This document shows positions 1-64,000 of a stretch of DNA of 64,000 bases, in pieces. The position numbers were made by a program, and so were the translations under genes. This stretch comes from Ascidiella aspersa. Taxonomy: Eukaryota. The stretch's first letter is position 1. Every line of letters starts with the position of its first letter. The notes under the pieces were generated by a model. The model saw nothing but the letters and a program-made list of their open reading frames with translations, was not told the origin of the DNA and ran no database searches. The stretch is taken from assembly GCA_963924565.1 (NCBI GenBank), contig OZ004612.1:1798001-1862000 (forward strand), read 5' to 3'.

Positions 1-375
1 ATGTGGATAATAATCAAGGAAGCTTGATTTTGAAATTTCAAAAAATGTTTTCATGTATAGTTGTTGCGTTCCAACAACAAAGTTAGGAAAACACAATAAC
101 CTCTTTAGGCAAGTTGTAAATGAGTAAACTTTCCAATGGTATTACAAATAATATAAAATCAAATTCAGAAAAAAAAATATTGCTTTTGTCATTACCATTA
201 CATTTAAATCACTGAATATTCTTAATTTTAATAGTTTTATATAGAATGAAAATAAACAACAAAATAAAGGGTAAAATTGTTTGAAACTACGAAACGTAAA
301 AGATCAGTGTCGCAAAGAAGTAATTTCGAAACGGCCGAAGTCCGAAGTTATGTTGTAAGTAAATACCCAACTTAA

Positions 376-400
376 CCCGGGCAACGCCGGGTATTTCGTT
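376..400 (+). mobile_element. Possible Helitron 3'-terminal hairpin remnant
   Basis: CCCGGGCAACGCCGGGTATTTC resembles the GC-rich subterminal hairpin of non-autonomous Helitrons. The terminal CTAG is not preserved. Confidence 0.35.
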
Positions 401-772
401 GTAACCCTAACGTTAATAATAGCTAAAATGTTCTCTAAAAACGACATAACAGACATTTATTGAAAACAAACAACATGCAACTTCACAATCCATTTGTTCA
501 GTAATTTCTTATAATTTGCACTTGAAAATTATGATTTTACCAAAGTTCTCCTAGGAGAACCGTATTGAATTAAACCCCATATTGCAACCCCAAAGCTATT
601 TTAATTTGTTATTTTGGCAAAGATTTTTTAATTTTTAGTTAAAAGTACTTTTGTATGGTATGTCACATATTGCTCAATATATCTATTTTATTATTTTTTG
701 AAAGTTGACGATTTCCATGTTTTTTCGTACGGCTTTAAAAACCTGTAGGAAATTAGTAAAAGAGTAACGAAA

Positions 773-1161
773 ATGAGGTTGGCATTTTTAGCTTACTCAT
801 TTTTGTGAAAGCTGTCAATCGGTTCCTCAGGGTGCCACGATTATCAGTGGCAATGTAAAAATGAAGAAGCCTGCATCGACCAATGCGATGTTTGCAATGG
901 GTTTGCAAACTGTGACGACTTTACCGACGAATTGGAATGCAAAACTTGCAAGCAAGGCGCGTTTTTATGCCAATTGGAAGGACGTTGTATTCTGCCAAGT
1001 CGGGTTTGTGACGGATCAAGGCTCTGTGTTATAGGCGATGATGAGTCGAATTGTACAACTTGCCCCAAAGATCAGCCTTGGAAATGTGAAACAGGCACCA
1101 AATGCATTATTAGAAGGTCGGTGTGTGATGGGCTGAAGGACTGCGACGACAATAGTTACGA
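773..1161 (+). pseudogene. Truncated pseudogene copy of the LDLa-GPCR (signal peptide plus about 3 LDLa repeats)
   Basis: Closely colinear with 3482-3870. A -1/+1 indel pair in the signal peptide creates TGA at codon 12. Homology stops at 1159-1161, where the sequence jumps to the equivalent of 8141. Confidence 0.92.
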
Positions 1162-3481
1162 CTATTTGGAACCATCAAAAAGGGGACACAGGTACAAAAA
1201 GGCTAAGAACCACTGATCTAAAATGATTAATTCTAGTAATAATTCTCCCAAACACATAACGAGCAACCTACAGCCGCCCGTATAACTGACTTTGGCTACC
1301 AACCCCGTTGAATAACACCTCGGGAAGGCTTTGCACAATTTTCTAAATTCAGGGTAATACGCATTTAAACTTAGGATTTCCAAAAAGCGAAAAACCCCAG
1401 TTGCTTTGCTTGGCCATCTACAATCGTTAAAAGTTTAAACAAATATATTTTGTGAAATACTGAATGCGCTTTTCAAGAAACTAATTCATGCGTTCAATGC
1501 TTTTCCATTATTTGGCTCTGTTTCACAGAGTTGTGAACAAGTCGTTTTAAAATTACTTAAGTCCGAGTGAAGTCTTTTGGAATAAATAACAAGTCAAGCC
1601 CCAGTCCAAGTCATCAGTTGCGCAAGTCAATTCAAAATTAGAGTCAACTTAAAGTCACGCCTTGTGATAACATTAAACGTTAAACTTTTAGAATTTTTAA
1701 ACTAGTATAATTATGAAAAATAACTGAACTAAAAAATTAGACAAACGCCACATTTAGCAAGCAATTTGTTTTATGTGTAAACATTTGGATTAAAAGCTCA
1801 ATTTAATAAAAAAATACTTAAAGAAAACCCTTCATTTCATAAGTCATTACAACATTGCTGCTTCACAATCATTAATGATTTAACGATTTTCAAAATATAC
1901 ATAAAAGATTTTCAAAAATCCATCGTGTTTAATATTTAAAAATGAGATTCATTTATATATAATGTGTTTGTTTGCCTCTAAAATTATTGCAAAAATTTAG
2001 TTAATAACAATCACGTCATTAAAAGTTTTGATTACGTAAAACAATGTCAGTTGTGCCGACATGACTAGTTTAGTTACATGAGCACCGAATTAACAGTTGT
2101 ACCTAGTTAACTGTAAGCGTATTAGGCCGAGAGAGTTCATACTGTATTTGTAACATGTTAAAAAACTCTACAACGCCAATAAATACACGCAGTTCACCTT
2201 AATTAGGAGTAAAACGCCTAAACTCAAATGCCTGCACTGGCTCATGTAATATGAAGGCTGATAAAATTAATCTCGTTGACAAAAAGCAAGTTAGGAAAAA
2301 AATGCTGATTAACTCTAATTGGATTTAAATATTTGTTAGAGTTTCAAACTATTCAGTTTTCTATTTTTTTGGTTGATAAAAGGTTCGTTCAATTATTTAT
2401 GCTCAGTCAGACTTCGTCAGTTATAAAAAAAACATTCCCCCAAAAAACAAGTTTTAAAAAAATAAATGGCTGACTCGTTAATCTGAATGATGCTGTACTG
2501 ATAAGTAAAATTTTTAAGTTTATCTGCTTTGTGTCAATCGTTTAAAATACTGTTCCATAATTGTGCGGTGCCGGAATCAACGATTTATAAATCGAGAGTT
2601 GAACTGCAAACATAATGCAATAATTACTACAATTGTTTCAAAGTTAGTTTTGGCAATTCAAGTGTTTTATATCAATTGTTTGTATATTATTTCTGCGTTG
2701 ACAAGTTGCGTTTTTCGTGTAACGCAAGTTTACCACGAAATATCATGGCTGTAAAACTACTTTCATCAAGATCATATGAAGATTTAATTTATATCTATGT
2801 AAATACTAATCAACGAAGCTTAATTTTGAAATATAAAAAAAGTTTTATTTATGACAAACTGGAGCTTAGGGGGTTCCATTCTAAAAACAGAGTTAGAAAA
2901 AAATAAATATAATTTTTAGTTAGCCGTTAGAAAAGTTTTAAGTGAGTAAGTTTGTTAAGAGTTTTTGTCAAATACAGTTAAATTCAAATTCAAATCAATA
3001 AATATTCTTAATTTTATTTAAATTTCAATATTATATTAAATATCAAAAAACAATAAAATAAAGAGTAAAATTGCTTGAAACTTTTGCGGAACATGAAAGT
3101 CGACCAAGACAATGGATCCCATCATTGTTGCAAAGAAGTAATTTTGAAATATCTCAAGTCCAAATCAAGTAATTTGTAAACTACTTGGGGCATTTTTATT
3201 AAAGGCATTTTTATTAAACAACATTTTAACCAAGTCTTTTGTCAGAATGACTTGAATCAAGTCAAGTCATTTAAAAACAGTGACTTGAGTCTTGTTAAAT
3301 CAAGTCATTGACTGCATTTTTAAGAAGAAAGCATATTTATGTAGTATATTACTCAGAGTATTGTTACAAGTAAACAAACTATTTAACCTGAACAAGTGGT
3401 TTATCTGACAAAGCTGACGAATTGTCCGTTTTTTTCCTACAGCTTTAAAAACCCATAGGAAATTAGTGAAAATTTTCAGAA

Positions 3482-6400
3482 ATGAGGTTAGCATTTTTTG
3501 TTTTACTCACCTTTGTGAAACTGTCAATCAGTTCTTTAGGGTGCCAAGATTATCAGTGGCAATGTAAAAATGGAGAAGCCTGCATCGACCAATGCGATGT
3601 TTGCAATGGGTTTGCAAACTGTGACGACTTTACCGACGAATTGGAATGCAAAACTTGCAAGCAAGGCGCGTTCAGGTGCGAATTGGAAGAACGTTGTATT
3701 CTGCCAAGTCGGGTTTGCGATGGTTCAATGCTTTGTGTTACAGGCGATGATGAGTTGTACTGTACAACTTGCCCCAAAGATCGGCCTTGGAAATGTAAAA
3801 CAGGCACCAAATGCATTACTAAAAGGTCGGTGTGTGATGGGCTGAAGGACTGCGACGACAATAGTGACGAACTGAACTGCGCGATATCGTGCAATGACTT
3901 TCAGTGGAGATGCAAAGACGGGAGCGAATGTATCGATTCCCAGTCGATTTGTAACGCAATAAAAGACTGTAAAGATGGGAGCGACGAGTTGAACTGTTAT
4001 GGAAATTGCTTCAACGAAGACTGGTTTTGCCAAGATAAGAGCAGATGTATTTCTCAGGGTTGGATTTGCGACGGAATTGCAAATTGTGACGACAACACCG
4101 ACGAGATGAACTGTACAACTTGCAAAAACAACGCTTGGCTGTGTGAAGATAAAAGCAAGTGTATCGAGCAAAGTTTTGTTTGTGATGGGTTGAAGAATTG
4201 TGAAGACAACAGTGACGAGTCGAACTGCACAACGTGCCCCGACGATCGATGGAAATGCGGAAATGGAAGCGTTTGTGTTGATCAATGCTATGTTTGTAAT
4301 GGAGTGAAGTATTGTAGAGATAATAGCGACGAGTCAAACTGCGGAGCTTGCCAGGTTGGTAGACATCTAATGTGCGGTTGTTTGTCCCACCTAAGTCCAT
4401 GCAAACCAAACGGGAAGTGCATAAAGGAACATCAACTTGCAGATGGAGTTAAGGATTGTGAAAATGGAGACGACGAACCTTGTATTTGGTCTGAAGCAAG
4501 TTACTTTCAGAATTCTTGGCGCTGTTCGGATGAGTTCAACATGGACATTCTGCTTTCGTTTCGGTCTTACAATGAACAATTCAACTGCAGCAAAATACTT
4601 GGTCCTTGTGAAGATGGAAAAGACAAACGTTGCTACACTGGAGAGTGGCTTTGCTCGAACTGGGCTATTTCAAATTTGTACGAGCGAATTGACGGATTGT
4701 TTGGCAATAAACACGACCGCTGCGTCAATCCTAAACTTGGCTTTGGATTCAAATGTTTAGAATTAACGCTTGCATCGCACAAGCCAAATACATGTCGCTT
4801 ACCACAATCGAATATTTACGACGATGCTGCTCAATGTGGAGACGAGTCGGATTTGTGCTTCGTTGAAGGTGAATTTAAGTGCTTTTTGTGCTTGGATGAA
4901 AGACTGGTGATATCTCAACAACAAGTCTGCGACGGAATTGTGGACTGCTACGATCTTTCCGATGAATGTTTATGTGGAAACCAGACTGTTTGTGATGCAA
5001 TATTGGGCGACGCTAGAGACACTTGCCCTCCCAATCAAATACATTGCCACAATGAAACTGACTGCTTGAATATTGAAGATGCTTTATGCAATGAAGAAGT
5101 CAGTTGCGCGAAACAGTCCAACATTAGGTGCAGCAGTTCACGGAATCAAAGCTTAGAAACAGTTACATGCAATGTTTTTGACATAAGTTATTACACTTAT
5201 AAGTTGGCCAAAGCGACGAAATGCGACGGAAGACCCGAGTGTCAATATTTGTCTGATGAATGTGATGATTGTGCAACCCGACCCCCCTTCTGTGATGACT
5301 TGTGTGCATCAAGTAGTATATTTGAGATATTTGTCTGCCGGGGTTTATTGATGGTAGAGCAAAACGAATCAGTTTGCAACGAAATCGAAAAAAACCTTTG
5401 CCCGAAACGCTACAATTGTCGGCACGGCTCAAGGTTTGCCAGCATTGACGTCACTTTGCTTTGTGACGGAATAATCCAGTGTAATGACGAATCAGATGAA
5501 ATGGAGTCTCGGTGCAAGGACACAAGGTTTTATTGCGTCAACAAAGAACCATTGTCGGTCGACATCGACTTGGTTGAAGATGGACTACAACAGTGTTCGG
5601 ACGGAAGTGACGAATGCCCGGATGTTAGCAAGTATGACACCGTGTTTTCAAATGTGAAAGAAATGATTGCAAACCTTTTTTTTAGAGTAATGTTCTGGGT
5701 CATGGGATTTCTAGCTGTGGGTGGAAATTTTACTGTTTTTGTTACCACCTTTAAGGAAATGGCTACTTATAAAAAATCAAGTGAAGTAAAAAAAATGAAT
5801 CATTTTTTTATTTTAAATTTGTCTTTTGCCGATTTTTTGATGGGTGTTTATTTGCTTGGTATAGCTGCTAAAGGCGCCCAACTTTCAGGTGATTATTGTT
5901 TGAATGATGCCGCATGGCGAACAAGGATTCCTTGCAGTTTGTTCGGTTTTCTGGTAATCCTAGCTTCTGATGCAAGTGCTTTAATTATGGCAACAATGAC
6001 AGCTTATCGACTTTATACTGTGTGTAATCCATTTGAAACTAGGGATATAAAACTCTATAAGGTTTATTTGTCTTGTATTTCTGCATGGCTTGTAAGTATC
6101 TTGCTTGCAGCCGCACCCTTAATTCCTTACCCATCTGGTTACTTTATTTCTCATGTTTGGTTTCCAAATCTGTTTTATAAAACGTCCAGAGTTCCCCGAA
6201 ACGAAACACTGCTTCTTGCAAAACGAATTTTAAAGGATAATTTTACTGATCAACCTTGGTATGACATAAAACAACTAATAAGCTCAACATTTCCACGATT
6301 TCCTATTAAAGGTGAATTTGGTTACTATGGTGAAACTAGCGTTTGCATGCCTAGGTTGTTTGCTTCAGTAAATGAGTCTTCTTGGCAATATTCAACCTTT

Positions 6401-6783
6401 CTGATAACCCTTAACTGTACATTGTTTATTTTCATGTTTGTGTCTTATATTGTCATTTACATTAAAAGTAACAACATGTCGATGCTAAAAAGAAACAAGC
6501 CAACACTAAATTGCAAAGGCGTATTTCTCGCTTGCTTTTTACTGACTTTTGTTGCTGGATTCCTTTATGCATTTGTGGCTTCTTGGCTGTATCTGGTTTT
6601 CCACTTTCCAAAGATGTTTACATTATTAGTGCTGGCATTTTGCTCCCCATTAATAGTGCAGTGAACCCATTACTTTACTCAAACTGGCTTGATGCTTTTT
6701 ATATTCGCTGCAAAAGTCTTATTATGACCAGGATTCAAAACCTTGGCAGCGAAACTGAACCGAGCGAGAATGTGCCTGGCTAA
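3482..6783 (+). CDS. Intronless LDL-receptor class A repeat-containing rhodopsin-family GPCR (relaxin receptor/GRL101-related TM domain, no LRR); 1-bp frameshift at about 6487-6491
   Basis: Signal peptide MRLAFFVLLTFVKLSISSLG; 7-8 canonical LDLa repeats (C..CDG..DC.D.SDE.NC) followed by about 6 degenerate ones. TM1 is FWVMGFLAVGGN and TM2 is NLSFADFLMGVYL. TM6 (TDFCCWIP) and TM7 (PINSAVNPLLY) lie in the other-frame ORF 6511-6783. Adding one A to the A5 run joins the two frames. Confidence 0.9.
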
Positions 6784-7635
6784 TCTCAGCTCATCTAAAA
6801 GTTTTGTTTTAAAATAGTAAAACTTTAAGTTTGTTTTTTGCAATTGCTATTTCTATACCCATGCTGCTTTTCTGAAACTTAAAAGTGAAACTGAACCATA
6901 ATAGGCCGCATAGTTAATCAGTAATTTTGTTTCACTGCTATATTTGAGCTGTATTTATTGCTTACATTTTTTTCAGTGTTGATATTTTTTATTGTTATTA
7001 AACAATGTACCAGTAATTAACCATAACCTTAGTAAATAAGTATGACTATATTTTCTATTATTGCTTATGCTAAACCTATTTTTATAGCGTTTTCACAAAT
7101 TCTTGTTTTTAATTGTGTTAATGAATTATAATCAAATATATATAACAGAAATACAGTTTTGCGTGTTTCTTTGTGCAAAAGGTTAAACGAGTAGTACTTT
7201 AACCTTTAGCGAGAATGCGAGCTTATTGAAACGTAAAGCTTCAAAACCATAGCCTTGTTAAAATATTATTGGTACGTTAGCAAAAAGCAATTTCAGCAGA
7301 AAAAAGTTATCCATTTTTATATTTGTGATAAGATTTATTTATTTTAGAAAAGTATTTTTACAGGTTAACGTTCATTGATTTTTATCACCTTCCATTAATA
7401 AAGCTTTTCACAATTTTTAAACAAGCCAGTTTGAAACTATTTAAGTCTAAGTGAAGTATTTTGCAAAAAATAACAATTCAAGCTCCAGTCCAAGTCATTA
7501 TTTTCACTAGGGTTGTACTCCACTAATGTATGCACAAGCAAGCAAAGCTATTGGTAAAAGCTGCATTATTACAACAAAATACTTTGTATACTGAACAAAC
7601 ATTAGGTAATAATTTAATTATGCAATCATCTAAAA

Positions 7636-8197
7636 CTGTGGTTCTCAACCGGGGTCCGCAAAACGTTTTCAGTGAGTCTGCAAAAACTCCTAAATATACC
7701 TTCATTAAATAAATTAACGCTTGGAAGTTATAAACACGCTTAATCACAACTTTGGTAAGTGACAAATCACATTGTAACATTTTGAAAATCGCATTGAGTG
7801 TGACGTAACACTTTCATTATGATGTAACACACATATATTGTAAAATGGAAGTCGGCATTACTACAGTTCACATGTAGCCTACTGGATTTTTAGCTTAGTT
7901 AGCCTATCGTTCGTAAAGATGACATCCGTCTATCACTGTTAAAACACAACCACGCATTTAAAAACTTGCTTCGTGAGATGCAGCAGCAAAAATCGCATTA
8001 TAACAAACGAGTCATAATAAAGGAATTTGGTGTTTTCTGTTACTTATACTGAATTTATGAAATTATTAAAATATACTGAATTATGAATTGTTAAAACGAA
8101 CTAAACCCAGTTATTACACCAGAAAAATCTAAGGGGTCCGCGACTATTTGAAAGCATCAAAAAGGGGATACAGGTACAAAAAGGCTAAGAACCACTG
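7636..8197. mobile_element. hAT-type MITE
   Basis: Ends CTGTGGTTCTCAACC / GGCTAAGAACCACTG; perfect 8-bp TSD ATCTAAAA (7628-7635, 8198-8205). A copy of its right end is at 1159-1215. Confidence 0.9.
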
Positions 8198-10749
8198 ATC
8201 TAAAATGATTAATTCTAGTAATAATTCTTCCTAACACATATAACGAGCAACCTACAGCCGCCCGTATAAATGACACCGGGACCAACCCCGGTGAATAACA
8301 CCTCGGGAAGGCTTTGCACAATTTTCTAAATTCAGGGTAATACGCATTTAAACTTAGGATTTCCAAAAAACGAAAAACCCAGTTGCCTGTCAAAATATAC
8401 ATCGACGATTTTCAAAAATCTATTGTGTTTAATATTCAAAAATGAGATTTATATAATGTGGGAAACAAAATTTAGTAACAATGACATCATTAAAAGTTTA
8501 GATTACGTAAATTCGAAAAACAATGACAGTTGTGCCGACATGACGAGTTTAGTTACATGAGCACCGAATTAACAGTTGTACCTAGTTAACTGTTGGCGTA
8601 TTAGGGCGAGTTAGTTCATACTGTATTTGTAATGTGTTAAAAAACTAAACGCCAATAAACACACGCAGTTAACCTTATTAACGAGTAAAACGTCTGACCC
8701 TAAATGGATGCATTGGCGCATGTAACTTTACTAATGATAAAATTAGTCTCGTTAACAAAAAGCAAATAACATAAAAATAATTTCCAGGGTTACTCTCATT
8801 GGCGTTTCGAATATTCGTTAGATTGTTTAAACTATGCATCGGCTCCCAACAAGCAGAAAGCAGCTGGGAAGGACAACTCTGCTCCAAAACACAGCAACCC
8901 TGATGGGAAGTATTGTAAAAAAACAAAAATACTCTTTAAATTGATTTGCATATTGAAAAGTCCTTGTAAAACCTATTTTCAAATATTCTTTAAATTTTTT
9001 TATGTCCAACTTAAATTACTGTTTAAATAAAACACCAAAGTAAAACGGTTTTTGTTTTGAAATTATAGAATAAAATTACTTTGCATGGCATTTTGTGTTG
9101 TATGTTTTTTCGAGCAGCGTACGTGACTATAGGAAATAGTTATATTTTCCCGATGTAATAGGTTTACAGTCAACTAAGTGCATTTTATATTACATAACAT
9201 TTGTTACATAACTATGTGTACTACATAACATTGTGTTACATAACTGTGTTTTATAACTCTGTACTACATACCAGTTTGTTACATAATTGCTTTTTACAAC
9301 TGTTTACTACATAATGTGCTTTGAAAAACAATTCAAAGGCTGTTAACAATTTGCTAGTTAGCCTATCCGGTGACGTAGAATTATTGAGACCCCTGTAATT
9401 TGCCAAAATATCCTTCTAGGGTAATTACTCACAAGTTTGTGAGGGAATACCTCACAAGTTAGGAAAAACATTACCATTATGTCGAGTTGTTAACTTACTG
9501 GTGTTAAAGGGAAACTAACATTAATACCAATTTGGATAATTGTGTTTAAAACCACCATCTGCGTTTCTTTAAATTGTCGAGTCTCACTGTATAATTGATC
9601 ACAAGAATTTGGGTTTATTAACAAAAAGAAACGAAAATTCGCGTTAAAATGTTGTTGTTGTTATAAATGTTTTTACATATTCAATATGAGCTTAAAAACA
9701 TTCTTAAGCATTTAAATTTGGCAGTTTGATTTTATTACTTGCAATCATTATTATGCAAAATTGAACGGTGTCATGCAACATTGGTTTGTCATCTTTGAAG
9801 TCTAATGATAAGATAATAGGAAATTAATTTGTCTAGGGATTAAATATTATTTGAACAATATGACTTTTGTCTTCTTTGTTGGATGGTGAATCTGTAAAAT
9901 ATAAATAAATTTTATGTTTTAATTACACGTTATATACTAAACACATTGCCAGTCTACATAAGTACATATTTCTTCCTCCTAAGTTCATACTAACCAACGA
10001 CAACGCATATCTATAGTGACTGTGCGCTCAAAATCAATCGACAAAAACTAAACACTTGTGAAGGGAACAGACAAAATATCTTAATTATCAACAAATTGTG
10101 TTAACCTTACGATTAGTCGTCATGTGGAGATGCTTTTTCTTCCTTAAATCCCTTCCTTTCATTTCCTTTCGTTCCCCCCTAAAAAAATACAGTTGAAACT
10201 TGAAACTTAGTAAAAAATGTTCCACAGATAAATTTGTTGTAAAATTATTTCACATCAAGTAAATATATAGCCATACGAAGTGGCTAAATCTCTAATATTT
10301 TGTTAATTAAGAAGTATTGTAAGTGAAGCTCAAAAGTCAATAACTTGTAAATGTATTCAGACGTAAAAGAAAACATTCTATACCGGATGCCTTCAGAAAT
10401 TACCAAATTCAGTTTGTCAGAATTCATGCAAGGCAATTAATTAGAGAAATATCTATTAGCCTGAAGTAATGTGACGAACTTGGCATCGCTCTACCGACTG
10501 AGCTACGCACAAATTTAAGTCATGTCGCCCATCAAAGACGTAGCCAGGATATTAAGCACCCGGGGGCAAACTACGAAATAGGCGCACCCTCCTCCATGTT
10601 TAATCATATTTTCTATTGCATTAACATAATATACCTTAGTTTATAGGAAAAACAATTTAAATTTTAATATAGGCAATCTCATTTTGACGCCCGGGACATA
10701 TGTATCCCACCGCCCCCCGTAACTGTTGTCGCCTAACAAAAGTTTGTGG

Positions 10750-12120
10750 CAATAAGAAATACATACAAATTTGCAGTTTACCGAAACAGTATAGACAAAA
10801 TAAATAAATTATTGAATAAAACTCGACAAAACTTTTGTTTAAATAGTTTTAATGTAACTGACCTTAATACGTGCGAGATTTTCCAGGTTTTTGTGTAAAA
10901 TCGACGGCTTCATACAGGTGCCACTTTCACCGCTCGATGTCGCCCTTAAGCTCCATTAGTTTCCCGCAAATAAATCTCAAACTGGGCAAGCTTTAACGCT
11001 CAACTTCTGTGAGTAAACAACTAATTAGCCAATTACTTATAAAGCATCAATCAGCTTGGACATCCTGTTTGCTGATTGGTCAATATAAGTCACGTGGTGG
11101 CAATCTACCGTGCTTTTCAGAGATCAATTTTGTGTTTGTCCTTTTAAATGATTTCCACGGAAATTTATGAAAAAATATAAGACAAGCTTATTGCTTAGAC
11201 ACGACGTAAAATCGTATGGGAATCAACTTGAATTTTTATGATTTTAGTTCAAACATAAGAAAGCTATATATAAAAAAACAAAGGTATTGGAAAGCCCATT
11301 AAATCGCATTTTGATATTGTTCACATTGGCTGTTAAGATCAAAGAAACGCGAAAACGTGACGTCAATGCGCTTTTTGGCGAAAACCATTCAATCAAAGTA
11401 AGTCAAGACATACTAAAAACATAATTAAGATTCGTGCCGAGCGCGAAACATTTGCCATTTACACAGTAATTGTCGGCAAATGCTGTGGTTATTTCAGGCC
11501 ATTGTCACGTGCCCCCTGGAGCCGCCCCCCGGTGCTAAATAGTTTAGGAGTAAAATTTCGCTTGAATATCTGTAAATGCTTTTTAGCAGTAGTGATTGCA
11601 AATCATTTAATGGTGATTCCACTGAGGTAAGAAATCTGCGGCTTACTAAGTAAAAAGGAAAATAAAATCCAGGCACAAACAGCTGTACACCCTTATTTTA
11701 ACTGAATACCTCTGTACCTACTTTATGCTGCATTCAACAGTGTTAGAACCAATGGTTCAGAAATAACTTACTTAATTTCATTGCTGCTAAAGCAAAAAGT
11801 TTATTCCCTCATGAATTTGAACCAAACTTTTTAGCAACTGATTATTTTGCTATATGACAAACTAGTTTGCAAATTAAAAACCCTGTTAATTTATAATTTT
11901 AAAGGTCACCGCTTTTTTTGTCAAATATGCTGACTCCCACCCAATAAAGTTCTTAAAATTTTGTTAATTTCTTTGCAAATCAGAAAGCTTGTTGTTGTTT
12001 TAATTAGTGATTTAACTAATTACTTTTACCACTGTTTAAAATCGTTTCGCAATTTTTTTTTATTTTTGCACCGAGTTACAACTTTACAAATTAAATAATC
12101 GATTATTTTGGTCTATATTT
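10750..12120. repeat. Segmental duplication block (paralogs at about 13950-14830 and 25270-26460)
   Basis: Colinear shared strings such as CCGCTCGATGTCGCCCTT, GTCACGTG, AAACGTGACGTCAA and CAAATATGCTGACTC occur in all three places. Confidence 0.85.
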
Positions 12121-13109
12121 GAAATGACTATTTTCCCGTTTTCCTCGGTATATTCTTGTTTAACAAAACTTTCAGAAATTACTGTTTTTTGATTGAATTG
12201 AATTTCCCCAAAATCCAAACAAAAATTTGTAGAAAGCTAAATGTCAATGTCCAAGATTATCACATTGCTTGTTGTATTTGAAAGTGAATTGTGACTCATT
12301 GGTAACTTGGTTAAAATAACTTTGCATAACTAATTAAATTTCATTTGGCCATACTTTTTTTAAACCAAATTGTTAAACCTTGTCTTGTGGATCTCTATCG
12401 CCCTCTAGAGCAGTGCTTGGCAACCTGTGTGACGCGACGTTCCCGGGGGTGTGCTATTTGCTGTTTTAAGGGTACTTTTTAATAATCAGTCAAACGCGAA
12501 GTTAACGCGAAAATGTATCTTCTTTCATCAAGCAACAGCAAAATAATCTAGCAAACCAAGATTATTTTGCTGTTACTGATCAGGAATTAAGGTCGACATT
12601 TATCTTGCAAGGGTCAAGGTGATTTCTATTATTCACATATTCAGTGCAACATATTCTTTCATCAAGGCAGGTATTTTGACCTTATGCCATATTCCAGGTG
12701 TATTTTATGAACTTTTCATAAAGTTTTTAAACTTTTGAAACTTTTTTTTAAAGCCTATGTTACCTTCTATCGCCGAAAATCGCTTATCAAAATGTTTTTT
12801 TAATTGACACTTGAAACTTTACACCAAAGTGGAAAGGGAGATTAACCATACTTTCAAAACCCATGAAATATTATTGTAAATATATTTGTTATTTTTCCAC
12901 GGAAAATAAAATCATATCGTTGTAAATATTTAGAAATAAACTGGTAAGTACTCAACAAATATTTTGAAAGGAATATTGGAAAACAAATCTTTTAAGCTTC
13001 TTAAAAATCAACAGCTTCGTACTAGTGACACTTCTACCGCCCGATGTCGCCCTTGAGCTCGATTAATTAACCGCGATCAATTGGCTGAAGCTTAATCTGA
13101 GCAAGGCTG

Positions 13110-13335
13110 TCAGAACAACACGGCGCTGCCAATGAGAGACCTTTCATGTTCGCATGTATCAGTTGGTTTATCGTTTATGTGTCGATATCTGTAACCTTAG
13201 TTTGTGGATAACAATTGCGGTTTCTTAACATTGACTTTTTATATTTATCGACAAATCAGACGAACCTTGATCTCTTTGCAATTTCGAGTTTTTTGTTGTG
13301 TACACGTTGCGTTTAGATAACAGACTTTCAGCCAT
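13110..13335 (-). pseudogene. Decayed 5' fragment of an NTase-TPR paralog
   Basis: With frameshifts, the minus strand reads MAESLLSKRNVYTT..EIAKEIK..TAIVIHKL..YRHINDK..ERSLIGSAVLF. This matches the intact gene's N-terminus (ELAKELK..SAKVIHQLG..ISLIRSAVLL). Confidence 0.7.
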
Positions 13336-15552
13336 CACTCACCACAGATGTTTTGATTAGACTCAAATATAAACCTTGTCCAGGCATTCAAAAAATTCAT
13401 CGTTTACTATTTTAGTATTACGGGATTAGCATAATTAATCTTTGTTCACATTTTTTGTTATTTAGAGATATTTCTTGACTCAGTAAAGAATATAAAACCC
13501 TTTCGTCAAAAAACGCTGCTTTAAAAGCAAACCTTAGATACAACAACAATAATTATTTCGACCTACTATCTGACGGTATAGTTTATATACAAACTGGTAT
13601 CGGGTATCGGCTCCATCCGATATTATCGGACATAGGTATTTCCACCAACAAATTCACAGTGAAACTTAGACATTATAAAAAACAAGTATTAGCAACACAT
13701 TTATTTAAATATGCAAAAAACAGATGCGAAGAAGAAATACAACAGCATCAAAGTATATTCAAGTGCATTAACAAAACATGGTAAAATGCATGCAATGCTA
13801 ACGAGTGGAAGTTTAAATGGTGAACTACACATTAACAAGTGGTTGAAATAAAGTAGTGGTCTATACAATAATAAATCAACATTATAACTTACATTGTTTG
13901 AGTAAAACACCATGGTGTATCCAAGTATTTAAACAATCTTGTTTATGTCAACAAAATGCATACAAATTCGCAATTGATCGAAACAGTTACAAACAAAAGT
14001 AGATAAAAATAAATTAAAGTTTAAATTAAACGTACAAAATGCAGAAATTTTAGCAATCTTTTAAATAAACTAAGTTCAACTTTTAAAATACGTGCGAGAA
14101 TTAATCTTGCAGGTTTTTGTCTAAAATCAAAGGTGCCACTTCCACCGCTCGATGTCGCCCTTGAGCTCCATTATTTAACCGCAAATAAATCTCAACTCAG
14201 CAAGCTTTAATTCTCTTAAGCCACTCCCATAGAACCACTGTCAGTAAATAACTAACTAGCCAATTACTTTTAAGCATCAATCATCTTGGACATCCCGTTT
14301 GGTGATTGGCCAATAGTAGTCACGTGATGGAAGAATGTACCTTGGTTTTTAAGGTGCAATTTTGTGTTTTTCCTTTTAAGTAAACTTAACAAATAGCCGC
14401 GTTAAAAAACGAAACGCCAAAACGTGACGTCAAATGCAAGTAAGCTTAAGAAAACACACATTTCGTTTATTTGTTAAACTCTTCGGTTGGAGAGCTGCTG
14501 CTACTTACAATACAAAAGCTACAATGATGTTATCGATTCGCGCAAAACGATCAAACGCCTTTAGTTGCTTTAGATGCCAAAACGTTGTTTTAGAGACGCA
14601 CGACCATCTCGTCTAAACCTTAAACTAGTCACCGATTTATTTGTCAAATATGCTGACTCACAATAAAGTTTTCACAGATTTTGTTAATTTTTGCAATCCT
14701 TGTTGTTGTTTTAAATAGGTATGTTATCTAAGTACTTCCAAAACTGCTTAAAATCGTTTCGCAAGTTTTTTCAAATATTTTTGCAGCGAGTTACAACTTT
14801 ACAAATTGAAATAATCGATTATTTTCCCTGATTCATTTTCGTCCATTCTGTTAAAGTTAATTTCGACACTTGTAAAACGTAAACAAAGGAAAGGTGTTAC
14901 GTAACAATGCCGAGCGCTGCGCTGTATTGTGACGCGTGTTGCCAAACAATGACTTATAGAATGTGACGTCATCAATATACCCGATAATACTCAGTTTGGC
15001 TCAAAATCGCTTGATATCTTGTATGCGGGAATAGGCGACCACTGCTCTACCAACTGAACAATAAACTTTATTTGAATTCTGCAGAGTTAGCACAATCAAG
15101 TTAGTGTAATAAAACAAAAAAGTTTTAAGTTTGGTTTTAATGAAATAACAATTTATAAACAACACTTATATGTACATTTTCTTTACTTCATATTAAACCT
15201 TTTAAATCAAATATTTGGCGTCTTATAATAATGATTTACCAACAGGATAAAAATTTTCCACATAAAATTTGATATTTTGTCTCATAAGCGAGAGTTAAAA
15301 GTGTAAATAAACTGTAAATAAATGCATTTATAGACCACTTCAAATAAATTTGGCCTATTTATTCAAAAGGATCACCAACAATAATTATTAGGAAGTTTAA
15401 TTTTTCACTTTCAAACCACGTCTTGCAAGTTTTAATATTTTGTCGCATTCTTTAATTTTCTCACTCGCCAAAGGATCGTCGATTTTTCTCCACAACTTGA
15501 TTGCTGTTTTCGAACTCTTAATTGCCTTTTCATGTAGCTTTTTTATTTTTTT

Positions 15553-18500
15553 TCATGAAAAAATCTCGGCAAGTTTTATAATGCCGTAGCACTCGTTAAT
15601 TTTTTCATTCGCCAAAGGATGGTCGATTTTTCTGCACAACTTGATTGCTGTTTTCGAACTCTGCATTGCTTTGTCATATAGCTTCATCTGCAAATAACAT
15701 TCACTGATTCGCAAGTGACAATCTGCAATACACCTCGCTACATTTTTATCGGGATCCGACGTCGAATGAAGTTCGATTTCTTGTTCAAAGCATTTCACCG
15801 CATTTTCAAACTTGTCAAGTTGTTGATACGAATGACCGACACCATAAAATGAATATTTACGTTCTTTTAATGGAAGTTGTTTTATATATTCTTCCCCTTT
15901 TTCGAAGTAAACAAGAACCTGCTCATGTTTGTTTAGTTCAAAGCAACATCTAATAAGTTCGCTATAACATTTTCCAACCATCAAACCTATCTCTACAGTT
16001 TTGTAAAAACGTAAAAACATTCCCAGAGAGGTTTCTAGTGGGTTATAAGCTTCCTCGTATCGATTAAGTTCGTTGAGACAAATTCCAGCGTTCACTCGTG
16101 CGTTTGCAACTAACAGCATAAAGTCATATCCCTGATGTCCATCACATGTGGAGATTACTTCGTTAAACCGATCTAACGCTAATTTGTAATTAATGCTGTC
16201 AAATAAATGTGTTCCAATACACCTATACATTCCAGCTCTGACACGTACTTTACTTTGCTTAAATTGTTTACTTGAGGGGTAGAGCTTATAAGCTTGTTTA
16301 AACAAATCACTTGCTCGAAGAAATTTTTTCTTTTTGACTTGAATTTTAGCCCGCAACACCATGCATTCAGCAGGGAGTTGAAATGTGTTGCCTTGAATAT
16401 AATGCTTACTCTTAGAAATATTTTCCGCTTTTTTAATGACTTTTTCAGCTTCTGTGTAGTTTTCCATTGCGACGTAAGTTTGACCAAGTTCTAGCAACGC
16501 AACTGCTGTGTCGTGATCTGAAGTTTCATCGAAGGCATTTTCACGACATTCAAGTAAATATTTCTCGCCGTATTTAATGCTTTTTTTGTATTTACCAATT
16601 CCACGGTAATATCGAGCAATATATCGTTGTGCGTTTTTCGAAACACTGTCGTTTAAAACAAGATTAATCATGTCACCAGCCTGCTCAAACATATGCTCTG
16701 TAAGATACAACGCAAACAACTCGCATTGGACTGTTCGTGCAACCATATCTACGCTGCGTAAATGCAAAGCTTTTTCGAAACATTCAATCGCATCCAAGTT
16801 CATTTCAAGTCCTTTGTAACAAATTCCCATCGAATACAAGATTACAGCCCGCATTGGATCGTGATCTTCCACGAAATCGTACGCACATCGAAAAACCATT
16901 AACGCAGTTTTACGCTGATTAACTCTATGGTAACAAACACTTTCCCAAAAGCAACTCAGTGAGTTTGCTTCTTTTGATTCAAACATATTTTTGCTTCTTG
17001 TTTTTTTTATGACCTTAATTGCCTCGTTATACAAACGTAAAAACATAATCGAAAGTATAACACGACGCCAAGTTAATTCTTTCAATTCAGATTTCTTGGT
17101 GGTGAACATTTGCAAAGTGGAAGCTAAAGAGAAAAAATCAACAATTCTTGATTTTCCATATATTTCAAGCAACAAATCATGAAAAGGTTCGAATCTTGCG
17201 TCAAGATAATCGCACTGGCGGGAGTATTTGAAGTAAACCCGCAACCTAACTTCACAGGCGAAAGCAAGTGTGAACATAAAATCATCCGATTGTTGCTGTG
17301 ATATTTGGCCTGAAGTCAATTCTCGCAGAATATCAAAAGAAGACGACGATTTGCAATTATATCGTCTACCAAGTGCTGCTATAAACAAAGTGACGCTTCG
17401 AAATACGACGTTTTTTATGTTTACTGAGTTTTCAATATCCATCAAAGCCAAGCATTTATCGATGTTGAATTTGTCAGAATCTTCTTTAAGTTGGTTTTCT
17501 AGATTCTCATCGAAACGAGGTTGTTGTAAGATGTCAATTGTTTTCATCTTCATTTGATCGTAGATTGCATCATCGCCACAAACAAAGCATATTTTAGTTA
17601 AAATATCACCCAAGTGGTAACCGTTTTTAAGGTCAATATCCCGTCCAAGATATTCAAGCATTTCAGAGACAGGTTTGATCAGCTCGGTATCCCAGGGTTT
17701 GTTCGGTGTAGCTGACCTACCAAGTGGGAACTTGCAAGCATGTGGCATCATTCCATCAAACGAAATGCCACGAGGTGTATGCGCATCAAAGAACCAATCT
17801 TGGTCGTTTTCCTGATCATTAATGTAAGGCAAAGCTAAGCTTGGTATTATGGTTTCACCAAAGTTTACAACCACAACTTGAAAAATCACAGACACCCAAC
17901 GGAAATATTCCAGTATATCGCCATAATCTGAACGATTTTGAACACCTTCTTCCAACAGATAGATGTGCTCGAAATCTGAATAAGGAGTGATTTCATTTCT
18001 AGCAAGTGATCCCATACCAACCAAAGTATATTTACAAGGAGCTGGACCTGTAGCTTCCACACAAAACTCCATTATATCTGCCATAAGCCACTTGTATTTT
18101 TCTGTGATGATTTTTTGTAAACTCTCAATCAGACTAGCTCTACGTTGATCGGTTTCTGCAAGTGAAATTGCTTTTAACGCAATATCCTTTATCCAACACC
18201 GAAAGTCTTTCACTTTAGTGACAGATGCTTCAACCAGTTGCTTCAAACTGTCCACACTGGTGTCATGGCTGCCAGCAAGTCGAAGAACATGCGAACAAAG
18301 CTCATCGAGATCTTTCTCAACCTCAGCAACGTTGTCAGGTTTCCTCACAACAGCTGCATTTAACAACACGGCGCTGCGAATGAGAGATATTTTCTTGTCT
18401 CTACCCTCGGGTAATTCATCAGCTATTTCGTGATATGCCCGGCCTAATTGGTGGATAACTTTGGCGGATTGTTCTACATCACGTTCCTTTCCGTTTGCGT

Positions 18501-18582
18501 AACATAGTGACTTTAATTCCTTTGCAAGTTCATAAGTTTTAACTTTGTAAATACTAGCTTTATTATCTGAGCACCCTTGCAT
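15553..18582 (-). CDS. Intronless nucleotidyltransferase (Pol-beta fold, GlnD/GlnE/DUF294-like) + helical substrate-binding domain + C-terminal TPR array, 1009 aa
   Basis: Motif LVGMGSLARNEITPYSDFEH fits hG[GS]x9-13Dh[DE]; candidate third carboxylate in GISFDG. DUF294_C/NTase_sub_bind-like segment NIKNVVFRSVTLFIAALG...FACEVRLR. TPR consensus (e.g. YSMGICYKGLEMNLDAIECFEKAL, YGVGHSYQQLDKFENAVKCFEQEI) recurs over the last ~480 aa. Confidence 0.92.
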   Translation of the reverse strand: MQGCSDNKASIYKVKTYELAKELKSLCYANGKERDVEQSAKVIHQLGRAYHEIADELPEGRDKKISLIRSAVLLNAAVVRKPDNVAEVEKDLDELCSHVLRLAGSHDTSVDSLKQLVEASVTKVKDFRCWIKDIALKAISLAETDQRRASLIESLQKIITEKYKWLMADIMEFCVEATGPAPCKYTLVGMGSLARNEITPYSDFEHIYLLEEGVQNRSDYGDILEYFRWVSVIFQVVVVNFGETIIPSLALPYINDQENDQDWFFDAHTPRGISFDGMMPHACKFPLGRSATPNKPWDTELIKPVSEMLEYLGRDIDLKNGYHLGDILTKICFVCGDDAIYDQMKMKTIDILQQPRFDENLENQLKEDSDKFNIDKCLALMDIENSVNIKNVVFRSVTLFIAALGRRYNCKSSSSFDILRELTSGQISQQQSDDFMFTLAFACEVRLRVYFKYSRQCDYLDARFEPFHDLLLEIYGKSRIVDFFSLASTLQMFTTKKSELKELTWRRVILSIMFLRLYNEAIKVIKKTRSKNMFESKEANSLSCFWESVCYHRVNQRKTALMVFRCAYDFVEDHDPMRAVILYSMGICYKGLEMNLDAIECFEKALHLRSVDMVARTVQCELFALYLTEHMFEQAGDMINLVLNDSVSKNAQRYIARYYRGIGKYKKSIKYGEKYLLECRENAFDETSDHDTAVALLELGQTYVAMENYTEAEKVIKKAENISKSKHYIQGNTFQLPAECMVLRAKIQVKKKKFLRASDLFKQAYKLYPSSKQFKQSKVRVRAGMYRCIGTHLFDSINYKLALDRFNEVISTCDGHQGYDFMLLVANARVNAGICLNELNRYEEAYNPLETSLGMFLRFYKTVEIGLMVGKCYSELIRCCFELNKHEQVLVYFEKGEEYIKQLPLKERKYSFYGVGHSYQQLDKFENAVKCFEQEIELHSTSDPDKNVARCIADCHLRISECYLQMKLYDKAMQSSKTAIKLCRKIDHPLANEKINECYGIIKLAEIFS

Positions 18583-20400
18583 ATTACAACTGATTGTAAA
18601 TTTCTAAAAAAGCAAGTAAAGTTGTAAAATGCAGGTTAATCTTGTTATTTACCGATTAAATGCACTTCTGATCTAAAAAGTACGACTTCTAAATTACAAG
18701 CAACGAAGAACTATTAACTATAATTCAGTCTACATTGAAGCAACTCAATATTATGCTTAACCAATTCAGGTGGGCTGGCTGTGACGCGACTATTACCGGA
18801 TGTGACGCGACAATCACCGGCCGTGACGCAGTGAATAAATATGAGCCTAGCCATTGTTTGTCGAAGCGAGCAACAAGCAAAGGTAAAATACACAACTATT
18901 TATTGGTTTAATAAATAAATGTGTTTAAATACGTTAAATGTAAATCTTGTTTGATAAAACTTTAAGAAATAAAGCTAAATGTCAATGTCAAAGATTATCA
19001 GACTGCTTGTTATATTTGAAAGTAAATTGTGACCCAGTGGTTACTTAGTTAAAATAAACATGACCTAACTTAACCGATTTTGGGTAATTTGATTTTGTAA
19101 TTGTCACCTTTTTAGTTGAAACACCTGAATTAATTCACATGTGCAAATGTGGATATTTTGTATTGGTAATACATTTTTAGCTCGAACTAAACCAGCTTTA
19201 TGGTCATTTGTTTGATATATAGATATATATGCACACAGTGAACTTGTATTTAAGCTGTTTGCGACATGATGGTGTTTAGCACTTTTTTTCGTTTTTTTAT
19301 GCGGCAATTTCGGGAAATTAACAAATTTGTTTTTTGTTCTCGTTTAACCAAATTGCTGAAATTAGTGGGTCTTTATCACCTCCTAACGGACAAACATTTA
19401 CTCAACATATTTTAAAATAAGGATTATATTACAACTTGTTATATGAAGCCAATATGATATGCTGTAAATTACGTAACACTTTTAACTTAAAATGGCTCAA
19501 AAATACCAAGGGTCTTTATCGTTACAATGCAATGTGCGGTTTGGTCACATGGCTTGGGTTGAAATGAATTGTGGTTATTTAACATTTTACTCTAAAATAA
19601 AGCTATTTATCTAATTGTTTGCACGTAAAACGATTATCATATGTTGGTATTTCTTATTTTTAGTTAAGGTTTTACTTAAACAAGCTTGTTATTTTTTTAA
19701 CTTGAATTTTACTTAAACTTAGCTAAAAGCGCCTATAAACCACTGTAGCCTGATACACTCTAGTATTGGCCGTAGCTCTTAAACCACCCAAGTGAAACCA
19801 ACTTTTTATTGACAATTAATGTCGAAGCTTACAAATAACACAATAGCAGTTACACATGAGCACATTTTGAACTTAATATTTTGCGGCTTGAGCTTTGTAT
19901 AATGTTTAACTAGTTCGAGAAATATCAAGACCAGTGTATTACATCTAACTAAAACTTCCGTTATACTCCACAGATTAACTGGCGTAAATTTAACTAGCTT
20001 AGAAATAAAAAATAACAATAAATTGAGTGATATGTCGCCCTATAATTTATTTGAAACTTGCGTAGGAGTTTCGTTTTACAAGGTTATGTAAGTTTCCTGC
20101 AGTTCACATTAATAGATCTTCACACACACACTTTAAAAACAGCAATTAATTAAATTCCTGCTACATTCACTCGAAATTCACCTCAAGTCAATCAATCAGT
20201 TGCCAATCTAGCATTGCGTTCTTGTGGCTTCCAGCATGCTTTGGGCTGCAAAGAAGTTGTTGCAAAAATTTAACAAACCTTGTTTATTTAAGCGTTTCTA
20301 CAGCGGGCCTTGGTTGAAGAAAGAGTTGTAAGGGTAATTTAAGTGCAGAAAAACGCTAACTTTCATGTTGACCTTTTGTTAAAATATTTGTTATTTTTGT

Positions 20401-20944
20401 TGCATGGCAGATATAGTTTTCGTTAAATTGCATGGCAGATATAGTTTTCGTTAAATTGCATGGCAGATATAGTTTTCGTTAAATTACATGGCAGATATAG
20501 TTTTCTTTAAATTGCATGGCAGATATAGTTTTCGTTACATTGCATGGCAGATATAGTTTTCGTTACATTGCATGGCAGATATAGTTTTCGTTACATTGCA
20601 TGGCAGATATAGTTTTCGTTAAATTACATGGCAGATATAGTTTTCGTTACATTGCATGGCAGATATAGTTTTCGTTACATTGCATGGCAGATATAGTTTT
20701 CGTTAAATTACATGGCAGATATAGTTTTCTTTAAATTGCATGGCAGATATAGTTTTCGTTACATTGCATGGCAGATATAGTTTTCGTTACATTGCATGGC
20801 AGATATAGTTTTCGTTACATTGCATGGCAGATATAGTTTTCGTTACATTACATGGCAGATGTAGTTTTCGTTACATTACATGGCAGATATAGTTTTCGTT
20901 ACATTACATGGCAGATATAGTTTTCGTTATATTGCATGGCAGAT
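20401..20944. repeat. 28-bp minisatellite, about 19 copies
   Basis: Unit TGCATGGCAGATATAGTTTTCGTTA(A/C)AT repeated head-to-tail with no spacers. Confidence 0.97.
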
Positions 20945-21229
20945 GTGTTCTCTAGATACATTGCTACTTATTTATACAGCGGATGTTTTCATTTGTACCA
21001 ACATTTTGGTGTTGATTTGCTTTTATGTACAATTTTATGCTTAAAGAGTTGCACTCTAGATGTATTTGGAAATTATTTAAAAACTTCAAATGAGAAATGT
21101 TCCTTCTGAAAGGCGGATTATGTGCTTACTTTGTTTGGTGGTTGATTATCATTATGCCTTGGTCGTTAGATATAAGGTTTTATTGACATTTTTTGGTTGT
21201 TATGCTGTTATCGTTGGATATATTTATTT

Positions 21230-22330
21230 GCTGCGTTTTTTTTTAATTTTGACCTTTTTGTTTTGACATTTGTTAAGGAATTTTGTTCTTGTCTCTTTCG
21301 GTTGTTTAAATGAAGTTGTTCTTGTCTTCTATGATTGTTCAATTTTTTTTTTACATTTTGCTTGTTTGAAGGATTCTGTTTTGACTTTTCGTTATTGTCG
21401 GAAGAATATTGTTCTTGCTTTTTTAGTTATTTGAAGAATTTTGTTTTTTACTTTTTTTGGTTGTTTGAAGGATTTTGTTTTTACTATTTTTGGCATTTTG
21501 TTTTTGTCTATTTTGGTTGTTTGAAACGATTTTGTTTAGCGTTTTTTATTGTATGAAGGAATTTGTTTTAACTTTTTTGGGTTGTTTACCTGCAATAATT
21601 TGTTTTTGTCTTTTTTGATTGTTTGAAGGATTTTGTTTTTACTTTTTTGGTTGTTTGAAGTATTTTGTTTTTGTCTTTTTTGGTGGTTGAATGAAATATT
21701 TTATTTTGAACATTTTGATTGAGGAAAAGATTTAGTTTTTATCTGACTTTTTTCGGTGGTCGAAGGATTCTGCTTGTGTCTTTTTTGATGGTTGGTTGAA
21801 GGATTTTGTTTTTACTATTTTTGGCATTTTGTTTTTGTCTATTTTGGTTGTTTGAAACGATTTTGTTTAGCGTTTTTTATTGTATGAGGGAATTTGTTTT
21901 AACTTTTTTGGGTTGTTTACCTGCAATATATATTTATATATTTTTTTGGGTTGTTTGAAGGATTTTGTTTTTACTTTTTTCGTTGTTTAACTGCAATAAT
22001 TTGTTTTTGTCTTTTTTGATTGTTTGAAGGATTTTGTTTTTACTTTTTTGGTTGTTTGAAGTATTTTGTTTTTGTCTTTTTTGGTGGTTGAATGCAATAT
22101 TTTATTTTGAACTTTTTGATTGAGGAAAAGATTTAGTTTTTATCTGACTTTTTTCGGTGGTCGAAGGATTCTGTTTGTGTCTTTTTTGATGGTTGGTTGA
22201 AGAATTTTTTACGTGTTTTTGTTCTTTGACCGATTTTGTTTTGCATTTTATGGTTGTTTGAAGGATTTTACTTTCTGATTGTTTGAAAGATTTTGTTCTT
22301 GTTTTTTTAAGTGTGTGAATAATTATTTAG
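21230..22330. repeat. Degenerate T-rich tandem repeat (~31 bp) with higher-order duplication
   Basis: Recurrent TTTTTTGGTTGTTTGAAGGATTTTGTTTTTAC; multi-unit blocks are repeated, e.g. about 21590-21810 versus 21990-22205. Confidence 0.85.
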
Positions 22331-22689
22331 TTTTTGTTGTTGTTGGAAATATTTTGATTGTTCAATGATAGCGTGTTTACCTTTTTTTTTTAATAATAGA
22401 CTATTGCCATTTCTTTTTTGCTTGGTGGTTTGCTTTGAATGTGTTTACATTGTTTGGGCGTTTACGGATTAGTTTTATTAGAATAGTAATTTGTCATTTC
22501 TTGTAATTTATGATGATAAAAGTATTGCCTGTATATTTTTTCCACTAAAAAAACGATGGTGTGGTCGTACAAGCGCGCAGCTCGAAAACATATGGGATTT
22601 GTGCAGTCAAATGTATCTAACCATAGCTTATTTTAAGCCTTATTGTTTTCTATAACCTGGGGGATTTTCTATAAGCTGGGGGATTTGAC

Positions 22690-23400
22690 TGTCATGTTGG
22701 CTGGTTATAAGTGTCATGTTGGCAGGTGGTCGGTGTCATGTTGGCTGGTGGTGGCATGTTTTTTATGTGCAGGTTACATGGACATAAGTTATTTGATTAT
22801 AAAGTTGGCCGAGGTGGGTTGTGCGTCATTGGTTATATAGGTAGTCGGTTGGCTGGTTATAAGTGTCATGTTGGCAGGTGGTCGGTGTGGTCGGTGTCAT
22901 GTTGGCTGGCGGTTAGTGTCATGTTGGCTTGTGTTCGGTGTCATGTTGGCAGGTGGTCGGTGTCATGTTGGCAGGCGGTCGGTGTGGTCGGTGTCATGTT
23001 GGCTGGTGGTTAGTGTCATGTTGGTAGGTGATCGGTGTCATGTTGGCAGGTGATCGGTGTCATGTTGGCAGGTGGTCGGTGTCATGTTGTCTGGTGGTCG
23101 GTGTCATATTGGCTTGTGGCTGTTGGTCGCTGTTAGCAGGTAGTGGTCTCTCAATGCCATGTTAGTTTCATTTTGGCCGATTGCCAGTGTCATGTCATAT
23201 TTGAAGTGCCATGTTAGCAATTTATCGGTGGCATTTAAGCAGATTGCCGGTGTCATGTTGGCAGGTAACCAGTGTCATGTTGGCAAGTGGTGCTGCTGTC
23301 ATGTTGGCAAGTGGTTCTGCTGTCCGGTTGGCAAGTGGTTCTGCTGTCATGTTGGCAAGTGGTGCTGCTGTCACGTTGGCAGTTGGCCAGTGTCCTGTTT
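22690..23400. repeat. Degenerate 21-22-bp minisatellite (GTGTCATGTTGGCAGGTGGTCG); paralog at about 53650-54140
   Basis: Directly visible repeat units, which also explain the repetitive small ORFs here. Confidence 0.9.
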
Positions 23401-24520
23401 GAGAAATGTTGGCAAATGTTTAGTAGCATAGGCCGTTTGTCAGTGTCAATTCTGTAGATCACCAACGATGTTTATAAAAGCATATAATTACAAAAATTAG
23501 GAAATTCTTTCAGTCACGTCAGCTGGTCTAGTTACGTCATTATGACGCGTTATAGAACAGGTGATGTCGTCGCTGCCATGGCAACCAGAAAATTACGTCT
23601 AAGCTTTCAGCAAATGTCTAATATTGAGGTAAGCATTTTATAATCAGTGTTTAAAGGTGAATCCCTGGAAGATAATACATTGTGACTTTGCTACATTAAT
23701 TGTCACTAAAGCCCTTATAATTATTCTCAAAGAATTATAAGTGATATAAATCACTGACGGTTTATAAAAGCTTAATATTTATGGTAAAAATTCTGAATTG
23801 GTGCAGTTTTATAATAAACTTAAATAACCTTGGTTACCGTGTTTAGCCATTTCGTTTCGCATTGAATATTCATTGTGTCATTTTATTAGATCATGATTAA
23901 ATATTACTTTAACTGATAATAACGGGAGTAAATCAGAAAATATATACGAAATTAAAAATATACTTGAATAAATTCTTATTTTAGAGCATTTTCAAGATTG
24001 TGAACGACTTCCAGCTGGCAAAAGCATCTTCATCAAACGACAAATGGTAAGTTATACAAATTATGTATTTCATTGAATAAAATGGCGGAGTATATCTTCT
24101 TCAATGTTAGGTTGCTTGGACTAACAAATGAAGCATTGGCGTTATGGATGTTTCTCGACTTGCTCTTCTCTGAGCTTGTGTAGCTCAGTTGGTAGAGCGA
24201 CGTTCCCGGCTTTACCGGAGGTCGTGAGTTCAAATCTCACACAGGCTAGTTGTTTTTCTAGTCTGCTCTGCTTGCATTAATCGACAGATTCGGTTAGTCT
24301 GCGATGGTTTACGGTGTTAACACAATATGGATTGCTTTGCAGGGATTTGATTAACGTAATCTTACTATACCACCGCATTATTGCCACATTCTAAACTTGT
24401 TGAATTATATTTCAGATTTCGCCATATATAGCACTTTTTCAACATTGACACTTAAAAACTAACTAATGTTGCATGTGTATTTTCTTTGCAATATTCCATC
24501 TTACGCAAACCAAAATGATC
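23000..24520 (+). repeat. Segmental duplication; paralog is about 53700-55093 + 59682-59910 (split by the copia insertion)
   Basis: Long colinear identity, including ATCACCAACGATGTTTATAAAAGC...AATATTGAGGTAAGC and the tRNA-like unit. The empty copia site reads TTGCTTTGCAGGGATTTGA. Confidence 0.92.
24174..24246 (+). ncRNA. Degenerate tRNA-like unit within a dispersed repeat (about 23985-24330); paralog at 54923-54997
   Basis: A box TAGCTCAGTTGG, B box GTTCAAATC, followed by TAGTTGTTTTT; the anticodon arm is disrupted. Confidence 0.75.
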
Positions 24521-27167
24521 AACAAGTAAAACTCAAACGTTTTGTTTAAAATTAAAATATATTTCGCCAAGTGGCATATTTAGTTCCTTAATTCGAATGA
24601 ATGAGGATTAAAAGCATATAGTTACAGATTTACCTACAAGGTTCCCCGAATGAAGTATTCCATTAAAAAAGCAATGAACAAATTTACATTTAACACACCT
24701 CCAAAATCAACATCAAACTAAAACGGTTGTTGTTTTGAAATTACAAAAAAAAATTAACTTGCATGGCATTTTATATTGTTTGTTTTTTCGAGCATCGTAC
24801 GTAACTATAGAAAATAGATATATTTTTCCGATGTAATAGGTTTACGGTCAACTTAGTCCATTTTATCTTACATAACATTGTGTTTTATAACTGTGTTCTA
24901 CATAACAGTTTGTTACACAATTGCTTTTTCATAAATTTTTTCTACATAATGTCTTGTATGGGCATACCTTTGAAAAACAATCCAAAGGCTGTTAACCTTT
25001 TCCTATTTATCCGGTAAATGATTCAATGTTATATTGATTGCCAAACTAGACCCCTCTAATTTGTCAGAACATCCTTTTAGGGGAATTACCTATAAATTAA
25101 GAACCCCCAAGTATATCAAAGTACATAATAAAACATGGTAAAATGTATAAAATGCTAACCACTAGTTTAAATGGTGAGCTACAGTGTCTCTATAAAATGA
25201 CAAATCAACATTATAGCTTACAGCGTGTGGAGTAAATGAATATGGTTTATCCGATTGTTTAAATAATGTTATTTATGGCAACAAAATACAACTAAATTTG
25301 CAGTCGGTTGAAACAGTGACAGACTTATAAAAAAAAAATTACTGAATAAGAAACTGCACAAATCTAAAAATATTTCAAAGAAACAAATTTATCTTGAAAT
25401 AGAAATATCATTAATACGCTCGGGAATAAACGTCGCAGGTTTTTGTGTAAAATCGGCGGCTTCATAAAGGTGCCACTTCCACCGCTCGATGTCGCCCTTG
25501 AGCTCCATTAGTTTACCGCAAATAAATCTCAAACTCAGCAAGCTTTAATGGTCTTACACCACCCCATAGAACTACTGCCAGTAAATAACTAACTAGCCAA
25601 TTACCAAGCATCAATTAGATTCGACATCTTGTTTGCTGATTGGTCAATATAAGTCACGTGATGGGAAAACATACCTTGGTTTTTAAGGTGCAATTTTGTG
25701 TTTTTCTTTTACATAAATTAAACTAATAGCCGCGTTAAACAACGAAACGCCAAAACGTGACGTCAAATACGTATTTTGGCGAAAACAATTTAATAAAAGT
25801 TGGCCAAGACATACTAGCAACATAATTAAGATTGGTGCCGAACGCGAAACATTTGGCATTTACTCAGTAATCGCGGCAAACGCTGTAGTTATTTGGGGGC
25901 ATTGTCACGTGCTCTTGGAGCCGCCCCCGGTGCTAAATAGTTTAGGGGTAAGATTTCGCTTGAATATCCGTAAATGCTTTTTAGCATTAGTGATTCTTAA
26001 TAATTTAATGGAGATTCTACTGAAATTAAAATACCAAGTAGCAAGTAAAAACGAAACTAAAAGTCAGGCACAAGCAGTTGTATACCATTATTTTAACTAA
26101 ACCCCTCCAAACCCTACTTTATCTTACAATCAATAGTTTCCGAACCATTACTTAAAAACCACCTTACTTAATTTTTTTGCTGCTAATGTAATAATTTTAT
26201 TTCCTGTTGCATTTTAACTAAACTTTTTAGCATATACTGTATTATTTTGCTAAAGGACAAACTAATTTTCGAATCGAAAACCCTGTTAATTTATTATTTT
26301 TTCCTCAAATGTCGGATAAATAGGTTAAAGGTTACCGCTTTATTTGCCAAATATGCTGACTCACAAAAAAGACTTAATAAATTTGCGAAACTTGTTAACA
26401 TTTGCAAATTCTGAAGCTTGTTGTTGTTTCAATTAGTGATTGGACTCACTGTTTTCATTCTGTGAAAGTTGATTCAAATAACACAATGCTTACGAGATCT
26501 TCAATTTTAGCCAATTATTAAAATATCGTGATGTGTACAAAAATTAATTAACTCCAATTCCTAAAAAAAGTGTTATATTTTCGTCAGACTCATTTTCGCC
26601 CATTCTGTGAAAGTTGATTCCGATCTCTCTCGCTCTACAGATTCAAAACTTAGTAAACAAAGGGAAGGTGTTACGTCGAGCGCTGCGCTGTATTGTGACG
26701 CGTGTTGTCAAACAATGGCTTAAGTTCTAGAATGTGACGTCATCAATATGGGCGAAATCTCTGGTTCGCTTGAAATCGCTTGATATTTAACTTGTATGCG
26801 GGAATAGGCGACCACTGCTCTACCAACTGAACTATCAACAGAACGAATAAACTGATGTTTATTAAGATTTCTGTAAATATTTCTTAATAATAAAATCGCA
26901 TTTTTATTTTATCTTTGCGCAGTTTAAGTTAATCAAGTTTTTATAATAAAATAAAGTTTAATTTGCGTTTAATTTTAATTGAATAACAATTTATGAAAAC
27001 CACTTATATGTATTTCCTTTACTTCATATTAAACCTCTTTAAATCAAATATTTGACACCTGATAATGATTTACCAATAGTACACCTTAACATTTTGCACA
27101 TACAATTTAATGTTTTGTTTCATAAGCGAGAATTACAAATTTCAATATATTGTAAATGCATTCAAAT

Positions 27168-27568
27168 CAAGGCTTTGAAGCCGGAGCCCCGGAGCCGTGC
27201 ATTTACAACGGAGCTGGAGCCGGAGCCGGACCTCTATGTGAAATTCAAATGGAGCTGGAGCAGTTGTTTAAAAATGGATCCTGCTTCGATGTGTTTCATA
27301 AGATGCTATGCTACTACAAATGGCTGATTTCAAATAATTTAACAGCAGTCCTTCACAAAATTAGGAATTGTTGCCTCTTAGGCGCCACCTTTTCTAACTA
27401 TAACCAAGTTGCTGGGGGATTTGACAGCAGACTGAGCAGAGCATTCAGCTGAGACCGATGATATTGACTATTGACTGACCCCATTTGATAGTTTTTACCG
27501 GAGCTGGAGCTGGAGCTGGAGCAGTGGTATCAGTAAGATTTCATATTTACGTCTGCTGCAAAGCCCTG
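27168..27568. mobile_element. hAT-type MITE with GGAGCC/GGAGCT internal repeats
   Basis: Ends CAAGGCTTTGAAG / CTGCAAAGCCCTG; TSD ATTCAAAT / ATTGAAAT. Absent from the paralogous 3' flank near 15325. Confidence 0.8.
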
Positions 27569-27622
27569 ATTGAAATACCACTTCAATTTGGCGTATTTAT
27601 TCAAAAAGACTACCAACAATAA

Positions 27623-30600
27623 TTATAAAGAAGTTTTTTTTCGGGCACGGTTTTCAATTTCTAATATTTCATCGCATGCTTTAATTTTCTCACTCGCCAA
27701 AGGATGGTCGATTTTTCTCCACAACTTGATTGCTGTTTTCAAACTCTGCATTGCTTTGTCATGCAGCTTCATCTGCAAATAACATTCACCGATTCGCTTG
27801 TGACAATCTGCAATAAACATCGCTACTACTTTATCGGGTTCCAAAGTCGAAAGAAGTCCGATTTCTTGTTCAAAGCATTTCACCGCATTTTCAAACTTGC
27901 CAAATTGTTGATACGAATGACCGACGAAATAAATTAAACTTTTTCTTTCTTTAATTTGAACCATTTTTATGTATTCTTGCCCTTTTTCGAAATAAGCAAC
28001 AACCCTCTCAGGTTTGTTTAATTCGAAGCTACAATTAATGAGTTCCCTATAACATTTCCCAATCATAACTTGCCACTTCACAGTTTTATGAAATCCTAAA
28101 TACAATCCCAGAGAAGTTTCCAATGTGTTATAAGCTTCCTCGTTTCGTTCAAGTTTGTTGAGACAAATTCCAGCGTTAAATCGCGCGTTTGTAACTAACT
28201 GCACAAAGTAATGCCCCTGATGTCCGTCACATATGGAGATTACTTCTTTAAACTGATCTAACGCTAATTTGTAGTTATTGTTGTTACAATTATGTATTCC
28301 AATACATATATAAATTTCAGCTCTAACACGAACTTTGGTCCGCTGAAATTGTTTACTTAAGGGGTAGAGCTCATAAACTTCCTCATACAATTCACTTGCT
28401 CGTAGAAAATTTTCCTTTTTTAGGTGTAATATAGCCCGGAACACTTTGCATTCAGCAGGGAGATTAAATTTGTCGTCGGAAACGTAATACTTACTCTTTG
28501 AAATATTTTCCGCCATTTCAATTGCCTTTTCCGCTTGTGTGTAGTTTTGAACAGCAAGGTAAGTTTGAGAAAATTCTAGCAACGCTCCTGCTGTTTCGTG
28601 ATCTGAAGTTTCATCGAAGGCCTTTTCACGACGTTGAAGTAGATATTTATCACCGAATTCAATGCTTTTATTGTATTTACCAATTCTAGAGTAATATTGA
28701 GCAATATAGAGCTGTGCATCTTCCGAAACATTGTCTTTTAGAACAAGGTTAATCATATTGCCAGCCTTCTCAAGTAAACCTTCTGTAACACACAACCCGA
28801 ACAACTCGCATTAGGCTCTTCGTGAAACCGTAGCTGTTCTGCTTAAATGCAAGACTTTTTCATAACATTTAATCGCATCTAAGTTCATTCCAAGCCTTTT
28901 GTAAAATCTTCCCATCATATGTAACATTGCAGCCCGCATTGGATCGTGGTCTTCCATATAATCCAACGGAACTTGAAAGCACTTTAAAGCGGTTTCATGC
29001 CGATTAACTCTAAAGTGACAAAAACCTTCCATGAAGTAGTTCTTATCGGGTTTTGTTTCTTTCAACTCAAATGTATTTCTGCTCCTGTTTTTTTTATGAC
29101 CTCAATTGCTTCGTTATAAAAACGTAAGGAAAGAAGCGAAAGTATAACACGACGCCAAGTTAATTGGTTTGATTCCGATTGCTTGATGGTGAACATTTGC
29201 AAAGTAGAAGCTGAAGAGAAAAATGCAACAATTCTTGATTTTCCAAATACTTCGAGCAACAAATCAGGAAAAGGTTCGAATCTTGCGTCAAGATAATCGC
29301 ACTGGCGGGAGTATTTGAAGTAAACCCGCAACCTAACTTCACAGGCGAAAGCAAGTGCGAACATAAAATCATCCGATTGTTGCTGTGATATTTTTTCTTC
29401 TGAAGTCAATTCCCGCAGAATATCAAAAGAAGACGACGATTTGTATATATGTCTTCTACCAAGTGCTGCTATAAACAAAGTGACGCTTCGAAATACGACG
29501 CTTTTGATGTTTACAGAGTTTTCATTATGTATCAAAGCCAAGCATTTATCGATGTTGAATTTGTCAGTATCCTCCTTAAGTTGTTTTTCTAGATTCTCAT
29601 CGCAACGAGGTTGTTGTAAGAAGTCAATGGTTTTCATCTTCATTTGATCGTAGATTGCATCTTCGCCACAAACAAAGCATATTTTAGTAAAAATATTACC
29701 CAAGTGGTAACCGTTTTTAAAGTCATTATGCCGTCCAAGATATTCAAGCATTTTAGAGACAGGTTTGATCAGCTCAGTATCCCAGGGTTTGTTCGGTGTA
29801 GCTGACCTACCAAGTGGGAACTTGCAAGCAAAAGTAACCATTCCATCAAACGAAATGCCACGAGGTGTGTGCGCATCAAAGAACCAGCCCTTGCCATTAT
29901 TTTCCTCGGGATCATTAATGAAAGGCAACGAAACGTGAGGTATTATGGTTTCACCAAAATTTACAACCACAACTTGAAACATCACAGACACCCAACGGAA
30001 ATATTCAAGTATATCGTCATAACCTGAACGATTTTGAACACCTTCTTCCAACAAATAGATGTGCTCGAAATCTGAATAAGGAGTGATTTCATTTCTAGCA
30101 AGTGATCCCATTCCAACCAAAGCATATTTACAAGGAGCAGGACCTGTAGCTTCCACACAAAACTCCATTATATCTGCCATGAGCCACTTGTATTTTTCTG
30201 TGATGATTGTTTGTAAACTCTCTATCAGAATAGCTCTACGTTGATCGGATTCTGCAAGTGAAATTGCTTTTAACGCAATGTCCTTTATCCAATGCCTAAA
30301 GTCTTTTATTTTAGTGACAGATGCTTTCACCAGTTGCTTCAAACTGTCCACACCGGTTTCATGGCTGCCAGCAAGTTGAAGAACACGCGAACAAAGCTCA
30401 TCAAGATTTTTCTCAATCTCAGCAACGTTGCCAGGATTTCTCACAATAGCTGCTTTTAACAAAACGGCGCTTCGAATGTAGGATATTTTCTTGTCGCGTC
30501 CTTTAGTTAGTCGTGCAATTTTTTGATACGCAAGGCCGAGTTTGTGGATGATTTTTGCAGATTTCTATGGCTCTTTCTCTTTTCCATTCACATAGCAGCA

Positions 30601-30672
30601 TTCTGACTTTAAATATTTTGCTAAAGGTTCAGTAAAGCTTGTCAAATATTCAACAGACACAATGTTTCCCAT
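27623..30672 (-). pseudogene. Full-length NTase-TPR paralog, disrupted
   Basis: Starts MGNIVSVEYL at 30672. Three lesions: in-frame TAG at codon 36 (30565-30567), a frameshift at the A8 run near 29088-29095, and TAA at 28811-28813 where the paralog has CAA. The NTase motif GMGSLARNEITPYSDFEH is identical to the intact copy. Confidence 0.92.
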
Positions 30673-30970
30673 TTTAGGATTAAAATGATCAGCTATGAAA
30701 AAGAAAGTGTAACTTTCTTAAATGTTTTAAATTTAAACAAATGAAAATTCAAATAGCAGAATAAAGCTAGCTTAATTTAGTTCAGTCAATCTTAAAATAT
30801 ATATATATATATATATTTGTCAACCAAACCGTCGTCAGTATATTCTAATTAATGTAAATTTCTATTAAATAAAACGTAGAACGAATAATAATTAATCGAA
30901 TGTTTCTAACTAATCTTAATTCAAAACTTAACTTTGAACATGGTGGAGAAATTTTTAAGTATATATTATT

Positions 30971-31078
30971 TACATCACGTTCCTTTCCGTTTGCGTAACA
31001 TAATGACTTTAATTCATTTAAAAGTTCAAAAGTTTTACCTTTGCAAATACAAGCTTTATTATCTGAACACCCTTGCAT
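30971..31078 (-). pseudogene. 5' fragment (36 codons) of an NTase-TPR paralog most similar to the intact copy
   Basis: MQGCSDNKACICKGKTFELLNELKSLCYANGKERDV versus MQGCSDNKASIYKVKTYELAKELKSLCYANGKERDV. The upstream flank 31080-31280 resembles 18585-18800. Confidence 0.9.
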
Positions 31079-32416
31079 ATTTTTACTGATTGTTTAAAGT
31101 AGCGCAAAACAGATGGAAATCAATCGTGTTATTTGAACATCAACTACATATCTGTTTGAACAAACTATAAAACGACTTCTAAACTACAAGCAACCAAGTA
31201 CTACTGGCTGTGCTTTAGCCTGCATTGTAACAATGGCTGAAAAACAGTAAAATAGGCTGGTTGTGACGCGACAATACACGATTGAGGTCTCTGGCGCTTT
31301 TTGTGCGTTGGCAATAAAACGAGCGTGACAAGTTATACGACGATTCCTGCAATTCGACTGTTTGTCGAACGCAAAATCGAAGGGAAATGCTTTAAATGTT
31401 TGTTTTTCGCCCAAATCTGAACGAAAGTATTTTAGGGCGAGGTAGCAAATTGTAGGTCGAGGATTAAGTTGGATCAATGGTGGGAAGTTATTTTTTACCC
31501 CCAGCCACATGTGAATCATAAAATAATATATCGAGTCCAAAATACAACCAGAATGTCACACTATATGGCGTCATACTGAGTCGCTATAAAGAAGTATTTT
31601 TGCGAAACCTGATATTATTATAACTTTGTTATAGTTTTCGCAAATATGCAACCGAAGTTGAATGTCAAGAAAAATCGACAAGACGTCGCGTAAAACGCGA
31701 AACAATTGCTGCCAATTAGTAGTTTAAAATGCAAACTATAATTAAGATTTAGAAGGGTAACGAAATACGCACAGATAAAATATATGCACATTTCATAAAA
31801 TGTTAGCATTTATCAAGTTGTGGGTTTGTTGACCCAACAGCGGTAAGTTGCGCACACAAAAAAGAAGCACAAATGCGTTTAACTTATGGGTTTTAAGTTG
31901 CAGATGTAGTACTTACGATACAATCGATGTACTGCAAATAATAACTCTAGCGAAACATAAAAAAATACATTACCTATATTAGTTTGAAAAAAATGTAAAT
32001 CTTGTTCGGGTGTTTCAATATATTGCCCCTTCTTGATTAATATGATTTAGCATTTGTATGCACCACTTTAGTCGCCGGTCGTTTACAAATAGCAGAGAAA
32101 GACAGAGTCACGTCGCTCACAATTCGCCCACACTGCTCGCTCTTAAGCAGGAAGTGGCTCGATAAGCTACAATGGAAAGAAAGTCAGGACGGATTTGGGG
32201 ATTCTAACCCAATTTCGTAAAACTTGAAGCAATTCTATTTGTCGACGTTTGGTGTGAGGTATCGGTAATAAGACGATATTATCGACATTGTTGTTCCTAA
32301 CTAATAAAACCGAATTCCTTTTCAGCCTTTTAAGTTTTAATCTCACACTTGATAAAAGCAAACGAGTATTTTTCTTATCTGTCAAAAGCGGACCAAGTTT
32401 GTTTTGATTATTAATT

Positions 32417-32461
32417 ACCCTGATGATGCGGTCAGCTGTTATCTGCTGCCAAAACGTCGGT
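32417..32461 (+). ncRNA. Degenerate minimal hammerhead-ribozyme-like motif (Penelope-type); inverted copy at 34931-34972
   Basis: ACC-CTGATGA-stem II-AAAACGTC-GGT. Stem I is ACC/GGT; the core G12 is replaced by A. Confidence 0.55.
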
Positions 32462-33269
32462 TTATAACTTCGTTTGCACAAGAAGAGCATTTTCTATATT
32501 AATATGCATTAGGTTAATTTTACAAAATCTTTCTAAAGTAGGAACACTAAACACGGATCTGTTCATTATCTTCAGTAGAAAGAGAGTGGCCCAAAGAAAT
32601 TGCCGAAACGTTTGCTAATAAAAGAATGAATCTTTAATCTTTCTAAAGTTTTTTTAAGAAATGTGTTTTTTTGAAAGAGCAAAAATATAATCTTAGTATT
32701 TATGTAGGGGCACCCAAGCTGGGTTAATAAAACGTCGATAAAAAATCGTTTTAAAGAAGACACATTAACGTTACCCATATTTCCTGTATGGCTACAAAAG
32801 TTTAAAATTTGATATAACAGTCGTATTTGAATAGTTTATTTTTTTTAGATTTCTATGAAAGTAAGTGGCTTAGATTTTTAATCCCCGCAGTTAATGAAAC
32901 GTTCAATCGTTTCACTTGGTGTCAGTCATCTTTTGCTAACTTTTTCTTTAATGAATTATTTCTTTAATACCGTATTTGTTTTATTTTCTTTCATCTCCAA
33001 TTTAAAATTATAAATCTCCCCTTACGCACCAAACGGGTTTCGTTGTTTAGCGAAGTTTTTGTGCTGAATTTGTTATTTGCACGTGAAATAAGTATTGGTT
33101 CCAAAGTAAACTTATTTCAATCAAAGTATCTGACTTTTTATTATAGATTAACGAAGAAAACAATAACATTATTTTATAACAAGTTTATAAACGAATATAT
33201 AAATGGTTTGTTTTGATTTTTTTAACTTCCTAACTAAAGGTTTCGAAACTGGGTTTGCACACGACACAA

Positions 33270-33520
33270 AACGTGTGACGTCACGTTGCTTCCTGACGTG
33301 TTTCGCTGCCGAGTTGATGTTGCCACGACAAGAGACGAAATACCCGCGCCAGCTCAACTTAACCATCTAAACCTCGTGTCTATATTACAAAGTGATGAAG
33401 TGGCTCTAGGCGGGAAATGCTCGTCACAAGTGCGCGGTCTTCCGTTTTAGTTCTTCGACGCTCGACGCAGGGAAATGACAAGATGCACGTTTGCTGTGCT
33501 GCTTGTTTACTATATAACTT
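33270..33520 (+). promoter_or_regulatory. Candidate promoter of the LCCL/EGF gene
   Basis: Local CpG-rich patch with TGACGTCA (33276-33283) and TATATAA (33511-33517), about 270 bp upstream of the ATG. Motif-level evidence only. Confidence 0.3.
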
Positions 33521-33783
33521 TTACTTGCCTTTAACCTGCAATTAGTTCTCTGTAATAATGTTTACTTATAGTAGCTTTTGTCTAAGCGACCACTTGTAAA
33601 CTGTAACTCTCAGTTAAGGACTACTTTATTAGTAAGAACCTTAAATACGTTCGCGGTAGAAAATAAATGATTAAATCAAACCCACGGCAATCTTTTTTGT
33701 TTTAGTTCATTACGTCAAAATTATATTTCCGTAAGTTAAGGTTTTAGTAGATTTATTATTTTATTTTCTGTTAATTTTTCGGG

Positions 33784-36700
33784 ATGACGCCGATATCTGT
33801 TGCTGTTCTTTTCCTGGGACTGATCATCGCAATCCCAGGAACCAACCAGATCTCAACAAACCCAGAAAGTATGTTTTTCAGTGTTCAATTATGTCTTCAT
33901 GAGTGAACATAAACTTAAAATCTTCTTTTATAGCTGTAGTTGTATTTTATAAATGTTTTTATGTTTAATACCAAACGAAATGAAAACGTTTCAATGGCGT
34001 TACTTCTGATCGTCTTTAGGTTTTCTAATTTTAGCAAAGGAACACAGTAAATAGTTTGCAACGCATGACGGCATATAACTTACGTAATAAGTCAACAAAT
34101 ATAAAAACGTATTTTAACAAACTAAATATTCGTTTTCATGTGCAAATGGTGAATCTACTGAAATGAAACACACATATGTATGTTAATCTTTGTATATGGC
34201 CGTATTTGTCCTAATTCTAAATAGAGAAATCAGGTGGCACTGTATAAAGACAAATTGTATTTGATTCTCGACAAGCTTTCGCACAACCGTGCTTCATCAG
34301 GTCAAAGTATAAATGAAAACAATTAAAATGCACGTAAAAGCACAGGCGCAAGTAAAAGGCGATCGCCTTGTGCGAAAGCTTGTCGAGAATCAAATACAAT
34401 TTGTCTTTATACAGTGCCACCTGATTTCTCTCTATATGTATGTTAATAGCTGAGATCTAGCCCTTCGAAGCTGCTTTTTGACCAACGACTACGGCTTACG
34501 TATAATTTAGTACACCGAACTCACGACCTACGGTCAAGCCGGGACCGTCGCTCTACCAACTGAGCTATGCAGGCTCAGAAGGGAACAAGTCGAGAAACAA
34601 CGATACGCCAATGCTTGCTCAATTTGTTAGTACAAGCAACCTCATTGAAGGGGATCCACAGTACCATATCATTTATTCAATGAAACATTCACACATATGT
34701 GTGTTAATAACTGAGATCTAGCCCTTCGAAGCTGCTTTTTGACCAACGACTACGGCTCTACTGAAATGTGTTGTATTTTGTCATTTCCCTTTTATGAATG
34801 AAAGTGGATAAAATCGAAAAAGAAACAAAAATCCACCCCTTGTGTTTTCCAACTAATGAGCATTTAAAAATAAAACCGCCAGGCAAAATATCAACATTTA
34901 AATCGTTTATCTGGCATAAACGGAGTATAAACCGTCGTTTTGGCAGCAGACACCAGTTGACCTCATCAGGGTTAAAAGACTTGATCTTTAGCTTTACCTA
35001 GCGGTATTTAATACAACCTCTTTACCGCCCCAAGCGGAAACAAAGTTTTTATTTACTGACGTTTAAGTTGATAATAATTTTACTAAACAGACGTTTTATT
35101 TATTCTCAGTCACTTGCGACACTGATTTCACTGACTTGACCTACTCGATAAGTCCTGTGATCTGCCCTGGAGAATGCTGGAGACAATCTGATCGAAATGG
35201 ACTTTGCGGACTTGACAAGTATTCGGGCGGATCAATTTGCCTTGCCGCCATGCAGCTCGGCCTAGTTGACAGTAAGTAGGACGTTTGTTTTTGTCGGTCT
35301 GAACTACGAACGCAATATTTATATCAAGATTTGCTGATTTTAGTTTTGAGTCCACAGTTTTGAGAATAGAATGCTCTTTCTGATACAGGCATCTTTTTTC
35401 TTTTTTTTCTTCTTTTTTAAAGTATTGCAACAGATTTCATCTTGTGAGATCTTATGTACAGTAACTACTAAAAGTACATGCTGGATAAAGCTAAAACTTG
35501 CATTTTTTCACTTCAGATTTAAACAAACTTTACATTTTTTTTAATTTTATGATTTTTTTTTTAATTTACAGATATGGGTGGCTTCGTTATAGTTTACAAA
35601 AACATGAACGTTTCTTTCAAACCCGTGGGCGGCTCAAGATACGGGGTGACATCCCACAACTGCTCACGCTCTAAAGTCAGCTACACATTCGACAGTAAGC
35701 GTCTTTGTGTTTTGAGTAATGTGTTAGATATGTCTGACTTCAGACTCGGTGTTTAAAGCAGTTCTAATTATTGGTGTGTTATCAAGGACTAGTACGAAGA
35801 AACAAAAAAATGAAAAACGTATGCACTAACGTAAGTTGTAATAAAAATATAATTGATGAATAAATAATGGTAAGAAAAAATTGACTTTGAATGAATTTAA
35901 AGAAAGTTAGTTTACTAAATTCTTTTTGTGCTTTATGTAGTAACTTGTGATACAAACGGGAATGTGAAACAGGCTCTGAACGAAGCTACGTGCCCCCCTG
36001 GATGCGGGGGTGGATTGGTGCTAGGGAGCAACCCCTACCACGTCAATTCGTCGGTTTGCAGCGCTGCTGTGCACGCCGGGAAAGTGACCAGAGGTGGACT
36101 TTGAAATAAGCATTTAAATTGGCGGGGCTTTGGCTGGGCTTTGGCTGGGCTTTGGCTGGGCTTTGGCTGGGCTTTGGCTGGGCTTTGGCTGGGCTTTGGC
36201 TGGGCTTTGGCTGGGCTTTGGCTGGGCTTTGGCTGGGCTTTGGCTGGGCTTTGGCTGGGCTTTGGCTGGGCTTTGGCTGGGCTTTGGCTGGGCTTTGGCT
36301 GGGCTTTGGCTGGGCTTTGGCTGGGCTTTGGCTGGGCTTTGGCTGGGCTTTGGCTGGGCTTTGGCTGGGCTTTGGCTGGGCTTTGGCTGGGCTTTGGCTG
36401 GGCTTTGGCTGGGCTTTGGCTGGGCTTTGGCTGGGCTTTGGCTGGGCTTTGGCTGGGCTTTGGCTGGGCTTTGGCTGGGCTTTGGCTGGGCTTTGGCTGG
36501 GCTTTGGCTGGGCTTTGGCTGGGCTTTGGCTGGGCTTTGGCTGGGCTTTGGCTGGGCTTTGGCTGGGCTTTGGCTGGGCTTTGGCTGGGCTTTGGCTGGG
36601 CTTTGGCTGGGCTTTGGCTGGGCTTTGGCTGGGCTTTGGCTGGGCTTTGGCTGGGCTTTGGCTGGGCTTTGGCTGGGCTTTGGCTGGGCTTTGGCTGGGC

Positions 36701-39700
36701 TTTGGCTGGGCTTTGGCTGGGCTTTGGCTGGGCTTTGGCTGGGCTTTGGCTGGGCTTTGGCTGGGCTTTGGCTGGGCTTTGGCTGGGCTTTGGCTGGGCT
36801 TTGGCTGGGCTTTGGCTGGGCTTTGGCTGGGCTTTGGCTGGGCTTTGGCTGGGCTTTGGCTGGGCTTTGGCTGGGCTTTGGCTGGGCTTTGGCTGGGCTT
36901 TGGCTGGGCTTTGGCTGGGCTTTGGCTGGGCTTTGGCTGGGCTTTGGCTGGGCTTTGTTTTGAATGGCCTTTGGCTGGGCGCTACTGAAATATAACCGTA
37001 CGTCTCTCTTCATCGCAAACTGTTGTTAAATCTTTAGAACATGGAGGCGAAGTGACCTTTTTCAAAATACACGACGTGAGATCAAACCTGAATGCATCAC
37101 TCAGGAACGGAGTGAAAAGTGTTGGTTCTTCGAGATCATCTGTTAACATCTTTACATTTGGGTGTAAGTTTAAGCAGTTATGCTTCTAGCTTTGGTACAG
37201 ACTCACAGAAAAGGCACACAAGGCATGTTTTCGTGTTTATTGCTTGTTCTGTCATGCTAGGATTGCTAGCCTACTCTTTCCAACCTATTATGACCTACAG
37301 AACTATTAAATAGTTTGCAGCACCCCTCCGAGAAAATAAGATAATTTGTTTGTTGTATTGTCACTATAAACAGGAAAACAACATAATCAACTCTGCAAAT
37401 GTAGGAAAACTCCTTCTAAATTTTGGAGTATAATGGTTGGAGGTTGTAGTAAGACATAAGAATATCAAAGATGTTGGAAATGAATAAAGAGTTATTCGAA
37501 ACGTTCAAAATGACACCTACTTCTGTATGGGCTTTGCTTGATATTCTTATTACGTCCTTCTAACGTATTGTACTTAATCTAACACAGTGTTTCCCAACCT
37601 TTTTACACTAGTGCCCCCTTGGGCTCAATAATATTTCATATCGTCCCCCTCATCTTGCTTTACAGTAAAGCATTATATTAATTGTTGCCTAACACTTATT
37701 GTCTTCACTTTCGTTTCGATAAGCTGTCAGTCATATTTTAGGTTGTCTAACATACATTCACTATAGGAATTTACGGATACATTAATTCACCAGGTTATGT
37801 CATTACAAGGAAATATTCAACTTTCTGCACCAATACTTTAAATCAGGGGTCGGCAACCACTTTTTGTCAGGGGCACCAATCAGACTCAGAAAGGTCTCTG
37901 TGGGCCGCTAAGAATTGTGTTATTGGAATGTTAGAACAACTGTGAATCAGACGGACCTCGGATTTTTTTCATCCATACTACTAATGAAAAGTGTAATAAA
38001 GCTAGTTTGAGGAAACGCGATAACCTTAGTGTTTATATATAGTGTCATTCAGTGTTTGTTAAGGTCTTTAAGTCCTGGCGCACGTTGCGAGCGAAGCGAG
38101 CGCAATTTTTTTGGGGGGGTATACCAACGTTTCTTTTAAATTTCGTGCTAGTATTTTTACATTACCGAAAAAAATCAAAAAATGTTAAACAATATATGTC
38201 TAATATTTTTGAATACGTTTTCCGTTTGTCCGCAACCGTAAAAAAGCGGTAATCTATTCCAAAAACAGCATGAAAACGTGAACAAACTGGACGTAGAATA
38301 AAAAGACCTTTCACGCGAACGCGAAAAATTTTTGCCCGTACTAAGTTAAAATAGTCAAAAAGTATTTAAAATGGACTCGCTTTAAATATACAAAGATTTT
38401 GCCGCGTATAAAACTGTGAAACGCATCAACAACCAACAACTTTACATTTATTACGTAACAATGGTCGGAAAACTGCATTAAAGGTTAAAAGTTACCTACA
38501 GTCCTGTTTGTTATTATTTTTATGTGAACTTTTTATATAATTTAGCCTATAAGTAGTTTTTTATGTAACGCCCCCTTAAGTGCATTCAGCGCCCCCCAAA
38601 TTAGAAACAGACCCAAAACGCCCCCTTGTAACTCGCCAACGCCCACAAGGGGGCGGTACTGCCCACGTTGGGAACCTCTGATCTAACACAAGGAGTTATA
38701 CCGAGGTGCTTACAAGGCACCTGATTAAAAAAACACTTTGCCTATCCTCTAATTTACAAATAACCTGTTTTCAGTTTTCAACGAATGTAAACTTGCAACC
38801 AAAGTCTGCCAGAACAACGCTACATGTCATGATATCAAATACGGATTCGGCTGCAGCTGCACGCCTGGCTTCCAAGGAAGACTATGTGACAAAGGTAAGG
38901 TTACACAATCCCGCGCATTTAAATCGCCAAAAAAACTGGTGAGTAGGTTTTGCTACAAAGGCAAGGCCACATTTATGAAAGCGTCTTATTTCTTCAAAAA
39001 GGGATTTTTAAACTATTTTAACAGTCATGGCTTTTTGCAAACCTCTATAAATCGCAACAAAATATAAGATTTCATTCAACAAAGCATCGTTTTTTTTTTA
39101 TTTGTTAGTAAAGACAAATTACAAATAAAAGTTTGTGACATAACGACTCCATGTTAAGTTTTCTGTGCGATGATTTCCATGTATTGTCATTTTGCTGAAA
39201 TTTATTTTCCCGTAGTTTAATGATCGTCCATTCGTGAAACCATTACGAGTAAAATAAAATACAATTAGTGGTTTATCAAACATGAGTTTAACCTATGTTT
39301 GTTTAGATATTAACGAGTGTGGCCTGGCTGGTTCGTGTGATGCGAATGCAGCTTGCAACAACACGAAAGGTTCTTTCATTTGCAATTGCAATGCTGGTTA
39401 TAGCGGCGATGGAAAGATATGTACTGGTAGGTTTAGCGTTATGACTAGTTTTACCACCTTGCAAAAATGGCGAGTCTGCATTATCGGTTTAAGGTTTGGT
39501 ACTGCGCATGCGCAAGTCGGGCTGGGAACTTGCTTTTTACTCAAGTCTCGATTCCGACTCCGCAGCCCTACTCGCGAGTCTCTCACTTTGAGAATGATGG
39601 ATGATGGGTTAAGTATAATGATTCGCTGTCTTGTTCGTAAATAGTTTTGCTTAAAATATTTTACCGCTGTCTTTAATTTAGAAATGCCGTCTCCAACTAA

Positions 39701-42700
39701 GAACATTACCTGAAAAAAAAAATGATTTTTACATGATAGCTTTTTATGTTTGACAGGCTTGAGTAATAGATGCAGTAAAATCATTCCATATAAAATTAAA
39801 ATACACATTACAAATATTCCACAGTCGGTTACTGATCATTAAAGGTTAACAATCATTTTAGACACGCAACCGTTTTGGATTTCATCTTTGAATTATTTGT
39901 TAAAAACAAACGTTATTACTCCTGCAGATATATAGATTATTACATACCAATTAACTAACTAATTGCCAGCGATTTCGATTATAACAACAGGTTGATATTA
40001 TTAGGGCTAATAATTAATAAATAACTTAAACTTATATTTGTTCAGATATTGACGAGTGCGGCCTGTCTGGTACGTGTCATGCAAATGCAGCTTGCAACAA
40101 CACAAAAGGATCGTTTACCTGCAATTGCAATGCTGGTTATAGCGGCGATGGAAAGTTTTGTACTGGTAGGTTTAGCGTTATTAGATTTGGGTTAACTAAG
40201 AAATTCTACAGTTTTTTTATCTGAATTTCACAATTCATTTGCTCCATAATAACAAGAGGCAAAACAAATGCAATGCGCAGCATTGTTTTAACCAGGGGCT
40301 TCGTTATTTAAAGTTACTATTTGTTACATAAAACTAATTATTAAAAAAACTATAATTATATTCATGGCACCATTTCAATCCGTCTGGTTCCCTAACACAA
40401 CTGTTTCACTTATGTTGTATAACCTCGTTAAGAATAGCGATTTTTTATTTTTTATTTTGAGAAGGAATTTGGGAGAAAGATTAACCTGAAAGTAGTAAAG
40501 TCAATTCTAAAAAATATGTCCAATATGAATTTGAGGATGTTTTGAAACAATTTTTTAATTAATTAAAAACGTTTTTTAATTTCAATAATACTAGTTTTTT
40601 TAAATATCAACGTTTTAGTCAGTCACTTTTGACGAAAAAAGAAATTCATGAACATAATGTTTTAGCAAAAACAATATTCATAGATCTAAAGAAGCTTAAA
40701 AACCGCCCTAAAATAATTGCGCAAGGCATTTTTAATAAAAAATAAACCAGAGAACCATATTCTTCTGTCGGTAATAAAATCTGGATAAATCTACATAAAT
40801 CTGTTTTTTTTTATGCTTTGCTGAAAAGTCCTAAGTAAAAATGTTTTTTTCTGCCCTTATGACAGTAACCCGAGTAAAATTTGATTCAATAAATTAACTT
40901 ATTAAATTTTAAACAATTATTTCCAGTCTGAAATTTGCGTCCTTGGAAGCTTAATGTTATGTTTATTAATATTTACTATACTTCTGTGACATTAGCTCGC
41001 CTTCCATAAACTCGTTAAAACAACATCTAAAAAATAAAGTTTTTAGTTATAACAATAAATATTTAAAAACAACAAAAATGTTTTTGGTGTATTTAATGAT
41101 GCAATGTTACCTCCTAATTATGTGTTTTTTCAAACTTTAACAAGACCAGCACAAAACTAAGAATAACTTTATAAAACGACACGTCAAATTGCAAACAGAA
41201 AGGATTGACATGTCATTTTATGAAATAATTAGATGCCGTCTTGTCTATTTAATTCTTCACAACGAGCAAAATTCCTTGACCAAGCGTTCTAGGGTTTCAG
41301 TTGTTAGGTTGCAGAAATACGAACATTTTAATTGAATGTCACTAAATGAAACCAAGGACAACACTGTTAGTTCGAGAAGGCGCCAAATCATGAAATAGGC
41401 ACGACACAACCAAAAACTACATTATTATAGTGCTTTTAACTTTCTTTGTTCAGATATTGACGAGTGTAGTCTTGCTGGTTCGTGTCATGCAAATGCAGCT
41501 TGCAAAAACACGAAAGGATCGTATACATGTACGTGCAATGCTGGTTATAGCGGCGATGGAAAGAATTGCACTGGTAAGTTGTGAACAGTTTGCGCTTTTA
41601 GGTTTAAGGTTTCCAAATATAATCTTATTTAGTTCAAATTAATATGTTTTCGACCAGTGACACAATTACTCTGACAAGCAGTTTTATGGCGTACTTAATT
41701 GAAACTGTTAATTGCACAGTCAATTTTTCAACCGTTTTGTTTAAGAATATTTTTGATATGTTGCTCTCTTTTTTATTGTTTTAGTGACTTCAACTATCGT
41801 GGCTATTTAATTGTTCGTTCAGAAACCTTTGCCTAATTAATCAATACTGATTAAAAAAATACTTCAATTAAACAAATCTGTCAAACATGAAAAGCCTTTG
41901 GTAAGTGGTCTGTCTACATCAGTGGTTCTTAACCTTTTTTAAGCCGCGTCCCCCTTTGGTAATTTTCTCCTGCCTTGCGCCCCCCTATGAAAATATTTCG
42001 ACATTTTGCAATTAAATATCACTAAGAAAACAAGAAAATAGTGAAGGGTGTTGTTGGTCGCGCGAAGCGCGAAAAATTTTGAGTTTTATTTGGTCGAATT
42101 GGCTAAACTGTGACCGAAGAGGCGTTTCGCATTGGACACACAATAAATTGCGCGAGCTCGACACATTGATTTTATCGAGCTGATTTTGACAAACGTGTTG
42201 CGAGGGCATTGACTCCACAGTTGTAAGAGTTGTATGATGTCGAGCGCAAAAAATGTCAAGCGCAAATATTAAACATTGCGTTATCGTGTTTCAAAAGATG
42301 TAACGACACACAATACAGCGGCAATATTGCAAAAACAATATAGTTTCGCGCAAAAAAAGTTCGACTCCCTTGTTGCTATAGCCTGTTATCATATATAAAA
42401 TATAGATGAAAAATAGTCCGAAAGGGCGATAGCTTTTATCGTTTATCTATAAGTTAATTTAATAGGGCGGTGATACCGTGGATTTCCAAAAACGGAATTA
42501 TAAGATTCGCTATTTAATTGTTCGAAAAATTTTTGCAGTTTTAATATCAAAGCTGGCAAAAAACAAGAGTTTGTATGTAGGAATTATGCCTAACCAAACG
42601 AAACCATTAAAATCACTGCAAATGTTAAAATATTGAAGTCGAGCTCGCGCACCCCCGGTTAAGAACCGCTGGTCTACATAGACATATTTGCAAGTTCGTA

Positions 42701-45293
42701 GAAAGATAGCACACATCTTTTTGAGGTTGCGGCCCGGAACGATTTGGAGGACTGTTACTGGTTGTAGATATAAATATAAAGTTTATTGGTTTGTGATAAT
42801 TCCTTGTTTTGCATCTTGATAGAGTTTTACTGCGACTTTGCTCCGACTGTGAGCAACGGAGGTTCGGTCACCCCCACTCTCCCCGCTTCTCCTGGTTACC
42901 ATGGCAACACCGTGGTGACGTCATCGTGTGCCAACGGATTCGAGTCAACTTCTGGCTCCAAAAAGTCGGAATGCAGTGCAACAAACACCTGGACACCAGC
43001 CTCGTTGAACTGCACAGGTAGGCCTACAACTTTAATTGCCTCATAATGTAAGTTTTGTTTAATCAAGTTAGCTTCATTCTTAAAATCATAAGACTTTACA
43101 AGTCAAGACGTTCTTTATATTCGTAAGATGTTTTTACCGAGGCTTTAAACATTTAACCTTTGTTCAGATATTGACGAGTGTGCCCTGGGTGTTGTTTCAT
43201 GTCAAGCGAATGCAGCTTGTTACAACACGAAAGGATCTTTTACCTGTGCTTGCAATTCTGGTTATAGCGCCTATGGCATTTGCACTGGTAAGAGTTCTGT
43301 GTAAATGAACCAAACCATTAGTTTCGTTTAGCTTGTTCTAAGTTGTACAAAACCTCACACAATGTACCAATGTACAGCCGAAAAGATTTTAGATTCAGGG
43401 CAAACTATTTGCAATCTAAAAAATAAATAGTTTTTTTTAAATGGCCTAAAAATGCGCGACTAATACCTTAAAGTGTTTTCTTAACGTTAAACAAAAAAAA
43501 TCAAAGTTTGAAAACCCGACAAACAGAAACCTGCCGCCTATGATTTTAGATTCCATAAAGATTCATCCTTTCATAACATCACAGTAAACATACATTCACC
43601 AAAAGTGCGACTAAACCTTGAATTTCCTAAGCTTGTTACGCGGGAGTCAAGGATGGAAAGGTAAAAGGTTCTCAGATGATGTCTTCGAGCTCTCACCCTG
43701 GATACCCTCCAAGCAACGGCAGACTTGACGGTCCTAGTTATTGGGAGGCAGACAGTGCGTAACCTTTCACATTTGAGCCTACATTTTACTCAGCGCCATT
43801 TTAACTATTTAAGATTTTCAGAAAAACCAGGTCAAGATTCGTTTTTGGTGGATTTTCTTGGAAACAAAAGAATCTATGGAGTTATAACCCAGGTATTGTA
43901 TTGTGCTGGTTTGAGAGATGTAAACCTTGGATGGAGTCGGCAAACTAATTTGCATGGCGAATAAAACTAACATCTTATCGCGGACCGGCTTAACAAGAAA
44001 TGTTTAATTATGGAAATTCAATACAACTTTGATTCAAAGTAAACCCTTTATTTATTTTAAATTTATTAGGACGACAAAGTTACGTCGTAGTCAAACCTAA
44101 TATAACGTAATAGCAGTACCAAAAATATATAAGACAAGTATATTTTAGACTTACGGACAGTAACCAACTTTTAGCGGACCGGTGGTTGCCGACCACTTGT
44201 ATATAATGTAGAATAGGAGTTTTGCCAAACCACTCGAGGTTCAAAGCTGTTAATTATCCTAATGCGTTATTTACTGTTTTGCAAGTGCATTGGACTGATA
44301 ATCGGATTGGGAAAAACAAACTTGAAACTTGGATGTTTTTGCTTTACAGGCCTTACTGTGTCTTCCTATATTCTAGGGTGCTGGAACACAACAATATTGG
44401 GTGACCAAGTTCTCTATAGACTACAAACCCAATGGGGCAAATAAATTCCAATCTGTTAAAGAAGGATCCAAAGTTAAGGTTGCTATTTCTTTGTATTTTC
44501 TATATATTCTCCTCACTTTTATCAATTTGACATTTATCCACCTAATGCTAATATTTTCTACAGTCGAGTTGGAACATCGGTATGAATTAGTTTCAATTTT
44601 TGAACTAAATATGTTTTACATAAAAATAGTATTAATTTTGCCAACATTGTGTTAAAAATTCTAAGGACGCTTAAAAGTGTTACAACCATGGGTGGGTCCA
44701 GGGATGTGACACGTGGCCAAATGTGTTTTTTGACGATTTTACCTTCGTAAATGCAATACTTTTTTGTCTTTTAACACTTTGATAAACTTGGATTGGCTCA
44801 AAGGCGTCCTGTGTCTCATCACACTAAAATTAAAGTTTTGAAATTGAACAGACAAATAGCGTATTTTGCTTTGCGCGAATTAATAACATCTTTATAGTTG
44901 TGACATTTTGAGTTAAGTCTGCGTTTGTTTGCGTCCTCAAAGAAATTCTTTTCCTACACCCGATCAACCAAAGACAAACCACCCAAATATACATCGAATG
45001 CCGGATAACTTAGTCTGATTTCCAATTTTATCTCTTAGACTTAAATTAATTCAGTATAATCTCCAAGTTATTCTTATTGGGACAAGAGAACAGCCAATAG
45101 ACAAAACATTTAACATTAATAGTACAATATATTTCATTGATAATAAAAATTACAGATATTCATCGGCAACGATGATGCAACTAGTCACAAGATCAACCGA
45201 TTTCCAGCTCCAGTTACAGCCCGCTACTTTCGACTGGGCATACAATCTTACTTTCGTCGGCCTTCTCTTAGATTGGAATATCTCACATGCTAA
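33784..45293 (+). CDS. 14-exon secreted mosaic protein: signal peptide-LCCL-4x calcium-binding EGF-Sushi/CCP-cbEGF-F5/8 type C (discoidin), 571 aa
   Basis: Exons, all GT-AG and phase-compatible, 1716 bp in total: 33784-33868, 35572-35694, 35941-36093, 37038-37163, 38775-38894, 39307-39426, 40046-40165, 41454-41573, 42823-43017, 43168-43287, 43632-43754, 43822-43892, 44377-44478, 45156-45293. Motifs: [36 protein letters not shown]; cbEGF DI[ND]EC..C.NTKGS[FY].C.C; CCP C..P.VSNG..C.NGF..C....W....C; FA58[46 protein letters not shown]. Confidence 0.9.
34166..34756 (+). mobile_element. Partial-tandem copy of the tRNA-like-containing retroposed repeat (tRNA-like part on the minus strand, 34516-34574)
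   Basis: 12-bp TSD TCTACTGAAATG (34154-34165, 34757-34768). The 3' segment CTGAGATCTAGCCCTTCGAAGCTGCTTTTTGACCAACGACTACGGCT is present twice. Homologous to 58453-58800 in reverse. Confidence 0.8.
34223..34431. mobile_element. Foldback/MITE-like element with perfect 64-bp inverted repeats
   Basis: 34223-34286 is the exact reverse complement of 34368-34431; spacer is 81 bp. Confidence 0.85.
36125..36957. repeat. Perfect 11-bp satellite (GGGCTTTGGCT)x75, intronic
   Basis: No variant units seen between 36125 and 36949. It lies in the intron that splits the LCCL domain. Confidence 0.98.
37420..37554. mobile_element. Penelope-like terminal-repeat remnant with an inverted segment
   Basis: Matches 48301-48410 in two opposite-orientation pieces; flanked by TCCTTCTAA direct repeats (37411-37419, 37555-37563). 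Confidence 0.7.
37585..38680. mobile_element. hAT-type non-autonomous element
   Basis: Ends CAGTGTTTCCCAAC / GTTGGGAACCTCTG; TSD ATCTAACA. Contains another hAT-like left end, CAGGGGTCGGCAACC, at 37844. Confidence 0.9.
41920..42671. mobile_element. hAT-type MITE
   Basis: Ends CAGTGGTTCTTAACC / GGTTAAGAACCGCTG; TSD GTCTACAT. Confidence 0.92.
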
Positions 45294-46869
45294 ATAGATT
45301 TTCAGAGAAAAGTCCCGTTGGAAAAATACACATCAGGATGTTCAGCAATATTTTCGTTTTTAAGTTTGAAATAATCTGTTGTTTTTTGCTTGTTGAGTGT
45401 TTTATTTTTCTCTAGTTTAATTTTGCTTTTATTAGGTAAGCTTTTAAAACATCAATATGACGTCATATAGCTACGTAACTTAAAGCGACGTCAAATACAT
45501 TTAATTTTTAAAAGGCAACTTTCGAAGTATTTTATCACAGTTGTTGAACTCATATGTGTGGGCTTATGTATCTTTCATCGTCCTGGTTAATGGTTTATTT
45601 TGTGGTTTAGTTCTCTATTGATCTCATATTAACTCATGAAATGGAAATAGAAATGTTTTAGTAATGAAAATCTGTTATGGAGTATTTTTATTTTCTCAAG
45701 CGAAAAACATGGACGCCTATATTTTAATATAAACTTCTTTCGATATATGTATAAACATCCTGACACTTAAATAGTTAAACCTAACGTAATCCTTTTATAT
45801 ACCAACTTGCATCTAGCTCTTTGGTGTAACGTGATGCTAAAATAATATATATCCTTGAGAAATGGCTATAATATATGTGTACTCAGTATAGGTTTGTTAG
45901 GTTGGACGCTTAACAAGATGCTGATTTAGTTTTATATGAATTTTCAATTTATTTTTTTTAACAAGGTTTCGCATGTTTTTTTTATTTATTTATTATCTTT
46001 TCTATCAACAAAACCACCAGCTGGAATGGCAGATTATATAACAGACCAAATTACATTTCTAAGATACTTTTTATAAAGCGAAACTTATTTCCTTTATTAT
46101 CTAATATCACATCATTAAGTGAATTTAAAGTTAAAACATAATAATGTTTGTTATAAATATGTGGCTACAGAGAAACTTGCGTAGGCTAAGTTAGAGCCTA
46201 AAGTTGCATTTTGATCGGACTGGCCACAACATTAGGCAAAACAGTGATCAACTTTAATTACATGCCATAAAAGTCTAAAGATGATTTTCTATGTAAAACC
46301 GTTGCCCTACAAGGAATACTGTATAGAAAATACATTATGTACCATTAAAAGCCCACAGTTGAATTTAGGTCGTTTCTGGCAGCTAAATTGGGCAAGACAA
46401 AAAAAATGACCAACTTTAAATTATGTAAGATGTTGAAAAAATCTTGGTTAAGCTAGTTGCGGCGTAAACGCTTTAAATTCATGCCAGAAAACAATGAATA
46501 ACTTTCTTTGTAAAACCCTGTGCATTCAAGGATTAAATGTGCACACAACTTTTTAATCTACTTTATAGCTGTAACATAAATAAATCAATTTATGCAGAAC
46601 GGTTCTTTAAAAAGCAATGAAGGTTTTACTTTAAATTTGTGTCGATTTGACTTGAAATTCAGTTAATTTGCAAATAACTAGCATAAAAATAAACAGAACA
46701 GCATATTGTAGCAATTTAATAAATATTTTAAAAATATTTTTGAGGATAAATCTTGTAAGCTTCGTAAAAATCAAGATTTCGTACAAGTGTTACTTCCACC
46801 GCTCGATGTCGCACTTGAGCTCGATTAATTAACCGCGATCAAATGGCTGAAGCTTAATCTAAGCAAGGC

Positions 46870-47094
46870 TGTCAGAACAACACGGCGCTGCGAATGAGAG
46901 ACCTTTCATGTTCGCATTCATTAGTTGATTTATCGTTTATTTGTCGATATCCGTGGCCCTAGTTTGTCGATAACAATTGCGGTTTCTTAATATTACCTTA
47001 TTTTCATCGACAAATCAGACGAACCTTGATATCTTTGAAACTTCGCACTTTTTCTTGTGTAAACGTTACGTTTTGATTCCAGACTTTCAGACAT
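46870..47094 (-). pseudogene. Decayed 5' fragment of an NTase-TPR paralog (twin of 13110-13335)
   Basis: Contains ACAACACGGCGCTGCGAATGAGAGA, identical to the intact gene near 18363-18387 (SLIRSAVL). Starts MSESLESKRNVYTRK and carries stops and frameshifts. Confidence 0.72.
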
Positions 47095-48300
47095 AACTCA
47101 CCACAGCTATTTTTATTGTAGCCTCACAAATATAAAACCCTGTCTTTACTCACAAGTATCACCACATATGTAAACATGGATGTCTTTACTTAATTAGCCC
47201 TTGTACTAACAAAACCGATAAACTAAAGCGGCGTGTCTCTATTTTAAAAGGCTGTTGGAAAATCTAAAAGAAGATTTCGCTTCCTTGAAAGGGCTAAAAA
47301 CAGTGAAAGTGACGACATTTGTCCAGAACTTGCTCGGAATTCCACGCAAGATGAGATTCTGAAGCACTTGGATTTGGTGAAACGTGAACACACAGTATAA
47401 GATCTATGCTTTAAACGCCATTGTTTTGGCGCCGGACTATATTCTTTTATGTTCGGTTTACTTGCCCCTGTTAAGGATTAGGCCAGTGTTTCTTAACCTT
47501 TTTTACTTGGGGGCGCACCTAGAGACGTATAGAAACGCGGCGGCGCACCTTACGAGCGAAGCGAGTCCGAAATTTTTGAGGTGTACCTGTATTTCTCTTA
47601 TAAATTACTTGCCATTTTTTATTGTATAGGCTTTATAGATGCATATCTTTAAAGAGATCCAGCCTTGAGACCAAAATAAGAACAACGTCAACTTTGGAAT
47701 AAACGCCGGTTAGGAATAAGGCGTAAAAATGACGAAATCGGAATGAGAACTAAATGGCCAAACTAAGGCCAATACAACCTTTTATCTAACCCCAAACACC
47801 ACCCATAGCTACCACCAACTCCCCGAATATTTTTAACCCTAGCCCAATTGCTAACACCACCAACTACCGCCTATAAGCCCAAACAGAGGCAAAAAATCCG
47901 GGGCCAAAACAGCGACGCCCAAATGTCGACAGCAAACGGCCAATGCCAGGCATGTGTCCCCCAATCATCCCATAACCTTTGCTACAGTCCTGGGCGTAAT
48001 TTTGTATTATTCCGATTAATTCAGAGCTTAATTCGACATGTTTAGGTCTTATCTAGACCAGTGCTCTTCAACGGTGTGCACGGTGCACCCTAAATATGTA
48101 TATACCCTTTCGTACGGGTGCATCAAAATATGCATGGGGTGCACCAGTACGAAAAGGTATACAAGGGTGCATAACAAAATGTTAATGAACCATTTATATT
48201 TGACTTTCAGGATATTACAAAAATAATGTAGGTTTCGACTGATGTATAAATAAATCTGTTACATCGCAAATCTACATTTTTCTAATCAGTTCCCCTTTTG

Positions 48301-48927
48301 GAGCATAATGGTTGGAGGTTGTAGTAAGATGTGACAAGAATATCAAAGCTCATACAAAAGCAGGTATCATTTTGGACGTTTCGAATAACTCTTTATTCAT
48401 TTTCAACATAGAGAGAAGTCCCTGATGGAAGTGTATATATAGTGCAAAGGCAGACATCAGAAAGAAGGAAACGTGGATAGATACATAATCTAAACCGGGT
48501 GTGCGGCGATTAGAAGGTAGGTCGCCGATAGCAGATAAGGCCATCCACGTGATCAGATGTTGAAAAGATAGAGCGGTATAGAAGCTTGGTCTGCGTTCAT
48601 TTCCGGGTTGTGCCGTGTTATTTCAACGGTTTCCTTAATCAAAAGACGACGCCAACACCGACTTGTCGCAAGAATCTTGGGGTTTTTAAAATCGATTTTG
48701 TGACCAGGATTTTGATGCAAATGCCTTGCCACGTCTGTGTCCTGCGTGGACCGTGATGAAGGGTCGTGGTTGTCCATACGCACTTGTAGGTTACGCTTGG
48801 TTTGTCCAATATAAGTAGATCCGCACGAACATTGCACTTTGTATATAACTCCTGAACGACGTAACACATGCTGGTGGTCCTTGTGTATAAAAAACGAACT
48901 GATAGGTGTGGCTTCGTGGCTGAAAAA
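48301..48927 (-). mobile_element. 5'-truncated Penelope-like retroelement (GIY-YIG endonuclease C-terminus + 3' UTR with hammerhead-like motif)
   Basis: ORF 48553-48867 reads GVIYKVQCSCGSTYIGQTKRNLQVRMDNH...VARHLHQNPGHKIDF..KIL...RRLLIKE, the PLE-type GIY-YIG with Cys/His motif. 13-bp direct repeat AGTTCCCCTTTTG at 48288-48300 and 48928-48940. Confidence 0.88.
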
Positions 48928-49291
48928 AGTTCCCCTTTTGTATAATTTAAATGGTTAAAATCACCGCCTCATGCGGTCATGATGTCGCCTCGTTTTTTGT
49001 TGGAAATGTAGCCGCTTGTGTTGCTAAGTTTTTGAGCTGCAAATGCTTTATTGTTAGTTACTTTACAGAAGTAATTTTAAGCTTAATTTAAACCAACTGT
49101 GTGAAGTTACATTTGCCGTGTATATAAAAAAAAAAAACATTTGAACCCAAGCTAATATTTAAGTGCTGCGTTGAATGTTTAGTTGTAGTTGTAGGCCTAT
49201 ATGTAAATATTAACTCAATATACCGTAAGTATTATTTAAGAGACACCATACACCGACTTTTGCACCTGTTAAATGTTGCAGAATACAGAAG

Positions 49292-49455
49292 CAGGTTTTT
49301 TTTAAGGTTTGGTTTGGGTGACCGCTAAGCAGATTTAAGAGACCGCAAGTGTTTCATTTAAATACCAAAAAGTTGCAAGTCGAAAATTTGGGAAACCGCT
49401 GGAGAAATTTGGGGGATCGTCGTTTCGGTCCCCCAAAACACCTTAAAAAACACTG
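49292..49455. mobile_element. Small hAT-type MITE (third nesting level)
   Basis: Ends CAGGTTTTTTTTAAGG / CCTTAAAAAACACTG; TSD TACAGAAG. Confidence 0.85.
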
Positions 49456-51199
49456 TACAGAAGCATAGCAGAAAAGGCAATTTCCGTGCTTATTCAAATG
49501 CCAACAACGTATTTATGCGAAAGTTTTTCTTGTGTGAAATAAAACTCGAAAGAGAAATTCAATCACACACATCGACCCATTGATGAGGGGAGAATGAAAA
49601 AGATATCATACCTCGGTTTGAGTTGTTAGTTAGTAAGGTGCAACAACAAACCAGTCATTAAAAAGTCTCTTTGCTATTTTGTCTTTGTTTGAATGTTGTT
49701 TTATGAAATGCAAATAGTACTCGCAAGCAGCCTGCTGTCATCATATTCAAACTGTAACCTACAGTGCGTAAAATTCGTCAGCTCCGCTCGATTTAATTGA
49801 CATGATGATATTGATAGGTAAAACGATTTTTCATATCGCATTTTTCCTCAGTTTACCTTTCAAGTAAATAGTGTTCATGAATTCGTCACAACAACTTTAG
49901 GGGTTCACCAAGCCAAAAAAGGTCGAAGAGCACTGATCTAGACTATTTTAAATTTAATTCTGTAGTGGTCATTAATGCGAGTTTGGCGTTATTATGTCGG
50001 TGGTCTTAGTACTATGGTATTATAGATTATCTGATTTAGATATTGTTGCTTTGTAGGTATTCTTGTGTTTTCTACTTGAAAGTCCTGTGGAATCAATGAG
50101 CTAAGCCTAATAGAAAATTAAAAATACTTGTTTTATATATTAAACTATTTTTTCCTTTCGCTCGCGGCTCACCTGGAAGCCTTCCATAGCGCACCAGTGC
50201 CGCGGCGCACCGGTTGAGAAACGCTGGATTAGGCGGTAATGGGTAGAATTTGAATTTAGATTGGATTTGAAATTATTAGAGGAGTAAGTGATAAAGTTAT
50301 AGGTGTTGGCGTTACGTAAAAGGTTAGTATTTATTCTGGCCATTAAGGTCTTATTTCGACTTCAAAGTTATTACGACTAATAGGTATGGTAATATTCTAA
50401 ACTGTGTTTTATGCCGACGTTGATGTTGTTTTAATTTTGGTGTTATGGCTGGAGTCCCGCTAGATATGTTGGCTATTCCTCGAAAAGGCTATGAATCTAA
50501 GTCCTAATGTCCAGTGTTTATTGATAAAAAATAGTGACTCAGGTTTACGTTTTTAAACGCCAGCGTTTGGAAAGTTGTTTTGCTTGCTCTTGGTAGAGGA
50601 CTGCTTGCTCTTGGTAGAGGTTTGGGTAGGTTTCTCAACTTATTTTCGCGGCGACCCGAGTATTAAGCGAATAAGTATAAGAGCGAACGAAGATTTAGCT
50701 AAACGTGACGCATGACTGGCTTTATGTGCCATTGGAGTGAAAAATCTGATATTTGAAACGAATTGATGTAAACCAGGGGTCGGCAACCTACGGCCCGCCA
50801 ATGTAATTTATCCGGCCCACCGCCTTTTTGACAAACCAAACACGAGTCCATTTCAAATACTTTTTGATAATTACAAGACATCAGAATTAGACGAACAGGC
50901 AGGGTTAGTTCTATACAATTACCTAAACTAAGTTCATTAATTACTAGTAAAGTTCGTTGTGTTTAAAAAATTTAATATTTGCAACAACAAAATTTAAATT
51001 TAGTTATTTTTTCTTTTTTTATTGTTTGTTTACCAAGACGCTTACAAGTTCAACAACAACTTATATCATTATAAAGCACCGTTTTCTAAGTGACGTAACA
51101 ATAGTAGTCAATTGGCTGTAGTGCGCTAATAGTCAATTGGCTGTAGCGCGCGTCAACCTCGCTTGTGGGATTTTATATTTATTTGTCAAAAGCATAAAC

Positions 51200-51570
51200 A
51201 TGTCTTTAATCTCGTTAATATATTGCATTATCTCGATTCTATGTTGCGCAATATCGGCTAAATATTGCTCAACACCGCTTCTACATTTCGCAATTTCGCA
51301 CCTGTGCTGCGTAAAATCGGTCATATATTGCGTAATCTCTTTCATATATTGCGTAATCTCGTTCGTATATATCGCGTAATCTTGTTCATATATTGCGTAA
51401 TCTCGTTCATATATTGCGTAAGCTCGGTAAGGCATTACGCAACACCGGTTCTAAATTTTGCAATGTCGCATCTGTGCTGCAAAAAATCGATCATATATTG
51501 CGCAATCTTGGTATTTCATTACGTAATTTCAGTTCTATATTGCGTAATTCCGCTTTAGTATTGCGTAGCT
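51200..51570. repeat. Degenerate 21-bp minisatellite (TATTGCGTAATCTCGTTCATA)
   Basis: Visible 21-bp periodicity; explains the heptad-like ORFs. Confidence 0.85.
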
Positions 51571-54500
51571 TACCTAAATCCAGCTATTTCAGGTTTAGTT
51601 TAGTTTTATTCAGATTCTTGAGACAAACATGTATTCAGCATTTTAGATCACAGATCTTAATAAACACATATGTTTGTGTGTGTCTTTCATTGTATTTAGC
51701 AAGGAATAACTTTACTACGCGTAACAAATTTCGCACCAATCTCGTTTTTTTTGTCGTTTTTTTAACAATTGTGGCAAATCCCTAAAAGGAATAAAATATT
51801 TTAAGCATTATTTTCATCCCACAAGTGAAGTTGACATTTATTGTAATTATAATAATTTAAAAACTTATCACACAAATTCGATGTTAATGATAAAAATGAG
51901 AAGTACAACCATGGGCGCGTTACAGCTTTTTTGTCTGTTTTGCGAATAGTCAAGCTTTTAAAGTCACCGGGTCATCTTACTTTTTATATTTTCGATTGTA
52001 AACTCGCGCCAAGTAAGATAGATTTCCATTTACAACCTTTGTTTTATTTACAATAATTAGCTTTATTAAATTTTCTTTATTTTTTAAAATTATAATCGCG
52101 GACCAATAATGGCGTAGGAAAGCGACTATTTAAGAACAAGTTGGTTAGAAAGATGTTGCTTGATTAGAAATAGGATGACAGAAATATTCAAAGTTATGAA
52201 GGTTTTAAAATATTACAGAAGAACATGCGCAAACAGAACTATAAAATTGTAGGCAGTTTATTTGGTTGAAAAATATGACAAGAAAATCCTACAACTAAAG
52301 TTGCTGAGTCATAATATGAGCTCGGGTAAGTTTCGTTTTAACTTTAGTTGCAAACTTCATCAAATATTTTGCGGATTTTTTGTATTTCAGGATCGACACT
52401 TGCTCACTGCTGTCACCTACCGGACATACCTGATTCTCAAAAAGGTAAAAATAAATAACTTTTCCTCTTTTGAAATGATCTGTACATAAAGAAACTTACA
52501 TATACTGTACCAAGGCTACTTTTCAGCTGCATTCCATGTTTATGACGCACACCTGAACAATTAAGCACAAACAGATCGCAATTAAAAAAACAATCCTATA
52601 GAATAACTATTTTAATCATTATTTTTGTATGCACATGCGAGACATCAAATGACTTTCAATAGTCTTAGGTTGCCATCAGTAGCTTATTTTTCGTTGAATG
52701 GATTTAACTGGGGCACCAATTTCCAACCCGCACAATTTAACTAGATTTCCAAAGGAATGTAAACAAATTAAGAACCCTTCCCTGGTCTGTTAATGAAAAT
52801 ATAGTGATGACAGATTCGTTTGGATAACTGGCTGACGATGATTAAATATTTAATCAAACCGTCACATATTGTTCAGTCATTAACTTTCTATTCAGTTCTT
52901 ATATTGAATTGCTAGCACCTTATCCACGGATAGTCTGCTTAGCGTAATATTTTTTATTTATTTGTTCGTGCAAAGAAAGCCGAATATTTACCCATTATGT
53001 TTCTTCATTTCAGACTTCGACTTCTTCAACTAGAATCCAGCCAACATTCCAAACAAGGGCCAAGATTCAGTATCATGTGATAATTGTCAAGTTTAAAACC
53101 AGTATTTAAAAGAAGTTAAAAGAAGGTCAATATAGTAAAATTATCAGCAATTGATTAAAAACTTTTGTCTATCTAAAGTGTTTAACTAAATTGGCCAATT
53201 TATTGTGGCATGCCGATTGAGTGTGTCATATTTCGAAGTCAAATAACTAACCGTGCAAGAAATTCTCTACAAGATATAGTTTCGTCGAATATTACAACAT
53301 AAACATTAAAATTGCAGATCACCAAGATTAAGGAATTCACCCAACATCGTGAATAAAGACCAAGATTTAGTATCGGGTAATTATTGTCGAGTTATAGCTT
53401 TTTATTTATTCCCACTTTCGTTTGAAGATTCCTGGCGTTTCATGGACAAGATGGAATCCAAGTAAACTCAACGAGTTCAAAGGATGGAGACAAGGTGAAT
53501 ACAACCAACTTTTATATACATTTATTGTTATAATCACAACTTGTGGATGTTGTTGTCAGATTTTTGTGGATTACAGCGGATCAGTTACTATTCTTGAACA
53601 AATCCATGACGGTCAGATATATTGTTTGTATGTTGACAGTGTAGCATGTTAGGTTGGCTGGTGGTCGTTGTCATGGTTGGCTGGTGGACGGTGTAATGGT
53701 TGGCAGATGGTCAGTGTCATGTTGGCTGGTGGTCAGCATCTTGACAGTTTGCCGGTGTCATGTTGGCAGGTGGTTCCCTTTTTGGTGCCAATGCCATTGA
53801 CAAAGGTGGCGGGTTGTGGTCAGTGTCATGTCATATTGTCGGGTGGTCGGTGTCATGTTGGCTTGTGGCTGTTGGTTTGCTGTCCTTCACTGCATGTTAG
53901 TGTTATTTTGGCCGATTGCCAGTGTCATGTCATATTTGCTGGTGGTCGGTGTCATTGGCAGGTGGTAATCTTTTAGGTGGTGACTTTTCAATGCCAGTCT
54001 CATTGACAAGGTAAGCGGTTAAGTGCCATGTTAGCAATTTATCGCTGGCATTTAAGCAGATTGCCGGTGTTATGTTGCCAAGTGCTTGCTGTCATGTTGG
54101 CAAGTGGTGCTGCTGTCACGTTGGCAGTTGGTCAGTGTCATGTTTGTTCACATACGATCTATATTTTCATTTACAGCTTACTTGCGTTGACAATTCTATA
54201 GATCACCAACGATGTTTATAAAAGCCTATATTTACAAAAATTAGGAAATTCTTTCAGGCACGTCAGCTGGTCTAGTTACGTCATTATGACGCGTTATAGA
54301 ACAGGCGATGTCTTCGTCGCTGCCATGGCAACCAGAAAATGACGTCTAAGTTTTCAGCAAATGTCTAATATTGAGGTAAGCATTTTATAATCACTGTTTT
54401 AAGACGACTCCCTGGAAGATAATATATTGCGACTTTGCTACATTAATTATTGCTAAAGCCCTTATAATTATTATTAAGGAATTATAATTGATGTAAATCA

Positions 54501-57500
54501 CTGACAGTGTTTATAAAAGCTTAATATTTTTGGTAAAAAATCTGAATTATTGCAGTTTTATAGTAAACTTAAATAACCTTGGTTACCGTGTTTAGCCATT
54601 TCGTTTCGTATTGAATATTCATTTCAACGGTCAATTTATTAGATCATGACTAAGTATTACTTAAACTGATAATAACGAGAGTATCAGAAAATACATACAA
54701 AATTTAAAATATACTTAAATAAATTTTTATTTTAGAACATTTTCAATATTGTGACCAACTTCCAGCTAGAATAAGCATCTTCGACAAATGGTAAGTTATA
54801 CAAATTATGTATTTCATTAAATAATATGGCAGAGTATATCCTCTTCAATGTTAGGTTGCTTGGACTAACAAATGAAGCATTGGAATCATGGATGTTTCTC
54901 GACTTGCTCTTCTTTGAGCTGAGCCTGCATAGCTCAGTTTGTAGAGCGACGTCCCCAAGTTGACCGGAGGTTGTGAGTTCGAACCTCACCACACACTAGT
55001 TGTTTTTCTTGCCTGCTCTGCTTGCATTAATCGACAGATTCGGTTAGTCTGTGATGGCTTACGGTGCTAACACAATACAAATTGCTTTGCAGGTGTTAAT
55101 CCAGTCTTTATCTGTTATAATTTACATAAACTTATACCACAGTAACATGTGCAACTTATTCAAATAGAATATAAAACAACAATGTTATATGAAGCAAGTA
55201 AATATGATAACGATAATAAACATATTAGCATATAGTAAGCAAATGTAACGTAAAGACGAACAAGCTATAATACAATGACTGGAGCTCCCTACTGCTCGAA
55301 GCACGGACAAACTAAGATCACGTGAGCCCAACACATAAATTAAAGCGCATGAGAGAAAGGAAAACATAGAATACTTAAACAATAACTTAACAAACTCATC
55401 ATTGTTTTGTTTTTTTAACTGTTTAATAGTTTTCCATTTGCCAAAACCATAGACAGATGAACTGCAGATGCCCCTTTCGTAAGGCAATCAGCAAGTTGTT
55501 CTTTGGCATCTATCCATGATATCGAAGTGATTTGCTTTTGTGTAATCATTTCCCTTAATGAGCTGATGTCTATTCTTAAACGTTTTTTGTAGAATACACA
55601 GAAGAAAATAGGGAGTGGGTTGTCCGTAACACCTTCTATTGGCAAGCTTTCATGTGATTGATTGTTGTACATGACTTCATTCCATAGTGAACTCAGAAAG
55701 ATTGCTGCATCAAGGCCATCTGACATCGCTAAGGTTTCAGCAGCTAATGTACTTCGAACAACTCTTCTGATCCTCTTTGACTTCCAGCTCAATAAATTAC
55801 AAGATCCATTTTGGCCCACCAAAAAGACAAGATGAGCGCTTTGGCTGCCACCATCCATTAAATTAGCAAACGCTGCATCTGTAAATACAACTAGCTTCAA
55901 GTTCTTAATATCTCCAAGATCAGCATATTTCAAATTAATATGGTTGCTTTGTGTTTTGCGTATTATCTTGTTGCATTCAAGAAGATCACTCACTTTACAT
56001 TTCTTAAAATTGGTTGCCAGCAAACAAACATCAAAACTGATGTCCGGCCTGGTTTGAGTTGCAACCCAAAGCAACATTCCAATTTTTGAACGAAGAGCTT
56101 TCTTTTCTAAAGTATTTAATTCACATGTATGCTGTTGCTTCCGTTCATTTGAAATTTGCTTCCGTTCATTTGAAATCAATAGATTTTAATTTCCAACCTT
56201 TTTGTTTTTGTTTTGCTACACAAAATAGAACTCTTAATCCATCTTTGGAGCACGTTGGAGAATCCTTGTCAAGTTCTTCTCGATTGTGCTCTTCGAAACC
56301 ACGTGCAACCAATCTTGCCTTTGGTTTCAATCCAAACGCTGTGTCCTTTAATGTGCAAACCCACCTTACAGATACACACTTTTGATTATTAGAAGGGACT
56401 TCATCATATACTGCATTTCTTTTCCAACTATTTAGTTCATCCACTTTCGCTTCTTTGAAAGAAAAATCCTTGTAATAAACTTCATCCACAACAACAGGTT
56501 CTGAATCTGGCTCTGGAATTAACTGTGATTCAGCATTTTGCTCAGATACTAGTTCCAAGCCCGTAACATTTTCCAGATTTAACCAGGTCTTAGTACCCTT
56601 AACATTACTTGCAATACTCTATATTATATGCATTCTTGTATTTGCCCTTTGCTTTACCAGCACGACTTAGCCCTTTAGCTTGGCACAAATGTTCATCATG
56701 GACAAACTGAATTCTCTTACTCAAGAGTGAGGTGCCTTTGGATAACAATTCAGTACCTGTTGTACTAGAATCTGTTGTAACATCCTCTACTGTGGTTCTT
56801 TTTTTCACATCGGGAATTGAATCTTCATCACTTGATGAAGAATATTCTTGACTTTCGTCTTCTTCGTTACATGGCTTTTCCGGTTCAGCAACCACAGCTG
56901 GAACAGCAGGACTGTGTGCATCGCTATGTTTATTTACATGTTGCACCCGACATGTATGTACCCTTACATACTGACCACCATGCCTAATGAAAACAATAGA
57001 ACCATCTTGGCCTAAAACATGTGCAGGTCCATGCGAAACATGGGTATTTTCTCTCTTATAATACACTTTATCTCCCACTTTGAAAGCACCATTACTTGAC
57101 CTTGTTTGTTTTCTGAATGCCCTTCGAATTTTCTCTGAAGACTCAGCTAAAACAATGGCTCGGCGTGCTGCATGTAATGCAGAAATGTGCATGCCAATAT
57201 CAAAACTTGTCGTCTGACCCTCTAACGCAGGAAGAGAGTCCTCGAGTACAGAAGGTAAGTTAACATTGTGGCTGAATACAAGTTGACATGAGCTAAAACC
57301 ATTATTAGTTATAAGTGAATTTTTAACACTTAATGCCCAAGCGAGAGATGTTTCCCAATCACATTTAACATCTGATTTTATTTTGCACAGTATCTCAGAC
57401 AAAACTAGGTTATGTCTTTCGCACAAACCATTTGACCATGGTGAGTAAGCAGCTGTAGTTAAAATATTTATATTAAAATTCTCTCACATGCCATGAAACT

Positions 57501-58452
57501 CTGCATTGTTAAATTCCAATCCATTGTCACTTAAAACCTTCTTAGGTGCACCAAATATACTAATCCAGTTCTTAAGAAAACACTTAACGATAGTAGATGA
57601 CCTTTGTTCGTGATCACTACAGCACTACTAAATCGAGAAAACATATCAATAAAATGTAAATCCATTGCAACTGTTTCATTGAACTTTTCAGACCAAGAAA
57701 AGCCAACAACTGGTCTCGGCGGAGGCTTTTTGTGCATCTTGCAGATATCACATGAGTTTATGACTTGTTCAAGCACATCAGAATACTCTGGAATCCATTT
57801 GTCAGCATTTTTTAACAATCTTTGTAAATTAGTTACAGATCCATGTCCAAACTGGATGTGTAGCTTCTTTATAGCTTTTATTCTAGTAGCCCTGGACATG
57901 TCATTTGAAAGTAAAACATCTTTATGCTTGTGTGACATACTACAGCCAGGACTGATGTCAATACAGTAATGGCCACTTGAAGTAAGAAGTAGATTAACCC
58001 ATTTTTTAAACATAAAGGCTTTATCTTACTGCAGATCAATTACAGTACCAGCTCTCTTCAATGAAGTCTTACTTAACAACAATGGAATATTATCAGAAAT
58101 AATTGATGCATTTATAAAACAATGTCTACCAGCAATTTTCGCTGGAATAATTGCTCGTTTTGCTGAAGAAACTTTCCTTCCATCACCAAATTTAAAAACT
58201 GTGTTGTTGGAAAACTGCTTAATTTGTTTTTTAGAAGGTACACCAAGAGAATTCACATAATTATTAAACCATTTATTACCACATATACAGTTTTACTACA
58301 TGTTGTATCAATAATAGCTGACGTCACCGTTTCTGCCACAAATATTTCATTTTTATCGAAATCAGTCATTAAAATTAAATTAACTTCTTCACTTCCTTCT
58401 TCCCATTCTTCAACAGCCCTGTCAAGTGAATAAGTCAGTTGAACTGAAGGCT

Positions 58453-58800
58453 AATAATACGTAAGCCGTTATCGTTGGTCAAAAGCAGCTTCAGAAGGGC
58501 TAGATCTCAGTTGTAAGCACACATATATGTGTGTACATATGTTTCATTGTATTATGATATGATACTGGCGATCCCCTTCGTTATGAAGCTGCTTGTACTA
58601 ACAGATTGAGCAAGCATTGGCGTATGGTTGTTTCTCGACTCGTTCCCTTCTGAGCCTGCATAGCTCAGTTGGTAGAGCGACGGTCCCGGCTTGACCGGAG
58701 GTCGTGAGTTCGAACCTCACTGCAGGCTAGTTGTTTTTCTAGTCTGCTCTGCTTGCATCATTGATCGACAGATTCGGTGAGTCTGCAATGGCTTTTCGGT
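58453..58800 (-). mobile_element. Retroposed repeat with an internal tRNA-like unit, inserted into the copia element
   Basis: 15-bp TSD GTTGAACTGAAGGCT (58438-58452, 58801-58815). It interrupts the copia between gag and protease. On the minus strand it ends GGCTTACGTATTATT. Confidence 0.88.
58654..58727 (+). ncRNA. tRNA-like Pol III unit (non-canonical; not called as a translational tRNA)
   Basis: Acceptor GCCTGCA/TGCAGGC, D stem GCTC/GAGC and T stem GTGAG/CTCAC with loop TTCGAAC are all perfectly paired. The extended anticodon arm has loop CCGGCTT (no U33, no purine 37). T5 at 58734-58738. Confidence 0.8.
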
Positions 58801-60400
58801 GTTGAACTGAAGGCTTTTGAATTTTATGTGGACAGCATGCTGCCCAGTGCATTTTTGAATCACAAATTACGCACCTTGAAATTTTTCCATACTTGTCAAG
58901 AGGATTTTGCTTCTTTTTAATAAAACCACGTTGCTTCCCTCCATGATTCTTGTATTGTTTAGTGACAAATGCTTCACTCTTCACTTTAATGCTTGAACTA
59001 GAATCAATGTTATTCGAACAGATCCTTTTTAGAGCACTCTTCATGTTAGCATATGTAAGATAGCTGGCAAAGGTCAATGCCATTTGTCTTTCATGTTCAC
59101 TTAAACATGCCCCGTCAAGTAGTTTGAATGCTACAACTGCATCGGGTAATTTTATATCGTGGGTGCTCATTCTCTGAGAGCAATGTTCAAACTCAATGAG
59201 ATAGTCATTCATAGATCACTCATTTTTCTGCAAAGAGAAACTGTGTGTATGCACTATATGCATCATCATTCTTTTCACTTTTAAAGGCTATGTCAAGTTG
59301 TTCTAACAGTCTTGCCATACCTTCATCAGAATGTAAATCTGCTGTGGTCCGGTTGGAAACAGCCTTTTCCGCCTTTTCATGACCATCCAAAGCCTCAAGC
59401 ACAACCGTGATTGCCTGATTTTTCTTTTCAAATGATGTGACACAGTTGCCACATTTCTAGTTTGTTTCTCCAAGAAACATATGGAATGTCAACCCTAAAC
59501 TTTAGCATAGTATAAGCAACTGTAACGTAAAGATGAACAAGCTGTAATACAAAGACTGGAGCTCCCTACTGCTCGAAGCACGGACAAACTAAGATTAAAG
59601 TCACGTGACCCCGACACATAAATTAAAGCGCATGAGAGAAAGGAAAACATAGAATACTTAAACAATTTAGATAACTTAACAGCAGGGATTTGAGTAACGT
59701 AATCTTACTATACCACGGCATTATTGCCACATTCTAAACTAGTTAAATTATATTTCCAAATCGCCTATTATCACAATGGAAGCGAATGCAAGATACAAAT
59801 AATATTCTAATAACAGCACTTATTCAACATTGTCACTTACAAACTAATTAATGTTGCATGTGTATTTTCTTTGCAATATTCCATCTTACGTAAAAAAAAA
59901 AACGATCAATGATTGGCGGAAATATTGCACTAATCGAATTCGTTCCGGATCGATAAAATCGCAAAATACCATTTTTGGTCCAGTTTACCTACTTTTTAAC
60001 TACATACCAATGGTGAAAGTATTTCGAAATAATCCGGTAAGGAATATCGGTAAAAATATTGTTATTAAAAGGTTATCCTGCCATATTCTCAAATCTATTT
60101 AGGTTAACATTTAAAACCATGCGTTCAAAATTTGGTCAGGATATGTTTAAAGTAGCAACCCCGATAAATAACACCTCGGGACAGCTTTGTACAATTTTCT
60201 ATATTCAGGGTAATATGCATTTTAAACTGAAGAGGTTTTACAAAACGAATAACCCATTTGCTTTGCTTGGCCATCTACAATTATTGAAACAAATGTAATT
60301 TATGAAATACTAACTGCGCTTTAGAAAATACTTTTCAATTAAATTGACTGTTTCACAAATCCTCATGATTTAACGATTGTCAAAATCTTAATTAAATCTA

Positions 60401-60557
60401 ATAAGAATATCAAAGCCCATACAGAAGTAAGTAACATTTTGAACGTTTCGAATAACTCTTTATTCATTTTCAACACCTTTAAAACGACACCTACTTCTGT
60501 ATGGGCTTTGGTATTCTTATTACGTATTACAACAACCTCCAACCATTATGCTCCAAA
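60401..60557. mobile_element. Penelope-like terminal-repeat remnant in inverted configuration
   Basis: Same family as 48301-48410; 14-bp TSD CTTAATTAAATCTA (60387-60400, 60558-60571). Confidence 0.78.
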
Positions 60558-60934
60558 CTTAATTAAATCTATTGTGCTTAATATTAAATATTGAGATTTA
60601 ATTTTTATTTGACTCTAAAACACTTGCAACGAAGAATTGAGTAACAATGACGTCATTAAATGTTTTATTTACGTAAAACAATGATAGTCTAGCTGCAATC
60701 ACCAGTTTGGTTACCTGGCAACCGAGTTGATCTGCTGGATTGTTGCGCCACCAAGCGGTGATATTCATTTTCACAACTACCGCAAGGTGGCAGAAAAGAG
60801 TTACGGGAAGTTTAAGTGCGAAAGAAAACAACATCTACGTGTGAAAAAAAACACAGTAAGACCCAAATACGACTAAAACCTAATAATCGTAATACTGTTT
60901 AACTCAGTACAAGACTTAAGTGGGCAGAATCAGA

Positions 60935-62130
60935 TATATACAACATTTTACGTAAAACCAATGCTCACTCCTAAGTTTATAACTACCGTAACTCCCCTAA
61001 TAGTTTCAACCCCAATTTTTAACACCACCCATTACACAACAAAACCCCGAAACGGTGACAATAAATCAGGTGCCAAAACAACGGCGACCTAACGGCACCG
61101 GTCAAACTAGGTCGCCCATGTGTCTACACTCTACAACAAAACGACCGGTGACTTTTAAGTTGTTATTCTGTCGTGCATATTAGTGCGTATTTGGCATTAT
61201 GTTTCGTTCGTTCAAATACTATAGTGTTATTATGTTGCTTTTTAGCTCTTACTGTGTATTCCAAGGTTAACGCATAAAAACATTGCTACAAAGCAATACT
61301 CTTTCAGAAATGTAAGCGAGGATAATTGTAGATAAATGTATCGCCGAAGCTCCGTTGTTAGATTTACGCGTAGTATTTGCAATAAAGGCTGAGAAAAATT
61401 CAGGATTTTGAGTAAAGTTTCTATTTATAAGTCCTTAATATTTAAATATCACTTCAAATTATTACACCAAAGCATAGAAGACATCACATGTTGTTCCAAA
61501 AATATACATCACATGTCGCTCCAAAAAAGTGCATCTCATGTCGTTCCAAAAAAATACATGACATGTCGCTCCAAAAAAGTGCATCTCACGTCGCTCCAAA
61601 AAAGTGCATCTCCTGTCGCTCCAAAAAATACATCACATGTTGCTCCAAAAAAGTGCATCTCATGTCGCTCCAAAAAAGTGCATCTCATGTCGTTCCAAAA
61701 AATACATCACATGTCGTTCCAAAAAAGTACATCACATATTGTTCCGAAATAGTTTTTAACATTGAAGCTTCCGTACCCGGCCACAATAAACCCACTTGCC
61801 TAAAGTACACGGTGTGACGTAGCAGTTGTACCTAGTTGACTGAGAGCGTATTTGGCCGAGAGCGTTCATAACGCATGTATTTCACCTTTAGAAAAGGGTA
61901 AAAAAACTGGGCATAAAAGGCTTGGTTGGCAAATACAACCACCAGTGAGAATTATTTTCTTCTACAAAAATCAAGTTTATAATAAAGTGGATTTGCTGGT
62001 TCAATATAATTACTATTGTTCCCAAGTTAGTTTTGGCATCATCGTTGTTTTGTATTAATTATTTTTGAATTATTTCTGCGTTGATAGATTGCGTTTTTCA
62101 TTTCACTGTCAAATATCATGGCTGTAAAAC
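60935..62130 (+). repeat. Local tandem segmental duplication (paralog at about 62566-63990)
   Basis: Colinear identity from TATACAACATTTT(A/G)CGTAAAACCAA to CAAATATCATGGCTGTAAAAC. Confidence 0.92.
61480..61750. repeat. 24-25-bp minisatellite (TCGCTCCAAAAAAGTGCATCTCATG); only about 3 units in the paralog at 63485-63555
   Basis: Directly visible repeat units. Confidence 0.9.
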
Positions 62131-62170
62131 TACTTTTAACACGATCGACTAAAGATTTAATTTATTATTA

Positions 62171-62377
62171 ATGTGGATAATAATCAAGGAAGCTTGATTT
62201 TGAAATTTCAAAAAATGTTTTCATGTATAGTTGTTGCGTTCCAACAACAAAGTTAGGAAAAAACAATAACCTCTTTAGGCAAGTTGTAAATGAGTAAACT
62301 TTCCAATGGTATTACAAATAATATAAAATCAAATTCAGAAAAAAAAATAGTGCTTTTGTCATTACCATTACATTTAA
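62171..62377 (+). repeat. Near-identical copy of window positions 1-207
   Basis: Two mismatches seen over about 207 bp. Confidence 0.95.
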
Positions 62378-62762
62378 CTAAAAAAAACTAAAAGATAATA
62401 AAAATAAAATCGTTATACGTGTAAATATTTAGTTAAAAAAAAAACAATTTGATAAAAAATGTTACAGAAAGCACATAACACCAAACGACACAAGTCCAAT
62501 TCAAATAACTTTCCCTCAAAGACCTGAGTCAAGCCATAAAAAAGTGACTTATAGAGATTAAGATTAAATATACAACATTTTGCGTAAAACCAAAGCCCAC
62601 TCATAAGTTTATAACTACCGTAACTCCCCTAATAGTTTCGACCTCCATTTCTTAACACCACCCATTACCCACCAAAACCCCGAAACGGTGACAATAAATC
62701 AGGTGCCAAAACAACGGCGACCTAACGGCACCGGTCAAACTAGGTCGCCCAAGCGTCTACAA

Positions 62763-63089
62763 CAGCAGTTCTCAACCAGTGGGCCATAAGAACATTTTAG
62801 GTGGACCACAGACCAATTTAAAAAAGCTCGAATCAGTCTCATTTGTGCCACTATATTTAATTTTACAGGAAAAGTGGCTTGAAGAGGAATTAAAAAGGAA
62901 TGTAGATTTATTGTTTAGCCGCAAGTATCTCACTAATCCACGGTTAAAAAATAATCTGTTTTGAAATATGTTCTGCTGTGTTTTGTTCTAAACCTATTTT
63001 ATAGTTTTTTCTTTCTTAAAAATGTATTGGGCCACAAAAATGTTTTGCAACGTAAATGGGCCACGAACGAAAAAGGTTGAGAACCGCTG
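62763..63089. mobile_element. hAT-type MITE
   Basis: Ends CAGCAGTTCTCAACC / GGTTGAGAACCGCTG; TSD GTCTACAA. Confidence 0.92.
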
Positions 63090-64000
63090 GTCTACAACAA
63101 AACGGCCGATGCCAGACTTATAATTTCTTATTCTGTCGTGCATATTAGTGCGTATTTGGCATTAAGTTTCGTTCGTTCAAATACTATATTGTTATTATTG
63201 TTATAGATTTTGCTTTGTTGCTTTTAAGGTCTTATTGTGTGTTTCACAGTTAACGTTTAAAAACATTGCTACAATGCAATGCTCTTTTAAAAAGTTAAGC
63301 GAAGAGAATTGTAAATAAATGTATCGCCAAAGCTCCGTTGTTAAATCTACGCTTGGTATTTGCAAAAAGGCTGAGAAACATTAGGTTAAACAAAGACAAT
63401 TTAGGAAGATTTTGAGTGAAATTGCTATTTATAAATCTTAATGTTTAAATATCATTTCAAATTGTTACACCAAAGCGTCATAGCAGACATCACATATTGT
63501 TCCAAAAAAATACATCACATGTCGTTCGGAAAAAATACATCACATATTGTTCCGAAATGGTTTTTAACATTGAAGCTTCCGTACCCGGCCACAATAAACC
63601 CATTTGCCCAAAGTACACGGTGTGACGTAACACGTTGTACCTAGTTGACTGTGAGCGTATTTGGTCGAGAAAGTGCATAACGCATGTATTTCACCTTTAG
63701 AAAAGGGTAAAAAGACTGAGCATAAAAGGCTTGGGTAAAAATTACATTTGCCAGAAGAGCTCTACAAACCTGATAAAAGGCTTGGTTGGCAAATACAATC
63801 ACCAGTGAGAATTATTTTCTTCTGCAAAAAAGCAAGTTTATAATAAAGTGGATTTGCTGGTTCAATATAGTTACTATTGTTCCAAACTTAGTTTTGGCAT
63901 CATCGTTGTTTTGTATTAAGTGTTTTTGAATTATCTCTGCGTTGATAGATTTCGTTTTTCTTTTTCCTGTCAAATATCATGGCTGTAAAACTTTTGCAAC

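Follow-up and report, generated by a model that had tools for sequence, protein, structure and literature searches.

On the minus strand of the window, by which we mean the whole 64,000-nucleotide stretch of Ascidiella aspersa DNA analysed here, lies an animal gene whose product joins a nucleotidyltransferase of the GlnE/DrrA class to a long TPR superhelix. It belongs to a family of about 80 genes evolving by birth and death, in which the enzyme stays constant and the predicted binding grooves diversify, a pattern known from germline-encoded immune receptors. We put the probability at roughly 0.55 that the family consists of cytosolic, recognition-coupled protein AMPylases, diversified for use in host-microbe (or other genetic) conflict. 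Judged from the evolutionary pattern and the domain architecture, the use is probably in host-microbe conflict, which would make the role an immune one.

The gene and its family

The features of the locus are listed in Table 1. The frame of 1009 codons has zero internal stops, matched itself at 100% in a genome search and, in DNA of 33-37% G+C, is far beyond chance expectation. The list of open reading frames, Pfam and AlphaFold2 agree with a preliminary description of this DNA, which had recognized a nucleotidyltransferase with TPRs in this frame. The description had also called the gene intronless. This holds for the coding region, but a polypyrimidine tract with an AG is found 22-38 nt upstream of the ATG, and equivalents are present 20-27 nt upstream in 11 of the 11 paralogs inspected. 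Because an acceptor-like site precedes the ATG in the window gene and in these paralogs, a 5' non-coding exon or a trans-spliced leader is likely. The placement of the AATAAA signal behind the stop codon is matched in two other paralogs, and the remaining paralogs have one about 86 nt downstream. The gene is located at 1.81 Mb of a 33-Mb contig, with an LDLa-GPCR gene on one side, a multi-exon gene of metazoan type on the other and a G+C content equal to that of its surroundings. No signal peptide or membrane span was visible in the protein sequence when read by eye.

Table 1. Features of the AMPylase-like-TPR gene and of related sequences in the window
Feature	Positions	Strand	Details and basis
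Coding sequence of the AMPylase-like-TPR protein	15553..18582	-	ATG start, 1009 aa and TGA stop; open reading frame list
Polypyrimidine tract and AG, candidate 3' splice or trans-splice acceptor	18604..18620	-	Read from the sequence; role inferred
AATAAA polyadenylation-like signal	15542..15547	-	8 nt past the first base of the stop codon; script on paralog flanks
N-terminal helical cap, aa 1-110	18253..18582	-	TPR-like hairpins; conserved between species
GS-ATase/DrrA-type nucleotidyltransferase core and helical domain, aa ~111-500	17083..18252	-	
Catalytic motif G189-M-G191-S ... D203-F-E205 (G-x11-D-x-E)	17968..18018	-	
Family-specific, extremely conserved insert, aa 244-300	17683..17853	-	Modelled without regular structure
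TPR solenoid, aa 501-1008	15559..17082	-	~12-13 hairpins, 42-residue KLC-type period; Pfam, AlphaFold2, entropy, omega
Another family copy with a frameshift, either a pseudogene or an assembly error	27656..30633	-	tblastn, Pfam
Isolated fragment like family aa 1-74	30866..31078	-	50% identity; tblastn

The genome-wide copy count called for in the preliminary description gave at least 80 DUF294 loci above the Pfam cutoff, 59 of these 80 in open frames of at least 850 aa. About 48 are close copies (48 matches to the window protein in the genome search), and the copies lie mostly within a tandem cluster of roughly 2 Mb. The gene is thus multi-copy, and neither slow evolution nor contamination, two of the other findings that the description had named as speaking against its view, was encountered. 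Pseudogenised copies occur, one of them inside the window, 9 kb from the intact gene. In this copy the frame changes somewhere between 29044 and 29095, so that aa 16-542 and aa 526-1004 are read in different frames; Pfam found DUF294 and a weak DUF294_C on one open reading frame and TPRs on the other, and tblastn aligned it to the window protein with 80.6% identity over the enzyme half and 63.5% over the TPR half. When 21 copies from the A. aspersa genome were sampled, 16 grouped in one lineage-specific clade. The two halves of the genes are mosaic, sharing the same nearest neighbour in only 9 of 31 paralogs.

The enzyme half

Pfam assigned DUF294 (PF03445) to aa 146-215 of the window protein with 30.3 bits, above the gathering cutoff of 21 bits. 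The preliminary description had predicted a DUF294_C match (PF10335) in addition, but the Pfam scan gave none in the window protein; the neighbouring copy scored 17.8 bits, below the cutoff of 22.5, and precomputed PF10335 matches are present in many homologues. For the window protein, the scan reported none of the Fic, NB-ARC, NACHT and AAA_16 domains and, at E values up to 1, neither an F-box nor an OTU domain, and the PADLOC models of bacterial defence did not match it.

AlphaFold2 modelled aa 1-520 with a pLDDT of 81 and a pTM of 0.84, and the full-length protein with values of 83 and 0.74. In the predicted fold, a helical (KNTase_C/HEPN-like) domain comes after a pol-beta alpha/beta core, as it does in the GS-ATase/DrrA group. 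In a fold search of the model, the alignment with DrrA and GlnE covered aa 70-500, including the helical 'substrate-binding' domain that had been proposed earlier. The placement in the GlnE/GlnD/DUF294 class, and not with cGAS, OAS or poly(A) polymerases, is likewise upheld by fold and profile searches, in which DrrA was closest. Neither Mab21 nor CD-NTase proteins were among the Foldseek and VIA-align matches listed, or in the Pfam and PADLOC results, and we rejected a cGAS-like synthase since fold and motif point to DrrA/GlnE.

The motif GMGSLARNEITPYSDFE, aa 189-205 of the window protein, conforms to the G-x11-[D/E]-x-[D/E] pattern as G191-x11-D203-F-E205. It is unchanged in 31 paralogs apart from one S192P, and in cross-species alignments of 41 and 48 sequences it is invariant, as are D203 and E205 in the Holosporaceae relatives; the metal-binding motif that had been described as intact is therefore conserved across paralogs and species. 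The residues invariant in the 31 paralogs are G189, G191, D203, E205, E243, D266, D276, E300, K390, R395 and R446, most of which are also invariant across species and in bacterial relatives. Sequence searches of the PDB with the single protein or with a first profile of 16 sequences found nothing significant, and a family profile that included the bacterial relatives retrieved DrrA with an E value of 9.3e-6. The profile alignment sets GSLA-x5-YSD-x-E against the catalytic G-x11-D-x-D of DrrA (segment GSLAKAQATEYSDLD), a motif reported, with the roles of its residues, as G98-x11-D110-x-D112 (PMC8097203). In terms of sequence spacing only, E243 follows E205 by 38 residues, the distance in DrrA from D112 to D150, which together with D249 supplies additional metal-binding carboxylates on later strands. 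The insert of aa 244-300, with the conserved residues W263, D266, G272, D276, K284, P286, G288, R289 and E300, has the lowest entropy of the protein (0.10-0.19 bits) and was modelled by AlphaFold2 without secondary structure at pLDDT 44-63.

GlnE, GlnD and DrrA, the close relatives in this class that have been characterized, all place AMP or UMP from a nucleotide triphosphate on a hydroxyl group of a target protein. The enzyme half is most likely a protein AMPylase or NMPylase, and it is predicted to be active since it retains the metal-binding and base residues. In the fold search, the AMP-removing N-domain of GlnE matched nearly as well as the AMP-adding domain, and both addition and removal of AMP are therefore conceivable.

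Diversification of the TPR half and range of the family

In the AlphaFold2 model, aa 501-1008 form 25 helices, and Pfam recognized TPR_12, TPR_1, TPR_2 and TPR_8 between aa ~518 and 990 (E=2.5e-25 for TPR_12). The full-length fold search returned only generic long TPR solenoids, including the TPR superhelices of OGT and SPINDLY. Variation differs greatly between the two halves of the protein. Entropy is 0.8-1.45 bits in the TPR half against 0.1-0.3 bits in the enzyme half, and pairwise identity among paralogs is 65.3% against 90.5%. The enzyme half has a dN of 0.047 and an omega of 0.32, whereas the TPR half has a dN of 0.216 and an omega of 0.70, reaching 1.24 in the youngest pairs. Variability further switches from helix to helix with the 42-residue period (1.18 bits in A helices, 0.74 bits in B helices, p=0.0012), and omega is 0.99 (CI 0.83-1.18) in A helices and 0.51 (0.42-0.62) in B helices. 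By the general structure of TPRs, the A helices line the inner groove. A repeat array with a diversifying and presumably ligand-facing surface, a feature of STAND proteins, is thus present, and by entropy, omega and the contrast between A and B helices the TPRs behave as a diversifying recognition module, in accordance with the sensor-like function first suggested for them.

Single TPR sites accumulate 19-24 non-synonymous and 0 synonymous changes. A Suzuki-Gojobori-style count at p<0.05 selected 13 of 470 TPR sites and one enzyme site; the 13 do not exceed the multiple-testing expectation and are not significant after correction, and gene conversion or recombination among paralogs breaks the assumptions of such tree-based counts. 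We thus regard positive selection at individual TPR sites as suggestive. Since the mean omega of the TPR half does not exceed 1 and the per-site test was not significant, relaxed constraint on a solvent-exposed face could explain much of the pattern.

The family is found in tunicates, amphioxus, octocorals, an annelid and obligate intracellular bacteria, and was absent from vertebrates, arthropods and nematodes among the named matches. All tunicate copies, including those of the ascidians Ciona, Clavelina and Styela, form one clade (SH-aLRT 100), and the tree's other major clade contains the bacterial proteins. Homology of the enzyme modules is clear for Parachlamydiaceae, Rickettsiales and Holosporaceae, with identities of 25-43%. 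The horizontal origin raised in the preliminary description is accordingly not a recent one, because the tunicate copies form one clade and lie in a chromosomal context; an old exchange between animals and intracellular bacteria, in either direction, is evident. The canonical bacterial DUF294 outgroup has branches of more than 4.6 substitutions per site and gave long-branch artefacts, and the tree is read without a direction of transfer. A 'TPRP-like' gene from a study of horizontal transfer in amphioxus (PMC13350694) was set aside, as it is not described there as a nucleotidyltransferase.

Proposed mechanism and alternatives

The protein would act in the cytosol through two modules, a nucleotidyltransferase (aa ~110-500, behind the cap) and the TPR superhelix (aa 501-1008). 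The former, being of the GlnE/DrrA class, would transfer AMP or another NMP to a hydroxyl group of a target protein. The groove, which differs between paralogs, most likely binds a protein or peptide. The TPRs may hand the bound partner to the active site for modification, in the way those of FICD and OGT do, or its binding may release the enzyme; allosteric gating by the TPRs and selection of the substrate by the TPRs are equally compatible with the evidence. We favour recognition-coupled AMPylation in conflict because a constant enzyme combined with diversified grooves is the pattern of germline immune receptors. Two recent reviews give FICD and SelO as the only eukaryotic AMPylases and describe the GS-ATase/DrrA fold as bacterial (PMC8097203, PMC12409994). 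If our reading is right, the family would join these two as a third class of animal AMPylase with a structure of its own, made up not of one housekeeping gene but of about 80 genes in which a constant enzyme is paired with diversified grooves. Ciona and Styela carry homologues.

A more specific form of this reading is tentative. Here, dozens of germline-encoded, hypervariable TPR receptors wired to a DrrA/GlnE-type AMPylase would constitute an arm of innate immunity, absent from the literature searched, in tunicates, and probably in amphioxus, octocorals and some annelids; a recognized microbial or guarded host protein would be covalently AMPylated, and the gene would have been exchanged with intracellular bacteria in an arms race. 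Protein AMPylation, in infection so far known only as a bacterial weapon, would then be tied to host recognition, the host employing the chemistry that intracellular bacteria use on its cells. Animal pattern recognition would thereby gain a new kind of effector chemistry, and the principle of joining sensor repeats to an effector enzyme, familiar from NLRs and bacterial Avs/STAND proteins, would be extended. With expanded sets in Chlamydiae, Rickettsiales and Holosporales as well as in animals, the family also offers a tractable case of conflict modules exchanged between domains of life.

Alternatively, the proteins may be endogenous regulators whose TPRs choose the cell's own clients, in the way that FICD chooses BiP and GlnE chooses glutamine synthetase, the expansion serving many housekeeping targets or tissues and not defence against pathogens. 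Purifying selection of an ordinary kind acts on the enzyme core, the presence of the family in tunicates, amphioxus, octocorals and an annelid shows it to be old in animals, and FICD, the known eukaryotic TPR-AMPylase, uses its TPRs on an endogenous substrate (PMC8065156). Housekeeping regulators, however, are usually low in copy number and widely retained, with conserved binding surfaces, whereas this family numbers about 80 copies, pseudogenes occurring alongside, has undergone tandem birth-and-death with bursts in single lineages, shows an omega near 1 on the groove side with sites of 19-24 non-synonymous and no synonymous changes and, judging by the named matches, was lost in vertebrates, arthropods and nematodes. 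We consider endogenous regulation unlikely. Still less probable is a conflict between self and non-self or within the genome, such as allorecognition in an ascidian that is colonial or fuses, gamete incompatibility or a toxin-like selfish family with a cell-killing enzyme. A hypervariable recognition surface with tandem expansions would suit any recognition arms race, the same enzyme occurs on NB-ARC-TPR scaffolds of the death type, the isolated AMPylase domain of DrrA is cytotoxic (PMC8097203) and PMC8195603 names ascidians as one of the animal groups that show allo-incompatibility. On the other hand, the determinants of allorecognition known from animals work at the cell surface, while no signal peptide or membrane span is visible here, and the family extends to amphioxus, an annelid and the solitary ascidians Ciona and Styela. 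The present evidence does not separate such a conflict from immunity.

The preliminary description had also allowed for a nucleotide signal. An enzyme that makes a second messenger in the manner of cGAS and CD-NTases, or that modifies a small molecule or RNA as aminoglycoside nucleotidyltransferases and MenT do, with the TPRs as the activating sensor, has a small chance of being correct, and the signal is disfavoured by the structural relatives, all close ones being protein-modifying enzymes. The remaining proposal, that the sequence is no functional animal gene but a contaminant, an insert recently acquired by horizontal transfer or a repeat family in decay whose frames merely happen to be open, could appeal to the close sequence relatives in intracellular bacteria, the intronless coding region and the broken copies. 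It is already contradicted by the 33-Mb contig with metazoan-type neighbours and matching G+C, the acceptor-like tract and AATAAA signals flanking the gene, the 59 of 80 loci with long frames, the enzyme omega of 0.3 and the single tunicate-wide clade.

Relation to known systems

A literature search found no characterized animal protein of this architecture, in agreement with the preliminary description; most 'DUF294' matches in it were false positives from the prefix of DUF2946. The AMPylation domain of the Legionella pneumophila effector DrrA/SidM (PDB 6yx5, 3nku) is 12-13% identical overall to the window protein. DrrA is a secreted bacterial effector that targets Tyr77 of Rab1 and has GEF and PI4P-binding domains, both absent from the tunicate protein, which is the product of an animal chromosomal gene family and has in addition the N-terminal cap, a conserved insert of about 65 aa after the third acidic residue and the C-terminal TPR solenoid. 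The tunicate protein also differs from GlnE and GlnD in lacking a duplicated nucleotidyltransferase and PII-binding, HD or ACT domains, and no link of the family to nitrogen regulation is evident. When the family profile was run against 40 alphaproteobacterial genomes, GlnD, GlnE and DUF294 proteins were left unscored. Canonical bacterial DUF294/DUF294_C proteins (PF03445/PF10335) share PF03445 with the window protein above the cutoff, and, in language-model features, the ESM-Atlas clusters closest to it consist of stand-alone bacterial DUF294+DUF294_C proteins (score 0.92-0.95). A canonical DUF294 protein is nevertheless very distant from the family profile (E=0.31), and CBS or cNMP partner domains are missing from the window protein.

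FICD/HYPE is alike in outline, as a metazoan TPR module fused to a protein AMPylase, and the substrate choice of this Fic enzyme is set by its TPRs (PMC8065156). The Fic fold, however, is unrelated to the pol-beta nucleotidyltransferase, and FICD is single-copy, anchored in the ER membrane and conserved, with two TPRs against about 13. With STAND/NLR and TPR sensors (Apaf-1/NLRs, bacterial Avs, IFITs) the family has in common a repeat solenoid that diversifies on the side facing the ligand, clusters shaped by tandem birth-and-death and the fusion of the sensor to an effector domain, but the window protein has no NTPase switch domain and no Death, TIR or CARD adaptor.

The NEX2 proteins of Neochlamydia, 50 in one genome, have the order F-box-[OTU]-DUF294-TPR (Domman et al. 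2014, PMC4209131). Compared by published description, they resemble the window protein in carrying DUF294 before C-terminal TPRs and in their massive expansion within a genome, and differ in the N-terminal F-box and occasional OTU domain, neither of which the window protein has. NEX2 and the TPR-containing relatives in intracellular bacteria are presumed effectors against the host, not host receptors. A Holosporaceae genome of 1.9 Mb has about 12 effector-like genes of this kind, with DUF294/SidM_N and TPR_12. In two further relatives, P0331 and P0337, the enzyme occupies the effector position of STAND proteins (AAA_16/NB-ARC), in the order DUF294-NB-ARC-DUF7779-TPR.

The gene and its copies

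The reading frame proposed in the preliminary description was confirmed and starts with ATG. On the protein, Pfam gave DUF294 (PF03445) at aa 146-215 (30.3 bits, curated cutoff 21), a weak SidM_N match over the motif region and strong TPRs over aa ~518-990 (TPR_12, E=2.5e-25). GlnD models of NCBIfam matched weakly in the same stretch as DUF294 and the motif. The DNA around the gene has the same composition as the gene itself (31-38% G+C), and the window spans 1.80-1.86 Mb on a contig of 33 Mb, the assembly comprising 308.6 Mb in 75 contigs. Metazoan-type genes are present around the ORF. One is the multi-exon LCCL/EGF/Sushi gene already remarked upon in the preliminary description. The other, without introns, encodes a relaxin/LGR-like GPCR with seven LDL-receptor class A repeats (LDLa, E=2.6e-52) followed by a rhodopsin-family 7TM region (7tm_1, E=1.5e-10).

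A polypyrimidine-AG tract lies shortly upstream of the ATG, and was found at the equivalent place in 11 of 11 paralogs inspected. AATAAA occurs 6-10 nt or ~86 nt after the stop in the gene and in paralog flanks. Both are signals of eukaryotic type and would fit a spliced leader or a non-coding 5' exon. The N termini are of two types. Among the 31 intact paralogs aligned, ten on contig C6 (L003, L004, L005, L007, L020 and L024-L028) start with MGNIVS, a match to the PROSITE N-myristoylation pattern, while the gene in the window and the remaining paralogs start with MQGCSDNK. These starts suggest that membrane-anchored and soluble subtypes may exist.

The genome-wide copy count called for in the preliminary description revealed a multi-copy family. 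The genome contains 48 matches to the protein with 70-89% identity, the majority without stops, on the minus strand and at 0.7-2.4 Mb of C6. DUF294 loci above the Pfam cutoff number 80 on seven contigs, 59 of them within open frames of at least 850 aa. A second, frameshifted copy and a family fragment are found in the window. More divergent DUF294 open frames (859-1114 aa) form small clusters at 22.15-22.17 Mb and 28.08-28.09 Mb of C6 and at 9.03-9.04 Mb of contig C2, so that several subfamilies lie outside the main 0.7-2.7 Mb cluster.

Two adjacent ORFs elsewhere in the window had no Pfam match, and tblastn showed no relation to the AMPylase-TPR family. The strong GC and AT skew at 20400-23119 stems from a block of tandem repeats. 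An 11-bp satellite, TTGGCTGGGCT, is near-perfect and gives rise to a G+C spike and to four overlapping pseudo-ORFs of 277-299 aa on both strands.

Features of the window with their positions
Feature	Positions	Strand	Details
GPCR-like ORF	3482-6664	+	intronless, 1060 aa
DUF294/DrrA-type enzyme-TPR gene	15553-18582	-	1009 aa
Catalytic string GMGSLARNEITPYSDFE		-	aa 189-205, read in the ORF
Most conserved segment of the family	17683-17853	-	aa 244-300
Polypyrimidine-AG tract	18604-18620	-	22-38 nt upstream of the ATG
Tandem repeat block	20400-23119		comprises the next three entries
Tandem repeat	20400-20944		28-bp unit x19.5 (96%)
Complex T-rich repeats	21355-22195		32-331 bp
Repeats	22848-23119		44/97 bp
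Second family copy	27656-30633		frameshift near 29044-29095
Family fragment	30866-31078
11-bp satellite	36119-36957		76 copies, 99% matches
ORF	55415-56179	-	254 aa
ORF	56605-57426	-	273 aa

The enzyme half

An AlphaFold2 model of aa 1-520, built from 41 homologues, is of good confidence (pLDDT 81, pTM 0.84). Significant Foldseek matches in the PDB were obtained solely with the AMPylation domain of DrrA/SidM, an AMPylating effector of Legionella (probability 1.00, E 5e-6), and with both nucleotidyltransferase domains of the E. coli glutamine synthetase adenylyltransferase GlnE (probability 1.00, E 7e-6 to 1e-4); kanamycin nucleotidyltransferase followed with an E of 0.28. Neither the single protein nor a 16-sequence profile found a match in the PDB by sequence. 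An enzyme-only profile of 31 sequences including bacterial relatives (A4) ranked DrrA first (E 9.3e-6). Together with the PF03445 match over its cutoff, these results bear out the earlier assignment to the GlnD/GlnE/DUF294 class, and we regard an enzyme of the GS-ATase/DrrA type as very probable.

In the A4 alignment, the family sequence GSLArkeitpYSDfE lies over DrrA GSLAKAQATEYSDLD, and the invariant pair K390/R395 aligns with a K/R pair of the DrrA helical domain. The DrrA string represents the motif G98-x11-D110-x-D112; D110, D150 and D249 bind Mg2+, and D112 deprotonates the target tyrosine (PMC8097203). The version in our protein is G191-x11-D203-x-E205. The spacing between E205 and E243 is 38 residues, identical to that between D112 and D150 in DrrA, and E243 may be the counterpart of D150. 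Across the 31 intact paralogs, no variation occurs at G189, G191, D203, E205, E243, D266, D276, E300, K390, R395 or R446. Six of these residues, D203, E205, D276, K390, R395 and R446, are still invariant once the proteins from a Holosporaceae bacterium described below are included. Conservation in the family peaks at aa 244-300, a segment that lacks a counterpart in DrrA and GlnE and that AlphaFold2 modelled with low confidence as a loop without regular structure.

The TPR half

A full-length AlphaFold2 model (pLDDT 83, pTM 0.74) contains 25 helices across aa 501-1008, and a full-length fold search retrieved generic long TPR solenoids, including the TPR superhelices of OGT and SPINDLY. The two halves were compared in the alignment of the 31 intact paralogs, with dN and dS calculated by the Nei-Gojobori method. 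Column entropy is 0.1-0.3 bits in the enzyme half and 0.8-1.45 bits in the TPR half, and median pairwise identity is 90.5% and 65.3%, respectively. The corresponding values are 0.047 and 0.216 for dN, 0.144 and 0.304 for dS, and 0.32 and 0.70 for omega, which reaches 1.24 in the TPR half of the ten youngest pairs; these and the following selection statistics were computed ignoring recombination.

Variability along the TPR half recurs with a sharp period of 42 residues. The helix-A signature L-G-x-x-Y is found in the odd-numbered helices, and the helix-B signature Y-x-E-A...F-x-K-A-L in the even-numbered ones. The inner, ligand-binding groove of TPR arrays is lined by A helices. Mean entropy is 1.18 bits in A helices and 0.74 bits in B helices (Mann-Whitney p=0.0012), with 7.5 and 4.0 non-synonymous changes per site and synonymous rates that are alike. 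Omega is 0.99 (95% CI 0.83-1.18) in A helices and 0.51 (0.42-0.62) in B helices, a difference with P<0.0005 in a bootstrap over helices. Since omega averaged over whole A helices is ~1 despite their buried positions, the paralog comparison implies that some groove residues would be under positive selection. Single sites T791, F794, I834 and G914 display 19-24 non-synonymous against 0 synonymous changes, and a crude per-site selection test on the paralogs gave no significance after multiple testing.

Only 9 of the 31 paralogs had the same nearest paralog in both halves, and the enzyme half shows a twofold lower dS. The two halves thus have partly different histories, a pattern indicative of gene conversion or exchange of cassettes among paralogs. 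Tandem receptor clusters typically show such exchange, which restricts what the selection tests can tell.

Relatives, origin and possible function

The enzyme module alone matched 1,531 clusters at E<=1e-3 and 426 at E<=1e-30 (50%-identity clusters, 1.84 billion representatives). Named animal members come from the tunicates Ciona, Clavelina and Styela, three Branchiostoma species, the octocorals Xenia and Paramuricea, and the annelid Owenia; they are labelled 'uncharacterized' or auto-named 'Protein-PII uridylyltransferase N-terminal domain-containing' or 'KLC1'. Among 185,579 species genomes of bacteria and archaea, a pattern scan picked out just one, that of Holosporaceae bacterium 'Namur', an intracellular symbiont. 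Its 1.9 Mb harbour ~12 very divergent family genes (L033 and L055-L065; 1,200-2,270 aa), laid out as DUF294/SidM_N plus TPR_12 like the tunicate family. A 1,166-aa pentapeptide-repeat protein is encoded immediately upstream of one of them. The family profile matched 0 of 40 other sampled genomes of this class. With the 'Namur' enzyme as query, Parachlamydiaceae (where the enzyme is also fused to a methyltransferase), Rhabdochlamydiaceae, Rickettsiaceae, Midichloriaceae, Ca. Jidaibacter acanthamoebae and one gammaproteobacterial MAG were added. Nearly all of these are obligate intracellular symbionts. A 50-member F-box-(OTU)-DUF294-TPR family, NEX2, has been reported in Neochlamydia (Domman et al. 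2014, PMC4209131). Canonical DUF294 is very distant from the tunicate family (E 0.31 against the family profile, branches >4.6).

In a taxon-labelled tree, every tunicate sequence, among them seven of this genome, fell into one clade (SH-aLRT 100), with one copy of this genome sister to a Ciona protein (99). Amphioxus, Owenia, octocorals, all bacteria and the NB-ARC fusions fell on the opposite side (100), the octocoral sequences nested within the bacterial assemblage (98). A broader tree contained 21 copies of this genome, 16 of which grouped in a single lineage-specific clade. On the basis of the tunicate-wide and lineage-specific clades, the gene in the window is a tunicate gene, inherited vertically and recently expanded locally. 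As a recent event, the possible horizontal origin raised in the preliminary description is therefore rejected, but an older exchange, in either direction, between animals (or their protist-like ancestors) and intracellular bacteria is evident in the phylogeny.

As the reading with the best support, we propose that a constant GS-ATase/DrrA-type protein nucleotidyltransferase, predicted and probably active, is joined to a diversified TPR groove, a putative binder of a protein or peptide partner, and that the two are deployed together as a repertoire of ~80 genes. The most likely function is recognition-coupled protein AMPylation in host-microbe conflict (probability roughly 0.55); for an immune role of the family as such, we consider the odds about even. 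Among the alternatives, endogenous regulation ranks first, ahead of allorecognition or selfish conflict; enzymes that act on non-protein substrates or produce second messengers would come third, and an artefact is the least probable. No PADLOC model matches the protein, and we found no description of an animal DUF294/DrrA-type enzyme-TPR family in the literature covered, which leaves out most subscription journals. In reviews of 2021 and 2025, FICD and SelO are the only AMPylases of eukaryotes that are named (PMC8097203, PMC12409994).

With regard to recognition-coupled AMPylation, two relatives of 2,058-2,254 aa on a 697-kb contig (P0331 and P0337) carry the same DUF294-type enzyme N-terminal to AAA_16/NB-ARC-DUF7779-TPR, the position held by the effector in STAND sensors. 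FICD is a known animal TPR-AMPylase that selects BiP via its TPRs (PMC8065156). Its catalytic fold is Fic, unrelated to the enzyme fold described here. FICD and OGT/SPINDLY are precedents for a TPR groove that hands a protein substrate to a transferase.
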